Assembly: GCA_964637955.1 (NCBI GenBank) | Contig: CAZWXQ010000004.1 | Location: 81,296-145,295, forward strand | Origin: an uncultured Gammaproteobacteria bacterium | GTDB taxonomy: Bacteria > Patescibacteriota > Microgenomatia > Levybacterales > UBA12049 | DNA length: 64,000 nucleotides | Reading direction: 5' to 3' | Part shown: piece after piece, positions 1 through 64,000 of the stretch | Layout of the letters: the number at the start of each line of letters is the position of its first letter | How positions within the stretch are numbered: position 1 is the first letter of the stretch | Notes under the pieces: model-generated | The model's input: the letters and a program-made list of their open reading frames with translations, nothing else | The model's database searches: none | Told to the model about the DNA's origin: nothing | Position numbers and translations under genes: made by a program

Positions 1-192
1 TCGGTCATAAAATTAGTTATCTGTTCACCTGAAACACATTCAGCAAATTGATGTAAAGATAGGTCAATATCTATTTTTCCTAAATTTTCAGACACGTTTG
101 GGTATGATGTTGAAAAATATGCAAGATCTTTTTCTAATACTACTCCTTGCCTAAAATCTAGTCCTTGTGGAAGCAATAATTCACTGCTCATA
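1..192 (-). CDS. partial CDS (N-terminal part; gene continues beyond window edge), hypothetical protein
   Basis: Minus-strand ATG at 190-192 (MSSELLLPQGLDFRQ...) reading out of the window with no stop; not in ORF track because it is open-ended. Confidence 0.35.
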
Positions 193-260
193 ATTGAAGG
201 AAAATTCTATCATATTTATTCTTCCAATTCAAACTATAGGATAAATATTCATGTCTCAAC

Positions 261-289
261 TTGACTTTTGAAGCTAAATTTGGTATTAT
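261..289 (+). promoter_or_regulatory. sigma70-like promoter for ssrA (TTGACT-17 nt-TATTAT)
   Basis: TTGACT 261-266, 17-nt spacer, TATTAT 284-289, about 9 nt before the tmRNA 5' GGGG. Confidence 0.45.
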
Positions 290-298
290 ATGAGCCTT

Positions 299-707
299 GG
301 GGATGCATTGCATCGACAGACTAGTACATTAATAAATTGCAAGCTGACTTTGATTTACAGTCATAAAACAGAGATCAAAAACTAAATGCTAAAGCATTTA
401 AGACTGAGGCTCTAGCTTTTGCTAGATTCCTAAGTGGTCAACCAGTAGGTACTGGGGTAAGTAGTTACCTTCAGGCTTAAGGCTTTGACCTGTTCATTAC
501 ACCCTTCTCTTGGTGAGGAGTTTTGAGCATAAAATCAGCCAAGAAAACTGTAAGAAAAACGGTTAGGTTCTTATTGTATTTATAACCTCGACTTTATTTA
601 TGGATGTTAATTTTCAAAGAATAGAGTGATCAAAAAAATAATTAACTAAGCTTGTAGATGTTTAAAAATAAACTTTCTGGACTCGGGATCACTTCCCGAC
701 ATCTCCA
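299..707 (+). ncRNA. ssrA: tmRNA (SsrA)
   Basis: 5' GGGGATGCATTGCATCGACAG (compare E. coli GGGGCUGAUUCUGGAUUCGACGG). 3' GGACTCGGGATCACTTCCCGACATCTCC-A mirrors GGACGCGGGTTCAACTCCCGCCAGCTCC-A. Acceptor stem GGGGATG/CATCTCC includes the G3:U70 wobble (alanine identity). About 409 nt. Tag reading frame uncertain; the only long frame ends ...SSYLQA*. Confidence 0.75.
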
Positions 708-718
708 CAATTTAAAAA

Positions 719-742
719 CCCTCCATAATTGGAGGGTTTTTT
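719..742. terminator. bidirectional rho-independent terminator (ssrA / comFC)
   Basis: CCCTCCA-TAAT-TGGAGGG hairpin followed by T6 on + strand and by an A/T run on the - strand. Sits between the tmRNA 3' end and the comFC stop (751). Confidence 0.7.
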
Positions 743-750
743 ATTATGTC

Positions 751-1455
751 TTAATCTTCCTTTGCTAGTGCAACTGCCCAAACTTGCCTAACATTGCTGT
801 GTTTAAGAACACTAGCCGCTTCAGAAAAAGTAGAGCCGGTTGTTAAGACATCATCAACTAATACTACTCGCGTATTCTTAAAATTCGCTGAATGTTTTTT
901 TAATGTAAAAGCACCTTTTATATTTTCTCGTCTTTCTTTCTTATTTAATCCCACTTGAGACCTGGTATCGCGAGTTCTTTCGAGGCAATTTATAACTTTA
1001 ATGTCAAACTTTTTCCCTAGCTCCTTTGCCAATATTTCAGCTTGGTTATATCCTCTCTTTTTTAATTTTTTAGAGCTGAGCGGAATAGGAACCAAAATTA
1101 AATCCTTGCTTTCCTTTTCTATAATTTTTTCAAATTCTTCATAGTGGACTAACGATTCATAAAACAAATCGCCAAGAAGTGGCTTAAGGCTTGTCAAATG
1201 CTGATTATATTTAAATTGGTAAATTAACTTTTTAACAATTGGATTAAAAACAAGTGCAGTAAAAGAACCTTCAGCGCTGTATTTATTTAAACATCTGGGA
1301 TGCGTTAAGCCGTTGTAGCTTGGGGCGGTACAAACAAGACAAATATTTTTAGTGTCAAAAGAAAGCCTTGAAAAACAATCTGTACACAAGAATGCTCCAT
1401 ATTTCTTGCAATTTATGCAATATTTTGGAAAAAGCAAATCTAGTAAATTAGCCAT
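751..1455 (-). CDS. comFC: ComF family protein (double zinc-ribbon + phosphoribosyltransferase domain)
   Basis: N-terminal CxxC...CxxC pairs (CINCKK...CTDC...CLVC). C-terminal PRTase PRPP motif VVLVDDVLTTGST. Confidence 0.75.
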   Translation of the reverse strand: MANLLDLLFPKYCINCKKYGAFLCTDCFSRLSFDTKNICLVCTAPSYNGLTHPRCLNKYSAEGSFTALVFNPIVKKLIYQFKYNQHLTSLKPLLGDLFYESLVHYEEFEKIIEKESKDLILVPIPLSSKKLKKRGYNQAEILAKELGKKFDIKVINCLERTRDTRSQVGLNKKERRENIKGAFTLKKHSANFKNTRVVLVDDVLTTGSTFSEAASVLKHSNVRQVWAVALAKED

Positions 1456-1584
1456 AGGAAAATTTGTAATTAAAAATTTTCAATTTTTAATGAATTTTTA
1501 AAGATTTAATTTTAAAATTAATACTTCATTTCAAATTTCAAATTATAAATTTCAAATTTATTATAGATCATCTATAATATTGCT

Positions 1585-2142
1585 ATGGCAAAAATTTTTA
1601 TTTTCAGACATGCTCAAAGCACTGATAATGTAACTCATACTTTTTCCGGCAAGAGAGACCCTGAGTTAACAGAAGAAGGAATTGAGGACGCAAAAAAAAT
1701 TAGAGATGAATTAAAAAATGAAAAAGTCACAAAAGCATACTGTGCCACAAATCAACGCACCAAACACACACTTGAAATAACACTCGAAAATCATACGGGA
1801 GTAACCATAATTGCAGATCCAAGAATTAGAGAGCGTGATTACGGTGATCTGACTGGACAAAATAAAGATGAGATCGCAAAAAAATTTCCGAAAGATTTCC
1901 CCCTTTGGCATAGAAGCTACGACGTTCCTCCACCAGGAGGAGAAAGCATAAAACAAGTTGAAGTAAGAGTTATGGAATTCTTAAATGAAATGATTCAAAA
2001 TCTAAGACAAAATGATATTGTATTCATTTGCGCAAGCGCAAATTCCATTAGACCTATGAGAAAACATTTTGAAAAAATGACTGATATTCAAATGGCTTCA
2101 TACGAAAACGAAAAAGGGAAAATCTATACCTACGATTTGTAA
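1585..2142 (+). CDS. histidine phosphatase family protein (phosphoglycerate-mutase-like)
   Basis: N-terminal IFIFRHAQS (RHG-type catalytic His motif); size and fold pattern of the PGM/histidine phosphatase superfamily. Confidence 0.65.
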   Translation: MAKIFIFRHAQSTDNVTHTFSGKRDPELTEEGIEDAKKIRDELKNEKVTKAYCATNQRTKHTLEITLENHTGVTIIADPRIRERDYGDLTGQNKDEIAKKFPKDFPLWHRSYDVPPPGGESIKQVEVRVMEFLNEMIQNLRQNDIVFICASANSIRPMRKHFEKMTDIQMASYENEKGKIYTYDL

Positions 2143-2225
2143 CATTTAGTCAAGTGTAAACTTTTTTCCATGCTTAATATTTTAATATCATCAAAAAAGC
2201 TGTCTTAAGCTACAATAATTCTATA

Positions 2226-3447
2226 GTGAAAACCATTTTTTGGCTTTTAATTATTGCTCTCATAGGTATTATTGTCTACTGCAATTCTTTATCTCTTGTT
2301 TTTAGATGGGACGACACATATCAGATAGTTAATGCGCCCTTTATCCATAAAGTAACAAATATCCCTTATATTTTTTTAACCAGCATTCACCACGTAGATA
2401 GCACCAATATTTTATTCGGATATTATTACAAGCCAATCATGTATAGTGCCTATGCTGTTCTTTACGCTATTGGAAACGGACACGTAGAAGCTTTTCACCT
2501 CACCCAAATTAGCCTGCATATTATAAATAGCATGCTGGTTTTTCTTATATTTAAAAGGTTCTTCTCTGAAAAAATTTCAGTATTACTTGCTCTCGTATTT
2601 CTGGTTCATCCAATCAATGAAGAGACCGTAGTCTATATTGCAAATCTGCAGGACACCTTATATTTCTTCTTCGGAACCGCCGCAATATATCTTATCCTCA
2701 AATGGAAACAAGAAAAACTTGGTCATGCAGTAATTGTGGGCGCACTTTTACTTCTATCTTGCTTGTCCAAAGAAGCGGGCGCGCTCTATCTCCTACTGGC
2801 CTTTTCATCAATCCTGCTTTTTATAAATAAGAGAAATGAAAAACGCTCTATTGGCATGCTCGCGATCGTAGGAGGAATATATCTAACTCTTAGAATGCTT
2901 GCTTCTACACATTATTTCACGCAGATGGAAATGACCTCAGCTTCGACACTTGCGCGATTAAAAAGCACCCCCTACGTACTAGGATTTTATATTCGAGAAG
3001 GTTTTATTCCAACAGATTTAATAACCCAACCTAAGCATTTTATAATCCCTCACATAAGCGGACAAGAATATTTTATTTCGGCAATTACCATTTTAGTCTT
3101 TTCATTATTTTGGATCGGTCTTGGGATATTTATTTGGAAGAAAAATAGAGAGAATTTTAAAGTTTTTCTTTTTTTTCTCAATATGGTTTTTACTTGGGAT
3201 TAGCTTGTATTTACAAATTTTTCCACTCGATCAATTTATTGCCAAACGCTGGTTTTATTTCCCACTGGCCGGACTCCTTGGTTTAGTTGGAATCGCTCTT
3301 AATTTATTGTCTGGAAGAATAAAAATTTCCAAAATTTTAACAGCAGCTCTTATCTTTATAATATTTATTTTTGGATTAAAAACTTACACTATGAATACTT
3401 ATTGGAAAAGTGATAATGTGCTAAAAGAGCATCTTTTACAAAAATAA
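2226..3447 (+). pseudogene. polytopic membrane protein (GT39/TMTC/DUF1736-like, FHLTQISLHIINSMLVF motif) split by a frameshift in a T6-C-T8 tract
   Basis: ORFs 2226..3203 and 3121..3447 are consecutive pieces of one multi-TM protein. The frame switches inside the homopolymer at about 3160-3176. Could equally be a sequencing error. Confidence 0.5.
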
Positions 3448-3612
3448 ACTTTATATGTAAGCTTTAGGCTTCAAATGATATAATACTCAAACGTTCCAAC
3501 ATCCTAGTAAAAATACGCAGTAATTTTAAAAGGAAAGTCCAATTTTTAGCTAATGGCTAATAACAAACGTGGAGGAGTCTCCCACAGGGATTCCTGCTAT
3601 TTATAGATATTT

Positions 3613-3702
3613 GGAGGAGTCGCATAGCTGGTCCATTGCGGTGGGTTGCTAACCCGCTGAGCGTGAATAACGCTCACATGAGTTCGAATCTCATCTCCTC
3701 CG
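3613..3702 (+). tRNA. tRNA-Ser (anticodon GCU), type II
   Basis: Acceptor GGAGGAG/CTCCTCC, anticodon stem GTGGG/CCCGC with loop TTGCTAA, long variable arm, T-arm ATGAG-TTCGAAT-CTCAT, discriminator G. Confidence 0.85.
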
Positions 3703-3804
3703 CACTTCGAAAGCAACAGCTCAAGCTGAGGCTCTTGAAGTGGAGAGATGAGACGAGAAGTCAGGCGCTACAAAGTAGCGGCAATCCTGAGTGAAGACGA
3801 AGGA

Positions 3805-3821
3805 AATCTCATCTCCTCCGC
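3805..3821 (+). repeat. 17-bp direct repeat of the tRNA-Ser(GCU) 3' end (AATCTCATCTCCTCCGC), att-site-like remnant
   Basis: Identical to 3687-3703 inside the tRNA, 118 bp downstream. A 5' tRNA-like fragment (GGAGGAGTCTCCC) also sits upstream at about 3572-3584. Confidence 0.6.
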
Positions 3822-3958
3822 CAAAATTGAAAATGATATAATTCCTCTACGTTCTCATCGTTCTTGCTGAAATTCTGAAAGAATTTCAAGACGAAAATCC
3901 AATGAAAGGCTGAAATTGTAAGCAAAGCGAGCAATGAAGGCGCGAAATTGTGATTTGA

Positions 3959-4043
3959 GGAGGAGTCGCATAGTGGCCTAGTGCAGCGGTTTACTAAACC
4001 GCCAAATCGCAAGATTTCGCGAGTTCAAATCTCGCCTCCTCCG
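3959..4043 (+). tRNA. type-II Ser-like tRNA with non-canonical anticodon loop TTACTAA (apparent anticodon ACU)
   Basis: Acceptor GGAGGAG/CTCCTCC and D-arm identical to the Ser(GGA) copy. Perfect 5-bp anticodon stem GCGGT/ACCGC. Variable-arm hairpin AAATC-GCAA-GATTT. T-arm GCGAG-TTCAAAT-CTCGC. Discriminator G. Confidence 0.65.
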
Positions 4044-4066
4044 CAAATTGATATAGTTTATACCTA

Positions 4067-5119
4067 TTGACTAACACCAACATTTGGATTATACCAATAT
4101 TAAGTGTTATGAAAAGGTATCTGCCTCTTTTCATAGGAATTAGTGCCACTTTAATTGTAGCTTTTGCTTTTCTACTTCATTCGAAAAATGTTTCCGCAGC
4201 ATCAGCCCACATTGTCATTTCTCAAGTTCAAGTATCAGGAACTACCGCTAATGACGAATTCGTAGAACTTTATAATCCAACTTCGAATCCAGTAGACTTA
4301 ACCGGATGGAGATTAAGACGCGAAAGCTCATCTGGCGGATCACCATCAAATCTTGTATCAGCCATGTCTGGGATAATTCCTGCCCATGGATATTTTCTAA
4401 TAGCATTTCCCGCAGCCTACACTGGATCTGCAAATCCTGACTTAGTATATTCAGCGACATCAAGCGCAATTGCTGCCAACAACACGATTCTTCTTTATAG
4501 CGATGCTGGCATCACATTAGTTGATAAGGTAGGCATGGGAACAGCTCTAGATAATGAAACGTCGCCAGCCTTAGGACCTGACGCTGATGGCAGTATTCAA
4601 AGAAAATTAGATGACACCAACGGGCACGGACAAGATACAGACAATAATAGCGTAGATTTTGAAGTGCTTTTGGCTTCAACACCAAGAAATTCTAGCGTTT
4701 TGGCCCCTACTCCATCAGTAGCTCCAACCGATTCACCCACCTTAACGCCAAGTCCTACTCCTACCACTAGCCCAACAGCTACGCCAACCGTAACTCCCAC
4801 ATTAGCTCCAAGCGCTACGCCTTCACCCACAAATACACCATCTCCAACACCAACAATGACTCCTATGCCAACAGCTACGCCTACTATGACCCCTTCTCCA
4901 ACGGTTACAATGGCTCCAACCAGTACGCCAACTGTATCACCTACTACAGCGCCTGCATCTCCTACTCCAACAATGATTCCATCTCCTACTCCTACTAAAG
5001 GCGGCAAGGTTATAGCATATGGCCCGCTATTCACTTGTACTGTTAATTACAGAACATGGAACATCTTTGGCAGGACTCATTACTTCCCATATATAAACTG
5101 CGCTAGAACCTCAAATTAA
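4067..5119 (+). CDS. secreted/membrane-anchored lamin-tail-domain (LTD) protein with long Pro-Thr linker
   Basis: N-terminal hydrophobic anchor. LTD signature [25 protein letters not shown]...DLTGWRL. About 100-aa PT-rich repeat region (4690-5000). Start may be the internal M at about 4112. Confidence 0.6.
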
Positions 5120-5256
5120 GCTCGAGTTTTGATATAATACTTCCACGTTCAACTGTACTTTCTCAAAATTCGAAGAATTTTGAAGAGGAGAAACCGATTC
5201 AAAAGTCAAAGTTTTAGCAAAGCGACAAACGAAGACACGGAATCGTGTTTTGACGA

Positions 5257-5343
5257 GGAGAGTTCGCATAGTGGCCTAGTGCGTTCGCTTGGAAAGCGGA
5301 TATATTCGTAAGGATATCGGGAGTTCGAATCTCCCACTCTCCG
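5257..5343 (+). tRNA. tRNA-Ser (anticodon GGA), type II
   Basis: Acceptor GGAGAGT/ACTCTCC, anticodon stem TTCGC/GCGGA with loop TTGGAAA, long variable arm, T-arm GGGAG-TTCGAAT-CTCCC. The roughly 130-bp leader is homologous to the leader of the tRNA at 3959. Confidence 0.85.
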
Positions 5344-5361
5344 CACTTGAGTAGGCCCAGC

Positions 5362-5790
5362 TTAAGCTGAAATTAACAGCTCTTTGGCTTCGCGCCAAAC
5401 CTTTTTATCTGAAGAATAAGTAAGTCTTTTTTCTACCTCCTCTGGAGAGATCCATTCCACATTTTCCATTTCGTGGTCATGAATAGTTATATCTCCTCCT
5501 GTATATTCCATAATAAAGTAATAAACAGTCTTTTTTACTTTCTGCCCTTCCCAAGCAAACCAAAAAGTAACCGGCGTTAAGGCCGATAGAATCTTAGCAT
5601 CTGCCCCTGTCTCTTCTTTCACCTCACGGACAGCAGTGGCTTCTTTAGATTCTTTTTTATTATCCTCTTTATCGCCAATCAAGCCCTTTGGGAAAACCCA
5701 ACCGTGATGTTGTGAATGTTGGCTTACGAGAATTTTAAGATCTGGATCTTTTTTAAAAACTACTCCCCCTGCAGAAAATTGAAAAACCAT
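5362..5790 (-). CDS. NUDIX hydrolase
   Basis: Nudix box Gx5Ex7REVKEETG (GDKEDNKKESKEATAVREVKEETGAD). Confidence 0.8.
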   Translation of the reverse strand: MVFQFSAGGVVFKKDPDLKILVSQHSQHHGWVFPKGLIGDKEDNKKESKEATAVREVKEETGADAKILSALTPVTFWFAWEGQKVKKTVYYFIMEYTGGDITIHDHEMENVEWISPEEVEKRLTYSSDKKVWREAKELLISA

Positions 5791-5802
5791 GGGGAAATTA
5801 TA

Positions 5803-5967
5803 TCACTTCGCGAGCTCTTGCAGTATTTGCCTCGCAGTTCTACCTGAAACAATTAAGCTTTCAACAGTCATGGCTTCTGCCTCAACTACAGCCTCTGGGA
5901 CCTGAGAGAAATCAACAACTAAATTTTCTACAGCTTGTGTTTGAAATTTTTTAATTTCCTGTTGCAT
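5803..5967 (-). CDS. small hypothetical protein (54 aa), not in ORF track
   Basis: ATG preceded by a strong SD (AGGAGG, 8-nt spacer) on the minus strand. MQQEIKKFQTQAVENLVVDF...QELAK*. Confidence 0.4.
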   Translation of the reverse strand: MQQEIKKFQTQAVENLVVDFSQVPEAVVEAEAMTVESLIVSGRTARQILQELAK

Positions 5968-6295
5968 AATATATCCTCCTACTTATACTTATCGCTTTTT
6001 CTATATCTTTTTCATCCATTGCCTGTCGAAAATTTTTTAATACAAAATCTTTTTTTGCTTCAAAATAGCTAGGTGCATGCTTCACATAAATCTTCCTTAT
6101 TATCCTATGCTTATTACTTAAATCAAACATTTTTCTAAACATATCTTCGTAGTTTTCAAAAGGAAAGCTTCCCATAAAGTCCTTTGCGATTACTTTTGCT
6201 TCATCAAAGCTTATTTTTTTACTTTTATTTAAGACTGCAAGATTTGCTACTAAATCAATTTCAACTTCATTTACGAAATCATCAAATTTTTTCAT
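5951..6295 (-). CDS. hypothetical protein
   Basis: 114-aa ORF with coding-like composition in an operon-like minus-strand series; no recognisable motif. Confidence 0.45.
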   Translation of the reverse strand: MKKFDDFVNEVEIDLVANLAVLNKSKKISFDEAKVIAKDFMGSFPFENYEDMFRKMFDLSNKHRIIRKIYVKHAPSYFEAKKDFVLKNFRQAMDEKDIEKAISISRRIYYATGN

Positions 6296-6316
6296 ACATT
6301 TTCCTTCCTGTTGCAG

Positions 6317-6541
6317 CTATGAACCTGCAACTTCTGCTATCTGCTCGCTTATTTCACGTCCATTATCAATCTGCTCTTGTTCATTTTGAGCTGCTAACTC
6401 CGCTGACATCAATTGCTGCCTTAAGTCTTCTACCTGAGCTTCCTCTTGTTCAACTGTCATTTCTAGCTCTCTTACAACTTGAGGTGCTTCTTCAACTTCT
6501 GCTTCTAATTCTTCTTTTTTAAATTGTTTATCTGGTCTCAT
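6317..6541 (-). CDS. hypothetical acidic coiled-coil protein
   Basis: 74-aa E/Q-rich ORF immediately upstream of 5951..6295 on the same strand. Confidence 0.4.
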   Translation of the reverse strand: MRPDKQFKKEELEAEVEEAPQVVRELEMTVEQEEAQVEDLRQQLMSAELAAQNEQEQIDNGREISEQIAEVAGS

Positions 6542-6624
6542 TTATTTCTCCTTTCTGAAAACATTTTAGGACTTGAGGATCAATTGAGCTTGACATCAAC
6601 CTTACAGGAAAATTACAAAAATGA

Positions 6625-7302
6625 TTATTTTTTCTTCAAAACAAGCAGATGATTATCATAATGTATGTATTTATTCGGGTTTGAATAAATCTCAAAAGGA
6701 AACTTTTTATCTTCAAATAAAATTTCCCATTTTTCTTTTGGAAAAACATCTTTAATATCTTTAATCCATCTTTTAACCGGCGTGAAAGAAGGCTGCCAAT
6801 CGTATGGACAACAAATTATTAAAATTCCATTTTTTTCTAAAACTCTAAAAATCTCATCGACGATTTTCTGCGGATTTGAAGACCTATCAAGTAAATTCAG
6901 AGAAATAATTCTATTAAATTCACTGCTTGAAAAAGGCAATTTTGAAGCATCGGCAACCCTAAAATCTAAGAAACTTCCTTTTTTATAATCATATTTCAAA
7001 AATTCACTTTTATTTTCTCTAATTTTTTTGCACTCAGCTATGCAATTTTTGCCCTGATCTACTCCCATTCCCCTTCTTATATCAAAACTTGCGCTGTCAA
7101 AAAGAACCCTACCGAGCCCGCAGCCTAAATCTAAAACTGTTGAATCAGAGTTCAAATATTTTTTGAGCAACTTTTTTATATTTAAGTAGAAAGGCTCTGA
7201 TAAATATACTTTCTCAATATTTTTTAGATAAGGGCCGAATTGAATTTCGTAGTAAAATTCAATAAGTTCATTTTGACTATAGTAGTTTGATTTGAAAAAC
7301 AT
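6625..7302 (-). CDS. class I SAM-dependent methyltransferase
   Basis: Motif I VLDLGCGLGRVLFD; acidic residue after beta2; overall MTase-fold spacing. Confidence 0.75.
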   Translation of the reverse strand: MFFKSNYYSQNELIEFYYEIQFGPYLKNIEKVYLSEPFYLNIKKLLKKYLNSDSTVLDLGCGLGRVLFDSASFDIRRGMGVDQGKNCIAECKKIRENKSEFLKYDYKKGSFLDFRVADASKLPFSSSEFNRIISLNLLDRSSNPQKIVDEIFRVLEKNGILIICCPYDWQPSFTPVKRWIKDIKDVFPKEKWEILFEDKKFPFEIYSNPNKYIHYDNHLLVLKKK

Positions 7303-7370
7303 GCTTAGATTGCGGATTGCATCTCGCTAAAACCTAACCCGCCTTCGCAAAGACCTCAGCGAGGCGAAAG

Positions 7371-7455
7371 CGGAGGGTACAGGATTTGAACCTGTGAAGG
7401 ACTTGCGCCCTCGGGTTTTCGAAACCCGTGCAATTGGCCACTATGCGAACCCTCC
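7371..7455 (-). tRNA. tRNA-Ser (anticodon CGA), type II
   Basis: Reverse complement reads GGAGGGT-TC-GCATAGTGGCCAATTGC...GGGTT-TTCGAAA-ACCCG, long variable arm, ACAGG-TTCAAAT-CCTGT-ACCCTCC-G. Confidence 0.8.
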
Positions 7456-7507
7456 CCATTTAGCTTATAACCCTTAGCAACTAACCGTTAGCTTTCTAAA
7501 GATTTTG

Positions 7508-7580
7508 CGCGTCTGAGAGGAATCGAACCTCCAACCTCAAGATCCGCAATCTTGTGCTCTATCCTTTGAGCTACAGACGC
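7508..7580 (-). tRNA. tRNA-Arg (anticodon GCG as read; most bacteria use ACG)
   Basis: Reverse complement reads GCGTCTG-TA-GCTC...GAGC-A-CAAGA-TTGCGGA-TCTTG-AGGTT-GGAGG-TTCGATT-CCTCT-CAGACGC-G. Canonical 73-nt cloverleaf. Confidence 0.75.
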
Positions 7581-7768
7581 ATTTTCCAGCTGACCCGCCT
7601 GCCAAACGCATTAGCATCAGCTTTGCGGGCAGGACTACGAGGGCATGTTATGAAACAAGTTTATATATTTTAAGGGATTTGAGGCAAGATCGCAAACTAT
7701 GAGTTCTTTTCCAAAGGAAATTTCCAAATTTATTGACAGCACCTAACTATTGTGCGAATATTTAGGAA

Positions 7769-8089
7769 ATGGATCTTGAATCTGTAGAAAAAGAGCTCCT
7801 GGAACTGATAGTAAAACACCTGAAGGATAATAAAATAACTGCTGTTGATGCACAGAATCAAGCAAAAGAGTTTTTAAATCTGCTTCCCGTTACCGACCAA
7901 GCAGATTTACTTAATAAATTAAAAGTGTTGGGCGATAAATATGAAGAGTCAAATGAAGTTTATTTGGATGAACTTCAAAAACACTCCGCAAATGAAAGAG
8001 ATAAAGCTCTTGACCAAATGCGAAGCCACATAAAATCAGGAAATATTGAGGAGGCGATAAATGCAGCTAAATCAATTCAAAAAAGTTGA
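7769..8089 (+). CDS. hypothetical protein
   Basis: 106-aa helical ORF preceded by TTGACA...GAATAT promoter-like elements (7733-7762). Confidence 0.5.
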   Translation: MDLESVEKELLELIVKHLKDNKITAVDAQNQAKEFLNLLPVTDQADLLNKLKVLGDKYEESNEVYLDELQKHSANERDKALDQMRSHIKSGNIEEAINAAKSIQKS

Positions 8090-8121
8090 CAGAGCCTGGA
8101 TATTTGTTATTAGATTAAATC

Positions 8122-9858
8122 ATGCAACCAACTCCTGAAGGAACACCAGCTCCACCAATTACACCTGAAGCGCAACCAGTAACTGCGCAAACTGCTCATC
8201 TCCCCGAAGCAAAAAAGCTGGGAACAGATGCTGCGAAGATGAGAGTTTCTGTTGATAGGAGAGTTGTAGATGCAGGAAACACGAGTGCAATTGATAAAAA
8301 AGCCGCAGAAGAACAAGTTTATGAAGAAATATTTAGAGAACAACAGACAGCAATAGAAGCTGCGCTCGAAGCAGACCCAGTCATGATTGATGCGCGAGCC
8401 AATGGCTGGTCACCTGAAGCAGAAAAAAATGCCTTATTAGACCCAGGAGATAGAGTTGGGGCAAAATCCTTGTCTGAGGCGGGAGCTCGTGTCAACGAAG
8501 CGCGACAACGACATGCTGTAGCAAAATGGGGCAAATTTGCCCAAGAAAATCCTCAAACAGCTCAAAAATATGCAGAACAGAACCCAGATGTTAGACATTT
8601 TATAGATACATACAAAGTACAGAAATTGGCAGAAGCCAGAATATTTGTGGATCGAGCATATCAACGATTAAAAAGCCTGGATCCTGAGTACATAGCGGCA
8701 CAACAACTTGGTGGAAAAATTGGAGCAGCTGAAGCTCAATTAAGACCTGCGCTAGAAGCTAAGGCTTTTGATGAATTAGTTGAAGCAGATCCAGATGCAA
8801 CAAGATTTCTTTTAGATTACGGCGATGAACCTGGCTTAGCAGAGATACCCAAAATAAAAGCAGCCTACGAGAGATATTTCGTTAGGCAAGAAACCAGAAA
8901 AGCAGAAATTGCAACCGAAACAGCTAGAATAGCGCAGGAAAAGGGTGCTGAAGAAGCTCTAAAAGCTTTAGCCTCTGACGAAGCAAAAAAGAAAAGAAGC
9001 GAGGCAGCAAAAAAAGGAGCAGCTACAAAAGCCGCGAATAAAGAAGCAGCCAAAAGAAGGGCTGAGCAAGAAGACCCTAGAAACATACCAATTGGTCCTG
9101 ATGGAAAACCTATGACATGGGACGAGGTAGATATAGCCTTGGGATTTAAACCTCCAAAACAAGAAAATTTACCAATTGGTCCTGATGGAAAACCTATTTC
9201 ATGGGACGAAGCAGCAAGAGTTTTGGGATACGGAGCTGGTGCAGACGGATCAAAACCTGGCATAGCTCCAGCTGAAGTACAGCCTGCTGCAGCGGCTAAA
9301 ACTCCAGAACCTCCTACAACTGTCCGCCCAGATGCAGGAAGAAGAATCGAACCTAAAATAATAAATGGTGTGGCATATCATCCAGACCATTTACCGGATG
9401 CGCACTCAAGGCCTGATGGAACAATTGAGTTTAGAGGTGGAGTAAAATTTATAGGTGAAGCTCCAACTCCCATAGACTCAAGAAGAGAAAAACCGCAAGC
9501 TCCCGCCAGTGAAAGATCTCTTCAGGTTGCAGTCACAATAGCAAATTTAGAGCGAAACTTACTAACAGCAAAAGACAGGAAACTTTCTAAGCCTCAAATA
9601 GAGGCACTTTCAAAAAAGCTCCAAGAAGCAAAATCAGCGTTTTTTGCCTTACAAAATGAAGTCGCCACTGAAGGAATTATCGCAAATGTTTCAAGTGAGC
9701 AAAATCTTGAAAAGCGAGCGACAACAGCTAAGAGTATCGTTGCAAATGAAAGAGATCCTAAAAAAAGACTTAATTTATTAAATGCATTTATCGCAGCTGG
9801 AGTTCTTATAGCAGGAACTACATTTGTAGGAGCAAGCGAAGCCAGAAGAGTCGCTTAA
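8122..9858 (+). CDS. Ala/Glu/Lys-rich coiled-coil protein with C-terminal TM anchor and internal tandem repeat
   Basis: 578 aa. Tandem 16-aa repeat LPIGPDGKP(M/I)(T/S)WDE at 9075-9215. C-terminal hydrophobic helix LLNAFIAAGVLIAGTTFVGA. Looks GC-richer than flanks by eye. Confidence 0.6.
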   Translation: MQPTPEGTPAPPITPEAQPVTAQTAHLPEAKKLGTDAAKMRVSVDRRVVDAGNTSAIDKKAAEEQVYEEIFREQQTAIEAALEADPVMIDARANGWSPEAEKNALLDPGDRVGAKSLSEAGARVNEARQRHAVAKWGKFAQENPQTAQKYAEQNPDVRHFIDTYKVQKLAEARIFVDRAYQRLKSLDPEYIAAQQLGGKIGAAEAQLRPALEAKAFDELVEADPDATRFLLDYGDEPGLAEIPKIKAAYERYFVRQETRKAEIATETARIAQEKGAEEALKALASDEAKKKRSEAAKKGAATKAANKEAAKRRAEQEDPRNIPIGPDGKPMTWDEVDIALGFKPPKQENLPIGPDGKPISWDEAARVLGYGAGADGSKPGIAPAEVQPAAAAKTPEPPTTVRPDAGRRIEPKIINGVAYHPDHLPDAHSRPDGTIEFRGGVKFIGEAPTPIDSRREKPQAPASERSLQVAVTIANLERNLLTAKDRKLSKPQIEALSKKLQEAKSAFFALQNEVATEGIIANVSSEQNLEKRATTAKSIVANERDPKKRLNLLNAFIAAGVLIAGTTFVGASEARRVA

Positions 9859-10418
9859 GATTTTTCCAAAGGGAAATTTTTATATAGCCAATCCCCAAGA
9901 TTCTCCTGGAAATTTGGCTTTACATATTCTCTGAAAGGCAAATATGGAAGTATTGCATGTTTTAACTGGTCTCTATGAAGCTCCCCGAGAGTCAGAATAA
10001 TTTCACCAGGCAAAAATGACTGGGTACGAATATGAAGTGTATCTTGTCCATCATATCTTCTGAAATAAAAGTCATAAAGCTCCTGCCAAAGATAAAAATG
10101 ATCTTCTATCGTTACTCCTTCTGTAGAAATCTTATATCTAAAAGTTTTTGGCTCAATTGAAGTAAGAGCAAATCCTGCAAAAACAAGAGAGACTATTAAG
10201 ACCATAAAGAGATATTGAGAAAATAAAAACAATATCACTTCAATAAGAAGCGTAATGAGAAGAGCAGTCGTATAAAACTGCTTACTTCTTTTTCGAAATG
10301 GTCTTCCTGGAGCATCCCAAGATAAAAGTGTTCTTACGTCGTGATATGCATGCTCAGTGTGATGAGAGCTTTCATGACTTCGCATTTCAGAGGATTTTTC
10401 GACAACTTCTTTCTCCAT
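9855..10418 (-). CDS. hypothetical membrane protein (2 TM + soluble domain, bacterial-PH-like)
   Basis: Two adjacent hydrophobic helices followed by a roughly 100-aa domain; His-rich N-terminus. Confidence 0.5.
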   Translation of the reverse strand: MEKEVVEKSSEMRSHESSHHTEHAYHDVRTLLSWDAPGRPFRKRSKQFYTTALLITLLIEVILFLFSQYLFMVLIVSLVFAGFALTSIEPKTFRYKISTEGVTIEDHFYLWQELYDFYFRRYDGQDTLHIRTQSFLPGEIILTLGELHRDQLKHAILPYLPFREYVKPNFQENLGDWLYKNFPLEKS

Positions 10419-10551
10419 AATTTAACTGTAACCGAAGATTAATTCTTCGTCAAGCAAAGTAATAGCGTTAGCATCATTTGTTTGATAAAATATACTCCTG
10501 ATAAAACAAGGAGAAGTTCTAAAAAAAACTCCCTATTTATCAAAATGTTGT

Positions 10552-10638
10552 GGAGAGGTCGCATAGTGGACTAGTGCGGCTGTCTTGAAAACAGCTGTGG
10601 GTGCAAGCCTACCGCGAGTTCGAATCTCGCCCTCTCCG
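10552..10638 (+). tRNA. tRNA-Ser (anticodon UGA), type II
   Basis: GGAGAGG-TC-GCATAGTGGACTAGTGC-G-GCTGT-CTTGAAA-ACAGC, long variable arm, GCGAG-TTCGAAT-CTCGC-CCTCTCC-G. Confidence 0.85.
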
Positions 10639-10691
10639 CATTCCCTAAATCCTTGACTTCTTTTTTAAAATAAAGCAAACTTAAATTAGCT

Positions 10692-12272
10692 ATGATTTCT
10701 GCCCGATCTACCTTGCTTGATTTTAGCTTGTTTCGAAATAAGTTAATTCTAGGATTAATTTTCTTTGTAACACTTTTATTTATATTTTCTTTCCAAATCG
10801 CACATAAATCATTCGCATACGAATCGCAGAATACTTATTCAGATTCAACTTCAGATGTAAACGTCGGAAATTCATCTGAAAACGCACTGGGAACAAGTCC
10901 CGATGTTCCAAATAACTTAAGCAGCTTCGTTCAAATTCTCATGATAGAAAGCTTATCCGCAGCAAACTGCCAACTCGCAGGATTTGATCCCACAAGACCA
11001 AATCAAAAATGTCTTGGCATAAATCCCCGCACTGGAAGAATTGGATACGTCGAAAATGGCGGTGGCGTAATAGGTTTTATGGGAAAAGCGATCGACTCTA
11101 CTCTTGTTCCTCCGATTAATTCAACTCAATATGTAGCATATCTAAAAAATAATTTTGGGATCGTAAAATCAACATATGCTGCAGATGAAGCATCAGTCAA
11201 TCCATGTATAAACAGTAATCGCGGATTGGGCTTTTGCTCTATTCTTCCCATCCTAGACTTATGGGTAGCAATGAGAAACATAGTTTATCTGATTCTTATT
11301 CTTATTTTCATAGTAATAGGAGTCGGAATTATGCTTAGAATTCATATTGATCCTAGAACTGTAATGACAGTCCAGAATCAGATTCCGAAAATCATAGGCG
11401 GAATCATCGTAATTTCCTTTTCCTTTGCCATAGCAGGATTTCTCATAGATATAATGTGGGTAACTACATACTTATTTGCAAGCGTCTTAGGCGGAGCCAC
11501 GGGACTAAACAATGAATCTATGGTAAGTATAGTTAGGGCGGCAAATCCTATTGATGCAGCCAACGTAATTGGAAACGGCGGAGTAATTGACGTAGCAGCA
11601 AAAGCCTCTCAAGCCTTGGCAGAGCTTGTCTCCATGGCATTTACGAACCAGGATTTAGGAGTTCTTGATGACATAGTCCATCCTCTTGTAAGCGCAGCTG
11701 CATTTTTCGTATTTGTTATTGCTATTATCGTAGCTCTCATGAGACTTTGGGTATCATTAATTATTACTTATGTGATGATAATTTTAGATATAGTGTTTGC
11801 GCCGTTTTGGATTCTTGCTGGAGCACTTCCAGGCTCATCTGCAGGAATCGGCGCATGGTTTAAGGATATGCTTGCGAATTTAGCAGTATTTCCTGTAGCA
11901 ATTGCTTTCTTTATTCTTGCAAACTTCTTTGTGGATGCATTCTCTAACACTAATTTCCCTCAAAACGAAATGGCTCCTCCGCTTCTTGGCGGAACCAATT
12001 CTTCAGCTGTTGCCGCCATAATTGGCCTTGGATTTTTACTCATGCTTCCAAATTTACTAACAACTACAAAAGGATTCTTTAAGGCTCCAAAGATTAACTT
12101 CGGAAACATCATGGGACCAGTGGGAGTTGGAACAGGAGTAGTCTTTGGTTCACCAAAGAGATTTAGTAGCGGAGTACTTAATGAAACAACTAGAATGAGA
12201 TATGTAAATGGTCATCCTACTGAGCCAGGTGGAGTCAAGAGAGTAATTAGAATTTTCCGCGGCGGCCACTAA
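10692..12272 (+). CDS. polytopic membrane protein, candidate VirB6/TrbL-like T4SS channel component
   Basis: 526 aa with about 7-8 hydrophobic helices and Gly-rich loops after an N-terminal secreted domain. Placement at the edge of the T4SS island. Assignment is by architecture only. Confidence 0.5.
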   Translation: MISARSTLLDFSLFRNKLILGLIFFVTLLFIFSFQIAHKSFAYESQNTYSDSTSDVNVGNSSENALGTSPDVPNNLSSFVQILMIESLSAANCQLAGFDPTRPNQKCLGINPRTGRIGYVENGGGVIGFMGKAIDSTLVPPINSTQYVAYLKNNFGIVKSTYAADEASVNPCINSNRGLGFCSILPILDLWVAMRNIVYLILILIFIVIGVGIMLRIHIDPRTVMTVQNQIPKIIGGIIVISFSFAIAGFLIDIMWVTTYLFASVLGGATGLNNESMVSIVRAANPIDAANVIGNGGVIDVAAKASQALAELVSMAFTNQDLGVLDDIVHPLVSAAAFFVFVIAIIVALMRLWVSLIITYVMIILDIVFAPFWILAGALPGSSAGIGAWFKDMLANLAVFPVAIAFFILANFFVDAFSNTNFPQNEMAPPLLGGTNSSAVAAIIGLGFLLMLPNLLTTTKGFFKAPKINFGNIMGPVGVGTGVVFGSPKRFSSGVLNETTRMRYVNGHPTEPGGVKRVIRIFRGGH

Positions 12273-12285
12273 TCTTTTAGCTTTA

Positions 12286-15200
12286 TTATACGTCTTCTGA
12301 TTTTAATCCTTCTCCTACTGTCTTTGTGGTAGCATTATATCCTTCAAAGAATATCCAGAGCATGAAGAAAAGAAGTCCTCTGTAAACCTGAAACCTTGTT
12401 CTGTCTTTAGTTCTGGTACGGGACAACTCCTTCATCTCTTCCCAAAGTTCCTCCCCATGGCTACCCACAAAATCTGTCTTGTGATGATCTAAAAACAGGA
12501 GCATGTCATCGTTATTAAACGCTGGGGCTTCAGGTCCGAAAATTTCTTGGAGCTCATTAACTGGCCCTTTATTTGGCTTTCTTTTCCAATCCATCATTTC
12601 ATACCAAGTCCTAGCTACGCCTTTATCTTTTTCTGTTAATGTTCCCATCAGCTTATAACTTCCAAAAGTATGACGGAATACTAAGGCTGCAACTCCCGGA
12701 TCTCTATATGCTTTAACTGTAGCTGCAGCTGCTAGGGCGGCTTTTAATTTTTCTTCTTCAGACTCGGCTGTTAAAAATGTTATATAGCTTTTATGAGTTT
12801 CGGCTGCAGCAGTCGCATCATTAAATGTTCTCTTATATGCGTCTCCCCCGCTTTCTGGCGAAAGCTTTTTAGATAGTGCAGTTAGTCCCATTTCTAAGTC
12901 TTCAAACTCCATCCTGTCCAATAGCCCATCATCGACTGTAAATGTACGTAAGTTTACTTGTGCAAATCTAGAATCCTTCATTAATTTCTTAATCGTATCT
13001 GGATTTCCCGCAAATTGTTGTAATTTACCAAATAAAGTCGCTATTTTCTGAGCCTGGTCTGGACCTTTTGAAGCAAGCATGTTATCAAGAAGCTTTGCAT
13101 ACTCAGGGCGAGACATTATTTGGGAAAAATCTATTTGCTCAGGAAGCCTATTATCTTTACCGCTATACCCTAGCTCTCTAATAAGCCTTAGTGAGGCTCC
13201 ATAATCTCTTTTAAAAACATCATATAAAGTCAAATGATTTGCCTCATCAGCAGCTGTTAATTTTATTCCAGCCTCTGTAAACGCTCTGTTTGCAGCTTCT
13301 ATCTCATGCTGATGATGATCTCCATGCTCCCTAAACATTCTTACAACATCCTCTGGTTTGTATCTAGCAATCTGCTTCCATACCTTAACTCTTTCTTCGT
13401 CTTTATACTTATCCTTATCTCCTTGACTCATTCCTTTCCACCCTGGCGTATTGTAATAAGTACCATTCTGAAGAACTCTAAGCCTCATAAATAATCCGAA
13501 TTCTTTTGCCCTATCCAGTGCTTGCTGCCTATCTGCTTCGCTCAATTGACTTATGTGGGTGAGATTTCTTTGCTTTGCTATGCGATATTGCATATTTTGG
13601 TCAATTTGCTTCATAAACTCATCAAGTTTCCATCCAGATGAATACCAGTCATTTACCTGCATAAGATCTTTCATAAGCTCAGATCCATAATCCTCAAGAG
13701 CAGCCCTAGTATAATCTGGCTTAGCATCACTTCCCTTAACATGCTCATCCTCATGCTGTTTAATATGTGGATCTATTTTTATTCTCTCTTGTGCCCAAGT
13801 CTCAAAATTAATTCCTTTTTTTCTCAATGTAGATTCTGCATATCTTCTTTTTATTGCATTAAAAAATAACTGTTGTTCATGATTTAACGTTCCAAATTTA
13901 TCAATAAGAAGCTCTTCCATATTAAACATCTGAAATAGTGCTGAAGGATCTGCTAAAATTCCCTGAAGGTTAACGCCATTATCAAGAGCATTTCCACGAG
14001 CTACTATTACAGCCTCTCTCTGAGATGCTACGAAATGGTCATAAGCCGTTCTAACTGCTCTTCGTATATTTTCTTTAGCAAGAGTATTCATTCTTGAATC
14101 ACTCATGACTCCCATGTCTATTGAGGCTGGGTTTAAACCTATTTCTGCATACAAATCTTGATTTCCTGAAGCCATTATTAGCTGCGCATATTCGTCTATT
14201 ACTCTTGACTGAATTTTTGAGTGCTCTACGGGGGTCATGTGCTGATTTGCTAAAGTTATTCTTGTATCATCATATATTTCATTTATCCTGTTATGCATCC
14301 TGTTAACTAAACCACCCTCAAAACTAAGAGTATTCATGATTCCATGAGTACCAAGCGTTCCTGCAATTCCCCCTATACCTTCAAGGTTCTTCTGCTGAAC
14401 AGCTGAGCGGGCAAACATGGTATAAAGTCTATTTGTAAATTCTTCAGCAAACCTGTTAAGCTCTTTTGGATTTCTACGTCCATATTCAGTATTTGTAAGC
14501 CAACTTAAAGCTCTTTCATGAAGCTGCTGCGCACCCTGAACCAGAGGAGAACTCTGCTCCATTCCCTCTGCTGAAAAGTTGTAAATTTTATTCATTTGGC
14601 CCTCAAGCCATTTCATTGGATCTTCTGAAAGTTCGTCAAAATCCTTAGTAGTAAGATAAAGCCTAAAAGTATCTCGACTATCAAAATCTGATTGCTTAAT
14701 CTGTTCACCTATTGCGTCTTCTAGTAACTTCAATTCCTGAGATAATTCAGTTGCCTGTCTTTGCTTATCTCCTGAAGAAGTATCTATTATTTTTTGAACC
14801 GCCTTATTATACTCACCTATTAATACGGGGTCGTGGATTAAATTGTTTTTTGCAAAAGCCAACTTAACAACCATATTTTTTACCTCAGGATCGGAGTATT
14901 TATCTGCATCAAAAATCTGTATTTGTTGCGCATCAGGAGCCTCTTGCTCTGGATTTCTAGGCCTTCCCCCAGCCTGCTGTCCCTGAGGCCTTTGCTGCTT
15001 TTGTTGTCTTGGATTAAAAATGCCCTTTAACCTATCTTCTGCTAAGCGCTTAATAGTAACATCGGGATTCTGAAGCAATTTCGTGAGCTCAGCGACTTCT
15101 GCAACCTGCTCGGGAGAAAGATCAGCCACATCTGATGAACCTGCCCTTGCTGCCTCTCGAGCACGTATTTGATCCGCGGCCTGTCTTAATTCAGCCGTAC

Positions 15201-15351
15201 TACCAGACTCAGCATTTCTTAAAATTTGAGCTGAATGCTCGTCTCCTGTAATAAATTCTGGGCCCATTCCGCTTCCATCTGGCATACTATTAGGATAGGG
15301 GTTTTGGCTTGCGCCTGTCAATTGACCTGGATTAAAATTATCTCTTTCCAT
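12286..15351 (-). CDS. large hypothetical protein (1021 aa) with C-terminal TM anchor
   Basis: Long uninterrupted ORF with coding composition. C-terminal helix VYRGLLFFMLWIFFEGY. His-rich patch HGDHHQHE. No confident enzymatic motif. Confidence 0.6.
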   Translation of the reverse strand: MERDNFNPGQLTGASQNPYPNSMPDGSGMGPEFITGDEHSAQILRNAESGSTAELRQAADQIRAREAARAGSSDVADLSPEQVAEVAELTKLLQNPDVTIKRLAEDRLKGIFNPRQQKQQRPQGQQAGGRPRNPEQEAPDAQQIQIFDADKYSDPEVKNMVVKLAFAKNNLIHDPVLIGEYNKAVQKIIDTSSGDKQRQATELSQELKLLEDAIGEQIKQSDFDSRDTFRLYLTTKDFDELSEDPMKWLEGQMNKIYNFSAEGMEQSSPLVQGAQQLHERALSWLTNTEYGRRNPKELNRFAEEFTNRLYTMFARSAVQQKNLEGIGGIAGTLGTHGIMNTLSFEGGLVNRMHNRINEIYDDTRITLANQHMTPVEHSKIQSRVIDEYAQLIMASGNQDLYAEIGLNPASIDMGVMSDSRMNTLAKENIRRAVRTAYDHFVASQREAVIVARGNALDNGVNLQGILADPSALFQMFNMEELLIDKFGTLNHEQQLFFNAIKRRYAESTLRKKGINFETWAQERIKIDPHIKQHEDEHVKGSDAKPDYTRAALEDYGSELMKDLMQVNDWYSSGWKLDEFMKQIDQNMQYRIAKQRNLTHISQLSEADRQQALDRAKEFGLFMRLRVLQNGTYYNTPGWKGMSQGDKDKYKDEERVKVWKQIARYKPEDVVRMFREHGDHHQHEIEAANRAFTEAGIKLTAADEANHLTLYDVFKRDYGASLRLIRELGYSGKDNRLPEQIDFSQIMSRPEYAKLLDNMLASKGPDQAQKIATLFGKLQQFAGNPDTIKKLMKDSRFAQVNLRTFTVDDGLLDRMEFEDLEMGLTALSKKLSPESGGDAYKRTFNDATAAAETHKSYITFLTAESEEEKLKAALAAAATVKAYRDPGVAALVFRHTFGSYKLMGTLTEKDKGVARTWYEMMDWKRKPNKGPVNELQEIFGPEAPAFNNDDMLLFLDHHKTDFVGSHGEELWEEMKELSRTRTKDRTRFQVYRGLLFFMLWIFFEGYNATTKTVGEGLKSEDV

Positions 15352-15426
15352 AATGAGCGTAGTGTAAAGGAGTTAGCCCAAATAGGCTTGATATTAGAAT
15401 TACAAGCGCCTAACAATTGCCTTATA

Positions 15427-15500
15427 TTTACCATTTACCATTTATGATTTATGATTTATGATTTATGATTTATGATTTACTAAATACCATTTATGATTTA
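15427..15500. repeat. tandem heptamer array (TTTACCA x2, TTTATGA x5, then TTTACTA/TTTATGA variants)
   Basis: Read directly: ccatttaccatttatgatttatgatttatgatttatgatttatgatttactaaataccatttatgatttac, immediately upstream of a four-helix-bundle gene. Confidence 0.8.
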
Positions 15501-15548
15501 CTAAAAATTATTTACTATTTTACATTTACGATTTATCATTTAAATAAT

Positions 15549-15914
15549 GTGAATTCTCAAAAAGAAAAATTAGAATTACGACTGAAAAATTTTGGAATTG
15601 AGATCATTAAATTAGTTCGAGTATTACCCAAATCAGAAGAAAATAAAATTTTTGCAAATCAGATCATTAGATCCTCAACATCAATTGGTGCGAATTATGC
15701 TGAGGCAATCTATGGCCAAACAAAACAAGAATTTTTCCACTGTCTTAATATCTGCAGAAAAGAAACAAACGAAACACTTTACTGGCTGGAAATGATTTTA
15801 CTTACAAATCCAAGCTACAATAAGCAAATTGATATTTTAATTCTCGAGAACAAAGAATTACTTAGAATATTTATAAGCTCTGTTAAAACAATTAGCACAA
15901 AAAATGATAAATGA
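15549..15914 (+). CDS. four-helix-bundle protein (23S rRNA intervening-sequence protein family)
   Basis: KNFGIEIIKLVRVLPKSEE...IRSSTSIGANYAEA signature. Likely GTG start at 15549, in frame with the longer track ORF 15465.. whose N-terminus is repeat-encoded. Confidence 0.7.
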   Translation: MNSQKEKLELRLKNFGIEIIKLVRVLPKSEENKIFANQIIRSSTSIGANYAEAIYGQTKQEFFHCLNICRKETNETLYWLEMILLTNPSYNKQIDILILENKELLRIFISSVKTISTKNDK

Positions 15915-15938
15915 TATTTGGTATATAATAATTGATAT

Positions 15939-17276
15939 ATGAACGAAAACGAACTTGTGTTTGAGCGGTTTGAAGCTCTTTATCCTCCAGAAAGCTGGGA
16001 AAATGAAATTAAAAAGTTAGTTGGATTTATTTACTCAGGGAATTCAACTGAAATCATTGGATTTCCAGGTGTTGGAAGATCAAATTTACTTGGAGTACTT
16101 TCCTACAACAGAGCCTGCCGAGAACATAACCTTGGAGACAAACAAACTCAATTTCATTTTATACTCATGAATTTTACCGAAATGAGGAAAAAGAGCGAGC
16201 TTGAAGTCTTAAAATTCTTTTTTATCTCGATCGTTGATTCCTTAAAAGAGAGAAAAATGACCGAAGAAGCCCAGAGAGCCCAGGCGCTTCTTAAAGAAAG
16301 CTTTGAGATCCAGGATCAACAAGTTATCTTGCAAGGCTTAAAAAAGCTCGTTGATTATATTTCAATTGAAAAAAACTTAACCCTAGTATTCTTAATCGAC
16401 AGATTTGAAGAATATATTCCATATGTTACTCCGGAATTTTTCACTGATCTTAGGGCTCTTAGAAATAGAGCAAAATATAAATTTTCCGTAGTCTTCTCGG
16501 TGAATAGACCGTTTCAAGAATTACTAGATCCTGCTACTTATATTGATTTTAATGAATTCCTAGATGGTAATGAGATATATCTTCCCTTAAAAGACAATGC
16601 AAGTTTAAATTTTAGAATCGGCTTTCTGCAAATGAAAGCAAATGAAAATATTTCTCTGGAAAAAATAAACGAGGTATTAACCTTAACATCTGGACACGGA
16701 AAGCTAACCAGACTTTCTATCGAAGCTTTAATGGAAACAGAAGATGTTGACGACTTAAAATCACTTCTACTTAAAAGGCAAAAAATAATTTCTCTTTTTA
16801 ATGAAATCTTAAAAGGCCTAACTCCTTCAGAGCAAAATTATCTTAAAGATTTTGATCCTAAATATAAATCTGAATATCTTGAAAAAATTCATCTTATAAC
16901 TGAGGGTAAAATTTCAATTCCTCTTTTCGAAAGCTTCATAAATGAGCAAAAAAATAATCCTACAGAAGTAAAATCAGAAAAAATTACTTATAATCCTGAT
17001 ACTAACGAAATAAAAGATGGGGAAACTGTACTTTCTGATTCTCTAACATCTTCTGAATATAAATTATTAAAATTTCTAGTAGAAAACGAAGGAAAAATCC
17101 TAGAAAGAGATGAAATAATTAATGCTGTTTGGAAAGATCTATCCTCTACTGCAGGCGTGAGCGAACAAGCGCTTGACCAGCTAATCTTTAGGGTCAGGAA
17201 AAAAATTGAAGAAAATCCGAACACTCCAATCCATCTCCAAACCATAAAAGGGCGGGGATTTAAATTTACCACATAA
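15939..17276 (+). CDS. P-loop (AAA-like) NTPase fused to C-terminal OmpR/PhoB-type winged-helix DNA-binding domain (transcriptional regulator)
   Basis: Walker-A-like GFPGVGRSNLLGVL (Lys replaced by Arg). C-terminal trans_reg_C-like segment SSEYKLLKFLVENEGKILERDEIINAVW...LIFRVRKKIE...IHLQTIKGRGFKF. Confidence 0.65.
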   Translation: MNENELVFERFEALYPPESWENEIKKLVGFIYSGNSTEIIGFPGVGRSNLLGVLSYNRACREHNLGDKQTQFHFILMNFTEMRKKSELEVLKFFFISIVDSLKERKMTEEAQRAQALLKESFEIQDQQVILQGLKKLVDYISIEKNLTLVFLIDRFEEYIPYVTPEFFTDLRALRNRAKYKFSVVFSVNRPFQELLDPATYIDFNEFLDGNEIYLPLKDNASLNFRIGFLQMKANENISLEKINEVLTLTSGHGKLTRLSIEALMETEDVDDLKSLLLKRQKIISLFNEILKGLTPSEQNYLKDFDPKYKSEYLEKIHLITEGKISIPLFESFINEQKNNPTEVKSEKITYNPDTNEIKDGETVLSDSLTSSEYKLLKFLVENEGKILERDEIINAVWKDLSSTAGVSEQALDQLIFRVRKKIEENPNTPIHLQTIKGRGFKFTT

Positions 17277-17314
17277 ATCTAAGATGAATGATTTAAGATT
17301 AATGAATAAAGAGC

Positions 17315-17767
17315 ATGAAAGACGGAAAGATTGAGTCATTTACCGATTTAGTGGTATGGCAAGAGGGTCATAAGCTTGTTGTTGAAATCTACATGATTAC
17401 CAAAGACTTTCCAAACGAAGAAAAATATTCCACAACTGATCAGATGAGAAGAGCTTCTTCATCAGTCACAGCTAATATTGCAGAAGGATTTGGAAGACAA
17501 GGTATTAAAGAAAAAATCCAATTTTATTATCTTTCCAAAGACTCCCTTTCTGAATTAAAAAATTTTCTCTTCATTGCAAGGGATGTGGGATATTTATCAG
17601 AGGTCAAATTCAATTACTTATTGGAAAATTCAAACACAGTTGACAAACTTTTGCAGGGTCTTATTAGAAAAGTAAAACCTTCATCAATCCTTAATCTTAA
17701 ATCATCAATCTTCATAGAGGTTGCAATCTTTTCAACTCTATTCGGCTGTAGCTTTATGAAGAATTGA
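17315..17767 (+). CDS. four-helix-bundle protein (23S rRNA IVS protein family)
   Basis: DLVVWQEGHKLVVEIYMITKDFPNEEKYSTTDQMRRASSSVTANIAEGFGR signature. Confidence 0.75.
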   Translation: MKDGKIESFTDLVVWQEGHKLVVEIYMITKDFPNEEKYSTTDQMRRASSSVTANIAEGFGRQGIKEKIQFYYLSKDSLSELKNFLFIARDVGYLSEVKFNYLLENSNTVDKLLQGLIRKVKPSSILNLKSSIFIEVAIFSTLFGCSFMKN

Positions 17768-17998
17768 AGAAGCAAGCGTCTGATAAGGAATGCCCTCTTC
17801 TATTGCTTTTCTTTTTAACCTTGAGAGATCACGTTCTGTTAATCGAATATTTATGTTTCGTGTTTTATTAAGAGTATTACGAGCAATATCCATAGCTTCT
17901 TTTTTCTCTTTTTCTTGATTTTCTAAAGGAATCCACTCGCCTCTTTCGACTTCATCCAAAAGCTTTTGCTCCTCATCTGTTAGCTTAAAATATTTCAT
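17738..17998 (-). CDS. brnA: BrnA-type antitoxin (RHH/CopG-like)
   Basis: C-terminal NIRLTERDLSRLKRKAIEEGIPYQTLASSILHKA, typical of BrnA. 3 nt downstream of the brnT-like gene. Confidence 0.7.
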   Translation of the reverse strand: MKYFKLTDEEQKLLDEVERGEWIPLENQEKEKKEAMDIARNTLNKTRNINIRLTERDLSRLKRKAIEEGIPYQTLASSILHKATAE

Positions 17999-18001
17999 AT
18001 T

Positions 18002-18277
18002 TTAATTTTTGATTATATATTTTTTTGTCATTTTTCTACTTGGAAATATTGTTTTTAAAAATCGTTTTTCTTCGTCATCGACGAATGGCACTAAAAATAC
18101 GTATTTATTTATATTTACTATGTACATCTTTTGATTTGGATAACGTTTTTTATTTGGATGATCAATAGTTTCTAATAAATTTCCATCATCAATTGCCTGA
18201 ACAACATCCTCAAAACAAACCCCTCTGTCCTCTTTTAACCATTCATTTTTCTTCTTATCCCAATCAAAATATTTCAC
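18002..18277 (-). CDS. brnT: BrnT-family toxin (DUF497 ribonuclease)
   Basis: N-terminal KYFDWDKKKNEWLKEDRGVCFEDVVQAI matches the BrnT motif (FEWDxxKxxxNxxKHGIxFEEA). About 90 aa. Own promoter TTGACA-17-TAAAAT at about 18290-18320 (minus strand). Confidence 0.75.
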   Translation of the reverse strand: MKYFDWDKKKNEWLKEDRGVCFEDVVQAIDDGNLLETIDHPNKKRYPNQKMYIVNINKYVFLVPFVDDEEKRFLKTIFPSRKMTKKYIIKN

Positions 18278-18339
18278 AACTTTCTTAAAATTATTTTATG
18301 ACAAATGATATTATATGTCAATAAATATATGCTTACCAC

Positions 18340-18478
18340 AGACCATAAAAGGCCAGGGATTTAAATTTAGCTCGTAAATAAAGCAAAATTCAAAAGTCAA
18401 AATGCAAAATTGCAATTCAAAAAGTCCAAATTTTTTATTTTTTACTATATCTTTTGACTTTTAATTTTTGAGTTTTAA
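18340..18478. repeat. repeat copy 1: 3' end of regulator gene (CCATAAAAGGCCAGGGATTTAAATT) plus about 100-bp element with inverted arms CAAAAGTCAAAA...TTTTGACTTTT
   Basis: About 97% identical to 19117-19260. First 30 nt match the last codons of the 15939..17276 gene (...TIKGRGFKF). Confidence 0.7.
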
Positions 18479-18501
18479 GTTTAATTATAGCGCAAATTCT
18501 A

Positions 18502-18530
18502 TTGACACTTGTATATTTCTGTAATATACT
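18502..18530 (+). promoter_or_regulatory. sigma70 promoter TTGACA-17 nt-TATACT driving a leaderless brnT transcript
   Basis: -10 ends 4 nt before the TTG/GTG start codon (18534/18537). Predicted TSS coincides with the start codon. Confidence 0.5.
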
Positions 18531-18533
18531 TAT

Positions 18534-18848
18534 TTGGTGACAAGAATATTACCAAAGCCCATTTCCTTTGAATGGGATAAAGGGAATATTGAAAAGAACT
18601 GGAACAAGCATAACGTCACACAAAAAGAAGCTGAAGAAACATTTATCAATAAGCCATTTTTTGTGGTAAATGACAAAAAACATTCTTCTAAAGAGGAGCA
18701 GAGATTTCAAGCATTGGGTAAATCAAAAAGTAACAGAAAATTATTTTTAGTTTTTACAATAAGAGAAATTAGCATTAGGATAATTTCTGCAAGAGATATG
18801 AATAAAAAAGAAAGGAGCATGTATGAAAAAATTAAAACCAATACCTGA
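18534..18848 (+). CDS. brnT: BrnT-family toxin (DUF497)
   Basis: ISFEWDKGNIEKNWNKHNVTQKEAEETF motif; 104 aa; overlaps downstream antitoxin by 26 nt. Confidence 0.75.
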   Translation: MVTRILPKPISFEWDKGNIEKNWNKHNVTQKEAEETFINKPFFVVNDKKHSSKEEQRFQALGKSKSNRKLFLVFTIREISIRIISARDMNKKERSMYEKIKTNT

Positions 18849-19095
18849 ATTTAAAAATGAAAACGAAGAAAGAGATTTTTGGGCTACTGCTGACTCGACT
18901 GAATATATCGATTGGTCTATGGCTGAGGAGGTAATTTTCCCAAATTTAAAATTTTCAACAGAATCAATTTCCCTCAGGCTCCCTTCTTTTTTACTAGCCA
19001 GGATTAAAGAGCTCGCTAACAAACAAGACGTACCATATCAATCTTTAATGAAAATTTATCTAAGTGAAAGGGTAAATAAAGAATTAAATAGTTAA
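18823..19095 (+). CDS. brnA: BrnA-type antitoxin (RHH)
   Basis: C-terminal ISLRLPSFLLARIKELANKQDVPYQSLMKIYLSERV. Confidence 0.7.
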   Translation: MKKLKPIPEFKNENEERDFWATADSTEYIDWSMAEEVIFPNLKFSTESISLRLPSFLLARIKELANKQDVPYQSLMKIYLSERVNKELNS

Positions 19096-19116
19096 AACGC
19101 CTTAATATCCTACCTC

Positions 19117-19260
19117 ATCTCCAAACCATAAAAGGCCGGGGATTTAAATTCACCTCTTAAATAAATCAAAGTTCAAAAGTCAAAATGCAAAATTGCAATT
19201 CAAAAAGTCCAAATTTTTTATTTTTTACTTTATCTTTTGACTTTTAATTTTTGGATTTTA
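19117..19260. repeat. repeat copy 2: regulator-gene 3' remnant (encodes ...LPHLQTIKGRGFKFTS*) plus about 100-bp inverted-repeat element
   Basis: 35/36 nt identical to 17233-17268 of the regulator gene, followed by an element 97% identical to 18378-18475. Confidence 0.7.
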
Positions 19261-19408
19261 ACTTAAAATATTTGCAAAATATTTTCATTTATTCTACGCT
19301 AAATCCAGCACCTAATAATTACATTTGATGTTTGTAAATCTGACAGCTATTAGGCTTAGATTTAATTAAAAAGTTTGAATTTTCTTAAATAGGTGCTAGG
19401 ATAAAATC

Positions 19409-20590
19409 GTGAAGAGAAAATTAATTTATTTTATATTTAGTCTTTTTATATTAATCTCTCAATCATTAATCTTCGCTCCCGCCTTTTCCCCAAAAGCACA
19501 TGCTCTAAACGATTTATGGGACTGTAAAATTTCCTACATAGAGCCAAATCCCCTTACAGATAGCGATAAAAAAATTGACAAGATAACCATAAGCACAGGT
19601 GTTTCAACCCCAGGAAAATACAATGTTTATATAGATGATAAAGGAGGGGACGGCGATATTCATAGAATTAAATCACCCGTCAAATCAGGAGATCATCAAA
19701 TTACAATTGATACCCCATTTGATAAGGAAGGAAGAAGCGTAGATACTAACGACCCAACATTTAAACCTAACTCAACCCTTGATTTTTGGGTGACTCCAAA
19801 ATCAATGAACTCAGACATTTGGCCCGGCACACAGCTTAGCGAGATGGATAAAAGATCTTTTTGTAGAGTCAGTATAGATATTGGGGAAGGAATAGGGGGA
19901 AATGTAAACGAAAGCGAATGTAAAATTCTTGCATCTGGAGAAGGGGTTGGCAAGCCAGTACATCTTAATGTCACCTTTAAAGAAAACTCTGAATACTTAA
20001 ATAATAACTTTCTAATTATAGTTAAAAGCCTTACATCAGGCCAAGAAGTGGAAAGATACAGCCCATATAGCGCTAGCGATCTGCAGAATCCAGGAGTTGA
20101 ACTAAGTAAATTTGACGGGGTTAATCATGTACCCACTATTTTCGATGTTGATGGATATCAAGTAGATCTTCACACCAACGCCGGTCCTCCTTTATGCTCT
20201 TCAATTTTTACAGTAACAGAAACTGGAATTAACAATGCGAAAAGCGCATTCGATGCAGGACTTGGGTTTTTTGCCTGCTCCCCAGACGATCCACTAAATC
20301 CAAAAGAATACACTTGCCACACTGCTATTGGCGACGTTTCCACAGATCCTGAAGGGTTTATAAGAACAGTTTTGGCTTTAATTCTGGGACTAGCAGGCGG
20401 CATACTTCTGATAGTAATCATCTTAAACGGATACAAATTCATGGTTTCCCAAGGAGACCCTGAAAAAATTAAAGATGCCAGGGAAGGCATAGTAGCAGCC
20501 ATTATGGGAATCTTTCTTATCATATTTTCGCTTACTCTCCTAACCATAGTGACTTCAAATATTCTTGATATACCGGGATTTGGAAGCTAG
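19409..20590 (+). CDS. secreted protein with large N-terminal ectodomain fused to a C-terminal T4SS-pilin-like two-helix module
   Basis: Signal peptide MKRKLIYFIFSLFILISQSLIFAPA. C-terminal LILGLAGGILLIVIILNGYKFMVSQGDPEKIKDAREGIVAAIMGIFLIIFSL matches the module shared by the three downstream pilins. Confidence 0.6.
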   Translation: MKRKLIYFIFSLFILISQSLIFAPAFSPKAHALNDLWDCKISYIEPNPLTDSDKKIDKITISTGVSTPGKYNVYIDDKGGDGDIHRIKSPVKSGDHQITIDTPFDKEGRSVDTNDPTFKPNSTLDFWVTPKSMNSDIWPGTQLSEMDKRSFCRVSIDIGEGIGGNVNESECKILASGEGVGKPVHLNVTFKENSEYLNNNFLIIVKSLTSGQEVERYSPYSASDLQNPGVELSKFDGVNHVPTIFDVDGYQVDLHTNAGPPLCSSIFTVTETGINNAKSAFDAGLGFFACSPDDPLNPKEYTCHTAIGDVSTDPEGFIRTVLALILGLAGGILLIVIILNGYKFMVSQGDPEKIKDAREGIVAAIMGIFLIIFSLTLLTIVTSNILDIPGFGS

Positions 20591-20719
20591 AATAGCGACT
20601 AAATGGTAGCGTTTAGGGCTTAGTTAAGAGTAATAAGCAGATATAATCATTTTGGTTCAATTTTCAATTTGAAATTTAAAATTTGAAATAAAACCTGTTT
20701 GCCGACAGGCAAAATTTAA

Positions 20720-21074
20720 ATGATAAATGAAGTTAAATATGACCTAGAGGAAAGAACTACATTATTTTCTGAGGAAATTATTAATCTTTGTAAAAAAAAC
20801 TCCTAAAAATATTGTTACTATTCCCATCGTCAATCAGCTTATCAGATCTGGAACTTCAATTGGAGCAAACTATATGGAAGCGAATGGTGCCAGCAGCAAA
20901 AAAGATTTTAAGAATAAAATATTTATTTGTAAAAAAGAGTCCAAAGAAACAAAATACTGGATAAGGCTACTTGCAAATACCTCCAAAGAAGTCGAAAATG
21001 ACTGTAGACTACTTTGGAAAGAAGCTCAAGAATTGACTTTAATTTTCTCTAAAATTGCAGTAAACACGAAATAG
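20720..21074 (+). pseudogene. four-helix-bundle protein gene disrupted by a frameshift in an A8 tract (20792-20799)
   Basis: MINEVKYDLEERTTLFSEEIINLCKKNS* then +1 frame continues ...IVTIPIVNQLIRSGTSIGANYMEANGASSKKDFKNKIFICKKESKETKYWIRLL. Removing one A restores a full-length protein. Confidence 0.55.
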
Positions 21075-21145
21075 TTTTAAAATTAGTGAATTAACATTTG
21101 ACTGAAAATTAAAAATTTTAAATTTTAAATTCTGATTAACCTAAA

Positions 21146-21463
21146 ATGAAACTAATTTCTTATAAAATTCCAGGTGGCGAAGTGACCGGAGTAGAGGGCA
21201 TGCCAGATAAAGGCTGGGACAGCTTTCAAGGCCTTGTTACGTGGGGTATGACCGTTATCATGATCGGCGCTTCTCTACTTTGCCTTTTTCTTCTTATCAT
21301 GGGTGGGATTCAATGGATCACCTCAGGCGGAGACAAATCTGGGATTGAGGGTGCCAGAAAAAGAATAATTTATGCTCTAATCGGCCTCGTCATAATATTT
21401 TCGTCCTATTTTATAATTAATTTTGTGGGAGATTTTTTTAATTTAAATTTGCTAGGAATCTAA
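21146..21463 (+). CDS. T4SS pilin-like protein (CPR-type, two TM helices)
   Basis: TM1-IMGGIQWITSGGDKSGIEGARKRIIYALIGLVIIF-TM2 module, about 105 aa. Resembles the T4SS_pilin family described from Patescibacteria / VirB2-TrbC-like. Confidence 0.65.
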   Translation: MKLISYKIPGGEVTGVEGMPDKGWDSFQGLVTWGMTVIMIGASLLCLFLLIMGGIQWITSGGDKSGIEGARKRIIYALIGLVIIFSSYFIINFVGDFFNLNLLGI

Positions 21464-21492
21464 AGAAACTGCCCTTCTCTAGAACTCCCCTC

Positions 21493-21942
21493 TTGACAAA
21501 CATTTTAAAACTCCTTACGATCATATTATCTATGAAAAAAGTATCTGCTCTTATTTTTTCCGGAGCTACTTATCTTTCCCTAGCTACGCATGCTTTTGCA
21601 GAAACTCCTATCAACCCTTGTCCAGAAGCCAATCCTGACGGAGCAAATTTTAACATACTTTGCACATTAGCTCCGGGCGGTAGCCTCATATCTTTTCTCG
21701 TTACTGTTGCATTTATTGCAGCCTCTCTCATAGCACTGGGTTTTCTTATTTTTGGGGGAATAAAATGGATAATGTCAGGTGGCGATAAGTCTGGAGTAGA
21801 AGCAGCAAGAAACATGATAGTTGCCGCTTTAGTTGGACTTGTAATTACGTTTTTAGCATATCTCATAATAAACGTCGTATTTACATTCTTTAATTTAGGG
21901 AGCATTACTGGCCTTGTACTCCCTACAATTCCTACGCATTAA
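21493..21942 (+). CDS. T4SS pilin-like protein
   Basis: Signal-like N-terminus, then IFGGIKWIMSGGDKSGVEAARNMIVAALVGLVITF module. Probable true start at internal MKKVSAL (about 21532). Confidence 0.65.
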   Translation: MTNILKLLTIILSMKKVSALIFSGATYLSLATHAFAETPINPCPEANPDGANFNILCTLAPGGSLISFLVTVAFIAASLIALGFLIFGGIKWIMSGGDKSGVEAARNMIVAALVGLVITFLAYLIINVVFTFFNLGSITGLVLPTIPTH

Positions 21943-22019
21943 GAGATTAGATCTAAGCCTGCATTAAGTTAGCTCTTGTTGTTTTTTAATAATTACTCTG
22001 TTACGCTTTATTTAGATTT

Positions 22020-22829
22020 ATGAGAAAAGTTTTCTTATTTTTTTTGGTTTTAATTAGCTTCGCATTATCCTTATATATTTCAAATCCTAAAATAGTCCTT
22101 GCCGAAGGCCCAAACGAAGGAATAAAACTTAGGGAACTTGAAGATACTGGCTGCTTGTATAAGGATGATGATTCTGCGGTAAATGCTGACATCGTTAAGA
22201 GCGTAAATGAAGAAAATGGATATGTCCTCACCTTAGACTGCGTTCCCGTACTTTTCTTCAATTTAGTATTCTGGGCGCTTACTTTTGCTGGACTAGTAGC
22301 ACTACTCTTTGTAATCTTTGGTGGCTTTAAATATATGACCTCTGGAGGCGATCAGAAAGCCGTAGATGGGGGGAGAAAGACTATCACCTGGGCTATCATA
22401 GGGCTTATCGTAATTCTCTTCTCATTCGCGACCGTGAGATTTATTGCAGATATAACTGGCATGGAGTGCTTAACTAGATTTGGATTTATAGGAACTTGTG
22501 GAACAGCAAATGGTGGAGGCGGTGGTGGTGGTGGTGGTGGAGGCGGAGATGGTGGCTGGTGTAGTGATGTTAATCCATCAGGCAGATGTCACACAGAAGG
22601 ACAGGTGTGTAGGATTGAAGGCGGTACACCCACTTGTAGATTTGATTGCGACAACAACCACAGAAATGGCTGGTGCGCTTCCCCTGAAAAATGCAAGAGA
22701 TTCAACGATAATGTTAATATTTATAAATGCCAACTAAAATGCGACGGAATACAAAACGGATACTGTCCAAATGGACAAATTTGCACGTATAATTCCGTGG
22801 ATGGACTTTATCAGTGCCAAAGTCACTAA
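22020..22829 (+). CDS. T4SS pilin-like protein with C-terminal poly-Gly linker and Cys-rich (knottin/EGF-like) domain
   Basis: IFGGFKYMTSGGDQKAVDGGRKTITWAIIGLIVIL module, then G13 run, then about 90 aa with 16 Cys (CSDVNPSGRCHTEGQVCRIEGGTPTCRFDCDNN...). Confidence 0.65.
   Translation: MRKVFLFFLVLISFALSLYISNPKIVLAEGPNEGIKLRELEDTGCLYKDDDSAVNADIVKSVNEENGYVLTLDCVPVLFFNLVFWALTFAGLVALLFVIFGGFKYMTSGGDQKAVDGGRKTITWAIIGLIVILFSFATVRFIADITGMECLTRFGFIGTCGTANGGGGGGGGGGGGDGGWCSDVNPSGRCHTEGQVCRIEGGTPTCRFDCDNNHRNGWCASPEKCKRFNDNVNIYKCQLKCDGIQNGYCPNGQICTYNSVDGLYQCQSH
22511..22555 (+). repeat. GGT/GGA/GGC triplet repeat encoding poly-Gly
   Basis: ggtggaggcggtggtggtggtggtggtggaggcggagatggtggc inside CDS 22020..22829. 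Confidence 0.8.
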
Positions 22830-23038
22830 TATTACACATCTGCCGAGAACACAAAGAATATATTATACAAAATAGATCAGAAGAAAATTAAGAGAATTGT
22901 AAATAAACTATTTGATGAAATAAAAATTGCGCAGACCCTAATTCGCCAAGTTAATAAGCATTTAAATTAAATTTAAATCTAGTACATTAAATGAGCTTCT
23001 GCTATGGTTTTGTAGGAACCTTCGGATCATAATTGACT

Positions 23039-24334
23039 CTAGCGCTGCCCCCCGGGAGTAATCGCGCCACCTGCAAAATCCTTAAATGCACTTGCTGCCA
23101 CAATCGCTACGATTGCAAAAAAGCTCATGCCCTTTAACTTTTTATATTTTTCCTGTTCAAGCTGGCCGAAAAGCTCAGTCATAAATTTAGTTGCTTCTTC
23201 TTGATTCTTAAATTCCCTACCTGTTATCAGCTGTGCAACATTTTTTACCTTAAATACGTCAAAATTCTTTAACATTTCTTCCATATTTCCTCCATCGCCA
23301 AGATCTAAAATAGCATCTGCCCGATGCCTCGGCATTCCGGCCGCCTCCATATTTTTTAGGAGTAAATCTCTAGATGCTGTTCGAGCAGCTTCTACGCGGG
23401 CGGCTTCAACTGGCGAAAGCTGCAAGCCCTCTGCTTCTGGAATATCTTTATAATATGCATTAAGCACCCTTATAGCGTCTCCCATCACATAATCCGCTAA
23501 AGGCTTACCTGTATACGTCTTTGCTCCTCGTACAAGATCAAGCATATTCTGTAATTTTTCAACATCAGCCTTAGGATCTTTATCTTGTATATCCTTAATG
23601 TCTTGGGCTAATCTTGCTTCATATGCATCCATACTCTTTTTTTGAATCTCGGTGACTACTGTGGCATCTGCTTCTGGAGCAGGGTCGTAGCTGGTCGTAT
23701 ATTTACCATCCCTAATTAATCCTTCGATAACAGCTTTCCTGTCTGGAGTTAAAGTAGGAGACTCTAACTCTATTTCTAAGTCAGAGAGATTTCCCGCTTC
23801 TCCATTCTGACCAATTAGCTGCATGTCTTTACTTATTTCTTCATAAGTGGATTTAGCAACCTCATAATCTGGACTATCGCTGGGGACAGTTTTAAGTAAT
23901 CTTAATAAATTTCTCCTATTTTCTGTTATCGCAACTGAAGGATCTGCTGAAGTTGATGAATCATATTCTATACCTGATCTTTCCAAAATTTGTTTCGCTG
24001 AAGTAAATAAACGACCTATTTGTTCTGCTCTGGGTATATTCAAAAATTCCTGAATAGCTGAGTCTAAAATCTCAATGTTAACATCCGCAGATGCTCCAGA
24101 CTGAGCATCAGAAGTAGCCGACTCGGGTCCAACATCGGCACCATCAACAGACTGATCTTCTGGTAATTCAGCAACTGGAACATCGCCTACGGGTGGCACA
24201 GCTTCAGATGGAGGCTTAGGATCTGGCGACACAACCGAATCTGTAACGGGTGCTGGATTAACTTCTTCAGGACCGGCAATTTCTGCTGGATCTAATCCCA
24301 TTTCGACTGCGCTTGGACCACCATCTATAGGCAT
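23039..24334 (-). CDS. hypothetical acidic protein with C-terminal TM anchor
   Basis: 431 aa. P/A/E-rich N-terminus. C-terminal MSFFAIVAIVAASAFKDFAGG hydrophobic tail. Looks GC-richer than flanks by eye. Confidence 0.55.
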   Translation of the reverse strand: MPIDGGPSAVEMGLDPAEIAGPEEVNPAPVTDSVVSPDPKPPSEAVPPVGDVPVAELPEDQSVDGADVGPESATSDAQSGASADVNIEILDSAIQEFLNIPRAEQIGRLFTSAKQILERSGIEYDSSTSADPSVAITENRRNLLRLLKTVPSDSPDYEVAKSTYEEISKDMQLIGQNGEAGNLSDLEIELESPTLTPDRKAVIEGLIRDGKYTTSYDPAPEADATVVTEIQKKSMDAYEARLAQDIKDIQDKDPKADVEKLQNMLDLVRGAKTYTGKPLADYVMGDAIRVLNAYYKDIPEAEGLQLSPVEAARVEAARTASRDLLLKNMEAAGMPRHRADAILDLGDGGNMEEMLKNFDVFKVKNVAQLITGREFKNQEEATKFMTELFGQLEQEKYKKLKGMSFFAIVAIVAASAFKDFAGGAITPGGQR

Positions 24335-24387
24335 AAATTAATACTATATTCATTGCGACCCAATTTCAAGTGTGCTAATCTTAAATT

Positions 24388-26523
24388 ATGTCTGAAGTTA
24401 ATCCGGCAATTCAAGCAGCTGCACATGTCACTCCGCCTGCAACAAACGAATTTATGCCTGCTGCTGCGGCAGATACACATGGTACTGCAGATACTCATGG
24501 AGCGCCTGCGACTGGAACCCATGGCGAAGCTCCACCGGCTCAGCCCAAACAAAGCCGTATGGATAAATTATTTCGGAGAGCTCCAGAAGCTCCAAAGCCT
24601 CCCTCTAATGAAGGCGCAAACGCTAGGCAATCCAGTGTGGTTGAGGGTGGAAAAACCACAAAAACCATACAATTTGATCCGGAAACAAAAGCCAAGATCA
24701 CAGACATCTTGACTGCAAGAATTACTAAAGCAGAGCTTTCAAAAACAAGAGAACCCATCTCCGAAATAGACCAGCGCCTGATTGAATCAGGAATTATGGG
24801 GAGGCTTGCAGATGGAACATATACAGATAAGGACATTTTTACAATTCAAGCTGTTATCACCGACGACTATCTTGAAGGCTCGGCTTACATAGGCAGAATA
24901 GGTGTTTATGATAAAAGACAAGGCAGAGATGTAGGCATTCGCCAAGATGGCAAGATAATGACTCGGATGGATCCAGATCGCAGATATAACCAGCCTACAG
25001 AAGAAAAATTGGCTGCCTTAAACGCTCTAAGAATAAAAGTAAATGAAACTTTACTGGGAAAAGGAGCTAAGGATCCTCTTATTGACTATAATTCATCTAT
25101 TTATCCATATGATCTTATGCGAGGATCTGGCCTAATTTTTAATCAAGAGCTAGCAAAGCAAATTGATGCTTTAGTTACCCAATATTTCCCAGGTGAATCT
25201 GTGAAATCTATATGGAAAAAGGATAGGCCAAAAATGGCAGAAATTATGATCCAGGCAAATGAAAATGCTTTCAAATTCCTAATCGAGGGTAGAGCAGATT
25301 CCATACTTCGGGATCCACCTGACATCAGCGTCGATGCCATAAGACAAAGAGCGACAGAGGCAGGCGGGCCTCCTTCTCAAGAAAAAATAGCACAACTTAC
25401 AAAAGAGGTTGCTGAAGCAACAGAAGCAGAATTAAATGCTCAGCAAGCATACGACGCCCTAGAAGCTAAATATAAGTCTTTGAAGGTATTAAAAAGAACA
25501 AAAGATGATGCCGATGCTGCAGTTAGAAGCTTTAACACTAGCGCAACAGGCCCTGGTGGATTAATAGAAACTGCAAGACAAAATTTATTCGATACAAAAG
25601 CTCGACAAGCTGAAGCTGATCCAAAACAAAAATCTGCTCTCCAGACTAGCGTAGATAGGTATGCTGAGGAGTTAAAAGCATTATTAACAAAACAAGAGCA
25701 GCTTCTAAATGCTCAAGCAACAGCAGGACTCAATTTTACAAATGAAGAACAAGCAGAGCTAGATGAGATCTATAAAGCTGCTGACGGTACTAATCCTGCA
25801 ACCGGAAAATTAAAAGATGCAGAAGAAGCATTAGGAGATGATACTAGGGGAAGAAAGAAAGATACAATTGACAAGCAAAAGGCTTTAAAAGCAGCACAAG
25901 AAAGTGGACCAAAGCCATCAAAAGAGGCTGTGGCAAAATCCGAACAACTTACCTCTTGGGCAGATAGTTATGAGAAAAAAGGGAAAATAACAGAAACTAT
26001 CTGGAAGCAAGGCGATTCAGATCCTTATTCTATAAAAAGCATAAAAGACATCACCATTACGCCGGACGGAACAGTGAAGGGATACGATGCGCTTTTAGAG
26101 CTCATGTTTATTGCAGCAGACCCTAAAGGAGCAGGAAAACACTCGCTGGATCATTATAGACAAATGATGCGTCCTGAGGTTTTTGCCCAACGAGTTCTTA
26201 AAGAGTTTCCAGTCAGAGATCCAAATGAGCCTATCAGCCCACTCACACATAGCTCACTAAACGCTTTAATACATGAGATTGAGCAAGGTGCTCCTGAGAT
26301 AAATGCATTAATGGCTCAACCTTCAAGAACTAATGAGGTAGAATATAGACTCAGGACAATTATGGAAAGCAGAAGAAGAGCCGTAGCTGAAATTACCCAA
26401 ATCGCATTAAATCAATTACCATCAGCCAATAAAGCTGGGTTTGCAAGCTTTGTAAATGAATTAATGATTGAAGGTGCTAGGTCTGCAATGAGAGGAGACC
26501 CACAGTTAAAACTAAACTACTAA
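24388..26523 (+). CDS. hypothetical protein (711 aa)
   Basis: Long ORF, helical/coiled-coil-rich middle, no recognisable catalytic motif; within T4SS island. Confidence 0.55.
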   Translation: MSEVNPAIQAAAHVTPPATNEFMPAAAADTHGTADTHGAPATGTHGEAPPAQPKQSRMDKLFRRAPEAPKPPSNEGANARQSSVVEGGKTTKTIQFDPETKAKITDILTARITKAELSKTREPISEIDQRLIESGIMGRLADGTYTDKDIFTIQAVITDDYLEGSAYIGRIGVYDKRQGRDVGIRQDGKIMTRMDPDRRYNQPTEEKLAALNALRIKVNETLLGKGAKDPLIDYNSSIYPYDLMRGSGLIFNQELAKQIDALVTQYFPGESVKSIWKKDRPKMAEIMIQANENAFKFLIEGRADSILRDPPDISVDAIRQRATEAGGPPSQEKIAQLTKEVAEATEAELNAQQAYDALEAKYKSLKVLKRTKDDADAAVRSFNTSATGPGGLIETARQNLFDTKARQAEADPKQKSALQTSVDRYAEELKALLTKQEQLLNAQATAGLNFTNEEQAELDEIYKAADGTNPATGKLKDAEEALGDDTRGRKKDTIDKQKALKAAQESGPKPSKEAVAKSEQLTSWADSYEKKGKITETIWKQGDSDPYSIKSIKDITITPDGTVKGYDALLELMFIAADPKGAGKHSLDHYRQMMRPEVFAQRVLKEFPVRDPNEPISPLTHSSLNALIHEIEQGAPEINALMAQPSRTNEVEYRLRTIMESRRRAVAEITQIALNQLPSANKAGFASFVNELMIEGARSAMRGDPQLKLNY

Positions 26524-26524
26524 T

Positions 26525-26878
26525 ATGGTAAATAAAGATAATTTAAAAAACTTACTTTCAATTGCGCCAGTCCCTACTAACCTAAAGCCTCAGTTTTTGG
26601 CGCTTATCGACACAGCAAACGAAGACAAGCTTCTCGAGATAGAGTCATTTTGCTGGGAAGCTCTTTTCGCTGAAGCAGAACTGAAAAAACAAAAAATGGA
26701 ATCGGAATATATGCTTAAAGTAGAAAAAGGGGAGATTACTTACTCTGTAGAAGAAATGAATAAATTTGGAGAAATAGTTTCAAACGAGCTAAAAGCAAAG
26801 ATAGATAGCACGCAAACAGCTGGGCAGTTAAATGATATTAGAGAAAAACTCCAGGCCCAAACACCAAACTCAAATTAG
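26525..26878 (+). CDS. hypothetical protein
   Basis: 117-aa ORF starting 2 nt after the upstream stop (operonic). Confidence 0.5.
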   Translation: MVNKDNLKNLLSIAPVPTNLKPQFLALIDTANEDKLLEIESFCWEALFAEAELKKQKMESEYMLKVEKGEITYSVEEMNKFGEIVSNELKAKIDSTQTAGQLNDIREKLQAQTPNSN

Positions 26879-27013
26879 TTTTCACAACTGAGGCTAAAAC
26901 GTCTTAAATTTGATCCACTTTGATTTCTTGAATTAGGATTTTTCACGGTCAATACTTATATACAGTTGCTAGATAATAGTTTCTAGTTATTAGTGTTTTG
27001 AATATAAACTGAA

Positions 27014-27394
27014 TTGATGAGCAACATTAAATCACATAAAGACCTAATTGTATGGCAAAAAAGCATACTTCTCGTAAAAGAGATCTTTATTTTAACTGAT
27101 TCTTTTCCTCAATCTGAAAAATTTGGTATCACAAATCAGATGAGAAGGGCTGCAGTTTCTATTCCTTCAAATATTGCTGAGGGCTATGGAAGGAAATCAA
27201 CTAAAAGCTTTAATCAGTTTTGCTCTATAGCATATGGTTCAGCCTTAGAATTAGAAACTCAAATGATAATTTCTAAAGAACTTGAACTTGGTACAAATAA
27301 TTCTTTTACACTTTCAGAAGATTTATTGCTAGAAGTATTAAAGATGCTTAATAAATTAACAGGAAGTTTTAAAAGTATAACTACTAGTATCTAA
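27014..27394 (+). CDS. four-helix-bundle protein (23S rRNA IVS protein family)
   Basis: HKDLIVWQKSILLVKEIFILTDSFPQSEKFGITNQMRRAAVSIPSNIAEGYGR. Flanked by near-identical 12-13-bp direct repeats TCTAGTTAYTAGT (26982-26994 and 27398-27410). Confidence 0.75.
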   Translation: MMSNIKSHKDLIVWQKSILLVKEIFILTDSFPQSEKFGITNQMRRAAVSIPSNIAEGYGRKSTKSFNQFCSIAYGSALELETQMIISKELELGTNNSFTLSEDLLLEVLKMLNKLTGSFKSITTSI

Positions 27395-27419
27395 AATCTA
27401 GTTACTAGTTACTAATTTT

Positions 27420-28766
27420 ATGGACAATCATCCAATTCCACAAGACATTACAGGATTTCAATTTAAATTAATCGGAAACATGACGGTAAAGCAATTTGTG
27501 TACTTGGCTATTGGCGCAGTTTTAGCCTGGCTTTTCTTTTTCATCATAGATTTCCCCACGATTATTAAATGGCCGCTATCTATTCTCGCAATTACTACTG
27601 GAGCCATTTTCGCATTTGTACCCATAGATGGAAGGCCAATGGATCTTATGCTTACCAATTTTATAAGAGCACTTATCTCACCTACGGAGTTTATCTATGA
27701 AAAAGAAGGAATGAAAATGGAAAACCAAAACATGCCACAGTCTCAGCCATTAAATCTCCCAAGAGTTCATATCGCAATGCCTCAACCAACCGCAAGCGTA
27801 TCTGGTTTTAATCAAGCCTCAATCAATCCAGCTCAATCTGCAATTCCCCAGCCTACCCCTCTTCCAACCCAGCCTCAACTCACAACTCCTGCGACTTCAT
27901 TTCAGCCACCAGTCACAACGCAGCCAATCCCAGCTCTTGCTCAAAGTCCAGCTCCTACTCCTGTTCTAAATATGCAACCTCAAGCACCTGCTCCAATTCC
28001 AATGCCAAGCCCTGCTCCCATTATTCCACATATGACTATTCAAGAAATCGATGAGCCAGAGGACTCAAAGAATCATCACAAAGAACTCAATAGTCTCAAG
28101 GAGGAAAACCAAAAACTTGAGGATGAGCTTGCAAAATTAAAGCTACAATTTGAAGAGGCTCTAAAAGCAAAAGATGAAGCTGCAAAGGTCGAACCACAAG
28201 CTCCTGCGCCTGCGCCTTTAATCATGCCTACTCCTGTTCCACAGCCCACGCCTGACCAAAAAGAGCTAGAAAAACAGCTTATTGAAGCAAACAGAGAAAG
28301 AGAAGCTCTTCAACGACAAATTCTGACACAACAAGCAAAGGCTCAAGCTCCAACTCAAGGAGTTGCTCCACAGGTCGCCACCCCGCCTCCTGTCCAAGCC
28401 ACGCAGCGAGTAAGAAGTATTCCTACCGGGATGGAGAAAGCTGCTGGAATACCAAGTATACCTGAAGCGCCAAACCTCATAACTGGAATTGTTAAAGACC
28501 CGAGAGGAAATCCATTGCAAAACATTTTAATTGAAGTAAAAGATCAGGACGCGAATCCCGTTAGAGCATTTAAAACAAACGGGCTTGGAAAATTTGCATC
28601 AGCCACTTCTCTTTCGAACGGAAAATACCTAATAACTTTTGAGGATGCAAAGGAAGTAAATAAATTTGACGCTGTAGAAATCGAACTCACAGGAGTCCCA
28701 GTCATGCCGCTTGAAATAATATCAGTTGATCCTAGAGAAGAACTGCGAAGGGAGCTTTTTAAATAA
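27420..28766 (+). CDS. PrgI-family (VirB3-like) T4SS membrane protein with long Pro/Gln-rich and coiled-coil C-terminal extension
   Basis: N-terminal QDITGFQFKLIGNMTVKQFVYLAIGAVLAWLFFFII...PIDGRPMDLMLTNFIRAL matches the PrgI/VirB3-like two-TM pattern. About 350 extra residues are rich in P/Q/A with a coiled-coil stretch (LKEENQKLEDELAKLKLQFEE). Confidence 0.55.
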   Translation: MDNHPIPQDITGFQFKLIGNMTVKQFVYLAIGAVLAWLFFFIIDFPTIIKWPLSILAITTGAIFAFVPIDGRPMDLMLTNFIRALISPTEFIYEKEGMKMENQNMPQSQPLNLPRVHIAMPQPTASVSGFNQASINPAQSAIPQPTPLPTQPQLTTPATSFQPPVTTQPIPALAQSPAPTPVLNMQPQAPAPIPMPSPAPIIPHMTIQEIDEPEDSKNHHKELNSLKEENQKLEDELAKLKLQFEEALKAKDEAAKVEPQAPAPAPLIMPTPVPQPTPDQKELEKQLIEANREREALQRQILTQQAKAQAPTQGVAPQVATPPPVQATQRVRSIPTGMEKAAGIPSIPEAPNLITGIVKDPRGNPLQNILIEVKDQDANPVRAFKTNGLGKFASATSLSNGKYLITFEDAKEVNKFDAVEIELTGVPVMPLEIISVDPREELRRELFK

Positions 28767-28803
28767 TTTTCAATTTGAAATTTTAAATTTAAAATCAAAA
28801 AAA

Positions 28804-28959
28804 ATGAACAAAACAAATAAAAATAATTACGACCTAGAAGAAAGAACTACTGTTTTTACAGTAGTAACAAAGAGGCTTAGAAATGACTATAAAGTGCTTT
28901 GGCAACAGGTTCAAAAGCTAACCTTAGTTTTTTCCAAGATAGCTGTAGATATTAAATGA
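28804..28959 (+). pseudogene. internally deleted four-helix-bundle gene remnant
   Basis: Encodes N-terminal NYDLEERTTVF joined directly to C-terminal LWQQVQKLTLVFSKIAVDIK. Compare the 20720 copy YDLEERTTLF...LLWKEAQELTLIFSKIAVNTK. The middle roughly 60 codons are missing. Confidence 0.5.
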
Positions 28960-28982
28960 AAATTAAAAATTATATATAAATT

Positions 28983-29630
28983 ATGAGAAAAACTGTCCAA
29001 AAAACAAGCCCAACAACTCAACATTTCACTGGTATTGAAGACATTGTTGAAAATATTGTAATTCTCCCAGGCAAGCAGGCTGCCCAAATCATAGAAGTAG
29101 TTGCGACCAATTTTTCACTTCAATCCGCAGACGAGCAGCAGGTAAAAATTCTGTCTTACGCTTCTCTTCTTAATTCACTCTCATTCCCAATCCAGATCGT
29201 AATAATAAGTCGCAAGCTTGATATTTCTTCATATTTAGCACTTTTAGACAATCAGGCAAGAGTCATAAAAAATCCAAAGCTCTCAGAGCATATTGGCCAT
29301 TATAAAGACTTCATCTCAGATCTTGTTAAGAATAACGATGTTTTAGATAAGAAGTTTTATGTAGCAATTTTATACTCCTTCCTTGAAAAAGGTCCGGGAA
29401 TGCCCACGCAGACCAAAGATAAAAATGCTTTTGCGGCTGAAGCCAAAAACATTCTCGATTCCAAATCCCTTTCTATAGTTCAAGAGCTTGCCAGAGTTGG
29501 ACTTAAATCAAATGTTCTTGGAAAAAAAGAATTAATCAGAGTTTTTTATGAGCTGTTTAACCAAGAAAAACCAGACGAAAGAATTCTTGAAAACATCCAT
29601 GAAACTCACGTTCAGGGAGGAAAAAGATGA
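28983..29630 (+). CDS. VirB4-family ATPase, N-terminal domain encoded as a separate ORF
   Basis: HFTGIEDIVENIVILPGKQAAQIIEVVATNFSLQSADEQQ..ILSYASLLNSLSFPIQIVIISRKLDIS resembles the N-terminal region of VirB4/TraC/PrgJ-type proteins. Stop overlaps the next start (ATGA). Confidence 0.55.
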   Translation: MRKTVQKTSPTTQHFTGIEDIVENIVILPGKQAAQIIEVVATNFSLQSADEQQVKILSYASLLNSLSFPIQIVIISRKLDISSYLALLDNQARVIKNPKLSEHIGHYKDFISDLVKNNDVLDKKFYVAILYSFLEKGPGMPTQTKDKNAFAAEAKNILDSKSLSIVQELARVGLKSNVLGKKELIRVFYELFNQEKPDERILENIHETHVQGGKR

Positions 29631-31879
29631 ACCTACTTAAAAAAAATAAAAATCAGGATCAAAACATAGGCGTTCATAAGGTACCACAGTCGAGCTGGGA
29701 TCCAACGCCAAACCCTAATTCACATCCAAATCAAAAATTTGAGAGAGGAATGAATTCAGTAACTGACATTATCGCTCCTTCTTCTGTTGAAGTTGATTTT
29801 GGCCACATACGAGTCGGAGACAAATTTCATAGAACATATTTCGTGGTTGGATATCCCAGATTTGTTTCGGCAAACTGGCTCGAGCCATTAATAGACTTTG
29901 ATGAATCTTTAAACATCTCAATGTTCGTTTATCCTGCTTCTTCAAGCGATGCCCTTGATGACATAAAAAGGAAAATTGCTGAAATGCAGGCAACGCTTGA
30001 ACAGCAAGAACAAGACCATAAAGTCCTTGATCCCCGTGTAAGCGCAGCTCTTGAAGATGCAATGGCTGTACAAGAAGAATTAGCAAAAGGAATTGAAAGA
30101 TTTTTTCAGTATAGTCTATATATCACGCTTGTTGCAGATGATGCTAAAGCAATCGCTGACGCAAGTAAGCGGTTAAAAACCCTGCTAGCCTCAATTTTAA
30201 TTATGGCCAAACCTGCCACTCTTCAAATGGAAGCTGGTTTTAAAGCATCAATTCCGCTTGCCCAAGACCAATTATATTTGAGTAGAAACATGGATACTAC
30301 TAGTCTTGCTTCTACATTTCCTTTCACTTCAGCAACGCTTACTCAAGACAAAGGCGTTATGTACGGCTTGAATCAGCTTAACGGCTCGTTAATAATTTTT
30401 GATAGGTATTCCCTTGAAAACGGCAATGAAGTAGTTTTTGGAAAATCAGGAGCCGGAAAATCATATTTAATTAAGCTTGAGATGATGAGACAATTCATGT
30501 TTGGAACTGAAGTAATCGTAATCGATCCTGAAGGAGAATATGGCTCAATCACAAACGCTCTGGGAGGAGAATATCTGGAATTTACTCCGGCTTCCCCAAT
30601 TAAAATCAATCCATTTGATTTAAGCGGAAGATATGAAGAAGGACAAAACGAACTAGGCCTGAAAATTCTTTCTCTCCATGCACTTTTAAGAATTGTCTTG
30701 GGAGAAATCGATGCACAACACGATGCTATTCTTGATCGGGCTCTTGTCGAAACATATAAGCTTCGTGGAATTACCACAGACCCAAGTACACAAAATAGAC
30801 AGCCTCCACTTATGGAAGACCTCTACAAGGTCCTACTTGGCATGGAGGATGAAGTTTCCCGCGATCTTGCCCTACGACTGGAGAGGTTTATAAAAGGCAG
30901 CATGGCAGGTATTTTTAATCAACAATCAAACTTTGACATTAAAAACCCTATGACTGTATTTTCAACAAGAGGCCTTGAAGATCAGCTCCGCCCTGTAGCT
31001 ATGCAGATAATTTTGGATTTTATCTGGACTAGAGTCAGAAAAGATTTGAGAAAGCGACTACTTATTCTTGATGAGGCATGGTATTTGATGAAATATCAGG
31101 ATTCAGCTTCATTTATTCACGGCATTGCGAAACGCGCTAGAAAATATTATCTTGCTTTAACTACTGCAACTCAAGATGTTCAGGATTTCCTTTCAACCGA
31201 TTATGGCAAGGCAATATTATCTAACTCCTCTATTCAAATGCTTTTAAAACAAAGCCCTACCGAAATCGATCTTGTTTCTCAAATCTTTTATCTTTCTGAG
31301 CAAGAAAAGCAACTTCTTCTATCAGCAAATGTGGGCGAGGGTCTTTTCTTTGCAGGCCAATCTCATGTGGCCATGAGAGTCGTTGCTGCTCCGTTTGAGC
31401 ATAATCTAATTACTTCAAACCCCGAAGAACTTTTAAAAAGACAGGAAAAAGATCGAATAATGAATTCAAATACTTTTGGTGCACCTCAAAATCTTGGAGA
31501 AGCAAAAAATGTTAGTGATCCTATGGATTCAGTTAATCAGAATCAAGCATCTCAAACTCCCGAACAGGCTGCTCCACAATTTATAACTTATCAAAACCAA
31601 CCAATGATAAGTAATGCTTCTCCTTTAATCGCTCAAAACCCAGGCCAGGCTGCTTCTCAACCTCAAGCAACACAACCAATTTCATCTATTCATCAACTTA
31701 CTGCTCAACAGCCGGTTTCGAACCTTCAATCAACGCCCTTACAAGCTCCTGCGCCTGCTCCTGAGCAATTCAATCCAAGCATGTTAGTTGAGCCAGGCGT
31801 TAATCCCCCACCTCCAATTCAATTTCCAACCCAAATAACGAATCAGCCAACAAACCAAAATGACCCAAATATTAAATAA
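29627..31879 (+). CDS. virB4: VirB4/TrbE-family T4SS ATPase (ATPase domain) with C-terminal Q/P-rich tail
   Basis: Walker A VVFGKSGAGKSYLIK, Walker B RLLILDEAWYLM. Conserved IAPSSVEVDFGHIRVGDKFHRTYFVVGYPRFV block. Last roughly 130 aa are low-complexity Q/P/N-rich. Confidence 0.8.
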   Translation: MNLLKKNKNQDQNIGVHKVPQSSWDPTPNPNSHPNQKFERGMNSVTDIIAPSSVEVDFGHIRVGDKFHRTYFVVGYPRFVSANWLEPLIDFDESLNISMFVYPASSSDALDDIKRKIAEMQATLEQQEQDHKVLDPRVSAALEDAMAVQEELAKGIERFFQYSLYITLVADDAKAIADASKRLKTLLASILIMAKPATLQMEAGFKASIPLAQDQLYLSRNMDTTSLASTFPFTSATLTQDKGVMYGLNQLNGSLIIFDRYSLENGNEVVFGKSGAGKSYLIKLEMMRQFMFGTEVIVIDPEGEYGSITNALGGEYLEFTPASPIKINPFDLSGRYEEGQNELGLKILSLHALLRIVLGEIDAQHDAILDRALVETYKLRGITTDPSTQNRQPPLMEDLYKVLLGMEDEVSRDLALRLERFIKGSMAGIFNQQSNFDIKNPMTVFSTRGLEDQLRPVAMQIILDFIWTRVRKDLRKRLLILDEAWYLMKYQDSASFIHGIAKRARKYYLALTTATQDVQDFLSTDYGKAILSNSSIQMLLKQSPTEIDLVSQIFYLSEQEKQLLLSANVGEGLFFAGQSHVAMRVVAAPFEHNLITSNPEELLKRQEKDRIMNSNTFGAPQNLGEAKNVSDPMDSVNQNQASQTPEQAAPQFITYQNQPMISNASPLIAQNPGQAASQPQATQPISSIHQLTAQQPVSNLQSTPLQAPAPAPEQFNPSMLVEPGVNPPPPIQFPTQITNQPTNQNDPNIK

Positions 31880-31893
31880 ACTAATTTACACTT

Positions 31894-34383
31894 ATGGACG
31901 ATAAAGATACGCTTTTAAGAGGCGCCAAAGCATTTGCCAGCAGATATACTCATCTCTCTGCAGAAGACCAAAGGACCGCACTATCAGCAAGACATCCGCG
32001 AGATTTGCAAAGAATCGCAGGAGACGGCGCAGAAGAATTATTTCAAAATCTTGAGGCCTTTAGACAATTAGAATCTGAGGGTTTTAATTTCACTCTTACA
32101 CAAGCTTCAGCGCAAAACAACAAGCCAAGTGCCGCTAGCAACAGAGCGAGTGGCGCCATTGCAGGTGCTGGCCTTGTGGCAGCAGCAGGGGCACAAAGCC
32201 TCATGGAAGATAAAAGCTATGAAGGATATAAAAAAAGTTTTAAAAAAATGGCAGAGGACGCTGGAAAGCAATGGGAAAAGGAAGAGGAAAGATTAAAAAA
32301 AGAGGAAGAAGAGTTTAGAAAAAAAGGTAAAACTCCACCAGAGCGCGATCCAAATAGGTTTACTTCGAAAGAAGAATATATGGATAGTCACTTGCGAACT
32401 TCTCATGACTACTTGGCGTCAACTGATCCTAAAAAGGCCAAGAAATGGGCACAGGAACATCCTGAAGATATGCATCTCTCTAGAGCAATAGATCGAATGG
32501 CTGTTTTTGATAAAAAGCTAACTTTTGAAGAGTTTAAACAAATAAGACAGAGGTATATAGAAAAAGCTGCCATAGCCGGCGCGACACCTGAGCAAACAAT
32601 TGAACTTCAAGCAAGAGCGGCAAGCGAAATGAACAATCTTTTAGTCAGTGCAAATCCCGAGCTAGCTAAAAAGGGAGCAACTTTACATGGAGATAGAGGA
32701 CTAACTACAGCTCATAACGCAAACAGACAGCGCCAAATTGATTATGCCAAGAAGAATCAAAGCAGAATCTCAAAGCTCTTAGGCAGAGATCCAATTAAAG
32801 AGTTCGGGGAAGAAATAAAGCTTTCTGAAGAAAGTGGTGCATCAGCAGCTCAGTCTCAACAATCCCCAAGCGCTCCACAAGTGGCTCAAGCGGCTGCTGT
32901 GGGAGCAGCGACTGCAAATTATAGCAATGGCGATGAATCCATGGAAGAAATGGAACCTGACGTTCCTCCTCCACCACCTCCAATGTCAACAAAACCAATG
33001 CCCAAAATGCCGCCCTATCCATCGGACACTAAGCCCACGCCCCCTCCACCATCGCCAACCAGAGGAAAACCGAGAAGAGGAATCTCTGCTGGTGCACTTC
33101 CAGGTGCTTCTGGAGCAAAAAAAGCGATGAAAGCAGCCGGATTTTTAGCCAAGCTTGCGGCAAATGATCCAAGGGCATGGGCTAAGCTAATTGGCGCATT
33201 TATAGGAGCTTTTTTAATAATTTTCTTATTTATGCTTGCATACATTTGGGTAAATGCATGCGAAATCGCTGGCCAATATCCTTGGGGGCAAGATCTACTT
33301 CAGGCATTAGCTAAAAGAGACTGTGCAAGCGACAATCCAAGCGGCGTCCCACCGCCCCCAGAAGGAGTTACGATTATCAAAGAGGCTGTTGATGAAAACG
33401 GAGATAAGATAGAAAGTATTGCAAACCGCAAGCCAATTACCTATGTAATAAAAGTTACATATAATCCCGATGAAGCTACTGTTCCGTTAAATGATCTTAT
33501 ACTCTTTGATCGTCCTGATTTTGATTTTGACTTAGTGTCAGCAACTGAACCATATACTCCCAGGACTGATGCAATCGGCCCAATAATAAGCTGGGGCCTC
33601 TCTGACCACAATTCAGATGGAGACAATAATTTCGAATTCAGATTAGTGGTACTGCCAAAACAAGAGGACTTTAAGGCAATTAATCGTGCTTTTTTTAACG
33701 AAGAGGCGGCACCCTCAGGAGATTTAATGGTAGGAGCAGATGCTGCACCTTCAGACAATACATGCGGTGGCAAATATAACACGAAAAATAATCTAAATTT
33801 CGGAGATCCTGTTTGTTCATATACTCCTGCCAAATTTTCTGCGTACATAAAAGAGGTTGACCCAAATGCGAATAATTGGGAGTTCTGGGAAGACATCAGT
33901 ATTTCTGAAGGCTCAAGTCCGAACATAGGAGGTAATATAAACTCTCTTGGAGGAGGTGGTTCAGGAACATTCCAGATGTATCCATCCGATACTATTGACA
34001 ACCATGGGCTAAATGGAAAATCCTGGCCTCCTCCATCTAATGTCTCAAATCCGCCCCACGGAGATGTGACTTGGCAAAGGCAAATTCAACAAGCTGTTGG
34101 CTGGAATAACTACTTAAGTCGGGTTAATAGAAAATTTGTGTATTGGGGAACAGCATATTGTCTTTGCTATTTTGATAGTTATAGAAATAGCCATAAAGGC
34201 TGGTGCAATGACATAATTAGACTAAAAGCAACAAGATGCCCATACCAATGCGACCCTAACAGCTGCAGTATCTACACTGATCGGCTAGCAAAAAAGAGGG
34301 GAAATGCAGTCAATTGCAGACAATATAGATGCAATATAGGAAAAACAGGAAGAGATGCCAACACCGATAAGCCATGGAACTGA
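31894..34383 (+). CDS. bitopic membrane protein: charged/Pro-rich cytoplasmic N-domain, single TM, extracellular domain ending in Cys-rich region (possible VirB8/VirB10-like scaffold)
   Basis: TM WAKLIGAFIGAFLIIFLFMLAYIWV. PPPPPPMSTKPMPKMPPYP proline tract. C-terminal 10+ Cys. Function unassigned. Confidence 0.5.
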   Translation: MDDKDTLLRGAKAFASRYTHLSAEDQRTALSARHPRDLQRIAGDGAEELFQNLEAFRQLESEGFNFTLTQASAQNNKPSAASNRASGAIAGAGLVAAAGAQSLMEDKSYEGYKKSFKKMAEDAGKQWEKEEERLKKEEEEFRKKGKTPPERDPNRFTSKEEYMDSHLRTSHDYLASTDPKKAKKWAQEHPEDMHLSRAIDRMAVFDKKLTFEEFKQIRQRYIEKAAIAGATPEQTIELQARAASEMNNLLVSANPELAKKGATLHGDRGLTTAHNANRQRQIDYAKKNQSRISKLLGRDPIKEFGEEIKLSEESGASAAQSQQSPSAPQVAQAAAVGAATANYSNGDESMEEMEPDVPPPPPPMSTKPMPKMPPYPSDTKPTPPPPSPTRGKPRRGISAGALPGASGAKKAMKAAGFLAKLAANDPRAWAKLIGAFIGAFLIIFLFMLAYIWVNACEIAGQYPWGQDLLQALAKRDCASDNPSGVPPPPEGVTIIKEAVDENGDKIESIANRKPITYVIKVTYNPDEATVPLNDLILFDRPDFDFDLVSATEPYTPRTDAIGPIISWGLSDHNSDGDNNFEFRLVVLPKQEDFKAINRAFFNEEAAPSGDLMVGADAAPSDNTCGGKYNTKNNLNFGDPVCSYTPAKFSAYIKEVDPNANNWEFWEDISISEGSSPNIGGNINSLGGGGSGTFQMYPSDTIDNHGLNGKSWPPPSNVSNPPHGDVTWQRQIQQAVGWNNYLSRVNRKFVYWGTAYCLCYFDSYRNSHKGWCNDIIRLKATRCPYQCDPNSCSIYTDRLAKKRGNAVNCRQYRCNIGKTGRDANTDKPWN

Positions 34384-34427
34384 TTTCCTAAGCTTGACTT
34401 AAATTTCAATGTTGCTACTATAAATTT

Positions 34428-35228
34428 ATGCCCAAGAATAAACTCCTCCTTATCTTATTTCTTTTAATATTTACTTTTTCATTTACTCGAAAAGCAAACG
34501 CAGAAATAAGTCAACAAATAGTAAATGTTATTGTTGGAAATTTTATAGATGATGGGGAAAGCGGGGTTGGAGGTGGACCACTTCCGTCATGTGGAGAAAT
34601 CGATCAAAAACTTAAAGAAGATTTTGGAGTCATAATTCAAGAAGGTGGAGGCGGATGGGAGAGCTCTGGAAACTCAGATGGAACAGAAAGAGTTAATTGT
34701 GATACGAGACAAAAAATCTACAGAGCCTATTCTATTCCGGGACGGTCGTCCAGCTGGATGCGGTTACTTAAGCCTAATATTACATTTCGAATAGAGTGCT
34801 ATAGAGACAGTAGCGATCCTGAAAGTTCAGCGGGGTTTGTTAACCAACGAAACAGAATGCAGTTTAAAAACTGTTCAAATATCTCAATTAGAGATTTCGA
34901 ACCTTATGCGTTTTTATTTCTCCACGAAACAGGACACATAATAAAACATAGAAATTATCGAGAAATTCAAGATGGGTTTCCAAGAACTGCACTTTATAAT
35001 TCTGATAGAAACTGTTTTGCGGCTGAAGAACCGGTAATTAAAACCTACAACAGACGAGATCTTACGGATTATTCTCTTACGAGCGAATCTAGCGCAGAAG
35101 CTATTGCCTTATATGTATATAATAAAAAGAGGGGGCGCTATGCAAGTATTTCAAATTTTAGAAATGAATGTCCTGAAATTTATAATTGGGCTAGAAATAA
35201 AGTATACGGAGGATATACTTTTAATTAA
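34428..35228 (+). CDS. secreted protein with HExxH zinc-metallopeptidase-like motif
   Basis: Signal peptide MPKNKLLLILFLLIFTFSFTRKANA. FLFLHETGHIIKH (HExxH). Confidence 0.45.
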   Translation: MPKNKLLLILFLLIFTFSFTRKANAEISQQIVNVIVGNFIDDGESGVGGGPLPSCGEIDQKLKEDFGVIIQEGGGGWESSGNSDGTERVNCDTRQKIYRAYSIPGRSSSWMRLLKPNITFRIECYRDSSDPESSAGFVNQRNRMQFKNCSNISIRDFEPYAFLFLHETGHIIKHRNYREIQDGFPRTALYNSDRNCFAAEEPVIKTYNRRDLTDYSLTSESSAEAIALYVYNKKRGRYASISNFRNECPEIYNWARNKVYGGYTFN

Positions 35229-35230
35229 AA

Positions 35231-35797
35231 ATGCAAAAGTTTAATTTATCAACCAAAACTCTTTTAATCATCTCTGTATTACTATTTATTGGTTTTAATC
35301 TGGCTGCGTTTATGGCTATATCTACTAATATTTTCAAAAGTGTTTTTAAAAGTTCATATAGTTTTCAACTTCTCCAACCCGGGATTTCAACATCTGAGGA
35401 CATTGAAAAAACATTAGGCAAACCGGAAGCTACAGAAAATATTAACGGTGAAACTAAGCTAATATACTCCACAAAATCATTAGACCATAAAGACACTATT
35501 GTCTTAGAAAACAATAAGCTTAAGTATTCCATTGAAAAAATTTTTGATTCTAGTATGGGTACACTCTCAAGCTATAAAGCTAAATATGGTAATCCCAATT
35601 TAGTTCTATTTGATCCCGAAGATGATGTACTTGTATGGAGTATTTTCCTAAATGCTGGAATAGGTATAGCTACATTTGATGGTAACGAAATAGCTAAAAT
35701 TCTATATTTCAAGCCCCAAGAATTAGACGAATTTATGATTAACGTTGCCTCGCCTATTGGGTTATCAAAAGAAAAAGTGATTCATTCCGACGAATAA
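35231..35797 (+). CDS. hypothetical membrane-anchored/secreted protein
   Basis: 188 aa, N-terminal TM/signal (LLIISVLLFIGFNLAAFMAI); last gene of the island before dnaN. Confidence 0.5.
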   Translation: MQKFNLSTKTLLIISVLLFIGFNLAAFMAISTNIFKSVFKSSYSFQLLQPGISTSEDIEKTLGKPEATENINGETKLIYSTKSLDHKDTIVLENNKLKYSIEKIFDSSMGTLSSYKAKYGNPNLVLFDPEDDVLVWSIFLNAGIGIATFDGNEIAKILYFKPQELDEFMINVASPIGLSKEKVIHSDE

Positions 35798-35801
35798 TAA
35801 A

Positions 35802-36917
35802 CTATCCCTGAATCCTTATGGGCATAATTAGGTGAAGAAAAGAATCATCCCCTACTGTTTTGAAAACTCCTGGATTTAATGGCCCTGTCATTTCAAATGA
35901 AATCATCTCATCATCAATATTTGTTAAAAAATCTAAAAGATATCTAGAATTAAAAGCTATTTCATTTTCTTCGCCTTTTACTTTTGCTTCTACTTCCACC
36001 TCATTCTCCCCTGCTCCGGATGCAGAAGCGGAAAAAACCAACTTATCTTTACCAATTGAAATTTTTATAATGTTTGCAGCCTCTCTAGCGAACACAGAGC
36101 AGCTTCTTACAGCATTCAGAGCGTCTTGCCTGTCAAACTGCGCAATCGTATTTGAATCCTCTGGAATTATCTTCTGATAATCAGGGTATGTTGCTTCAAT
36201 AAGTCTTCCGACGATCACATTGTCAGCTAGTTCAAATAAAACCTGATTGCTTGATCCAGATGTAAAAAGCGTTATGTTTTCGTCATCTGATTTAGCACTA
36301 ATTACCTCTTTAATCACTCTTGCAGAAACCAAAAGCTGACTAGATTCGTCCGGTGTCAAATCCTTAGAAGCAACATCTTTTTTCAATGACAACCTATAAC
36401 CATCGGTTGCTACTATGCTAATGCCCTTTCCTTCAGGTTTAATCAATACCCCAGACAAGGCAGGTCTAGTCGAGTCCTGCGCTGCGGCGAAAACAATTCT
36501 TGAAACTACACTATCAAATGTTTTCTTCTTAAACTCTGCCTGTTTTACGCCTTTGTTTTCATAAAGCTTCGGGAATTCTGTTGCGGCTAGAATTGGAAAT
36601 TGGGTTTTTAAATGCGTTCCTGAAAGCATTAGCGAGCCTTCCTTCTCTTCAAGTGTTACTTTGTCTGCACTTACGCTGTTTATTAGGTCCAAAAAGGTTT
36701 TTGCAGGAATTGTAACTTGACCCTCACCTTCTACCTTAGCTGGAACGGTGCACTCTATTCCTATTTCTAAATCTGTTGCAGAAATTGTCAAGTTTCCATC
36801 TTTTGCTGCTAATAAAAAGTTTAAGAGAATTGGCAATGGGCTTCTAGAAGAGATTGCATGGTGGGAAAAAGATATTCCAGTTTTTAGATTCTCTAAAAGA
36901 ATAGTGGTTTTTAACAT
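35802..36917 (-). CDS. dnaN: DNA polymerase III beta subunit (sliding clamp)
   Basis: 371 aa; position immediately downstream of dnaA; N-terminal LKxxxxxLxxxL...ILLxxxxxxLxLxATDLExxI pattern. Confidence 0.85.
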   Translation of the reverse strand: MLKTTILLENLKTGISFSHHAISSRSPLPILLNFLLAAKDGNLTISATDLEIGIECTVPAKVEGEGQVTIPAKTFLDLINSVSADKVTLEEKEGSLMLSGTHLKTQFPILAATEFPKLYENKGVKQAEFKKKTFDSVVSRIVFAAAQDSTRPALSGVLIKPEGKGISIVATDGYRLSLKKDVASKDLTPDESSQLLVSARVIKEVISAKSDDENITLFTSGSSNQVLFELADNVIVGRLIEATYPDYQKIIPEDSNTIAQFDRQDALNAVRSCSVFAREAANIIKISIGKDKLVFSASASGAGENEVEVEAKVKGEENEIAFNSRYLLDFLTNIDDEMISFEMTGPLNPGVFKTVGDDSFLHLIMPIRIQG

Positions 36918-37084
36918 AATATATATATTTGTTGTTGTAGTAGGTTACCAGGAAAAGTGGAAAAAAGCAACGCACTAGCCGTGAGAAATGGTGGATAACT
37001 TGTTGAAAAATAAAGTGTATATCTTGTGAATTGCTTTCTTTAAGAATTGATGTGTAAAAGATAAGAATACTTACCCACAAAGGC
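36918..37084. promoter_or_regulatory. dnaA-dnaN intergenic region with DnaA boxes (candidate oriC segment)
   Basis: GGTGGATAA at 36990-36998 (8/9 to TGTGGATAA) and TTACCCACA at about 37066-37074 (8/9 to TTATCCACA, opposite orientation), flanked by AT-rich tracts. A perfect TGTGGATAA also lies at 38433-38441 at the dnaA start. Confidence 0.45.
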
Positions 37085-38455
37085 TTATTGTAGCTTTATG
37101 CCAAGTGCTTCTTCTGTGTATTTCTTAGATTCAATAAGCTCTTCTATTTTTCCAACCCCATGCATAATTGTAGTGTGGTCACGTCCTCCTAATAAATTTC
37201 CTATCTCAGAATATGTTAGTCCTCCCTGAGTTTTAAAAACATACATACAGACTTGTCTTGCTCGAACTAGCTTAGCATCTCTTTTAATTCCTTTTAATTG
37301 GGTTGGTTTAATATTATAGAACTCGCAAATGCTTTTTATAGTCTCTTCGGGATAAAAAGCTTTTCTGATTGGCTCATTCCTGCTTAATGCTTTTGAAGCA
37401 ACATCTGGACTCGCGTTTGTGTCTTGTGAAGAGGCTTCAGTCATAACTCTTAAGAGAAGCCCTTCAAGCTCTCTTGTATCTTGGGTTTTTTCAGCAATTA
37501 TTTTTGCAGTCTCAATATCTAAATCGAAGTTAAACTTTTTTGCCTTGGTTAAGAGAATCGCACACCTGAGCTCAAAGTCAGGGCTATCTATATCTACCGT
37601 AAGCCCTCCTGAAAACCTGGAAAGAAGCCTTTTTTCTACTTTCCTTATCTCTTGAGGAGGTCTATCAGAGGTTAAAATTATTTGGGCTGTTTTATCAACG
37701 AGAATGTTAAATGTATGAAATAATTCTTCTTGCACTCTTTCCTTCCCGGCTATAAATTGAATATCATCAATCATTAAAAGATCAAGATTTCGAAACCTTC
37801 TTTTCATGTCCCCTGTCGTGTTGCCTCTAATCGCCTCAACTACTTCATTTGTAAATTCCTCACTAGTTATGTATAGAATTTTTTTATCAGGGGTTTTTAG
37901 ATAAAGTTCATTTGCAATGGCGTGCATAAGATGAGTCTTGCCTACTCCTACAGGGCCATATATAAAAAACGGATTATACGCGGTTCCTATTTTTTTGGCT
38001 ACTGTAGTAGCGCTTACAAAAGCTAGTTGATTGCTCCCAGACACAGCAAAATTTTGAAAGACATAATCTGGCCTTATTCTTGGGAGGTGACCGACAACTG
38101 CTCTTGGTTTTTCTGATGTTTGGAAAAGTGGGCCTTCATCTCTGGCCGCTGGAGTCGGTGTTTTTGGGACGAATATTATTTTTGTGTCAACTTTGGTTTC
38201 TAGGTCGACTGCTTTTTTGATTACCTCATAAAACCTTTTGTTTAAAAGATCGATTACGATTGATGAGGGAGCGGCTATGGTTGCAACATTGTCCTCAAGA
38301 GATAGAAGTGCGGTGTTTTTGAAAAGTGTTAAAAAGTTCGCTCCTGACACCTCGAGCTGAATCTGAGCTAGAATCCTTTTCCACATTTTCTCTAAGTCTT
38401 GGCTTTGCATAGTAACAATGAAGTTTAACAAATGTGGATAACTTTTCAATATCAT
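37085..38455 (-). CDS. dnaA: chromosomal replication initiator DnaA
   Basis: Walker A GPVGVGKTHLMHAIANE, AAA+ domain, C-terminal DNA-binding helix-turn-helix region (...LGGRDHTTIMHG...). Confidence 0.9.
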   Translation of the reverse strand: MILKSYPHLLNFIVTMQSQDLEKMWKRILAQIQLEVSGANFLTLFKNTALLSLEDNVATIAAPSSIVIDLLNKRFYEVIKKAVDLETKVDTKIIFVPKTPTPAARDEGPLFQTSEKPRAVVGHLPRIRPDYVFQNFAVSGSNQLAFVSATTVAKKIGTAYNPFFIYGPVGVGKTHLMHAIANELYLKTPDKKILYITSEEFTNEVVEAIRGNTTGDMKRRFRNLDLLMIDDIQFIAGKERVQEELFHTFNILVDKTAQIILTSDRPPQEIRKVEKRLLSRFSGGLTVDIDSPDFELRCAILLTKAKKFNFDLDIETAKIIAEKTQDTRELEGLLLRVMTEASSQDTNASPDVASKALSRNEPIRKAFYPEETIKSICEFYNIKPTQLKGIKRDAKLVRARQVCMYVFKTQGGLTYSEIGNLLGGRDHTTIMHGVGKIEELIESKKYTEEALGIKLQ

Positions 38456-38527
38456 GAAAATGGATATAAGTAGATCAATATTCTTGAGGATTTAAAAAAG
38501 ATTAAGTTTTTGCTATAATTGCACTCA

Positions 38528-38663
38528 TATGGAAAAATTTAGAAAGCTTAAAAAACTTAAAAGAGCAAGAAAGCACGGCTTTTTATCAAGAAGTAAAACT
38601 TCAGGTGGTCAAAAAGTGTTGACTGCTCGAAGAGCAAAAGGTAGAAAAAAGCTCACCGTTTAA
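38528..38663 (+). CDS. rpmH: 50S ribosomal protein L34, reading frame broken by one extra T in a T6 run (38579-38584); probably a sequencing error
   Basis: [18 protein letters not shown] | (frameshift) | [26 protein letters not shown] matches the L34 consensus end to end. As written the first frame stops after 22 codons. Stop overlaps the rnpA ATG (TAATG). Confidence 0.7.
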
Positions 38664-38983
38664 TGTTAAAGAAAGTAAATAGACTTCCCTCTCCAAGGTT
38701 ATTTAATTCAAAAAATTCCAGTACCCCCCTTTTTAACATAAAAATTGCCAGTAATAATCTTAAAACCAAGAGGTTTGCTTTTGTAATTTCAAAGAAAGTT
38801 GATAAGAGAGCTGTGGTTAGGAATTCCCTTAGAAGAAAGTTCTCCTCGTGTGTTGAGGAAATTTTTGATAGAATAGAGGACGGATTTGATTTTGTGTTTT
38901 ATCCAAGCCCTCAGGCAGTAATTGCTCCCAGGGAAAAAGTCCTAGATGAAATAAGTAAAATACTTAAAATAAAAAATGATTAA
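38663..38983 (+). CDS. rnpA: ribonuclease P protein component
   Basis: Position after rpmH; basic 106-aa protein with RNR/KRAVVRNSLRR motif. Confidence 0.8.
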   Translation: MLKKVNRLPSPRLFNSKNSSTPLFNIKIASNNLKTKRFAFVISKKVDKRAVVRNSLRRKFSSCVEEIFDRIEDGFDFVFYPSPQAVIAPREKVLDEISKILKIKND

Positions 38984-39185
38984 AAACGCCTCAATTACTT
39001 CTATTAATGTTTACCAGATTTTTGTGTCCCCTACTCTGAAAAATTTACTTGGCGTAAATGCTATGTGTAGATTTGATGAGACCTGTTCTGCATATTCAAA
39101 GAGAATGATTATAGAGAAAGGAGTTATAAGAGGAATTGGCTTAGGGCTCGTAAGAATCTTAAAGTGCCAGCCTTTTACAAGTTAA
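38976..39185 (+). CDS. yidD: membrane protein insertion efficiency factor YidD
   Basis: CRFDETCSAYS motif (CRFxPTCSxY), 69 aa, between rnpA and yidC. Confidence 0.75.
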   Translation: MIKNASITSINVYQIFVSPTLKNLLGVNAMCRFDETCSAYSKRMIIEKGVIRGIGLGLVRILKCQPFTS

Positions 39186-39186
39186 T

Positions 39187-40005
39187 ATGGAGATTTTTAA
39201 TCAGTTTGTGGTTTACCCATTAATAAATGTTCTTGTTGCAATTTATGACGTTTTCTATTACATCCATATTCCTTATGCTTTAGGATTTTCTATCATTGGG
39301 CTTACGATAATAATTAGATTTATTCTTTATCCTTTAACCAATTCTCAGCTTAGAGCAAGTAAAAAAATGCAAGCACTTTCCCCTCAAATTTCAGCTATAA
39401 AAGCTAAGTTTAAAGGAGACAATAAAAAAGTTCAGGAAGAGACGATGAAGCTTTATAAATCTAACGGCGTAAATCCAGCAGCTGGGTGTTTACCTACCTT
39501 GGTTCAGCTTCCTATTCTTTGGGGTCTTTATAATGTGTTAAATGGCATAGTACATAAAACCCCTGAGCAAGCTATGGTATATGTAAACAGTATTGTTATT
39601 GAGCCTTTGCAGTTAACTCAACCTTGGGATCCAACTTTCTTTGGAATTCCTTTAGGGTTAAGTCCGCATCAGCTTTTAAGCACACTTCCCTTAGTCGCAA
39701 TTGCAGTCCCAGTAGTAACAGGTGTATTCCAATTCCTTCAATCAAAGATGATGTTCTCAACTCCTGCAAGTAGTGCACCGGCGGTTAAAGGTCAAAAGGA
39801 TGATTTCGCAACAGTATTTCAGAAACAATCCGCATATTTGTTTCCAATTATGATCGGTTTCTTCTCTTGGAATTTTCCTTTCGGATTATCTTTGTACTGG
39901 AATACGTTCTCGATTTTTGGTATCATACAGCAGTACAGGGTTACAGGCTTAGGAGGGCTTGAAGATTTATGGCAAAAGATCAGAAAAACACAGAAGAAAA
40001 AGTAA
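39187..40005 (+). CDS. yidC: membrane insertase YidC (short form)
   Basis: 272 aa, 5 TM pattern, conserved position in the rpmH-rnpA-yidD-yidC-jag cluster. Confidence 0.8.
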   Translation: MEIFNQFVVYPLINVLVAIYDVFYYIHIPYALGFSIIGLTIIIRFILYPLTNSQLRASKKMQALSPQISAIKAKFKGDNKKVQEETMKLYKSNGVNPAAGCLPTLVQLPILWGLYNVLNGIVHKTPEQAMVYVNSIVIEPLQLTQPWDPTFFGIPLGLSPHQLLSTLPLVAIAVPVVTGVFQFLQSKMMFSTPASSAPAVKGQKDDFATVFQKQSAYLFPIMIGFFSWNFPFGLSLYWNTFSIFGIIQQYRVTGLGGLEDLWQKIRKTQKKK

Positions 40006-40418
40006 AAGAAATTTTTGAAACAATCGGAATCACCGATTCATTTGAGGTAATCGAATCCGATGAATCAGTTGAGATAGTTTTAAATTCAGAAGACCCTGGA
40101 ATGATTATTGGACACCACGGCGATACTCTTGATTCTCTTCAGCTCATGTTATCTCTAATGCTCGCAAAAGAATCAGGCGAATTTAAAAGAGTACAACTCG
40201 AAGTTGGAGAATATAAAAAGAATCGCTCAGATTATCTTAGAAATCTTGCTGAGCAAACAAGACAGCGTGCTCTTTCAGAAGGAAGAGAAATATATTTGCC
40301 AAGTCTTAAGCCCTGGGAAAGACGCGAAGTTCATATGTATTTAGCAGAAGATGAAGAGGTAATTTCAGAGTCAGTTGGTGAAGGAAAAGAAAGAACCTTA
40401 GTAGTAAAACCTCGATAA
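39969..40418 (+). CDS. jag: Jag/KhpB-like RNA-binding protein (KH + R3H)
   Basis: Follows yidC; C-terminal R3H-like EVGEYKKNRSDYLRNLAEQTRQRALSEGREIYLPSLKPWERREVHMYL. Confidence 0.7.
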   Translation: MAKDQKNTEEKVKEIFETIGITDSFEVIESDESVEIVLNSEDPGMIIGHHGDTLDSLQLMLSLMLAKESGEFKRVQLEVGEYKKNRSDYLRNLAEQTRQRALSEGREIYLPSLKPWERREVHMYLAEDEEVISESVGEGKERTLVVKPR

Positions 40419-40499
40419 TACCCGCCCCTTTTTTTTATTGTAACGTTTATTTTTGTATTAAAGTACAAATCTTATGAGATGTTATAATTTGAATAAAGC

Positions 40500-40991
40500 T
40501 TGTTTAATCTTATGATAATAATTGTGACTGGTGCCCCTGGCTCAGGAAAAAGTAAAACTTGTAAGCATCTATTAGAATTAACTGAAAATAGTGCTTGGAT
40601 TGATGGCGATTCTCTTCTCGCAACCAATCCTTTTAATAGATCCGAACAACGTTTAATTAGATATAAAAATATTGCATTTCTTGTTAAGAATTACTACGAA
40701 GGCGGATTTAAAACAATATATATTTCATTTGTTTATGCAAGACAGGGAGATCTTGAAACTCAAATAAATTTATTTGAGGACATGGATAAAATGAAAGTTT
40801 TTGCACTAATTCCAAATAATAAATCTTTATCAAAGCATCATTTAGGGGACGCTTATAATAGAGTGGACATTAAATCCTCAGTAGAATTAAATAATAAAAT
40901 CGCACTACTTGATAACTTAGAGATAATTGATAATTCGAATTTGTCTATTGACGATGTGTCTAATTATATCTTAAAAACAATTTTCCAATAA
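40500..40991 (+). CDS. P-loop NTPase / kinase-like protein
   Basis: Walker A MIIIVTGAPGSGKSKT near the N-terminus; 163 aa. Confidence 0.5.
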   Translation: MFNLMIIIVTGAPGSGKSKTCKHLLELTENSAWIDGDSLLATNPFNRSEQRLIRYKNIAFLVKNYYEGGFKTIYISFVYARQGDLETQINLFEDMDKMKVFALIPNNKSLSKHHLGDAYNRVDIKSSVELNNKIALLDNLEIIDNSNLSIDDVSNYILKTIFQ

Positions 40992-41076
40992 AATATTTTG
41001 CTCCTTATTATAACAACCTCTCCTTCCCGATTATAGTTGAATAAATTAATAATCTTAAATGTTATAATTCTTAGTA

Positions 41077-41697
41077 ATGATAATTGATTTAACTCATGTT
41101 TTTGATAATGACGTGCCAGTTTATCCGGGAGATCCAAAGGCCTCACTTTCCCAAACAGCGTTTATTGATAACGACACTTACAATGATCACAAGCTGGTTA
41201 CTCAAATGCATGTAGGGACTCATATGGACGCTCCACGACATATGATAAGTGGTGGCAAAAGAATTAATGAATTGTCTACTGATAGTTTCATTGGAAGTGG
41301 TTTTCTTATAAACGCAATTGGCAAAAAAGAAATTGGATTAGAAGTTATAAAAGAAGTTGAATTAAAAAGTGAAAGTATCGTTTTAATCTACACAGGATTT
41401 GATAAATTTTATAGAGAAGAAAAATATTTTAATGACTCCTCTTTTCTTTCAGTAGAATTCGCAAAATATTTGGTGGAGAAAAAAGTGAAAATAGTTGGAT
41501 TGGATTTTCAGGGACCCGATGTTGATTCATCTTGGCCAGTTCATAAAATATTACTTAGTAATGATACTCTAATTATTGAAAACTTAAAAAATCTCGAAAA
41601 GTTAGTTGGCGTTAAAGAGTTTGAAATAATTGCACTTCCTATGAATTTAAAATCCGATGGTGCTCCTGTCAGAGTTATTGCAATAGTTTATAAATAA
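41077..41697 (+). CDS. cyclase family protein (kynurenine formamidase-like)
   Basis: HVGTHMDAPRH (HxGTHxDxPxH) metal-binding motif typical of the putative cyclase family. Confidence 0.75.
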   Translation: MIIDLTHVFDNDVPVYPGDPKASLSQTAFIDNDTYNDHKLVTQMHVGTHMDAPRHMISGGKRINELSTDSFIGSGFLINAIGKKEIGLEVIKEVELKSESIVLIYTGFDKFYREEKYFNDSSFLSVEFAKYLVEKKVKIVGLDFQGPDVDSSWPVHKILLSNDTLIIENLKNLEKLVGVKEFEIIALPMNLKSDGAPVRVIAIVYK

Positions 41698-42073
41698 TTT
41701 CTATTTAGTTTCCTGCTCTTTAGTTTAATCTAATATTATTAAAGAGTTTATTAAAGCACTTCAGGTAAATGTTAATTCTTTTAAGATACTATTTGGGTAT
41801 TATTGATTGTTAGAATTACAAAAGATTATGTCTTGCCTAAGATGTAGAGTCTAGATTTAGTTATTCAAGAAAATATATATTAAACAATGCAAACGTAAAT
41901 GTAGCCAATATGTTTTCACGAGGTCTAAAGTCTGGTAGAATGGTTTTAAGTTACGTTCCTTTAATTTTAATCAAACGCTATGCACTGTTATTTTGCGACA
42001 TTCGGTATTTTACTCGAACGCAGATAGATTGATATAGCAATCTAATAAAAATTATCCGAATAGTAAGTCAAAA

Positions 42074-42505
42074 ATGTATAATCTAGCCTCAATTAACATA
42101 TTCACTGATGGAGGAAGCCGGGGAAATCCTGGTGAGTCTGCATTAGGCACGTATATAGAGACAGATGATCAAAAAGAAATTGTTTCTATTGGAAAAAGAT
42201 TGGGAATTGCTACAAATAATGTTGCTGAATATAGTGCAATAAGAGAAGGTCTGTCTTGGGTGCTTGAGCATTTGGGAGAATTTGAATCTCTTAATAAAAT
42301 AAATTTTTACATGGATTCAAATCTTGCAGTACAGCAATTAAACGGCGTTTATAAAATAAAAAATGCTGGACTTAGAGAAATCTTTTTTGACATAAAAGGA
42401 TTGGAAAACCAAATAAAAATTCCTATTTACTACACGCATATTCCAAGAGAAAAAAATAAAAAAGCTGATAGGCTTGTAAATCTTGCTTTAGATTATTTAA
42501 TATAA
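42074..42505 (+). CDS. rnhA: ribonuclease HI
   Basis: FTDGGSRGNPG catalytic motif, AEYSAIREGL, YMDSNL..., C-terminal ADRLVNLAL. Confidence 0.8.
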   Translation: MYNLASINIFTDGGSRGNPGESALGTYIETDDQKEIVSIGKRLGIATNNVAEYSAIREGLSWVLEHLGEFESLNKINFYMDSNLAVQQLNGVYKIKNAGLREIFFDIKGLENQIKIPIYYTHIPREKNKKADRLVNLALDYLI

Positions 42506-42506
42506 A

Positions 42507-45092
42507 ATGCAAAATAATTCCTTCACTGCTCAAGAAAAAAAGCCCAATCAGGCAATTTTAATAGTTGATAAAGTTGGTGTAATCGGAGGAAGATTGTCAC
42601 AAGAATTATCAAAAGACTTTGTAGTTTTTTTGTTAAGCAATAGGCCGCTTTCTGAATTTAGTAAAAATATAATTCAATCTCCATTTAAAAATAGTGTCCC
42701 AAAGGTAGTCAAAAATAATTACACTAAGATTTTTATAATTGATGACGGAAACGATATTACTAGAAAATCTGTTTTTTCTTTTATCGATAATGCAAGGCAA
42801 ATAAATGCCGAAGTTTATTTTTTGGGAAGTATCAGAAATATAGATCTAAAATATTCAGACGAAATACTGGGAAGATATGGAAAAGTAAAAGTCTTAGTTT
42901 TCGGAGATTTATTTGATAATAAATATCTTTTTGATAAAAATTCATCAATCACAAAATTCATTATTCAAATAAGAAAGAATAAAAAAATAGAAGTAAGAGG
43001 AGATGGTCTTTCTTTAAATTATCCGATTAATTTTGAAGATACAATTAAATTAATAATCAAATCAATTTATATTAAGATTCCGAAAAAATCTATACTTCTT
43101 TTTTCTCAACACCCAATCACTGATATTTCACTGGCTAATACTTTTAAAAAAATAGATCCGGATATAGATGTGGATTTTGTAAATGCTCAAAATGCTCAGA
43201 AATTGTATTTTCCAAATAGCAAAGAATTTGCTTTGGCAAAATATGATTTAACAAAAAAATTAAATGAAATCGACTTAAGCTCCAGCGACAACGATTTAGT
43301 GGAATATAAAGAAGACAAAAATAATTTCAGTTTTATTAAGCCAGTTTTATTTTTCTTCTTGGCTTGTTTATTTTTACTGTCGCTTCCTTTGTTGTCGACC
43401 TATGCATACTCATTCTTGGGATTTTCTCAAGTTAATTCAGCTAAACGAGCGGCAGATAAAGGAGATTTTAAAAAAGCACTTGGAAAAATAAATAATGCAA
43501 GTATTTTTTTTAATTTTGCTAAACAAACTAGCGGACCACTTATTTATGAAGCAGAGCTAATTGGTTTAGAGAGCAGAGTAGAGCCAGTAATTAAAAATAT
43601 AAATTCTGGAAAAAATCTTTCTAACGCATCAGTTAGTCTTTTAAATGGTTTAATAAAAATTCAAAATATTCAAACAAAAGGAGATTTAAATGAATCAATA
43701 AATTATCTTAAGAATGCAAATATTCTTCTGCAGGAATTAAAAGCTACCAACCAATTCCCAAAACAAATGTCAGAAGAATTTCAAAATATAATGCCACTTG
43801 TTGAGATCGTTTCCAATTCCTCAGATGTTGCAGGGGATATTCTTGGTTTTGATAAAGAAAAAAAATACTTAATTCTTTTTCAAAACAATTTAGAATTAAG
43901 ACCAAGCGGGGGAGTTGTTGATGTCGTCGGAGTTTTGAAAGTTAAGAATGGAAAAATGGTTGGATTTGATTTGCTTGATGTAAATGACTTAGACAAAAAG
44001 CTTAATGTTTATGTTGAACCCCCATTTGCGCTTAGGAGATACTTGCCAACAGACAACTTTTATTTGAAAGATAGTGCTTCAAATTCAGATTTTGTTAATA
44101 GTGCAATTGATGCATCAAACATTTATCAGATAATTTCAGAAAATGAAATAGATGGAATAATTGATTTAAATTTAGGTTTTTTAAATAAGTTACTAGCTCT
44201 ACCAAATACTAATTTTAATTATTCAAATAAAAAAATCTCAAATGATAATTTTCTTGAATATGCTGCAAATGATAAGAGTCCATCAAAATTAAATTTTTAT
44301 AAAGAGCTTTTTTTAAGCTTGTCTATGAATTTTAATAATAACACTCCATATTCTTCGTTGTCAGAAATAGTTGGGGGTTCTATTGAAGAAAAGGAAATCC
44401 TATTTGCGTTTAAGGACTCTAATATACAAAATATTTTTACAGTAAATTCGCTTTCAAATGCTCTTGTTGAAAGTAGAAAAAATGAAAAAAATTTAATAAA
44501 TGATTTCTTTGGAATTAGTGAGTCAAATCTAGGGAATAATAAAGTAAATTATTATATATCAAGAAGTGTTAGTAGAGAATTAAAGATTAATGAAAATAAT
44601 GAATTTATTTCTACTGCCAAAATTTCATTTAAAAACAATAGCCAGAATTTGAATTATAAAAATTATCTTCAAATAATTTTGCCAATTGGATCAAAGCTTA
44701 CAGAGGTTTCAGTTGGTGGAAGAATCGTAGATTTAAAAACTGCTATTATTGACCCAAATATTTACGAAAAGGATAATTTTAAATCTCCTGAAGGTTTGGA
44801 AGTCGAGCAAGTGATTCAGAAAGATAAAATTATTTATGGGTTTCTTGTTAATATTCCGAGTCAAGCGGTTAGGGTAGTTTCAGTTTCATATTCTTTGCCA
44901 TTCAAATTTGACACTAGAGAAAATTTTGAAAAATATTCTTTGCTTGTTTATAAACAACCAGGAATCGAGTCTTTTCCTTTCGAACAAATATTTAAATTGC
45001 CAAGTGATTTTAAGGTATTGCCAAACAGTGCAATTTCTGTAGAGATAAAAAAAGATGAGATATTTAATTCAATTATCTCGCAAGAAAAATAA
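42507..45092 (+). CDS. large membrane protein: N-terminal Rossmann-like domain, TM segment, long extracellular domain (DUF4012-like), hypothetical
   Basis: ILIVDKVGVIGGRLSQEL (GxxGxxG-like); hydrophobic helix FFFLACLFLLSLPLLS at about residue 280; 861 aa N/K-rich. Confidence 0.5.
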   Translation: MQNNSFTAQEKKPNQAILIVDKVGVIGGRLSQELSKDFVVFLLSNRPLSEFSKNIIQSPFKNSVPKVVKNNYTKIFIIDDGNDITRKSVFSFIDNARQINAEVYFLGSIRNIDLKYSDEILGRYGKVKVLVFGDLFDNKYLFDKNSSITKFIIQIRKNKKIEVRGDGLSLNYPINFEDTIKLIIKSIYIKIPKKSILLFSQHPITDISLANTFKKIDPDIDVDFVNAQNAQKLYFPNSKEFALAKYDLTKKLNEIDLSSSDNDLVEYKEDKNNFSFIKPVLFFFLACLFLLSLPLLSTYAYSFLGFSQVNSAKRAADKGDFKKALGKINNASIFFNFAKQTSGPLIYEAELIGLESRVEPVIKNINSGKNLSNASVSLLNGLIKIQNIQTKGDLNESINYLKNANILLQELKATNQFPKQMSEEFQNIMPLVEIVSNSSDVAGDILGFDKEKKYLILFQNNLELRPSGGVVDVVGVLKVKNGKMVGFDLLDVNDLDKKLNVYVEPPFALRRYLPTDNFYLKDSASNSDFVNSAIDASNIYQIISENEIDGIIDLNLGFLNKLLALPNTNFNYSNKKISNDNFLEYAANDKSPSKLNFYKELFLSLSMNFNNNTPYSSLSEIVGGSIEEKEILFAFKDSNIQNIFTVNSLSNALVESRKNEKNLINDFFGISESNLGNNKVNYYISRSVSRELKINENNEFISTAKISFKNNSQNLNYKNYLQIILPIGSKLTEVSVGGRIVDLKTAIIDPNIYEKDNFKSPEGLEVEQVIQKDKIIYGFLVNIPSQAVRVVSVSYSLPFKFDTRENFEKYSLLVYKQPGIESFPFEQIFKLPSDFKVLPNSAISVEIKKDEIFNSIISQEK

Positions 45093-45224
45093 ATTATTTT
45101 TCAAAAAGCTCCCTAAAGTTCGTCTCTATGTTTTTTAAATATAGCCGATTTTAAATTATTGATTTATTGTTTTGTTTATTTCCTCAGCTGTTATTAATTG
45201 TTAAATAGGTATTGTGCAGGATAA

Positions 45225-46214
45225 TTGCTTCAAAATTTGATAAAATCAACTGGTATGGAAATTTTTGCAATTATTTTAACCATTCTCGGTCTAAGTCTTT
45301 TTGAAATTATTACTTCAATCGACAATGCAGTTATAAATGCTGAAGTCCTTTCTACTATGTCGCAAAAAGCTAGAAGATGGTTTATGACATGGGGATTTTT
45401 TATAGCAGTAATTTTGGTAAGAGGTCTCTTGCCATTTGTTATTATCTGGGCAGCAATGCCAAGCCTTGGTCCTTTTGAAGTTTTGGGTGTTTCTTTCGGA
45501 GGAAGTGAAGCTGCGGCTCATGCCGTAGAAAGAGCAGCGCCAATTCTTCTGATGGGTGGAGGAGTATTTTTAATTTTTCTATTTCTTCATTGGCTTTTTC
45601 TAGAGCCAAAGAATTTTGGACTTCGTCCAGAAAGATTTTTTCAAAAGCAAGGTGCGTGGTTTTATGCGATAGTTTCTGTTTTTCTAACAATTGTCACTTG
45701 GTTTGCTCTTCAGATTGATAAGGAGATGGCATTTGGAGCAATAGTTGGTTCTACGGCATTTTTTATAATTCATGGTTTTAGGCAATATGCTGAGTCTCAG
45801 GAGGAAAAATTGTTAGATAAGAAGAATAGTATGTCAGATTTTTCTAAAATTGCTTATCTTGAGGTTCTCGATGCAACATTTTCAATAGATGGTGTGATCG
45901 GAGCATTTGCTTTTACGTTCTCTGTTCCTTTAATTCTTCTTGGAAATGGTCTTGGAGCGCTAATTTTAAGAAAGCTTACGATAAGCAATATTGATAGGAT
46001 CAAAAGTTATAAGTTCTTGAAAAATGGCGCAATGTATTCTATTTTTGCCCTTGGTATTATTATGATTATTGATAGTTTTGGAGTTCATATTCCTCCATAT
46101 GTATCTCCAATAATTACATTTTCGGTAGTTGGTATTTTCTTTTACAAATCAAAGGTAGAGCTTAATAAAATGAAAGGTGATTTCTCAGCTGCAATTAAGA
46201 AGCCCTCTAAATAA
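45225..46214 (+). CDS. TerC/DUF475-family integral membrane protein
   Basis: EIITSIDNAVINAEVL motif near N-terminus, about 8 TM helices. Confidence 0.6.
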   Translation: MLQNLIKSTGMEIFAIILTILGLSLFEIITSIDNAVINAEVLSTMSQKARRWFMTWGFFIAVILVRGLLPFVIIWAAMPSLGPFEVLGVSFGGSEAAAHAVERAAPILLMGGGVFLIFLFLHWLFLEPKNFGLRPERFFQKQGAWFYAIVSVFLTIVTWFALQIDKEMAFGAIVGSTAFFIIHGFRQYAESQEEKLLDKKNSMSDFSKIAYLEVLDATFSIDGVIGAFAFTFSVPLILLGNGLGALILRKLTISNIDRIKSYKFLKNGAMYSIFALGIIMIIDSFGVHIPPYVSPIITFSVVGIFFYKSKVELNKMKGDFSAAIKKPSK

Positions 46215-48373
46215 TGGATAAAGCATATAATCATAAAGAAGTAGAAGACAAGATTTACCAAAAATGGGAAGAATCAGGAAGTTTTAAACCAGAAGTAAAT
46301 CCTGATGGAGAACCATATTCCATAGTTCTCCCGCCACCTAATGTTACTGGAACACTACACATAGGTCACGCCCTAATGCTTACGATTGAAGATATTCTTA
46401 TTCGCTACCACAGAATGAAGGGAGACAAGACCCTTTGGCTTCCTGGAACAGATCACGCCGCTATTGCAACTCAATCTAAAGTAGAAGAAAGACTTTATAA
46501 AGAAGAAGAAAAAACTAGACACGATCTTGGTAGGGAAGAGTTTTTGGAAAAAGTTGAAGCCTTTGCTTTAGAGAGTCACGATACAATTGTTTCTCAAATG
46601 AGAAAAATGGGAGCCTCTGTTGATTGGAGTAGGGAAGCCTATACGCTTGATGAGGCAAGAAGCTTGGCGGTTCGTACTGCATTTAAAAAGATGTATGAAG
46701 CGGGACTTATATATCAAGGTGAAACGATTGTTAATTGGGATCCTAAGCTTCAAACCACTGTTTCAGATGATGAAATAGACTGGCGCGAAGAATCAACAAA
46801 TCTTTATTATCTTAAGTACGGGCCTTTTGAGATTGTTACAGCTAGGCCTGAAACTAAATTTGGCGATAAGTATGTAGTTATGCACCCAGACGACATAAGA
46901 TATAAAGACTATAAGGATGGTCAAGAGATAGAGTTAGAGTGGATAAGCGGAAAGATTAAGGCAACCGTCATAAAAGACGAAGCAATAGATATGGAGTTCG
47001 GAACTGGAGTCATGACCATAACTCCATGGCATGATAAAGCAGATTTTGAAATAGCTAAAAGACATAATTTAGACTCAGAACAAATTATTGATTTTAATGC
47101 AAAGCTTCTTCCTATCGCAGGAGAATTATCCGGCCAGCACATTAAAAAGGCGAGGCCGATGATTGTGGAAAAATTAAAAGAAAAAGGGCTTCTAGTAAAG
47201 GTTCAAGAGAGTTATGTGCATAAAATTGCAACAAATTATAGAGGAGGAGGCATAATAGAGCCTCAAATAAAAAAACAGTGGATGGTAGGAGTAGATAGGG
47301 AATTTGTATTGGAGCATTCGGAAATAGAAGGAGTAGAATCGGGATCTAAGACGACTCTTAAGAAGATAATGAAGCATGTCGTTGATAGTAATCAAGTGAA
47401 AATTGTGCCAAGTCATTTTTCAAAGACATATTATAATTGGATTGATATTTTGCATGATTGGGTAATTTCTCGACAAATTTGGTATGGGCATCAAATCCCC
47501 GTTTGGTATAAAGGCAGCGAGATATATGTTGGGATCCAGGCTCCTCAAGATGAAGGATGGGAGCAAGATCCAGATACTTTAGACACTTGGTTCTCATCTG
47601 GTCTTTGGACATTTTCAACTTTAGGTTGGCCGAATGAGACACAGGATTTGAAGACATTTCACCCAACGTCTGTTTTAGAAACTGGCTACGACATCCTTTT
47701 TTTCTGGGTTGCTCGCATGATTCTTATGACCACTTTTAATTTAGGACAAGTTCCATTTAAAACAGTTCTTTTGCATGGCTTGGTAAGGGACGCAGAAAAA
47801 CAAAAAATGAGTAAAAGCAAAGGGAATGTAATTAATCCGGTTGATATTATCGATAACTATGGAACAGATGCCTTGAGGCTCGCATTGGTATTTTCAACTG
47901 CTACCGGGAACGACATCCCTATGTCGGAAGATAAAATACGTGGAATGAAATACTTTACAAATAAGCTTTGGAACATGGGGAGATTTATAAATGATTTTAA
48001 GCCTGAAGTTTATAGTCAAGAGATTTCGGAAAAAGATCGGGAAATAATCGGTAAAAGTGAAGCTGTTGCAAAAGAGGTAACGAGTATGATTGAGGCTTTT
48101 AGGCTTCATGACGCAGCTCAGCTTTTATATGATTTTGCATGGCATGAATTTGCAGATGTTTACATAGAAGAGGCAAAAGGGAGAAGGGAAGAGTCTCAAA
48201 TGGCGCTTGAGATAGTTTATCTGACAATTCTTAAATTACTTCATCCTTTCATGCCATTCGTGACAGAAGAAATCTTCGGTAAAATATCGGGAAATAATCG
48301 GTTATTAATTACGGAAAAATGGCCCGCCAGCCTCGCAAGCGAGAGCGTTGCGGGCAGGCCCGATGAAAAATAA
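46214..48373 (+). CDS. valS: valine--tRNA ligase (reduced form lacking C-terminal coiled coil)
   Basis: PPPNVTGTLHIGHAL (HIGH region diagnostic for ValRS); KMSKSKGN; editing-domain segments. Confidence 0.85.
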   Translation: MDKAYNHKEVEDKIYQKWEESGSFKPEVNPDGEPYSIVLPPPNVTGTLHIGHALMLTIEDILIRYHRMKGDKTLWLPGTDHAAIATQSKVEERLYKEEEKTRHDLGREEFLEKVEAFALESHDTIVSQMRKMGASVDWSREAYTLDEARSLAVRTAFKKMYEAGLIYQGETIVNWDPKLQTTVSDDEIDWREESTNLYYLKYGPFEIVTARPETKFGDKYVVMHPDDIRYKDYKDGQEIELEWISGKIKATVIKDEAIDMEFGTGVMTITPWHDKADFEIAKRHNLDSEQIIDFNAKLLPIAGELSGQHIKKARPMIVEKLKEKGLLVKVQESYVHKIATNYRGGGIIEPQIKKQWMVGVDREFVLEHSEIEGVESGSKTTLKKIMKHVVDSNQVKIVPSHFSKTYYNWIDILHDWVISRQIWYGHQIPVWYKGSEIYVGIQAPQDEGWEQDPDTLDTWFSSGLWTFSTLGWPNETQDLKTFHPTSVLETGYDILFFWVARMILMTTFNLGQVPFKTVLLHGLVRDAEKQKMSKSKGNVINPVDIIDNYGTDALRLALVFSTATGNDIPMSEDKIRGMKYFTNKLWNMGRFINDFKPEVYSQEISEKDREIIGKSEAVAKEVTSMIEAFRLHDAAQLLYDFAWHEFADVYIEEAKGRREESQMALEIVYLTILKLLHPFMPFVTEEIFGKISGNNRLLITEKWPASLASESVAGRPDEK

Positions 48374-48436
48374 AATCTTCACAAGCTCTTTTTTTAGATT
48401 TAATTTTTAATCTATAATTTTGACCGAAAGGAAAGT

Positions 48437-48850
48437 ATGGCGAAAAAGAAAAAATTTTATAAGAAAGCAAAGCCAAAAGAAGAAAAAAAAGAATTCCCGA
48501 TTAATTCCCGAAAAATAACCGAAATAATCCATTCCGACCATTTAGTATTTTTGACTGGGTTAATTTGTTTAATTGCAGCCTTGGTGGTAATTGGCATTGA
48601 TTTAAATTCGAATTACAAATTAGATAAACAGTTTGAGAAAGAAAAAGGAGAGTCAGCCTCAAACTTGGTATTCTGGCAAAATCAGGTTAAAGAAAAGCCA
48701 AATTATAGAGATGCTTACTTTAGTCTTGCTTTAGTATATTATCAAATAAAAGATTTTAAAAGTTCTTCGGAAAATCTAGAAAAAGCAATGGATTTAGATC
48801 CAAATTTTGAAAAAGGGAAAGAGTTAGAGGAAATACTTAAAAATTACTAA
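48437..48850 (+). CDS. TPR-like repeat protein with N-terminal TM anchor
   Basis: Basic N-terminus, TM LVFLTGLICLIAALVVIGI, TPR-like YRDAYFSLALVYYQIKDFKSSSENLEKAMDLDPNF. Confidence 0.5.
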   Translation: MAKKKKFYKKAKPKEEKKEFPINSRKITEIIHSDHLVFLTGLICLIAALVVIGIDLNSNYKLDKQFEKEKGESASNLVFWQNQVKEKPNYRDAYFSLALVYYQIKDFKSSSENLEKAMDLDPNFEKGKELEEILKNY

Positions 48851-48851
48851 A

Positions 48852-49550
48852 CTATTCTTGAGGCTTTGATTCTTCAGAAGGAGCTTCATCTGATGATTCT
48901 CCAGTTTCAGATCCTTCACTTTCAGCACCAGCTTCGCCTTCGGCACTTGCAGCTTCAGCTGCTGCAGCATCAGCTTCTGCTTGTTCTTGTGCCTCTTTAC
49001 TTACTAGCTCACCAATTTTAGCTAGAACTAGGGTTTGATCTGAAATAATTTCAACTCCAGCTGGACGATGAAGCATCTCAACCGTTATTTGATCGCCAAC
49101 ATTTGCAAGTGGTTCTACGTTAAGTTCAAATTTTTCTGGAAGTTCGGTAGGTAATGCTTCAACTTCAACTTCATTTGTGATTTTTTCAAGGAGTCCGATT
49201 TTTTCTGTTTCTGCTTTTGCTTCGCCTGTGAATTCAACAGGGATCATGGCAGTAACTTTTTCTTTAAGATTTACTTTGAAAAAATCTGCATGGAGAGGAG
49301 TTCTTCTGTAGTCGGTGTGAAGATTGTGGATAAGAACTGGAACTGTGTCTTTTCCGTACGTAAGGTCAATGACTCCAGTTTCTCCTGCTTCATCAAAAAC
49401 TTTCATGAAATCAGTTAAGGGAAGTTGAAGAGATTGAGATTTAATATCCTTTCCGTAAACGTTTGCTGGAAGGATTCCATCTCGTCTTAGTTTCTTGACT
49501 TGTTTTCCTGTAATTTTTCTAGGCTCCGCTGTTAGTTTAAATCTTTTCAT
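48852..49550 (-). CDS. rplY: 50S ribosomal protein L25 (Ctc form, acidic C-terminal tail)
   Basis: MKRFKLTAEPRKITGKQVKKLRRDGILPANVYGK N-terminus; C-terminal E/A-rich extension. Confidence 0.8.
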   Translation of the reverse strand: MKRFKLTAEPRKITGKQVKKLRRDGILPANVYGKDIKSQSLQLPLTDFMKVFDEAGETGVIDLTYGKDTVPVLIHNLHTDYRRTPLHADFFKVNLKEKVTAMIPVEFTGEAKAETEKIGLLEKITNEVEVEALPTELPEKFELNVEPLANVGDQITVEMLHRPAGVEIISDQTLVLAKIGELVSKEAQEQAEADAAAAEAASAEGEAGAESEGSETGESSDEAPSEESKPQE

Positions 49551-49643
49551 TTGATTAAAAAAGTGTTGTTTTTAACTACAACTGTGCAATTATAGCAAAT
49601 AATTAATACATAAACAAATTTAGTGGTGTTATAATTTAAACCT

Positions 49644-50132
49644 ATGATCATTCTTGGTGTGGATCCGGGCATTGGTAGGTGTGGATGGGGAGTTGTCGAA
49701 GTTAGCTCTGGTAAGGCAAAAGCTTTGGATTTTGGATGCATAGAAACAACGCCTAATGGAAAGATTGAAGAAAGACTTTCTATTATAAACACCAAGATTA
49801 AAAGCCTGATAAAAGATTATAATCCCGACTGCATGTCTATTGAAGAATTATTTTTTGGATCCAATAGCAAGACAGCTTTGGTTGTTGGGCAAGCCAGGGG
49901 AGTAATACTTTTATCAGCGGGAGAAAATAAAATTCCAACAGCAGTTTATACTCCGCTTCAGGTTAAGATGGCAATTACTGGATATGGCAGAGCAGATAAA
50001 AATCAAATTGCCCAAATGGTAAAGATTTTATTAAAGTTAAAAGAGTTGCCAAAAATAGATGACACAACTGATGCCTTAGCTATTGCGCTAACTCATGCAT
50101 TTTCTGCTAAAATGGGAAAACTTAGCGTTTAA
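49644..50132 (+). CDS. ruvC: Holliday junction resolvase RuvC
   Basis: MIILGVDPGIGRCGWGVV N-terminus with catalytic Asp; ruvCAB order. Confidence 0.85.
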   Translation: MIILGVDPGIGRCGWGVVEVSSGKAKALDFGCIETTPNGKIEERLSIINTKIKSLIKDYNPDCMSIEELFFGSNSKTALVVGQARGVILLSAGENKIPTAVYTPLQVKMAITGYGRADKNQIAQMVKILLKLKELPKIDDTTDALAIALTHAFSAKMGKLSV

Positions 50133-50136
50133 AAAT

Positions 50137-50712
50137 ATGATTGCATCTCTTCGAGGAAAAGTAATTTTAAAAGACGGACTATATATAATAGTAGACGTTA
50201 GTGGTGTTGGCTACAGGGTTATTGTCTCCGAAAAAGTTTGGTCAACAGTTCATGTAGATGAATCAATATTTTTATTTATCTATTCCCACATAAGAGAAGA
50301 TGCATTTGAGCTGTTCGGATTTCTAGAAACAGGAGACATAAAACTTTTTGAAAATTTAATTAGTGTAAATGGGGTTGGACCAAAAACCGCAATGTCGGTA
50401 TTTTCATTTTCTAGTCGGGAAGAGATAGTAAATGCTGTTCTTAAGGGCGATGTCCCATTTTTTACGAGAGTGCCACGCTTGGGTAAGAAAAATGCTCAAA
50501 AAATAATAATTGAATTGAAATCTAAGTTTAAAGACACTAACAGTCTTGATTTGACAAATGATGAGTCTGAGGCCAATGCTGATGTTTTTGAGGCATTAAA
50601 GAATTTTGGTTTTTCCCATAAGGAAATTAGCGATTCCCTTAAGAATATTGACCAAAACATAACTTCAACGGACGAAAAAATTAAGGCAGCATTAAAATAT
50701 TTAGCAAAATAA
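50137..50712 (+). CDS. ruvA: Holliday junction branch-migration protein RuvA
   Basis: MIASLRGKV start (ATG 50137, in frame with track ORF 50095); HhH motifs GVGPKTA. Confidence 0.85.
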   Translation: MIASLRGKVILKDGLYIIVDVSGVGYRVIVSEKVWSTVHVDESIFLFIYSHIREDAFELFGFLETGDIKLFENLISVNGVGPKTAMSVFSFSSREEIVNAVLKGDVPFFTRVPRLGKKNAQKIIIELKSKFKDTNSLDLTNDESEANADVFEALKNFGFSHKEISDSLKNIDQNITSTDEKIKAALKYLAK

Positions 50713-50715
50713 AAG

Positions 50716-51753
50716 ATGAGTAAAGATAAAAATATAAAAGAGGAAACGCCAACGCCAGAAGAAGAGGTGATGTTCGTTTCTCTTAGGGCGAAAGACTGGG
50801 GTGAATTTTATGGTCAGGAAAATATAAAAAAATCTCTTCGGATTGCGATGTCTGCAGCCCAAAAAAGAGATGAGCCAATAGAGCATGTTCTTTTGTACGG
50901 ACCTCCGGGTCTTGGGAAAACTACGATTTCTCACATAATCGCAAGAGAAATGAATGCGTCAATTAAAGTTACAAGTGGTCCCGCTATTGAAAGAGCAGGA
51001 GATCTTGCATCTATTCTAACTAATCTTGAAAAAGGTGATGTCTTATTTATTGATGAGATTCATAGGTTAAATAAGATTGTTGAAGAAACTCTTTATCCTG
51101 CAATGGAAGATTTTGCGTTGGACATAGTAATTGGCAAAGGGCCAAGTGCTCGCACCCTTAGACTTGATCTTCCTCAGTTTACGATAGTTGGAGCTACGAC
51201 AAAAATCGGCATGCTTTCTGCTCCTCTTAGAGATAGATTTGGGGTAGTTTATAGGATGAATTTTTATACGCCTTTCGAACTAGAGGAGATAATAAGACGT
51301 GGTGCTGACAAATTAAAAACTCCCATTGACGGTGAAAGTGTAAAAGAGATTTCAATTAGAGCACGCGGTACACCAAGAATTGCCTTGAAGCTTTTAAAGC
51401 GGGTTCGTGATTATGCGCAGGTTAATGGAGATGGAAAGATTACAAAAGAGCTAACAAAAAATGCCCTAGATTTGCTTGAAGTCGATTCGATGGGGCTTGA
51501 TAACAATGACATCAGATACCTTCGTGCATTGATAGAAAAGCATAATGGAGGACCAGTTGGGCTTGAAACTATGGCATCAACTATTTCTGAAGATATCTCA
51601 ACCATTGAAGATGTTATTGAGCCTTATCTTATGCAAACAGGATTTCTTAAAAGATCTCCAAGGGGGCGTGTTGCGACAAAGTTAGCCTATGAGCATTTAG
51701 GCCTTCCGTATCAAGAAGAAGAAAAATCAAAATCTCAACAAAAACTCATATGA
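50716..51753 (+). CDS. ruvB: Holliday junction ATPase RuvB
   Basis: Walker [12 protein letters not shown], Walker [10 protein letters not shown], sensor motifs. Confidence 0.9.
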
Positions 51754-52358
51754 CTAAAGATGAATTATTAGAACAGCAAGATAAGTTACAGAAAGAAGCG
51801 CACAATCTTTTGGAAGAAACAGGATTGCTTGAATTTTTATCGCGGTTTGGAAGAGTTGAAATTGGAGGCTCAGTTGATTCAGGGTTAATGACATGGCCTG
51901 ATATCGATATGGGAGTAATTTCAGAAAATATTGATGATGAAAATTATTGGAAAATTGTTAAGCATCTGTTTTATTTAAAAGATTATTATCACTCTTTGTA
52001 TATTCAAGATTTTAGAGAAAGTGTAAATCCCGATTCTCCAAAAGGCTTGTACATTGGTTTAAAAATAAAATTTAACAATAAAATCTGGAAGGTAGATATC
52101 TGGTATGTAAATCCAAGGAATGGAGATAATAAAAATTTTAATGACTGGCTTAAAGAAAATATCAATAAGGATAATAAGATAATAATTCTGGAAATAAAAA
52201 ATCAAGTTCACGAGAAGCCAAATTATAAAAGCAATAAACCGAAGCCGGGAAAAGAAATTTCTAGTATAGATATTTATAAAGCTGTGATTGAAGATGGAGT
52301 GAAAGATCTAGAAGGTTTTGAAAAATACTTAGTTAAATCTGGAAGAAGTTTGGATTAA
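51750..52358 (+). CDS. hypothetical protein, possible nucleotidyltransferase-fold protein
   Basis: [18 protein letters not shown] (GS...D.D pattern of Pol-beta-like NTases); 202 aa. Confidence 0.4.
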
Positions 52359-53263
52359 TTTTCTAAAGTGTCAAAAATTTTTTTAGAAATTTCTGCAATT
52401 GTTGATTTAGTTTGTTCTTCCTGACCTCCTACATCCGAAGTCAAAATCCCTAAGTAATACACACCTTTATCTGTCTTGATTAGTCCAACATCGTGAACAT
52501 ATCCCTCTTCATCTCCGGTTTTATGATAGACGATGGTATTTGATGGTAAATCTTTTGGAATTCTGTCTTCGAAATCTGTATCTGTCATAAAATCCAATAA
52601 TTCTTTAGTGTTTGCGTTATCAGCGATTTGTCCTTTGTAGATTTTTTCAAAAAGGATACTCATGTCTTTTGCTGAAGTTTTATTTTCTATCATATTCGTC
52701 TGTTTTAATCCCCATGAATTAACCAGTTTTTGAACATTATCTTCACCAATTTTAATTTCTATAACGTGGGCTGCGGTGTTATCAGATTCCTTAAGAGCAA
52801 GTTTTGCCAAGTTTCTAAGTGAATAAGTTTGTGGCATTTCTTGATATCTGATAGAACCTGTTCCGTAATCTTGAACATCATCTTTTTGAATAGTAATTCT
52901 GTCATCAAGATCGACTTTGCCTTCCTTTGCTAACAAATAAAGAGCTGCGACAATAGGAACTTTATTAACTGATGCACCTGTGTTAATTTGATTTTCATCA
53001 ATTCCTAATTCCTTTCCGCTTTCTAGATCTTTGAAGTAAATTGAATAAAATCCTTTTTTATTTTCTGTAGATTTTTTAATTTCTGCTTTTAAGTCTTCTT
53101 CTTTAGTATTAGTAGAAAGATTTATTGTTGGAAGGAAAGTCATATGTCTTCCTAAAAATATAAAGAATACTGCAAATACTATTATTGCGCCAAGTCGTCT
53201 CTTGAAATAATTTGGAGGTTGCTGATCATCAAATCGGTTTTCCATGAATTTAAATTGTATCAA
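52355..53263 (-). CDS. serine hydrolase, class A beta-lactamase-like
   Basis: SxxK (SVNK), SDN (KESDNTAAH) and KTG (YHKTGDE) motifs in canonical order; N-terminal TM anchor. Confidence 0.65.
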   Translation of the reverse strand: MIQFKFMENRFDDQQPPNYFKRRLGAIIVFAVFFIFLGRHMTFLPTINLSTNTKEEDLKAEIKKSTENKKGFYSIYFKDLESGKELGIDENQINTGASVNKVPIVAALYLLAKEGKVDLDDRITIQKDDVQDYGTGSIRYQEMPQTYSLRNLAKLALKESDNTAAHVIEIKIGEDNVQKLVNSWGLKQTNMIENKTSAKDMSILFEKIYKGQIADNANTKELLDFMTDTDFEDRIPKDLPSNTIVYHKTGDEEGYVHDVGLIKTDKGVYYLGILTSDVGGQEEQTKSTIAEISKKIFDTLEN

Positions 53264-54797
53264 TTTTTGGTCGATATTGTAGAGCTTCAGCTATATGATT
53301 TGGTTTTACTTCTTTGGAATTATCTAAGTCTGCGATGGTTCTTCCGACTTTTAAAATTTTACTGTATGATCTGGCTGATAAATTTAGTTTACTAACTGCC
53401 ATTTTGAGAATTTCTGTCGATTCATCAGAAAGAGGGCAATATAGCTTAATAAGCTTTGAGTTCATTTCAGAGTTCGAGACTATTCTGCCTTGTCCTCTGG
53501 CAGGTTGGTCTTTTTTAAATCTTTTGGTTTGCATGTCTCGTGCTTTTTGAACATTGAGCCTAATCTCTTTAGATGATGGTCCAGTTGAGGATTTATTTGA
53601 AACAAGTTTTTCAGTATTGACTGCTGGCACATCAAGATGAATGTCAATTCTGTCCATCATTGGGCCTGAAATTTTTTTCTGGTATCTTAAAATTTCTGAA
53701 GTAGAATCTCGACACTCGTGAGTAGGGTTCCCTAGATATCCGCATGGACAAGGATTTTGAGCAGCAACAAGAATAAATTTGGCTGGAAAAGTTATTCTAC
53801 CGCTTGCTCTTGAAATAGTGACAAATCCGTCTTCCATGGGTTGGCGCATAGCTTCCAAAACTTGACGAGGAAATTCAGGAAATTCATCTAAGAATAAAAC
53901 TCCTCTATGAGCAAGTGAAATCTCGCCAGGACGGGGGATATTGCTGCCTCCAATAAGTCCAATATGAGAAGTGGTGTGGTGAGGAGATCTGAATGGTCTT
54001 TTTATAATTAATTTTTCTTTATCAAGAAGGCCAGAAATACTATAAATCTTAGTAATTTCTATTGCTTCTTCAAATGTGGGTTTTGGCAAGATTGACGGAA
54101 ATGTTCTGGCAAGTAATGTTTTTCCAGCTCCGGGTGGACCTTTTAGCAAGATATTATGTCCTCCTGCAGCTGCAATTTCAAGCGCTCTTTTTGCTTGCTC
54201 TTGACCCTTTATGTCTTTTAAGTCAAATTCAAAATCTTCTTCGGAAATCTTATCTAGCTTAGTGGAGGATTGCTTTTTAATTATTTTAGTTCCCGATAAA
54301 TGATCTAGAAGTTCGTGTAGAGATTTTAGAGGAATAATTTCAGCACCTTTTATTATTGCTGCTTCTTGGGCATTCTCTTCGGGGAGAAAAAAAGTAATAT
54401 ATTTTTTCTCTTTTGCTAAGATTGATTGAGGGAGAGCTCCGCCCGTGCTTCTAAGTTTGCCTTCAAGTGAAAGTTCTCCCATAAATAAAAATTTACTCAC
54501 GTCGACTTTTATTTGCTCGCTTGCGAGTAATATGCCTAGTGCTATCGGAAGATCATAAAGTGCTCCTTCTTTGGGTAAATCAGCAGGAGCAAGATTTATG
54601 GTAATTCTTTTTGCGGGGAATTCTGCGCCGGTGTTTTTAATTGCTGATCTTACTCTTTCCTTAGCCTCCTCAACTGCTTTATCGGGAAGTCCAACTATTG
54701 CTAGGGAAGGTAGTCCTTGAGATGCAACATCCACTTCTACCTCGACGGGAACAGCGTTAAGTCCTATTATGGCCGAGGAATTAACTTTGGCAAGCAT
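53250..54797 (-). CDS. comM: YifB/ComM family Mg-chelatase-like AAA+ ATPase
   Basis: MLAKVNSSAIIGLNAVPVEVEVDV N-terminus, Walker A LLKGPPGAGKTL. Likely start at the internal ATG (54797) rather than the track start at 54899. Confidence 0.8.
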   Translation of the reverse strand: MLAKVNSSAIIGLNAVPVEVEVDVASQGLPSLAIVGLPDKAVEEAKERVRSAIKNTGAEFPAKRITINLAPADLPKEGALYDLPIALGILLASEQIKVDVSKFLFMGELSLEGKLRSTGGALPQSILAKEKKYITFFLPEENAQEAAIIKGAEIIPLKSLHELLDHLSGTKIIKKQSSTKLDKISEEDFEFDLKDIKGQEQAKRALEIAAAGGHNILLKGPPGAGKTLLARTFPSILPKPTFEEAIEITKIYSISGLLDKEKLIIKRPFRSPHHTTSHIGLIGGSNIPRPGEISLAHRGVLFLDEFPEFPRQVLEAMRQPMEDGFVTISRASGRITFPAKFILVAAQNPCPCGYLGNPTHECRDSTSEILRYQKKISGPMMDRIDIHLDVPAVNTEKLVSNKSSTGPSSKEIRLNVQKARDMQTKRFKKDQPARGQGRIVSNSEMNSKLIKLYCPLSDESTEILKMAVSKLNLSARSYSKILKVGRTIADLDNSKEVKPNHIAEALQYRPKIDTI

Positions 54798-54816
54798 ACT
54801 AATATAATAGCACTTA

Positions 54817-56145
54817 TTAATTTTTTGAAGATAATCCAGAACGGTCGAAAGCAATATGAATATTTTTAAGATAAAATTTGGGATCAAAAAGTTCGTCAAT
54901 CTCTCTCGTATTTAAAAGTTCATTAATTTTTTGATCATTTAATACTAATTTTTTAAGTTCTATTTTTTCGTCAAGTGCTTTTTGAACCAACTCTCTTATC
55001 AAATCATAGGCTTGTGTTCTTGAGTATTTTTCAGTCTCAATCAGCGCATTTAGCAAGCGAGAGCTGTAGATTGCCCCATAAGTCATATTTATATTTTCCT
55101 TCATTTTATCTGGGAAAACTTCTAGGTTTTCTATAATAAATATGGTTAACCTCGTGGCATAGGTAAGTGTTTCAAATAGATCAGGAAAGACATAGCGTTC
55201 TGTTGAAGAATGACTTATGTCTCTTTCAAATAAGAGCCTTGAGGATTCAGCCTCTTCATTTATCTTGTTTCGAATTACTCTATCTAGGCCAATAATTCGC
55301 TCAGATAATTCAGGATTTCTCTTGTGTGGCATTGCGCTTGAGCCGGCATGAGTTAATCCCTCGAATGGTTCTTTTACTTCTCCAACCTCGGTCATTGCTA
55401 AGTGTCTAATATTCTCAGCAATTCGGGCAAGCGTACCGCTGTTGATTATCATTAATCCAACTACCTCAATATGTCTATCTCGACTGATGACTTGCGTTGG
55501 TGCTTCATCGGGCTTGAGTCCTAATTTTACAAGAGTTTGTTTTTCTAGGTTTGGTTCCAGGTGAACATGAGTTCCGATTTCGCCTGATAATTTTCCAAAA
55601 GCTATTATTTTTTTTGCCTGTTCAATTCTTTCAATGCCGCGTTTCACCTCAGCGTACCAACCTACAACTTGTCTGCCAAAGGTTTGAGGTATTGCATGTT
55701 GTCCGTGGGTTCGTCCGATTTGAATAGTATCTTTATGTTTTTGGGCAAGTTTTCCCAAAGCTTTCCCCAATTTATTAAAATCACTCTCTGATATTTTCAG
55801 AGATTCAATTATTTGTAAAGAAAGACTTGTATCAAGAACATCATTGCTTGTATTTCCCAAATGAATAAAGTTTCCAATTTCAGGAGAGAGACGTGATTGT
55901 GTTCTCCTAAGTAATTTATTTGTTTCATGCCCTTTTCCTTCCTGGAGAACTGAAATATCCTCATCGGTTAATTTTAAAGCGGATCTAATTAGTTTTAATT
56001 GTTTTAGTGTAGGATTGCCATAAAGCTCATTTCGAGCTTCGCATTCGGCTTCCCAAATTTTAGTTTGAGTTCGAAAATATCCTTCAGGTTCCCAAATCTT
56101 TACAATATCTGGAACTTGTTCGGCATAGCGTATAGGTGCTGGCAT
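54817..56145 (-). CDS. purB: adenylosuccinate lyase
   Basis: Fumarate-lyase signature GSSAMPHKRNP. Confidence 0.85.
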   Translation of the reverse strand: MPAPIRYAEQVPDIVKIWEPEGYFRTQTKIWEAECEARNELYGNPTLKQLKLIRSALKLTDEDISVLQEGKGHETNKLLRRTQSRLSPEIGNFIHLGNTSNDVLDTSLSLQIIESLKISESDFNKLGKALGKLAQKHKDTIQIGRTHGQHAIPQTFGRQVVGWYAEVKRGIERIEQAKKIIAFGKLSGEIGTHVHLEPNLEKQTLVKLGLKPDEAPTQVISRDRHIEVVGLMIINSGTLARIAENIRHLAMTEVGEVKEPFEGLTHAGSSAMPHKRNPELSERIIGLDRVIRNKINEEAESSRLLFERDISHSSTERYVFPDLFETLTYATRLTIFIIENLEVFPDKMKENINMTYGAIYSSRLLNALIETEKYSRTQAYDLIRELVQKALDEKIELKKLVLNDQKINELLNTREIDELFDPKFYLKNIHIAFDRSGLSSKN

Positions 56146-56163
56146 AATTAAATTATAATAATA

Positions 56164-58186
<2,023 letters not shown>

Positions 58187-58244
58187 TTAACCTCTAGGAT
58201 TTTATAACACCTAACTCGCACTTGCAATACTCACGTGGTACAAT

Positions 58245-59999
58245 GTGGTGATCATGGATCAAGCCTCGCAAGTAAGGGAAAAAATTGATATCGTTGCCCT
58301 CATTTCAGAATACATTCCTCTTAAGAAAATGGGTAGGAACTTTAATTCTAATTGTCCTTTTCATAATGAAAACAGTCCTTCGTTTGTGGTTTCTCCGGAA
58401 AGGCAAATCTGGCATTGTTTTGGATGCGGAAAGGGTGGCGATGCATTTTCATTTCTTATGGAATATGAAAATTTGGAATTTATTGAAGCTCTAAGAATTT
58501 TGGGCAAAAAAGCAGGTGTTGAAATAAAAAATACAGGGAGCAGCTTCTCTTCTTCAAAAAAAGAAGCAATATTTTCATTAAATAAATTAGCTTCAGAATA
58601 CTATAACTATGTACTAACAAAGCATAAAGCAGGGGAAAAGGCACTAAAGTATTTGATAGATGAAAGGGGACTTAATGAAAAACTAATTAAAACTTTTAAC
58701 ATTGGTTTTTCTCCAAATGGTGGAGATGGTCTTTCAAGTTATTTAATAAATAAGAAAAAGTATAGATCAACAGACTTAGTCGAGGCAGGATTATCATTTC
58801 AAAAAGGGAGCCGTACAGTAGATTTTTTCAGAGGAAGAATTATGTTTCCATTGATAGATCATAGGAATAACATTGTTGGTTTTTCAGGAAGAAATATCGC
58901 AAGTGATGATTTTGGACCAAAATATATTAATACTAGGGATACGTTGGTATATCACAAGGGAAGTATGTTCTTTGGGCTTGATCTTGCAAAAGATTCGATT
59001 AAAAAAGAAGAGTTTTCGATAGTGGTTGAAGGTGAATTTGATGTAATCTCAGCATTTAAAGAAGGGATTGGAAACGTAGTTGCTCTTAAAGGCACGGCGT
59101 TAACAGAAAATCAAGCTCAGTTGTTGTCTCGTTTTGCCCCAAAAGTTGCGCTTTGTCTTGATCAAGATTCAGCAGGAATAAGTGCTATGAAAAGAAGCTT
59201 ACCGGTTCTAGAAAAAAGAGGACTTCAAATTAGTGTAATTGATCTGAAAGAAAAAGATCCTGATGAGGCAATAAAGAATGATCCGATTGAATTTAAAAAA
59301 ACAGTAAGAGATCAAGTAGAAGTATATGATTTCTTAATAGATAAATTAACATCGGAAAATGATGTTTCGTCTTCGGTAGGTAAAAAAAATATAACTGACG
59401 AAATTTTACCTCTAATTTCTTCAATAAATAATGAAATTATTAAAGAACATTATTTAAAAAAATTAAGTGAGAAGATTGATATTTCATACGATGCAATTCT
59501 TAGGGAAGTAGATAAAAAAGAAGTAGAAGCTGAAGATAAAACATTTATCAAAAAACAAAACCAAAATAGAAGAGAAGTGCTTGAAGAATATTTACTTTCC
59601 TTAGTTCTTCAAAGCACAGATCCTCGTGAATCTATAGTTAAATCAAAAGACATCTTAACTGAATATGCATTTGGAATTCCTTCCATTGGAAAGATTTTTG
59701 CAGAAATAATTTCTGTAATGAATGCTAAGGAGTTTGATATGAAATCAATTGCTAAGAATGTTTCAGCAGAGCTTCTTCCAGTATTTGATAAATGTTATTT
59801 GTCACCTCTTCCAAAATTTGAAAATGCAATAAAATATAATGAAGAAGTAATAAGGGTCTCTAAAGACATAAGAGTTATTTATTTGAAAGAGAGAATTAAA
59901 GAGATAAGTAAAAATCTGAAAATAAAAAATTCTGATGAAGAAATAGAGCGAATGAAAGAAGAGATATCTACTATTACATCTGCCTTGTCTTCCTCTTGA
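58245..59999 (+). CDS. dnaG: DNA primase
   Basis: CHC2 zinc finger CPFHNENSPSF...HCFGCGKGGD, TOPRIM EGEFDV...; upstream of rpoD. Confidence 0.85.
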   Translation: MVIMDQASQVREKIDIVALISEYIPLKKMGRNFNSNCPFHNENSPSFVVSPERQIWHCFGCGKGGDAFSFLMEYENLEFIEALRILGKKAGVEIKNTGSSFSSSKKEAIFSLNKLASEYYNYVLTKHKAGEKALKYLIDERGLNEKLIKTFNIGFSPNGGDGLSSYLINKKKYRSTDLVEAGLSFQKGSRTVDFFRGRIMFPLIDHRNNIVGFSGRNIASDDFGPKYINTRDTLVYHKGSMFFGLDLAKDSIKKEEFSIVVEGEFDVISAFKEGIGNVVALKGTALTENQAQLLSRFAPKVALCLDQDSAGISAMKRSLPVLEKRGLQISVIDLKEKDPDEAIKNDPIEFKKTVRDQVEVYDFLIDKLTSENDVSSSVGKKNITDEILPLISSINNEIIKEHYLKKLSEKIDISYDAILREVDKKEVEAEDKTFIKKQNQNRREVLEEYLLSLVLQSTDPRESIVKSKDILTEYAFGIPSIGKIFAEIISVMNAKEFDMKSIAKNVSAELLPVFDKCYLSPLPKFENAIKYNEEVIRVSKDIRVIYLKERIKEISKNLKIKNSDEEIERMKEEISTITSALSSS

Positions 60000-60016
60000 A
60001 TCTAAAATAGTATCAA

Positions 60017-61132
60017 TTGAGCTCAGAGTATGGTAAAATAAGGTATACTATGAGCAAAACCGACCCCAACATCCTAACAGATATTGTAACCAGTGCAAAA
60101 AAGCGTGGCTATATTACTCAAGAAGAGATTTTATCTATATTTCCTAAGCCGGAAGAGCACATAGAAGAGCTAGATAGCTTGTATGACAAGCTCCTAAAAT
60201 CTGATATTGATGTATTTGAATCTGTTGCTGAGAATCAAGATGGTGAAAAGCCAATTGAAGACCTCGAAAAAGAATTAGAAGCATTAACTGTCTTAACGGA
60301 AGGTACAGTATCTGATCCAGTCAGAATGTATTTAAAGGAAATTGGAAGAATACCGCTTCTTAATTTTGATCAGGAAATTGAACTTGCAAAAAGGGTAGAA
60401 AAAGGGGATGAAGAAGCTAAGAAAATCCTTGTTAATTCAAATTTAAGACTTGTTGTGTCTATTGCTAAGAAATATGTGGGTCGTGGCTTAACTCTTCTTG
60501 ACTTAATCCAGGAGGGAAACCAGGGATTGATCCGCGCAGTAGAGAAATATGACTGGAGGAGAGGATATAAATTTTCAACATATGCCACTTGGTGGATTCG
60601 TCAATCTATAACTCGTGCTATCGCAGACCAGGCTAGAACAATCAGAATTCCGGTTCATATGGTGGAGAATATAAATAGATTTTTAAGAGCTTCTAGAAAG
60701 CTTATGCAGGAATTAGGCCGAGAACCAACTCCCGAAGAGGTGGCAAAAGTATTAGGAATTGATCCTGAGAAAGCTCTTGAAATAATTAAAATTTCACAAG
60801 AACCAGCAAGTCTCGAATCTCCCGTGTCAGATGAAGAAGACTCGCGCTTAGGAGATTTTATTCACGATTCTTCAGCACCAACTCTTTTTGATTCTGCAAG
60901 TAGAGAGCTATTAAAAGAGCAAGTAGACCAAGTTTTATCTACGCTTTCAGATCGTGAAAGAAGAGTGCTTGAGGAGAGGTTTGGGCTTAAAGATGGTAGG
61001 CCAAAGACGCTTGAAGAAGTGGGAAAAATGTTTGCGGTAACTCGTGAAAGAATAAGACAAATTGAAGCAAAATCACTCAGGAAGCTTCGACATCCTTCTC
61101 GAGGGAATAAGCTCAAAGACTACCTAGGTTAA
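60017..61132 (+). CDS. rpoD: RNA polymerase sigma-70 factor RpoD
   Basis: Region 2 [29 protein letters not shown], region 4 [29 protein letters not shown]. Confidence 0.9.
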
Positions 61133-61205
61133 TTATTAGCCTCAAGATAATATTTTTTAGCCTCATTTTATTAATCCAATTGAACGTTAAGTAAAGAGTA
61201 GGGAA

Positions 61206-61213
61206 GGGGGGGG
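61206..61213. repeat. homopolymeric G8 tract
   Basis: gggaaGGGGGGGGcat in rpoD-downstream intergenic region of an AT-rich genome. Confidence 0.8.
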
Positions 61214-61324
61214 CATAATCCTTTTTCAATAATAATTCAAAAGATAGCCCAATAAATCATTTCATGAAAAAAAATACGAATTTTCACAATGTGGATAACT
61301 CACGTCGCACAATAATAAAATAAT

Positions 61325-61333
61325 GGGGGGGGG
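61325..61333. repeat. homopolymeric G9 tract
   Basis: taatGGGGGGGGGattt, 112 bp from the first tract; a perfect DnaA box TGTGGATAA (61290-61298) lies between them. Confidence 0.8.
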
Positions 61334-61569
61334 ATTTGATAAAGTTTAATGAAATTCATGAAATTTAACTCTAATTTATAGAAATTCGGTAATTATTAAT
61401 TTATTTTTATTGATTACTCTATTCTGTTATGTAGATATTTAAAATAATCTAAATAAGAGTGTGTTTTTTTAGAGAAGTTGCATAAATTAGCTTGAGATTG
61501 ATGAATTCTGAGGCTAATATTTCCAATTTTAACCAGTAGATCAAGGCTCTATCTTATTTTTTGCCTAAA

Positions 61570-61716
61570 TTAGCTGCTGGGACTCCATCCGCAAATTGGA
61601 CAATTCGTCAGATTTCCTTTAGATATTTCAGCTGTTTCTTCAGGATTAGCTTCCCATTTACAGTTTCTGCAAATAATTTTATAGCAAATGTCACAATCAA
61701 CAGTTTTTAATTCCAT
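61570..61716 (-). CDS. small Cys4 zinc-ribbon protein (48 aa), not in ORF track
   Basis: MELKTVDCDICYKIICRNCKWEANPEETAEISKGNLTNCPICGWSPSS*; two CxxC pairs; no clear SD. Confidence 0.3.
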   Translation of the reverse strand: MELKTVDCDICYKIICRNCKWEANPEETAEISKGNLTNCPICGWSPSS

Positions 61717-61791
61717 AGCGCATATAGTATATCATTTTTAATTTATTTCTCCCCTTCGTAAATTAGATAATTTATTGTATAGTCTAGATAC

Positions 61792-63360
61792 ATGAGGTTG
61801 AAAAAAGAAGCTGATATATTAAAAAAAATAAAAAATTTTAATTTTCTTATTACTGTTTTAGCATTGCTATTTATAGCGTACTGTCTTTACTTGTCTGCTT
61901 TTCCGGTAATGCGTAGTGATATTGGTTTTAATACCGATTTAGCACGTGACTTTCTCTTGCTGGAAGATATTCAAAAAACACATAAAATTCCTTTAATTGG
62001 CCCAAGATCAGGGGGAATTCCAGGAGTATTTCATGGACCTTTATGGATTTACGTTAACCTTCCTGCATATATATTAGGTGGTCAAAATCCAGTTTCAGTG
62101 GGGTGGTTTTGGATTTTATTAGTAGTTTGTTCAATTGCGATAACATATTTTGTGGGGAGAAAAGTTTTTGGACATGTGGTAGGAATTTTGGCTGCTAGTC
62201 TTGTGGCTGTGAGCTCAATAACTACCTCATTTAGTCTTTTTAATCCTTATGGAGCTGTAATAATTTCCCCCCTATTTATCTACTTTTTCTACAAGTATTT
62301 TACTGACAACAAAGTAATAAATTTAATAATCTCTATTTTCCTATTGGGAATTATTATTCAATTTCAAGTTGCTTTTGGTGCTCCTTTATTAATTCTGGCA
62401 ACAATTATTGTTTCTTATTCGATAATAAAAAAGAGAAAATTTAATCATTTTTTAGCATTTTTAATTTTAGCAGTCCCAATGTCTACGTATGCAGTTTTTG
62501 ATTTGAGGCATAATTTTCTTGAATTAAGATCATTAATAGAATATATATCGGGAAAATCAGGGCACGTAAATGATTTCACATTTTTAAATTTAATTCATAA
62601 TAGATATGACGGCTTTATTAACAGCCTAGTGATCGTTCCCTACCCTTCTAGAATTATTATACTAATTTCGTTATTTATATTTCTGTATATTTTATACAAT
62701 TCAGTTAAGAGTAGAGAAAAATATACAAAATTTATTTTACTATTTACCTATTTTTTTGTAGGATATTGGGCTATCTCATTTATGTTTAAGGGTGTTGTTT
62801 GGAATTATTATTATTGGCCGTTTATGCCAATTTTAGCTATCGTGATTGCTTCAGGATTTAGATTAATAAATAAATATATTTTTACAGTAATTTTTTCAAT
62901 TATTCTATTTTCTTCATTTGTTTATTCAAGTAATTATATGAAATACGTAAGCGAATCATATCTTGGGAGAGACAGTGGGTCATGGCAGTTTAATCTTTCT
63001 CTAGCAAATGCTGTTTTAAGAGATAAGGAAAAAGAATTTAGTTTTTATATTTTTTCCCCTGATCAATTTGGGTATAGTCCAAGATATGCAATGAATTATC
63101 TCATTAATAAAAATCCAAATATAAATGCCAAGCCATATGTAAAATCAAAAATAACTTACTTAATAGTTTCTCCTCCGGGCGGAAAAGGGGGCTCTATTGG
63201 TGGCGAATGGTGGAAAGTTAATAGGGTTAAAATGAATGGCAAGCCAGTAAAAATTATTAATTTTGAAAATGGATTTAAAGTTGAAAAATATATTTTATCT
63301 GAAAGTGAAATGTTAGTTCCTTCAGACCCAAACTTAATTGATTCCCTGATCTTTAGATAA
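61792..63360 (+). CDS. polytopic membrane protein (about 12 TM; glycosyltransferase-39/ArnT-like architecture), hypothetical
   Basis: 522 aa, N-terminal block of TM helices followed by a soluble C-terminal domain. Confidence 0.5.
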   Translation: MRLKKEADILKKIKNFNFLITVLALLFIAYCLYLSAFPVMRSDIGFNTDLARDFLLLEDIQKTHKIPLIGPRSGGIPGVFHGPLWIYVNLPAYILGGQNPVSVGWFWILLVVCSIAITYFVGRKVFGHVVGILAASLVAVSSITTSFSLFNPYGAVIISPLFIYFFYKYFTDNKVINLIISIFLLGIIIQFQVAFGAPLLILATIIVSYSIIKKRKFNHFLAFLILAVPMSTYAVFDLRHNFLELRSLIEYISGKSGHVNDFTFLNLIHNRYDGFINSLVIVPYPSRIIILISLFIFLYILYNSVKSREKYTKFILLFTYFFVGYWAISFMFKGVVWNYYYWPFMPILAIVIASGFRLINKYIFTVIFSIILFSSFVYSSNYMKYVSESYLGRDSGSWQFNLSLANAVLRDKEKEFSFYIFSPDQFGYSPRYAMNYLINKNPNINAKPYVKSKITYLIVSPPGGKGGSIGGEWWKVNRVKMNGKPVKIINFENGFKVEKYILSESEMLVPSDPNLIDSLIFR

Positions 63361-63363
63361 ATT

Positions 63364-63744
63364 TTAAAACTTTTTTTTATTTTTTAAAATTAATATTGAA
63401 ATTGACAATATCGAGAAGATCGATAAGACTATTCCCCATTTAAAACTTGCTGGAAAGTAATAGAAAATTACTTCATTTTTACCTTTTGGAACTATGGCTC
63501 CTCTGAATGTATAGTCTACCCTTAAAATATTTGATTCATTTCCGTTGATTAATAAATTCCACCCAGGATAAAAATTATCGGTTAATATAAGTATTGAATC
63601 TTGATTTGAATTTGTTTCGATAACGACTTTATTATTTGTGTATTTCTTTATAGTAGCAGTGCCACTTGATGAATTATTTTTTTTAAGATTTACTTCATTT
63701 TCTAATATTGCTTTTCTTCTAAGATCAAAATTTTTATCAAGCAT
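63364..63744 (-). CDS. hypothetical protein with C-terminal TM anchor
   Basis: 126-aa ORF; C-terminal WGIVLSIFSILSISILILK helix; further minus-strand coding continues to the window edge. Confidence 0.4.
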   Translation of the reverse strand: MLDKNFDLRRKAILENEVNLKKNNSSSGTATIKKYTNNKVVIETNSNQDSILILTDNFYPGWNLLINGNESNILRVDYTFRGAIVPKGKNEVIFYYFPASFKWGIVLSIFSILSISILILKNKKKF

Positions 63745-64000
63745 TTTATTTATTATTTTTTGTTTTTCATTTTCTAATTCATAATCCCCAACTAGATATG
63801 CCCTGGGAAATACTTGATTGTTTTCAAGTAAAATAAATGCGCTGTCCTCGTAGATTGAATTAAATGTGTTTTTAGGAAATTTATAAAAAGGAAAAATCCA
63901 GGGAGTATTTATGTCACTTTTTTTAATAAGAACATATTTATTGCCAAGGAAATTAAATGCTTTTGGAAAGTATTTAAAACTTGGAGAAAAATCTACGCCA

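Follow-up and report, generated by a model that had tools for sequence, protein, structure and literature searches.

How did two BrnT/BrnA toxin-antitoxin (TA) pairs come to lie between a regulator gene and its usual pilin neighbours on the chromosome of an uncultured member of the Levybacteria (CPR), with extra copies of the end of that regulator gene beside them? The locus is part of a 64,000-nt stretch of DNA, the window analysed here (GCA_964637955.1, contig CAZWXQ010000004.1, forward strand, 81,296-145,295). It reads regulator, tail A, four-helix-bundle (4HB) element, TA1, tail B, hairpin element E, TA2, tail C, a second E and pilin1 (Table 1). The brnT-brnA pairs, gene-end copies, hairpin arms and palindrome described in a first-pass annotation are all present according to gene calls, Pfam and a repeat search, and the anatomy of tail copies, hairpins and TA pairs is solid.

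Table 1. Features of the array between the regulator gene and pilin1, in window coordinates.
Feature	Coordinates	Strand	Description
Regulator gene	15939..17276	+	445 aa; C-terminal OmpR/PhoB-type winged helix; Pfam Trans_reg_C, E 4e-18
Tail A	17233..17276	+	real, functional 3' end of the regulator (~44 nt); ..HLQTIKGRGFKFTT then stop; KFTT then stop
4HB hairpin element	17281..17712	+	inverted heptamer-repeat arms 17281-17312 and 17681-17712
Four-helix-bundle (23S_rRNA_IVP) ORF	17315..17767	+	PF05635, E 1.7e-35
pilin1 promoter remnant	17721..17743	+	-35 TTGCAA (17721-17726) and 17-nt spacer; aligned with L084 and L014 promoters
TA1 module	17738..18321	-	brnA1 17738..17998, brnT1 18002..18277
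TA1 promoter	18321..18293	-	TTGACA-17-TAAAAT; promoter scan 11/12
Tail B	18334..18377	+	remnant regulator gene end; ..QTIKGQGFKFSS then stop; 34/42 identical to A
Element E, copy B	18378..18488	+	(nCAAAAn) heptamers and complements
TA2 module	18502..19095	+	brnT2 18534..18848, brnA2 18823..19095
TA2 promoter	18502..18530	+	TTGACA-17-TATACT; promoter scan 11/12
Tail C	19116..19160	+	remnant regulator gene end; HLQTIKGRGFKFTS then stop; 38/42 identical to A
Element E, copy C	19161..19271	+	82-nt core 81/82 identical to copy B
Intact pilin1 promoter	19272..19303	+	TTGCAA (19272-19277), 17-nt spacer, TACGCTAAA (19295-19303)
pilin1	19409..20590	+	Pfam T4SS_pilin; opens the conserved T4SS-pilin cluster and bounds the inserted block on the right

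Both TA pairs show the layout of BrnT/BrnA type II systems: a BrnT_toxin gene comes first, followed by a CopG-type brnA, and the small genes abut or overlap (3-nt gap in TA1, 26-nt overlap in TA2) behind one sigma-70-type promoter of their own. Domain scores are strong for TA2 (BrnT2, BrnT_toxin, E 3.1e-23, 82 bits; BrnA2, CopG_antitoxin, E 1e-31) and marginal for TA1 (BrnT1, PF04365, 34.6 bits against a cutoff of 34.5; BrnA1, PF12441, 28.0 bits against a cutoff of 28). Homologs with 70-83% identity are named BrnT in Levybacteria, and for BrnT1 homologs with 66-75% identity the NCBI name is BrnT family toxin. Domains and operon structure place both pairs in the BrnT/BrnA family, for which RNase toxicity and its neutralisation are predicted here; the divergent TA1 with its threshold Pfam scores departs from the type in nothing notable. 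The two modules face opposite ways. Similarity between BrnT1 and BrnT2 is not significant (E 0.27), and BrnA1 and BrnA2 align over 38 aa only, with 37% identity. Separate promoters and the lack of recognisable relatedness between TA1 and TA2 fit two separate acquisitions.

The closest TA homologs (69-83% identity) occupy unrelated contexts free of flanking repeats, and among these contexts no donor carrying a TA pair together with a junction copy was found. Leptospira plasmids carry annotated BrnT/BrnA genes that match TA2 at 64-71% on the DNA level; a plasmid or phage origin was rejected, as these distant BrnTA pairs were the only plasmid matches, phages gave none, and the repeats had no match. 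Gene-end duplication as a general trait of BrnTA was likewise rejected, since the closest relatives of TA2 (L219, L221) and of TA1 (L229, L230) lack flanking direct repeats. A seeming repeat in L230 consists of two complete tRNA-Ser genes.

The regulator is conserved in Levybacteria directly 5' of the T4SS-pilin gene cluster, and orthologs with such synteny are 42-83% identical; regulator homologs occupy roughly 700 loci in all. Tails A, B and C lie in direct orientation and in frame, with positionally equivalent stop codons; tail C ends ..TS before its stop, as in the closest relatives. The repeat search returned a three-copy family at 17232-17278, 18333-18379 (77% identical) and 19116-19162 (91%), and a two-copy family of 150 nt at 18339-18488 and 19122-19271 (91% identical). 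A 26-nt tail pattern has three matches and a 28-nt element pattern two, each against 0.00 expected in shuffles.

Several details change on realignment. The regulator-end match, given as 30-36 nt in the first-pass annotation, is real and proves longer, at 42-45 nt. The ~97% identity reported for the repeats does not hold: the B and C units agree at 138/153 positions (90%), or ~93% over the interval first annotated, and only the 82-nt core reaches 81/82. Mismatches between B and C are distributed unevenly (7/42 in the tail, 1/82 in the E core), and the left ends of the two units coincide at about -43/-44 from the stop. That each pair is followed by a repeat is true in plus-strand coordinates only; for TA1, on the minus strand, repeat 1 lies upstream of its promoter. 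Exact identity between tails extends over 20 nt at most. Tails A, B and C and the corresponding end in L083, a relative with 83% identity, agree at 34-38 of 42 positions, where other orthologs reach a median of 29-31; this indicates that the remnants come from one narrow clade and are not an element-specific att sequence. An origin of the tails from regulator paralogs was rejected, as relatives carry a single regulator at the locus.

Tails B and C run directly into element E, an AT-rich inverted repeat of ~110 nt that reads AAnnCAA heptamers and then their complements. In copy B the arms are CAAAAGTCAAAA (18391-18402) and TTTTGACTTTT (18453-18463), with the palindrome AATTGCAATT at 18408-18417. 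The stem measures 11-13 bp, and the DNA fold (z -0.4 to -1.3) stays within the shuffle range. A hairpin element follows tail A as well, but it is of another kind than E and carries a 4HB gene; it is collinear with the regulator-4HB-pilin order of L084 and L014, and its protein shares 57% aa identity with the 4HB counterpart in L084.

E belongs to the heptamer-repeat inverted repeats that form a shell around 4HB (23S_rRNA_IVP) genes, and is their ORF-less form. Copy B is homologous to L012:7277-7385 and to both flanks of the L006 4HB gene, where L006:13418-13456 and 13813-13862 match the E halves (86-90% identity) on either side of the PF05635 ORF. Heptamer arms and the enclosing of PF05635 ORFs, the two marks of the shell family, are both found for E. 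Across metagenomes the family occupies at least 120 loci on contigs of 23-67% GC, usually just 3' of an unrelated gene's stop codon. Plain hairpins 3' of ordinary genes account for 44 of 108 left-arm copies (right arm at least 16/21 within 170 nt; 0.55 expected); a 4HB ORF sits in the loop of 7/112 copies, most others lying 3' of ordinary genes. The proposed tie of the element to gene-cassette boundaries is thus contradicted, the loci being mostly ordinary genes or 4HB ORFs.

E shares the long AT-rich inverted repeat with 23S rRNA IVS-type hairpins and REP/MITE elements. Further points in common are that its halves flank a PF05635 ORF in L006, that its left arm leads to PF05635 ORFs at seven metagenome loci, and that many ORF-less copies lie directly 3' of stop codons. 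E elements differ in being intergenic among protein genes rather than within rRNA, and in being built of 7-nt repeat units. No known RNA family was detected in E (Rfam, gathering thresholds), tmRNA and tRNAs occurring elsewhere in the window only. In viral contigs the arms-only pattern returned 12 unrelated hairpins and the core pattern none, and a literature search on heptamer flanks of PF05635 genes found nothing relevant. None of 112 metagenome E occurrences has a duplicate of the gene end that precedes it, and a left-flank duplication test over ~118 loci, with no case found, rejects tail duplication as a general trait of E-type hairpins; the repeats at L149 are REP-like ones between genes of a ribosomal-protein operon.

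Comparison with relatives defines what has been duplicated. At 13/24 ortholog loci the regulator stop codon is followed within a few nucleotides by TTGCAA-17-TACGATAAA-ATTGTG, and at ~8/24 others a heptamer-repeat element or a 4HB gene, in both orientations, stands between the stop and the -35. This Levybacteria junction of regulator stop codon and pilin1 promoter is present three times here, in direct orientation. J1 comprises the real gene end, the 4HB hairpin element and a -35/spacer remnant; J2, tail B and hairpin E; J3, tail C, hairpin E and the intact promoter. Neighbouring J copies are separated by a single BrnT/BrnA module with its own promoter.

Across the 4HB element and as far as the -35 and spacer, J1 is collinear with L084 and L014; TA1 occupies the place expected for the -10, which is missing from the remnant because the TA1 block starts there, at ~17737-17744. 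The local alignment score of the remnant against the intact promoter (19272-19294) is reached by 90/2000 shuffles, and an alignment of the right end of J2 to a -35 remnant is not significant. J3 is collinear with the distant relative L012 (77-78% identity over 148 nt), which reads regulator tail, E and promoter, with no cassette. The relatives compared lack the cassettes: a TA pair beside the regulator, or a second tail, occurs at 0/24 ortholog loci, and a second tail copy at 0/27 other tail-motif loci.

We infer two lineage-specific insertion-duplication events, probably by single crossover with small DNA that carried a junction copy from a close relative, and hold this tentatively, at a little under an even chance. 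The donor would be small circular or looped-out DNA comprising a TA module and the junction copy of a closely related strain. A single Campbell-type, RecA-style crossover with the chromosomal junction, one for each TA module, would duplicate the shared segment at both sides of the insert and would leave the regulator ORF whole on the left and the pilin1 promoter whole on the right. Insertion may have been tolerated because both were left complete, and the TA modules would afterwards resist loss. As J2 and J3 are 90% identical over 150 nt, recombination between them could excise TA2 as a 783-bp circle with one junction copy.

Close known parallels are insertion-duplication, in which circular DNA integrates by a single Campbell-type homologous crossover, and the homology-facilitated illegitimate recombination of transformable bacteria. 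As in these, the insert lies between direct copies of a shared segment with both neighbour functions intact, and the copies here differ in the way relatives' alleles do. The hairpin of J1 differs from that of J2 and J3; they are therefore different junction alleles, which points to DNA exchange among relatives. The earlier suggestion of serial homologous-recombination scars fits this picture, given same-clade gene ends in direct orientation and a TA pair between each two.

Some observations weigh against insertion-duplication. A common left end at -43/-44 is what a site-specific enzyme would give; the Campbell-type model does not predict this boundary unless the remnants share ancestry, so that homologous recombination requires a shared origin of B and C. 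The uneven divergence of B and C is accommodated only if gene conversion, or constraint on E, is assumed in addition. The circle invoked as donor is hypothetical; plasmids and free small circles are undocumented for this organism, and with a single instance the mechanism is not readable from comparison. If the insertion-duplication reading is true, the locus offers a clean natural example of tiny TA modules settling in streamlined CPR genomes, with a short conserved junction duplicated on entry and neither neighbour gene damaged, and constitutes evidence for DNA exchange between close Levybacteria relatives.

We consider it unlikely that the array consists of two decayed integrative elements in tandem, with an integrase that is elsewhere or lost and an attP mimicking the regulator 3' end. 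In such CIME accretion, which we likewise rate as unlikely, each integration would push the old gene end downstream, and decay would have spared the TA stabilisation modules only. Accretion of the ICESt1/CIME type, in tandem at a conserved gene's 3' end, has been described, and so have tandem arrays holding three att copies (PMC5704250). The array shares with them three direct repeats carrying the target gene's 3' end, with the intact end at left and displaced ends at right (the classical attL/attR signature), and two integrase-less segments whose TA modules are typical island cargo. B and C start at the same offset (~-44), and the ..TS ending of C, of closest-relative type, is as expected of a displaced original end. 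However, these 'elements' span just ~0.6 kb and hold a TA pair only, and no integrase is known to use this site; a recombinase domain was detected in 0/20 mid-size ORFs tested in the 64-kb window, in keeping with the first-pass remark that the window holds no integrase. No second case occurs in 27 tail-motif loci, where insertions at the regulator 3' site are hairpin or 4HB elements only. The J2/J3 repeat extends over 150 nt, generic hairpin included, and J1 is collinear over ~500 nt with the native junction of other genomes, down to the promoter remnant. Since the repeats reach into the hairpin and the native junction, attP would need to be a captured chromosomal junction; the way the repeats continue past the gene end, into generic hairpin and promoter-remnant sequence, resembles captured chromosomal junction alleles.

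Rearrangement in situ is somewhat less probable still. Replication template switching or unequal exchange would have duplicated the junction during capture of foreign TA DNA, no junction copy being imported, with the mobile 4HB-type hairpin of one copy swapped later. Long inverted repeats can stall replication and provoke rearrangement, and the junction is demonstrably a place where heptamer hairpins and 4HB elements are often gained and lost (~8/24 loci, both orientations); the left boundary common to B and C would then simply be inherited. This route requires several independent steps and leaves the source and route of the TA DNA unexplained, and the tails diverge (81-90% identity) as much from one another as from another species-level relative, L083.

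It is very unlikely that the tandem form reflects assembly ambiguity, the chromosome reading only tail B, E and pilin1 and the 783 bp of TA2, tail C and E forming a circle or strain variant; the alternative form of this explanation, a chimeric array pieced together from alleles of strains living side by side, is just as doubtful. A run of ~58 nt, exceeding k=31, is identical in both E copies, and Logan contigs break exactly where copy-specific k-mers run out (L002 with its end at 18418, L225 with its start at 19200), so that the k-mer graph fits the tandem form and a chromosome plus circle alike. Against this, tail A, TA1, tail B, E, TA2 and tail C follow one another on a single path in the deposited 183.5-kb contig and in Logan contig L001 alike, and the same junctions occur in two samples, Logan assemblies of two runs reproducing the adjacencies. 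The exact identity between tails is too short for chimeric joins at usual k. Exact-protein look-ups for cassette-free or alternative alleles of the strain gave the same arrangement only, with contigs broken at the repeats.

A dedicated recombination site is comparably improbable. In this reading the ~70-nt junction (44-nt regulator end and pilin promoter) would itself be the site, and a recombinase encoded elsewhere, or activity on an extruded heptamer hairpin, would insert minimal self-promoted cassettes and duplicate the hairpin-bearing target; such low odds attach to the site and to its proposed operation alike. If true, CPR bacteria would have a cassette system of their own, integron-like or based on long target duplication, placed before a T4SS-type pilin operon. 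The array does not reveal a new cassette-capture system and looks like a one-spot recombination scar.

Least probable is an integron-like array in which the hairpin would be an attC-type site recombined as folded ssDNA and the TA pairs mobile cassettes: chromosomal integron arrays hold small TA cassettes with their own promoters, the imperfect inverted repeats between the pairs here have the right size, and TA2 has a repeat 3' of it, but RYYYAAC and GTTRRRY boxes are absent from both strands of both repeats, fold energy lies within the shuffle range, IntI and attI are lacking (no integrase among the same 20 ORFs of the 64-kb window) and the array neighbours are regulator and pilin genes, cassette orientation is mixed with TA1 inverted relative to its repeat, and the duplicated unit takes in 44 nt of coding sequence beyond a hairpin whose dispersed family is found everywhere, mostly with no relation to cassettes. 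The evidence speaks against E as a site of cassette recombination, and the attI/attC-like system first suggested is not supported; the tail motif, too, is single at the 27 other loci.

As a by-product, the comparison brings out a widespread heptamer-repeat/4HB family that recurrently fills the same intergenic spot in different genomes and merits a study of its own.

The junction between the regulator gene and pilin1 is present three times at this locus, as copies J1, J2 and J3, with one BrnT/BrnA pair (TA1) between J1 and J2 and another (TA2) between J2 and J3. A repeat search of the window revealed the last ~47 nt of the regulator gene in three direct copies (tail A, the real gene end, and remnant tails B and C) and a two-copy 150-nt repeat, 91% identical, confirming the first-pass annotation in that the repeats begin with the end of this gene. 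Short tail and element patterns matched three and two times, respectively, with 0.00 matches expected in shuffles. Remnant tails B and C preserve the frame and stop position and share a left edge ~43–44 nt 5' of the stop; tail A ends in KFTT, tail B in QTIKGQGFKFSS and tail C in HLQTIKGRGFKFTS, each followed by the stop. The repeat identity, put at ~97% in that annotation, is 138/153 between units B and C, and only an 82-nt hairpin core is near-identical (81/82); the inverted arms and AATTGCAATT palindrome it described were both found. Its statement that a repeat follows each TA pair fails for the minus-strand pair TA1, whose repeat lies upstream of its promoter.

Features of the array locus, with the composition of each junction copy
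Feature	Coordinates	Strand	Unit or composition
Regulator gene	15939..17276	+	445 aa, C-terminal Trans_reg_C winged helix
Tail A	17232-17278
4HB gene	17315..17767		23S_rRNA_IVP, PF05635
brnA1	17738..17998	-	TA1
brnT1	18002..18277	-	TA1
Tail B	18333-18379
150-nt repeat, first copy	18339-18488
brnT2	18534..18848	+	TA2
brnA2	18823..19095	+	TA2
Tail C	19116-19162
150-nt repeat, second copy	19122-19271
pilin1	19409..20590		first of four T4SS-pilin genes
J1			tail A + 4HB element + remnant of -35 and spacer
J2			tail B + E
J3			tail C + E + intact promoter 19272-19303

Tails B and C are followed by a ~110-nt AT-rich hairpin element (E), and tail A also runs into a hairpin element, here a four-helix-bundle (4HB) gene whose inverted arms lie at 17281-17312 and 17681-17712. 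The stretch after tail A aligns end to end with the regulator-4HB-pilin1 order of two comparison loci (L084 and L014), extending to the -35 TTGCAA (17721-17726) and its 17-nt spacer, and the TA1 block starts at the expected -10 position of this remnant pilin1 promoter. Tail A and this stretch form J1, whereas units B and C belong to J2 and J3. Each TA pair has its own sigma-70-type promoter (score 11/12), and the pairs lie in opposite orientations; similarity between BrnT1 and BrnT2 is not significant (E 0.27), and BrnA1 and BrnA2 share 37% identity across 38 aa. The two TA pairs were acquired separately; direct junction copies enclose each of them, and the regulator ORF and pilin promoter are intact. 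The 4HB ORF within J1 encodes 150 aa versus ~127 aa in relatives and seems to have lost its usual stop, since it runs on through its own right inverted-repeat arm and overlaps the brnA1 3' end by 30 nt.

Regulator orthologs place the organism in Candidatus Levybacteria (Patescibacteria/CPR). The order of a large minus-strand gene, regulator and four pilin genes is found in 24 ortholog loci (regulator 42–83% protein identity). In 13 of the 24, the pilin1 promoter (TTGCAA-17 nt-TACGATAAA-ATTGTG) lies within a few bases of the regulator stop; the stop/-35 site is empty in L083, L086 and 11 others, and a 7-nt-repeat element separates stop and -35 in ~8 others (L003, L006, L012, L014, L015, L019, L022 and L084). 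The junction elements of these ~8 loci occur with or without a 4HB ORF, in either orientation, over the first 100–500 nt past the stop, and the gap is a hot spot in which heptamer hairpin/4HB elements have inserted repeatedly. No TA pair is present at the junction in the 24 loci. A degenerate tail motif has a single match in each of 27 other loci, and more than one copy only in this strain's own contigs; the TA array is thus an insertion peculiar to this lineage, at a junction that is conserved. Tails A, B and C agree with one another and with the tail of L083, a relative at 83% identity, at 34–38 of 42 positions versus a median of 29–31 for other orthologs, so the remnants stem from the same narrow clade; a TS-stop ending is common to tail C and the three closest relatives.

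Insertion-duplication is our leading, if tentative, reading: a small circular or looped-out DNA carrying a TA module and a copy of a close relative's junction would have recombined with the chromosomal junction by a single crossover, inserting its cargo and duplicating the junction. We favour it because the junction is present as distinct alleles (4HB-type J1 versus E-type J2/J3), the duplications are long (150 nt, with ~500 nt in J1) and look more like chromosomal sequence that was captured than like an att site specific to an element, and no recombinase is present; none was found among 20 mid-size ORFs of the window, in agreement with the earlier statement that it holds no integrase. TA2 is predicted to be able to loop out again via the 150-nt repeats. 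The array resembles a laboratory-style Campbell insertion-duplication and represents a variant of a known arrangement, with minimal TA inserts between duplicate alleles of the junction in the genome of a CPR bacterium.

The main rival, albeit an unlikely one, is that integrase-dependent elements accreted in tandem and then decayed, leaving CIME-like remnants. Accretion of the CIME type is known from the 3' ends of conserved genes (PMC5704250). The array resembles such CIME/ICE accretions, which would account for the common -44 boundary of B and C and the restored gene end, but integrase and recurrence are both missing, and attP would have to be a copy of the native junction. In-situ template-switch rearrangement of the locus is rated slightly lower still. 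Assembly or circle ambiguity is improbable: Logan contigs (independent assemblies of sequencing runs) stop precisely where the 31-mers of E cease to be copy-specific, so the k-mer graph alone fits the tandem form or a chromosome plus a 783-bp circle alike, but the adjacencies are reproduced in two Logan assemblies, and the tandem path is present in both the deposited contig and Logan contig L001. Of the two alternatives first proposed, serial homologous-recombination scars at the junction are the preferred direction, whereas the attI/attC-like system, the least credible reading, fails the integron tests for core boxes, an adjacent integrase and association with cassette boundaries. E contains no attC core boxes and matches no Rfam family; its fold as DNA is no better than shuffles (z -0.4 to -1.3), and when folded as RNA it reaches z -2.0 in just one of the four combinations of strand and copy. 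The attC-like claim for the hairpin is further contradicted by dispersal of its family beyond cassettes.

E consists of an AAnnCAA heptamer run followed by its complements. When the repeats were compared by BLAST with all retrieved loci, two matches were informative. In L012, which has a regulator of just 47% protein identity, tail and element match across 148 nt (77–78%), and the element (7277-7385) is native to the interval from the regulator stop to the pilin1 -10, where there is no cassette. In L006 (13418-13862), the left and right halves of E, 86–90% identical, lie on either side of a 4HB ORF between two pilin genes. A metagenome scan with the 21-nt left-arm consensus revealed at least 120 loci. 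Among the matches listed, 112 non-redundant occurrences were examined: 7/112 carry a 4HB ORF in the loop, 42–44 are short ORF-less hairpins, a right arm matching at ≥16/21 being present in 44/108 versus 0.55 expected with shuffled arms, and 47/112 lie ≤45 nt from the stop of an ORF of ≥60 codons. This distribution and the L012 and L006 matches show that E is specific neither to cassettes nor to this regulator; it belongs to a ubiquitous family of dispersed hairpins and is the shell of 4HB genes in its ORF-less form. Contigs bearing an identical 21-mer range from 23% to 67% GC among the matches listed, suggesting that the family is mobile across distant taxa, a more intriguing lead than the TA array.

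Family members (window 17281-17712, 18378-18488 and 19161-19271; L006:13418-13862; L012:7277-7385; metagenome loci L099-L218) are AT-rich inverted repeats of 7-nt units (e.g. TCAAAAG/TCAAAAT/GCAAAAT), some around a PF05635 ORF and the majority ORF-less, typically starting just 3' of a stop codon. Directly upstream of the regulator, at least 20 tandem ATTTATG/ATTTACC units (15412-15558) extend into the start of the called 4HB ORF 15465..15914 and probably form the left arm of a further 4HB element with heptamer repeats. Past pilin1, and before the pilin gene that follows it, a truncated 4HB (23S_rRNA_IVP) fragment (ORF 20874..21074, region 20656-21150) has heptamer repeats of the AATTTNA type on both sides, with a 35-nt copy of the left repeat, 91% identical, at 28765-28799. 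In L149 (3020-3880 and 7950-8150), the intergenic spacers of a CPR ribosomal-protein operon are full of REP-like GC hairpins (GCCCCGTTTAACGGGGC, tandem 74-nt units), to which heptamer hairpins belonging to this family are fused.

TA1 and TA2 are ordinary BrnT/BrnA modules, with their closest homologs (69–83% identity) in unrelated contexts without flanking repeats; at the DNA level TA2 also distantly matches BrnTA annotated on plasmids of Leptospira. In the closest TA2 relative (L219:5303-6547), two different modules, Gp49/HTH and BrnT/BrnA, lie in tandem between two large paralogous DUF2341/Laminin_G_3 genes, and no flanking repeats were found around these modules. The window is core chromosome and contains dnaA, dnaN, ruvB, rpoD and purA, among other genes; dnaA and dnaN at 35.8–38.5 kb place the array ~20 kb from the likely origin region. 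A tmRNA gene (299-710) and six loosely clustered tRNA genes (3613-10638), several of long-arm type, lie at the left of the window. The pilin1 5' leader (19303-19408) contains a stem, CCAGCACC ... GGTGCT, directly 5' of the start codon and conserved in L086:6180-6222; its loop of ~80 nt, versus 8 nt in L086, suggests a possible hairpin carrying inserted sequence.

Follow-up and report, generated by a model that had tools for sequence, protein, structure and literature searches.

A four-class pilin array with fused, variable domains at a Patescibacteria type IV secretion locus

Four pilin genes on the + strand of a 64,000-nucleotide stretch of DNA (the window) are best read as the VirB2-like pilin set of a chromosomal, origin-proximal type IV secretion system (T4SS) of the ultra-small Patescibacteria, in which the helical hairpins would co-assemble and the appended variable domains would contact the host. 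We place the probability of this reading at about 0.6. The bacterium itself is probably a member of the Microgenomates group, to judge from the nearest labelled relative, Levyibacteriota.

Four pilin genes with a common module

The open reading frames beginning at 19409, 21146, 21493 (start corrected below to 21532) and 22020 were all confirmed on the + strand. The array and the gene that interrupts it comprise the following features.

19409..20590, + strand: class A pilin, 393 aa
20727..21074, + strand: degraded 23S_rRNA_IVP-family gene between classes A and B, outside the pilin system
21146..21463, + strand: class B minimal pilin, 105 aa, with hydrophobic helices at aa 29-62 and 72-98
21532..21942, + strand: class C pilin, 136 aa from ATG 21532 (listed open reading frame from TTG 21493)
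22020..22502, + strand: class D pilin core (aa 1-161), with a signal peptide and a hairpin at aa 72-146
22503..22556, + strand: class D linker T-A-N-G12-D-G-G, read from the sequence
22557..22829, + strand: class D Cys-repeat tail, three units of ~30 aa with 4 Cys each, then the stop codon

All four proteins have two hydrophobic segments separated by a short polar loop in hydropathy profiles, and all four matched the Pfam family PF18895 (T4SS_pilin). Scores for 19409 (40.8 bits), 22020 (32.4 bits) and 21146 (30.1 bits) exceeded the gathering score of 26.6 bits and place these three in the family; the 21493 open reading frame fell short at 21.9 bits (E = 1.9e-4), and its positional orthologues were likewise weak. 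The modules of the four window pilins are 25-27% identical to one another, with an invariant S-x-G-D ... R ... G core in the alignment. AlphaFold2 (AF2) predictions gave a two-helix hairpin in both proteins modeled (aa 72-107 and 112-146 of 22020; aa 314-346 and 351-385 of 19409). The sequence-only reading had proposed a T4SS pilin module common to the four genes, and this is borne out by the PF18895 matches, the predicted hairpins and the T4SS genes nearby. Similarity to PF04956 (TrbC/VirB2) was remote; two of the pilins, at 14.6 and 12.1 bits, stayed well short of the threshold for that family (gathering score 27.9 bits), and the other two had no match. One relative, P0012, carries both the PF18895 and the PF04956 labels. 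Structure searches with the hairpin returned generic helical hairpins and no solved pilin, and a search of PDB sequences with a profile of the module returned only noise.

Signal-peptide-like N termini were recognized by inspection in three of the four pilins. The exception, class B, has neither a signal peptide nor conserved Cys and is 79% identical to its orthologue in the sister locus L001. Class C consists of a signal peptide, one N-terminal Cys pair and the hairpin. Its TTG start at 21493 is probably wrong; ATG 21532 is preferred because the resulting protein of 136 aa has a normal signal peptide and because the same start was called on Logan contig L005. With this correction, the description of 21146 and 21493 as minimal pilins stands, both being small hairpin proteins.

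Within the interrupting gene, the open reading frame at 20874-21074 matches positions 48-101 of the PF05635 profile, and the upstream fragment, which contains an in-frame stop, resembles a copy at 28801-28857. L001 lacks this insert, and its pilin genes lie directly against one another. A diversity-generating retroelement (DGR) was considered and rejected, as the bAvd-like neighbours are 23S_rRNA_IVP genes and no template/variable repeat pair was found at the pilin genes.

Locus context

The genes that surround the array are as follows.

15939..17276, + strand: upstream regulator, 445 aa, with a C-terminal winged-helix Trans_reg_C domain (Pfam)
27420..31879, + strand: T4SS core genes (Pfam PrgI, P-loop_TraG, AAA_10, TraC_F_IV), including the next three
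27420-28766, + strand: PrgI/VirB3-like
28983-29630, + strand: TrsD-like VirB4 N-terminal homologue, 215 aa (NCBIfam VirB4_plasma)
29627-31879, + strand: VirB4-like ATPase
35802-36917, - strand: dnaN (Pfam DNA_pol3_beta)
37085-38455, - strand: dnaA (TIGR00362, E = 1.6e-129)

The PrgI, TrsD-like and VirB4 genes lie 4.6-7 kb downstream of the pilin genes on the same strand, and this layout is syntenic in L001 and L006. The adjoining dnaN and dnaA place the T4SS locus beside replication-origin genes. The regulator gene is directly upstream of class A in both L001 and L006, and its product is a candidate regulator of the array. No relaxase was found among the genes scanned. A promoter and terminator scan performed at chance level and is silent on operon structure.

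Class A ectodomain and pilin module

The class A pilin begins with a signal-peptide-like segment (aa 1-32), followed by two beta-sandwiches (~aa 38-160 and ~aa 170-276), a conserved disulfide 'neck' (aa 290-311) and the pilin hairpin (aa 314-385). The ~280 non-membrane residues between the N-terminal segment and the module agree with the secreted domain of roughly 300 aa that had been proposed to precede the module in 19409. The AF2 model of this ectodomain (pLDDT 81) is folded into two beta-sandwiches that match solved fibronectin type III (FN3) domains.

Between the window and L001, identity is 17-37% for the class A ectodomain and 83-97% for its module; for comparison, VirB4 is 86% and the upstream regulator 88% identical. 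Across 24 homologues, the corresponding values are 13-37% for the ectodomain and 43-89% for the module. These alignments indicate that the ectodomain diverges far faster than its own pilin module. A large N-terminal ectodomain was always present on class A in the related loci compared.

The conservation of the module bears on another explanation, namely, that the hairpin is a membrane anchor only and that the four products are surface or T4SS channel accessory proteins that form no pilus but remain in the cytoplasmic membrane and present their ectodomains at the cell surface, much like the larger hairpin-containing transmembrane proteins of Mycoplasma ICEs. We regard this as possible but unlikely. 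It would accord with the general absence of pili from monoderm T4SSs (PMC12102498, PMC12857230), with sub-threshold similarity of the module to the ~300-aa Mycoplasma ICE proteins NF045848 and NF045889 and to the 'pilin-like' NF045849, with the generic hairpins returned by the structure searches and with the difficulty of packing a large N-terminal domain into a filament. However, the existence of four hairpin classes with strongly conserved modules (83-97% in class A) suggests specific hairpin-to-hairpin assembly, two of the four proteins are minimal and have almost nothing to anchor, and the module scores above the threshold of a pilin family (PF18895). Co-assembly of the hairpins is the reading that we prefer.

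Four orthologous classes in a fixed order

Eight other loci have classes A to D in the same order. The gene at the same position was the best match in all eight loci for classes A, C and D and in six of eight for class B (position 2), and same-position matches mostly outscored any paralogue within the window. L007 was not used because of masked Ns at the relevant gene. Judged from these comparisons, the four window genes represent stable orthologous classes, not recent duplicates. The one-to-one conservation of order, together with a signature of its own for each class (signal peptide, Cys pattern), points to nonredundant roles.

It is therefore improbable that the genes form an antigenic or host-range cassette set, that is, interchangeable paralogues expressed singly or mixed, as proposed for Bartonella and Anaplasma VirB2. 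Such a function has been suggested for Patescibacteria arrays (PMC12102498), and the low identity of the paralogues (only ~25%) and the hypervariability of the appended domains would fit it. However, the classes correspond one to one across loci, the variation sits in the appended domains and not in which paralogue is present, and no inversion or template repeats were found within the array. Direct repeats of at least 25 nt involving the pilin coding regions were also not found, beyond short chance-level pairs.

Appended sequence varies in another lineage as well. Loci L028 and L029 are 97.2% identical over 3.6 kb, and 59 of their 101 differences fall within the 200 bp that encode a Gly linker plus 4-Cys pilin tail. 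This segment thus appears to be a variation hotspot between near-identical strains of that lineage.

The class D linker and Cys-repeat tail

In class D, a single uninterrupted open reading frame encodes pilin, glycine run and Cys-rich tail. The core contains an N-terminal Cys pair (C45/C74) and a C-terminal pair (C150/C160) within C-L-T-R-F-G-F-I-G-T-C. The linker that follows had been described as G13; the run has 12 glycines (G12; aa 165-176, nt 22512-22547), with D-G-G after it. A perfect (GGT)6 tract within it confirms that a GGT-type triplet repeat encodes the poly-Gly, and Tandem Repeats Finder (TRF) placed a repeat of period 3 at 22511-22561. If the GGT tract slipped, only the length of the linker would change, and the reading frame would be kept; no length variant was seen. 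A pLDDT of 30-39 in the AF2 model suggests that the linker is disordered.

The tail beyond the linker has 92 aa, in agreement with the earlier estimate of about 90. The 16 Cys that had been assigned to it are those of the whole protein; 12 are in the tail, and the other four are C45, C74, C150 and C160 of the conserved core. The tail is predicted to fold into three beta-hairpins (pLDDT 67-84), in a model built from effectively two sequences for this region. Its classification as a knottin was not upheld, as the tail consists of three 4-Cys repeats with no Pfam match. The best Foldseek matches were to follistatin and tandem EGF proteins, at nonsignificant values (E = 0.14-0.8, TM below 0.25). 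A knottin would need six Cys per unit of ~30-40 aa, and no knottin was found in Pfam at E ≤ 10 or by Foldseek.

All 12 tail Cys are invariant in an alignment with the tail of P0057 and with repeats of the secreted proteins P0051 and P0056, and the Cys repeat occurs in non-pilin secreted multidomain proteins. A HMMER scan of 1.84 billion representatives with the tail yielded seven matches. A four-sequence tail profile found no match in a 5.8-billion-protein collection, the word index of which was probably unable to seed on the repeat. The tail repeat appears to be an uncurated bacterial module. The Cys-rich C terminus of an 829-aa window protein was rejected as a relative; its lone weak tblastn match (E = 0.046) was judged compositional.

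Homology of class D to L001 stops at 22502, and ten class D orthologues with 47-70% identity terminate at ...GTCG or slightly beyond it, the point at which the tail begins. A homologous tail is kept in P0057 (complete) and L016 (cut at the contig end), distant orthologues (~40% identity) from unrelated samples; over the readable part, the cysteine pattern matches that of the window tail in both. On this distribution, the tail is an accessory that has been gained or lost. The reading frame of the tail is also intact in L005, assembled independently by Logan from run SRR14271336 and 100% identical to window positions 20660-25520 with no gaps. The chance that the tail is an artefact, whether of faulty assembly, of a frameshift in the GGT tract or of reading through into what was once a separate downstream gene, is negligible. 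Errors are common in low-complexity GGN tracts, the tail is missing from the closest orthologues and the exact 269-aa protein is absent from the clustered protein collection; however, a second assembler gave the identical sequence, the fusion of pilin and tail recurs in P0057 (with its 12 Cys) and L016, folding of the tail is predicted, and L001 has no separate downstream gene at the tail position, with a convergent neighbour 8 bp away.

Proposed role of the array

Each pilin would be a membrane hairpin with both termini outside the cell and the short polar S-G-G-D loop inside. This topology would put the FN3-like ectodomain of class A and the tethered tail of class D on the extracytoplasmic face, and both would be exposed on the outside of a VirB2/TraA-type filament. 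The structure predictions are consistent with folded domains on that side in both cases. At the T4SS, the conserved hairpins may assemble together, forming either a pilus or a shorter conduit on the surface. No member of the Patescibacteria has been seen to make a T4SS pilus, and reviews treat one as a possibility only (PMC12857230).

Class A may serve as a low-copy adhesin or initiator subunit. A packed filament would have no room for a domain as bulky as 280 aa on each subunit, so class A is assumed to be incorporated sparsely or terminally. The class D tail, flexibly tethered, might act as a binding or spacer module that is optional and can be swapped. The sequence-only reading cast the fused pilins as tip or adhesin variants, which is plausible.

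More tentatively, the VirB2-type pilins of Patescibacteria might be modular display scaffolds, forming a four-class heteromeric filament with fused host-recognition domains (the FN3-like pair and the Gly-tethered Cys repeats) that are exchanged or diversified between strains to set host range. Host recognition would then be fused to particular classes, replacing a separate VirB5- or PrgB-type adhesin. In Southlakia epibionticum, the only species tested, epibiotic growth requires both the T4SS and its pilin series (Wang 2023, PMC10633639), and no adhesin turned up in a survey of 3,035 genomes (PMC12102498). If the display-scaffold proposal is true, it names the missing adhesin of an essential, functionally unexplained secretion system. 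If the fused ectodomain and tail contact the host, they are concrete, testable candidates for host recognition, and they offer a sequence marker for host-range differences between strains, as variation concentrates in those segments. The finding of a fixed four-class set, not an interchangeable pool, alters how such arrays should be annotated and compared.

Comparison with known systems

The window pilins resemble VirB2/TrbC/TraA pilins (PF04956) of diderm T4SSs in being small proteins with two hydrophobic helices. In solved F and T pili, the pilin termini are on the outside of the filament, so that N- or C-terminal additions are displayed, and short peptides fused to the F-pilin C terminus have been displayed experimentally. 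We know of no natural VirB2-family pilin with a folded extra domain. The tip adhesin of diderm T4SSs is a separate protein, VirB5. Unlike those systems, the host here is monoderm, with no outer-membrane complex, and the PF04956 scores are sub-threshold.

A conserved polymerization module joined to a large or variable outward domain is also found in type IV pilus minor pilins. R64 PilV (with its shufflon) and CofB/TcpB carry bulky or variable C-terminal domains and act at low copy or at the tip to determine partner specificity. However, their fold and machinery are unrelated to those of the T4SS proteins described here, and the array contains no shufflon-like inverted or direct repeats.

Mycoplasma ICEs (monoderm, MPF-FATA-type) similarly encode a small hairpin 'pilin-like' protein along with larger hairpin-containing proteins. 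All four window pilins matched NF045849 (Mbov_0395 family; NCBIfam) at no more than 32.9 bits against a cut-off of 40 and are not members. Those elements are conjugative and mobile, whereas the window locus is chromosomal. The class D tail is similar to tandem EGF/follistatin modules in its predicted short, disulfide-stabilized beta-hairpin units arranged in tandem, but its unit has 4 Cys, not 6, with no Pfam match and Foldseek E values of 0.14 or worse.

The closest counterparts are the published Patescibacteria arrays. Tandem pilin arrays have already been reported for this group (PMC12102498, PMC10633639). Arrays of 2-11 VirB2-like pilin genes are recorded in 383 assemblies (Quiñonero-Coronel 2025, PMC12102498), defined as tandem genes or genes with one non-pilin gene between them and ~25% mutual identity, and they are especially common in Microgenomatia (PMC10633639, PMC12102498). 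The window array, with four genes, a degraded IVP gene separating the first from the second, and 25-27% identity, corresponds to this definition; it also shares PF18895, adjoining PrgI/VirB3-like, TrsD-like and VirB4-like genes, and nearby origin genes with the published arrays. The published accounts treat array members as small, structurally similar pilins, with antigenic or host variation suggested. In the passages searched, they mention neither orthologous classes that stay fixed nor a pilin with a two-domain ectodomain at its N terminus, nor Cys-repeat tails at the C terminus or a rate contrast between appended domains and module. The fused forms, regarded as unfamiliar in the sequence-only reading, are in fact recurrent: pilins with long N-terminal domains stand first in the array of at least 11 related loci, and several of these loci also have Cys tails. 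Thus, the array itself is known, and the fixed classes, the fused-domain detail, the rate contrast and the tail hotspot are new relative to the passages of the literature searched.

Four pilin-family genes in a T4SS locus

The sequence-only reading had assigned four consecutive genes to the pilins, and this was right: all four ORFs matched Pfam PF18895 (T4SS_pilin), three of them above the gathering score and the ORF at 21493 slightly under it (21.9 versus 26.6 bits; E = 1.9e-4). Pairwise identity among the four modules was 25 to 27%, and an S-x-G-D ... R ... G core flanked by two hydrophobic helices was invariant in all of them. The true start of the ORF at 21493 is probably the ATG at 21532: the product then has 136 aa and begins with a normal signal peptide, and this start was the one called on an independent contig.

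Pilin genes and neighboring features (window coordinates, strand, description)
15939-17276, +, 445-aa regulator with a Trans_reg_C domain, upstream of the pilins
19409-20590, +, class A pilin ORF, 393 aa
21146-21463, +, class B pilin ORF, 105 aa
21493-21942, +, class C pilin ORF, 149 aa
22020-22829, +, class D pilin ORF, 269 aa
27420-28766, +, PrgI/VirB3-like protein, downstream of the pilins
28983-29630, +, TrsD-like VirB4 N-terminal homologue, downstream of the pilins
29627-31879, +, VirB4-like ATPase, downstream of the pilins
35802-38455, strand opposite to the pilins, dnaN and dnaA

Several further envelope proteins without annotation are encoded on the + strand downstream of the pilins. 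The GC content is 30 to 42%, and the closest relatives bearing a label are Levyibacteriota (Microgenomates group). This layout agrees with that of Patescibacteria T4SS in a 2025 survey (PMC12102498), namely a monoderm-type machine with VirB2-like pilins that is often origin-proximal.

Four fixed pilin classes

The array itself is not new, and such arrays are already published for Patescibacteria. The survey reports 441 VirB2-like arrays of 2 to 11 genes each in 383 assemblies, most commonly in Microgenomatia and Saccharimonadia and with a member identity of about 25% (PMC12102498), and an essential series of predicted pilins is included in the Southlakia T4SS, according to Wang et al. 2023 (PMC10633639).

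A syntenic sister locus (L001), with 75 to 88% protein identity to the window in core genes, has the same gene order, from the regulator through pilins of 398, 119, 152, and 163 aa to the T4SS genes. The same pilin pattern was found in L006, L010, L016, L017, L022, L024, and L031. In all eight loci the class A, C, and D pilins of the window found their best match in the gene at the same position, and class B did so in six of the eight; the scores mostly exceeded those against the window paralogues. Each class also has its own signature: class A is long, with an N-domain containing 6 to 20 Cys; class B lacks both a signal peptide and conserved Cys; class C combines a signal peptide with one Cys pair; and class D combines a signal peptide with two. 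The four genes are fixed classes rather than recent duplicates. In some relatives two tandem pilin modules occur in one ORF (P0011 from Woykebacteria, 219 aa; L032/L034 420-1064, 214 aa).

A rapidly changing ectodomain on class A

An AF2 model of class A, built on a 25-sequence alignment (mean pLDDT, 80.9), contains beta-sandwich domains at residues ∼38 to 160 and 170 to 276 and a small disulfide-bridged hairpin at 290 to 311, followed by helices at 314 to 346 and 351 to 385. The model is consistent with both the two-helix pilin module and the secreted domain ahead of it that had been proposed for the 19409 product, with two predicted beta-sandwiches N-terminal to the helices.

Against the L001 orthologue, ectodomain identity was 17 to 37% per 30-residue bin, versus 83 to 97% for the module, 86% for VirB4, and 88% for the regulator. 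Across 24 homologues the ectodomain was 13 to 37% and the module 43 to 89% identical. The ectodomain thus changes far faster than its module. The two parts were also partially incongruent: the homologue P0017 was more similar than P0018 in the ectodomain and less similar in the module.

A Cys-repeat tail on class D

The class D protein consists of a signal peptide, a short N-region, the hairpin, C-L-T-R-F-G-F-I-G-T-C, the linker T-A-N-G12-D-G-G, and 92 residues with 12 Cys. The proposed pilin-linker-tail fusion is a single open frame and was identical in the Logan assembly of SRR14271336 (L005). A poly-Gly linker is present, with 12 rather than 13 glycines, and the suspected GGT-type repeat is a perfect (GGT)6 inside the glycine run; any slippage of this tract would keep the reading frame. 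The Cys-rich domain is likewise real, but the 16 Cys ascribed to it belong to the whole protein.

Ten class D orthologues (47 to 70% identity) stop at, or a few residues past, ...F-I-G-T-C-G. In L001 the DNA reads GGA CCT TAA precisely where the window runs on into glycine codons, and the window has ∼540 extra bases, comprising a 327-nt tail and a 209-bp AT-rich spacer. A homologous tail, on a short linker without glycine, is carried by P0057, a 221-aa protein of the same pilin class from a JGI metagenome, and L016 provides a third instance, in which the ORF is truncated by the contig end. Because each of the 12 Cys of the window tail has an aligned counterpart in P0057 and in the repeats found in two secreted proteins that are not pilins (P0051 and P0056), the tail is three copies of a ∼30-aa, 4-Cys extracellular repeat. 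P0056 also has FN3 and Ig-like parts and, judged by inspection, a dockerin-like part; a cohesin gene adjoins it.

In the AF2 model the tail forms three beta-hairpins (pLDDT, 67 to 84) and the glycine run is disordered. A knottin, as had been suggested, is ruled out by the number of Cys per unit (four). Foldseek matches to follistatin and tandem EGF in the PDB were not significant. The term EGF-like could apply only loosely.

Tails in other loci and strain-level variation

A single 4-Cys unit ends several pilins of related loci (two in L017; L030/L044), and in L028 (GGNGGN) and L029 (GGGGG) the unit follows a Gly-rich linker. The L032/L034 pilin carries a 113-aa appended domain that is not of the Cys type.

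L028 and L029, from two near-identical strains, share 97.2% identity across 3.6 kb and show 101 differences, 59 of them in the 200 bp that code for one pilin's linker and tail (L028 1401-1600). This segment is flanked by stretches of 1.1 and 1.9 kb with zero differences, and the tail is therefore a strain-level variation hotspot in this lineage. Minor clusters of differences were seen at L028 101-300, within the first pilin gene, and at 3501-3639. The extreme conservation of the modules contrasts with appended parts that change quickly or are replaced.

Apparent insertions and other genes around the array

The final ∼45 nt of the regulator gene are present three times (17232-17278, 18333-18379, and 19116-19162; 77 to 91% identity), and a 150-nt duplication (18339-18488 and 19122-19271; 91%) covers the region 5' of the first pilin. 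The copies flank a 23S_rRNA_IVP gene (17315-17767) and two toxin-antitoxin pairs. All of these are missing from L001, and the block looks like repeated cassette insertion with target site duplication. Four genes or remnants of the 23S_rRNA_IVP family (bAvd-like four-helix) occur in 13 kb, every one in an intergenic gap of the T4SS locus.

Putative inserted elements (window coordinates, description)
15465-15914, 23S_rRNA_IVP-family gene or remnant
17315-17767, 23S_rRNA_IVP-family gene or remnant
17738-18277, -, BrnT/CopG-like toxin-antitoxin pair
18534-19095, +, BrnT/CopG-like toxin-antitoxin pair
20727-21074, degraded 23S_rRNA_IVP-family remnant with an in-frame stop, between pilins A and B
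27014-27394, 23S_rRNA_IVP-family gene or remnant
28801-28857, short N-terminal 23S_rRNA_IVP-family fragment, 3' of the PrgI gene

AT-rich repeats tied to IVP copies (20659-20693 and 28765-28799) are break points of independent Logan contigs, and 7/14-nt tandem repeats (ATTTATG / ATTTACC) at 15412-15558 extend across position 15465, where an IVP-family ORF begins.

Two proteins without annotation are encoded between the array and the PrgI gene (23039-24334, -; 24388-26523, +). They lack Cys, are of low complexity, and are 45% and 36% identical to their L001 orthologues, versus 75 to 88% for T4SS core genes. Rapid evolution as secreted or effector-like proteins may account for this. An 829-aa protein 3' of VirB4 (31894-34383, +) contains a single transmembrane segment and a Pro-rich stretch, and 12 Cys lie in its extracellular C-terminal region; its weak match to the class D tail (34165-34338; E = 0.046) is probably compositional. 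Two proteins for which no family match was found are conserved beside the regulator in L001: one of 526 aa (10692-12272, +; 83% identity) has about seven hydrophobic segments, and the other, of 1021 aa (12286-15351, -; 75%), is soluble. They are candidates for the channel subunit of the VirB6-like type and for a further T4SS component. A tmRNA gene (299-710) and six tRNA genes (3613-3702, 3959-4043, 5257-5343, 7371-7455, 7508-7580, and 10552-10638), several of whose matches measure 85 to 90 nt, lie upstream of the T4SS region.

Possible roles and relation to known systems

The comparisons directly support pilin-family hairpins in a T4SS locus, in four conserved classes and with appended domains predicted to fold. 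In VirB2/TraA pilins both termini lie outside and the loop inside. By analogy with this topology, the FN3-like pair of class A and the Cys tail of class D would be extracellular, as the disulfide content and the signal peptides also suggest, and on a filament they would face outward. We consider it likely (probability, roughly 0.6) that the conserved hairpins co-assemble at the T4SS and that the appended domains are variable modules contacting the host; class A would be a low-copy adhesin or initiator and the class D tail an optional tethered module for binding or spacing.

That the hairpin is a mere membrane anchor, with the pilus absent, seems rather unlikely. It would suit the monoderm context and a resemblance, below threshold, to the larger transmembrane proteins of Mycoplasma ICEs. 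All four pilins show sub-threshold similarity to NCBIfam NF045849 (the Mbov_0395 family pilin-like conjugal transfer protein of these elements), and the class A module shows it also to the larger transmembrane families NF045848 and NF045889. That the pilin genes are interchangeable antigenic variants is improbable, as it is contradicted by the positional orthology, which together with the class-specific signatures argues for distinct roles. There is hardly any chance that the class D tail is an artefact, with window positions 20660-25520 matched exactly by L005 and the pilin-plus-tail architecture kept in unrelated samples at ∼40% identity.

A 2025 T4SS review treats a Patescibacteria T4SS pilus as a possibility only (PMC12857230), the survey did not detect adhesins (PMC12102498), and no mention of pilins with fused domains was found in the passages of either, or of Wang et al. 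(PMC10633639), that term searches located. The fused domains proposed here as host-contact modules might supply this "missing" adhesin, an idea that itself appears new. The similarity to NF045849, NF045848, and NF045889 hints that MPF-FATA-type monoderm systems do have pilin-like hairpins, contrary to the survey, which takes them to be absent (PMC12102498). The array itself is published; relative to the passages searched in these sources, what appears new is that the classes are fixed, that the class A pilin bears an ectodomain, and that hypervariable Cys-repeat tails recur.
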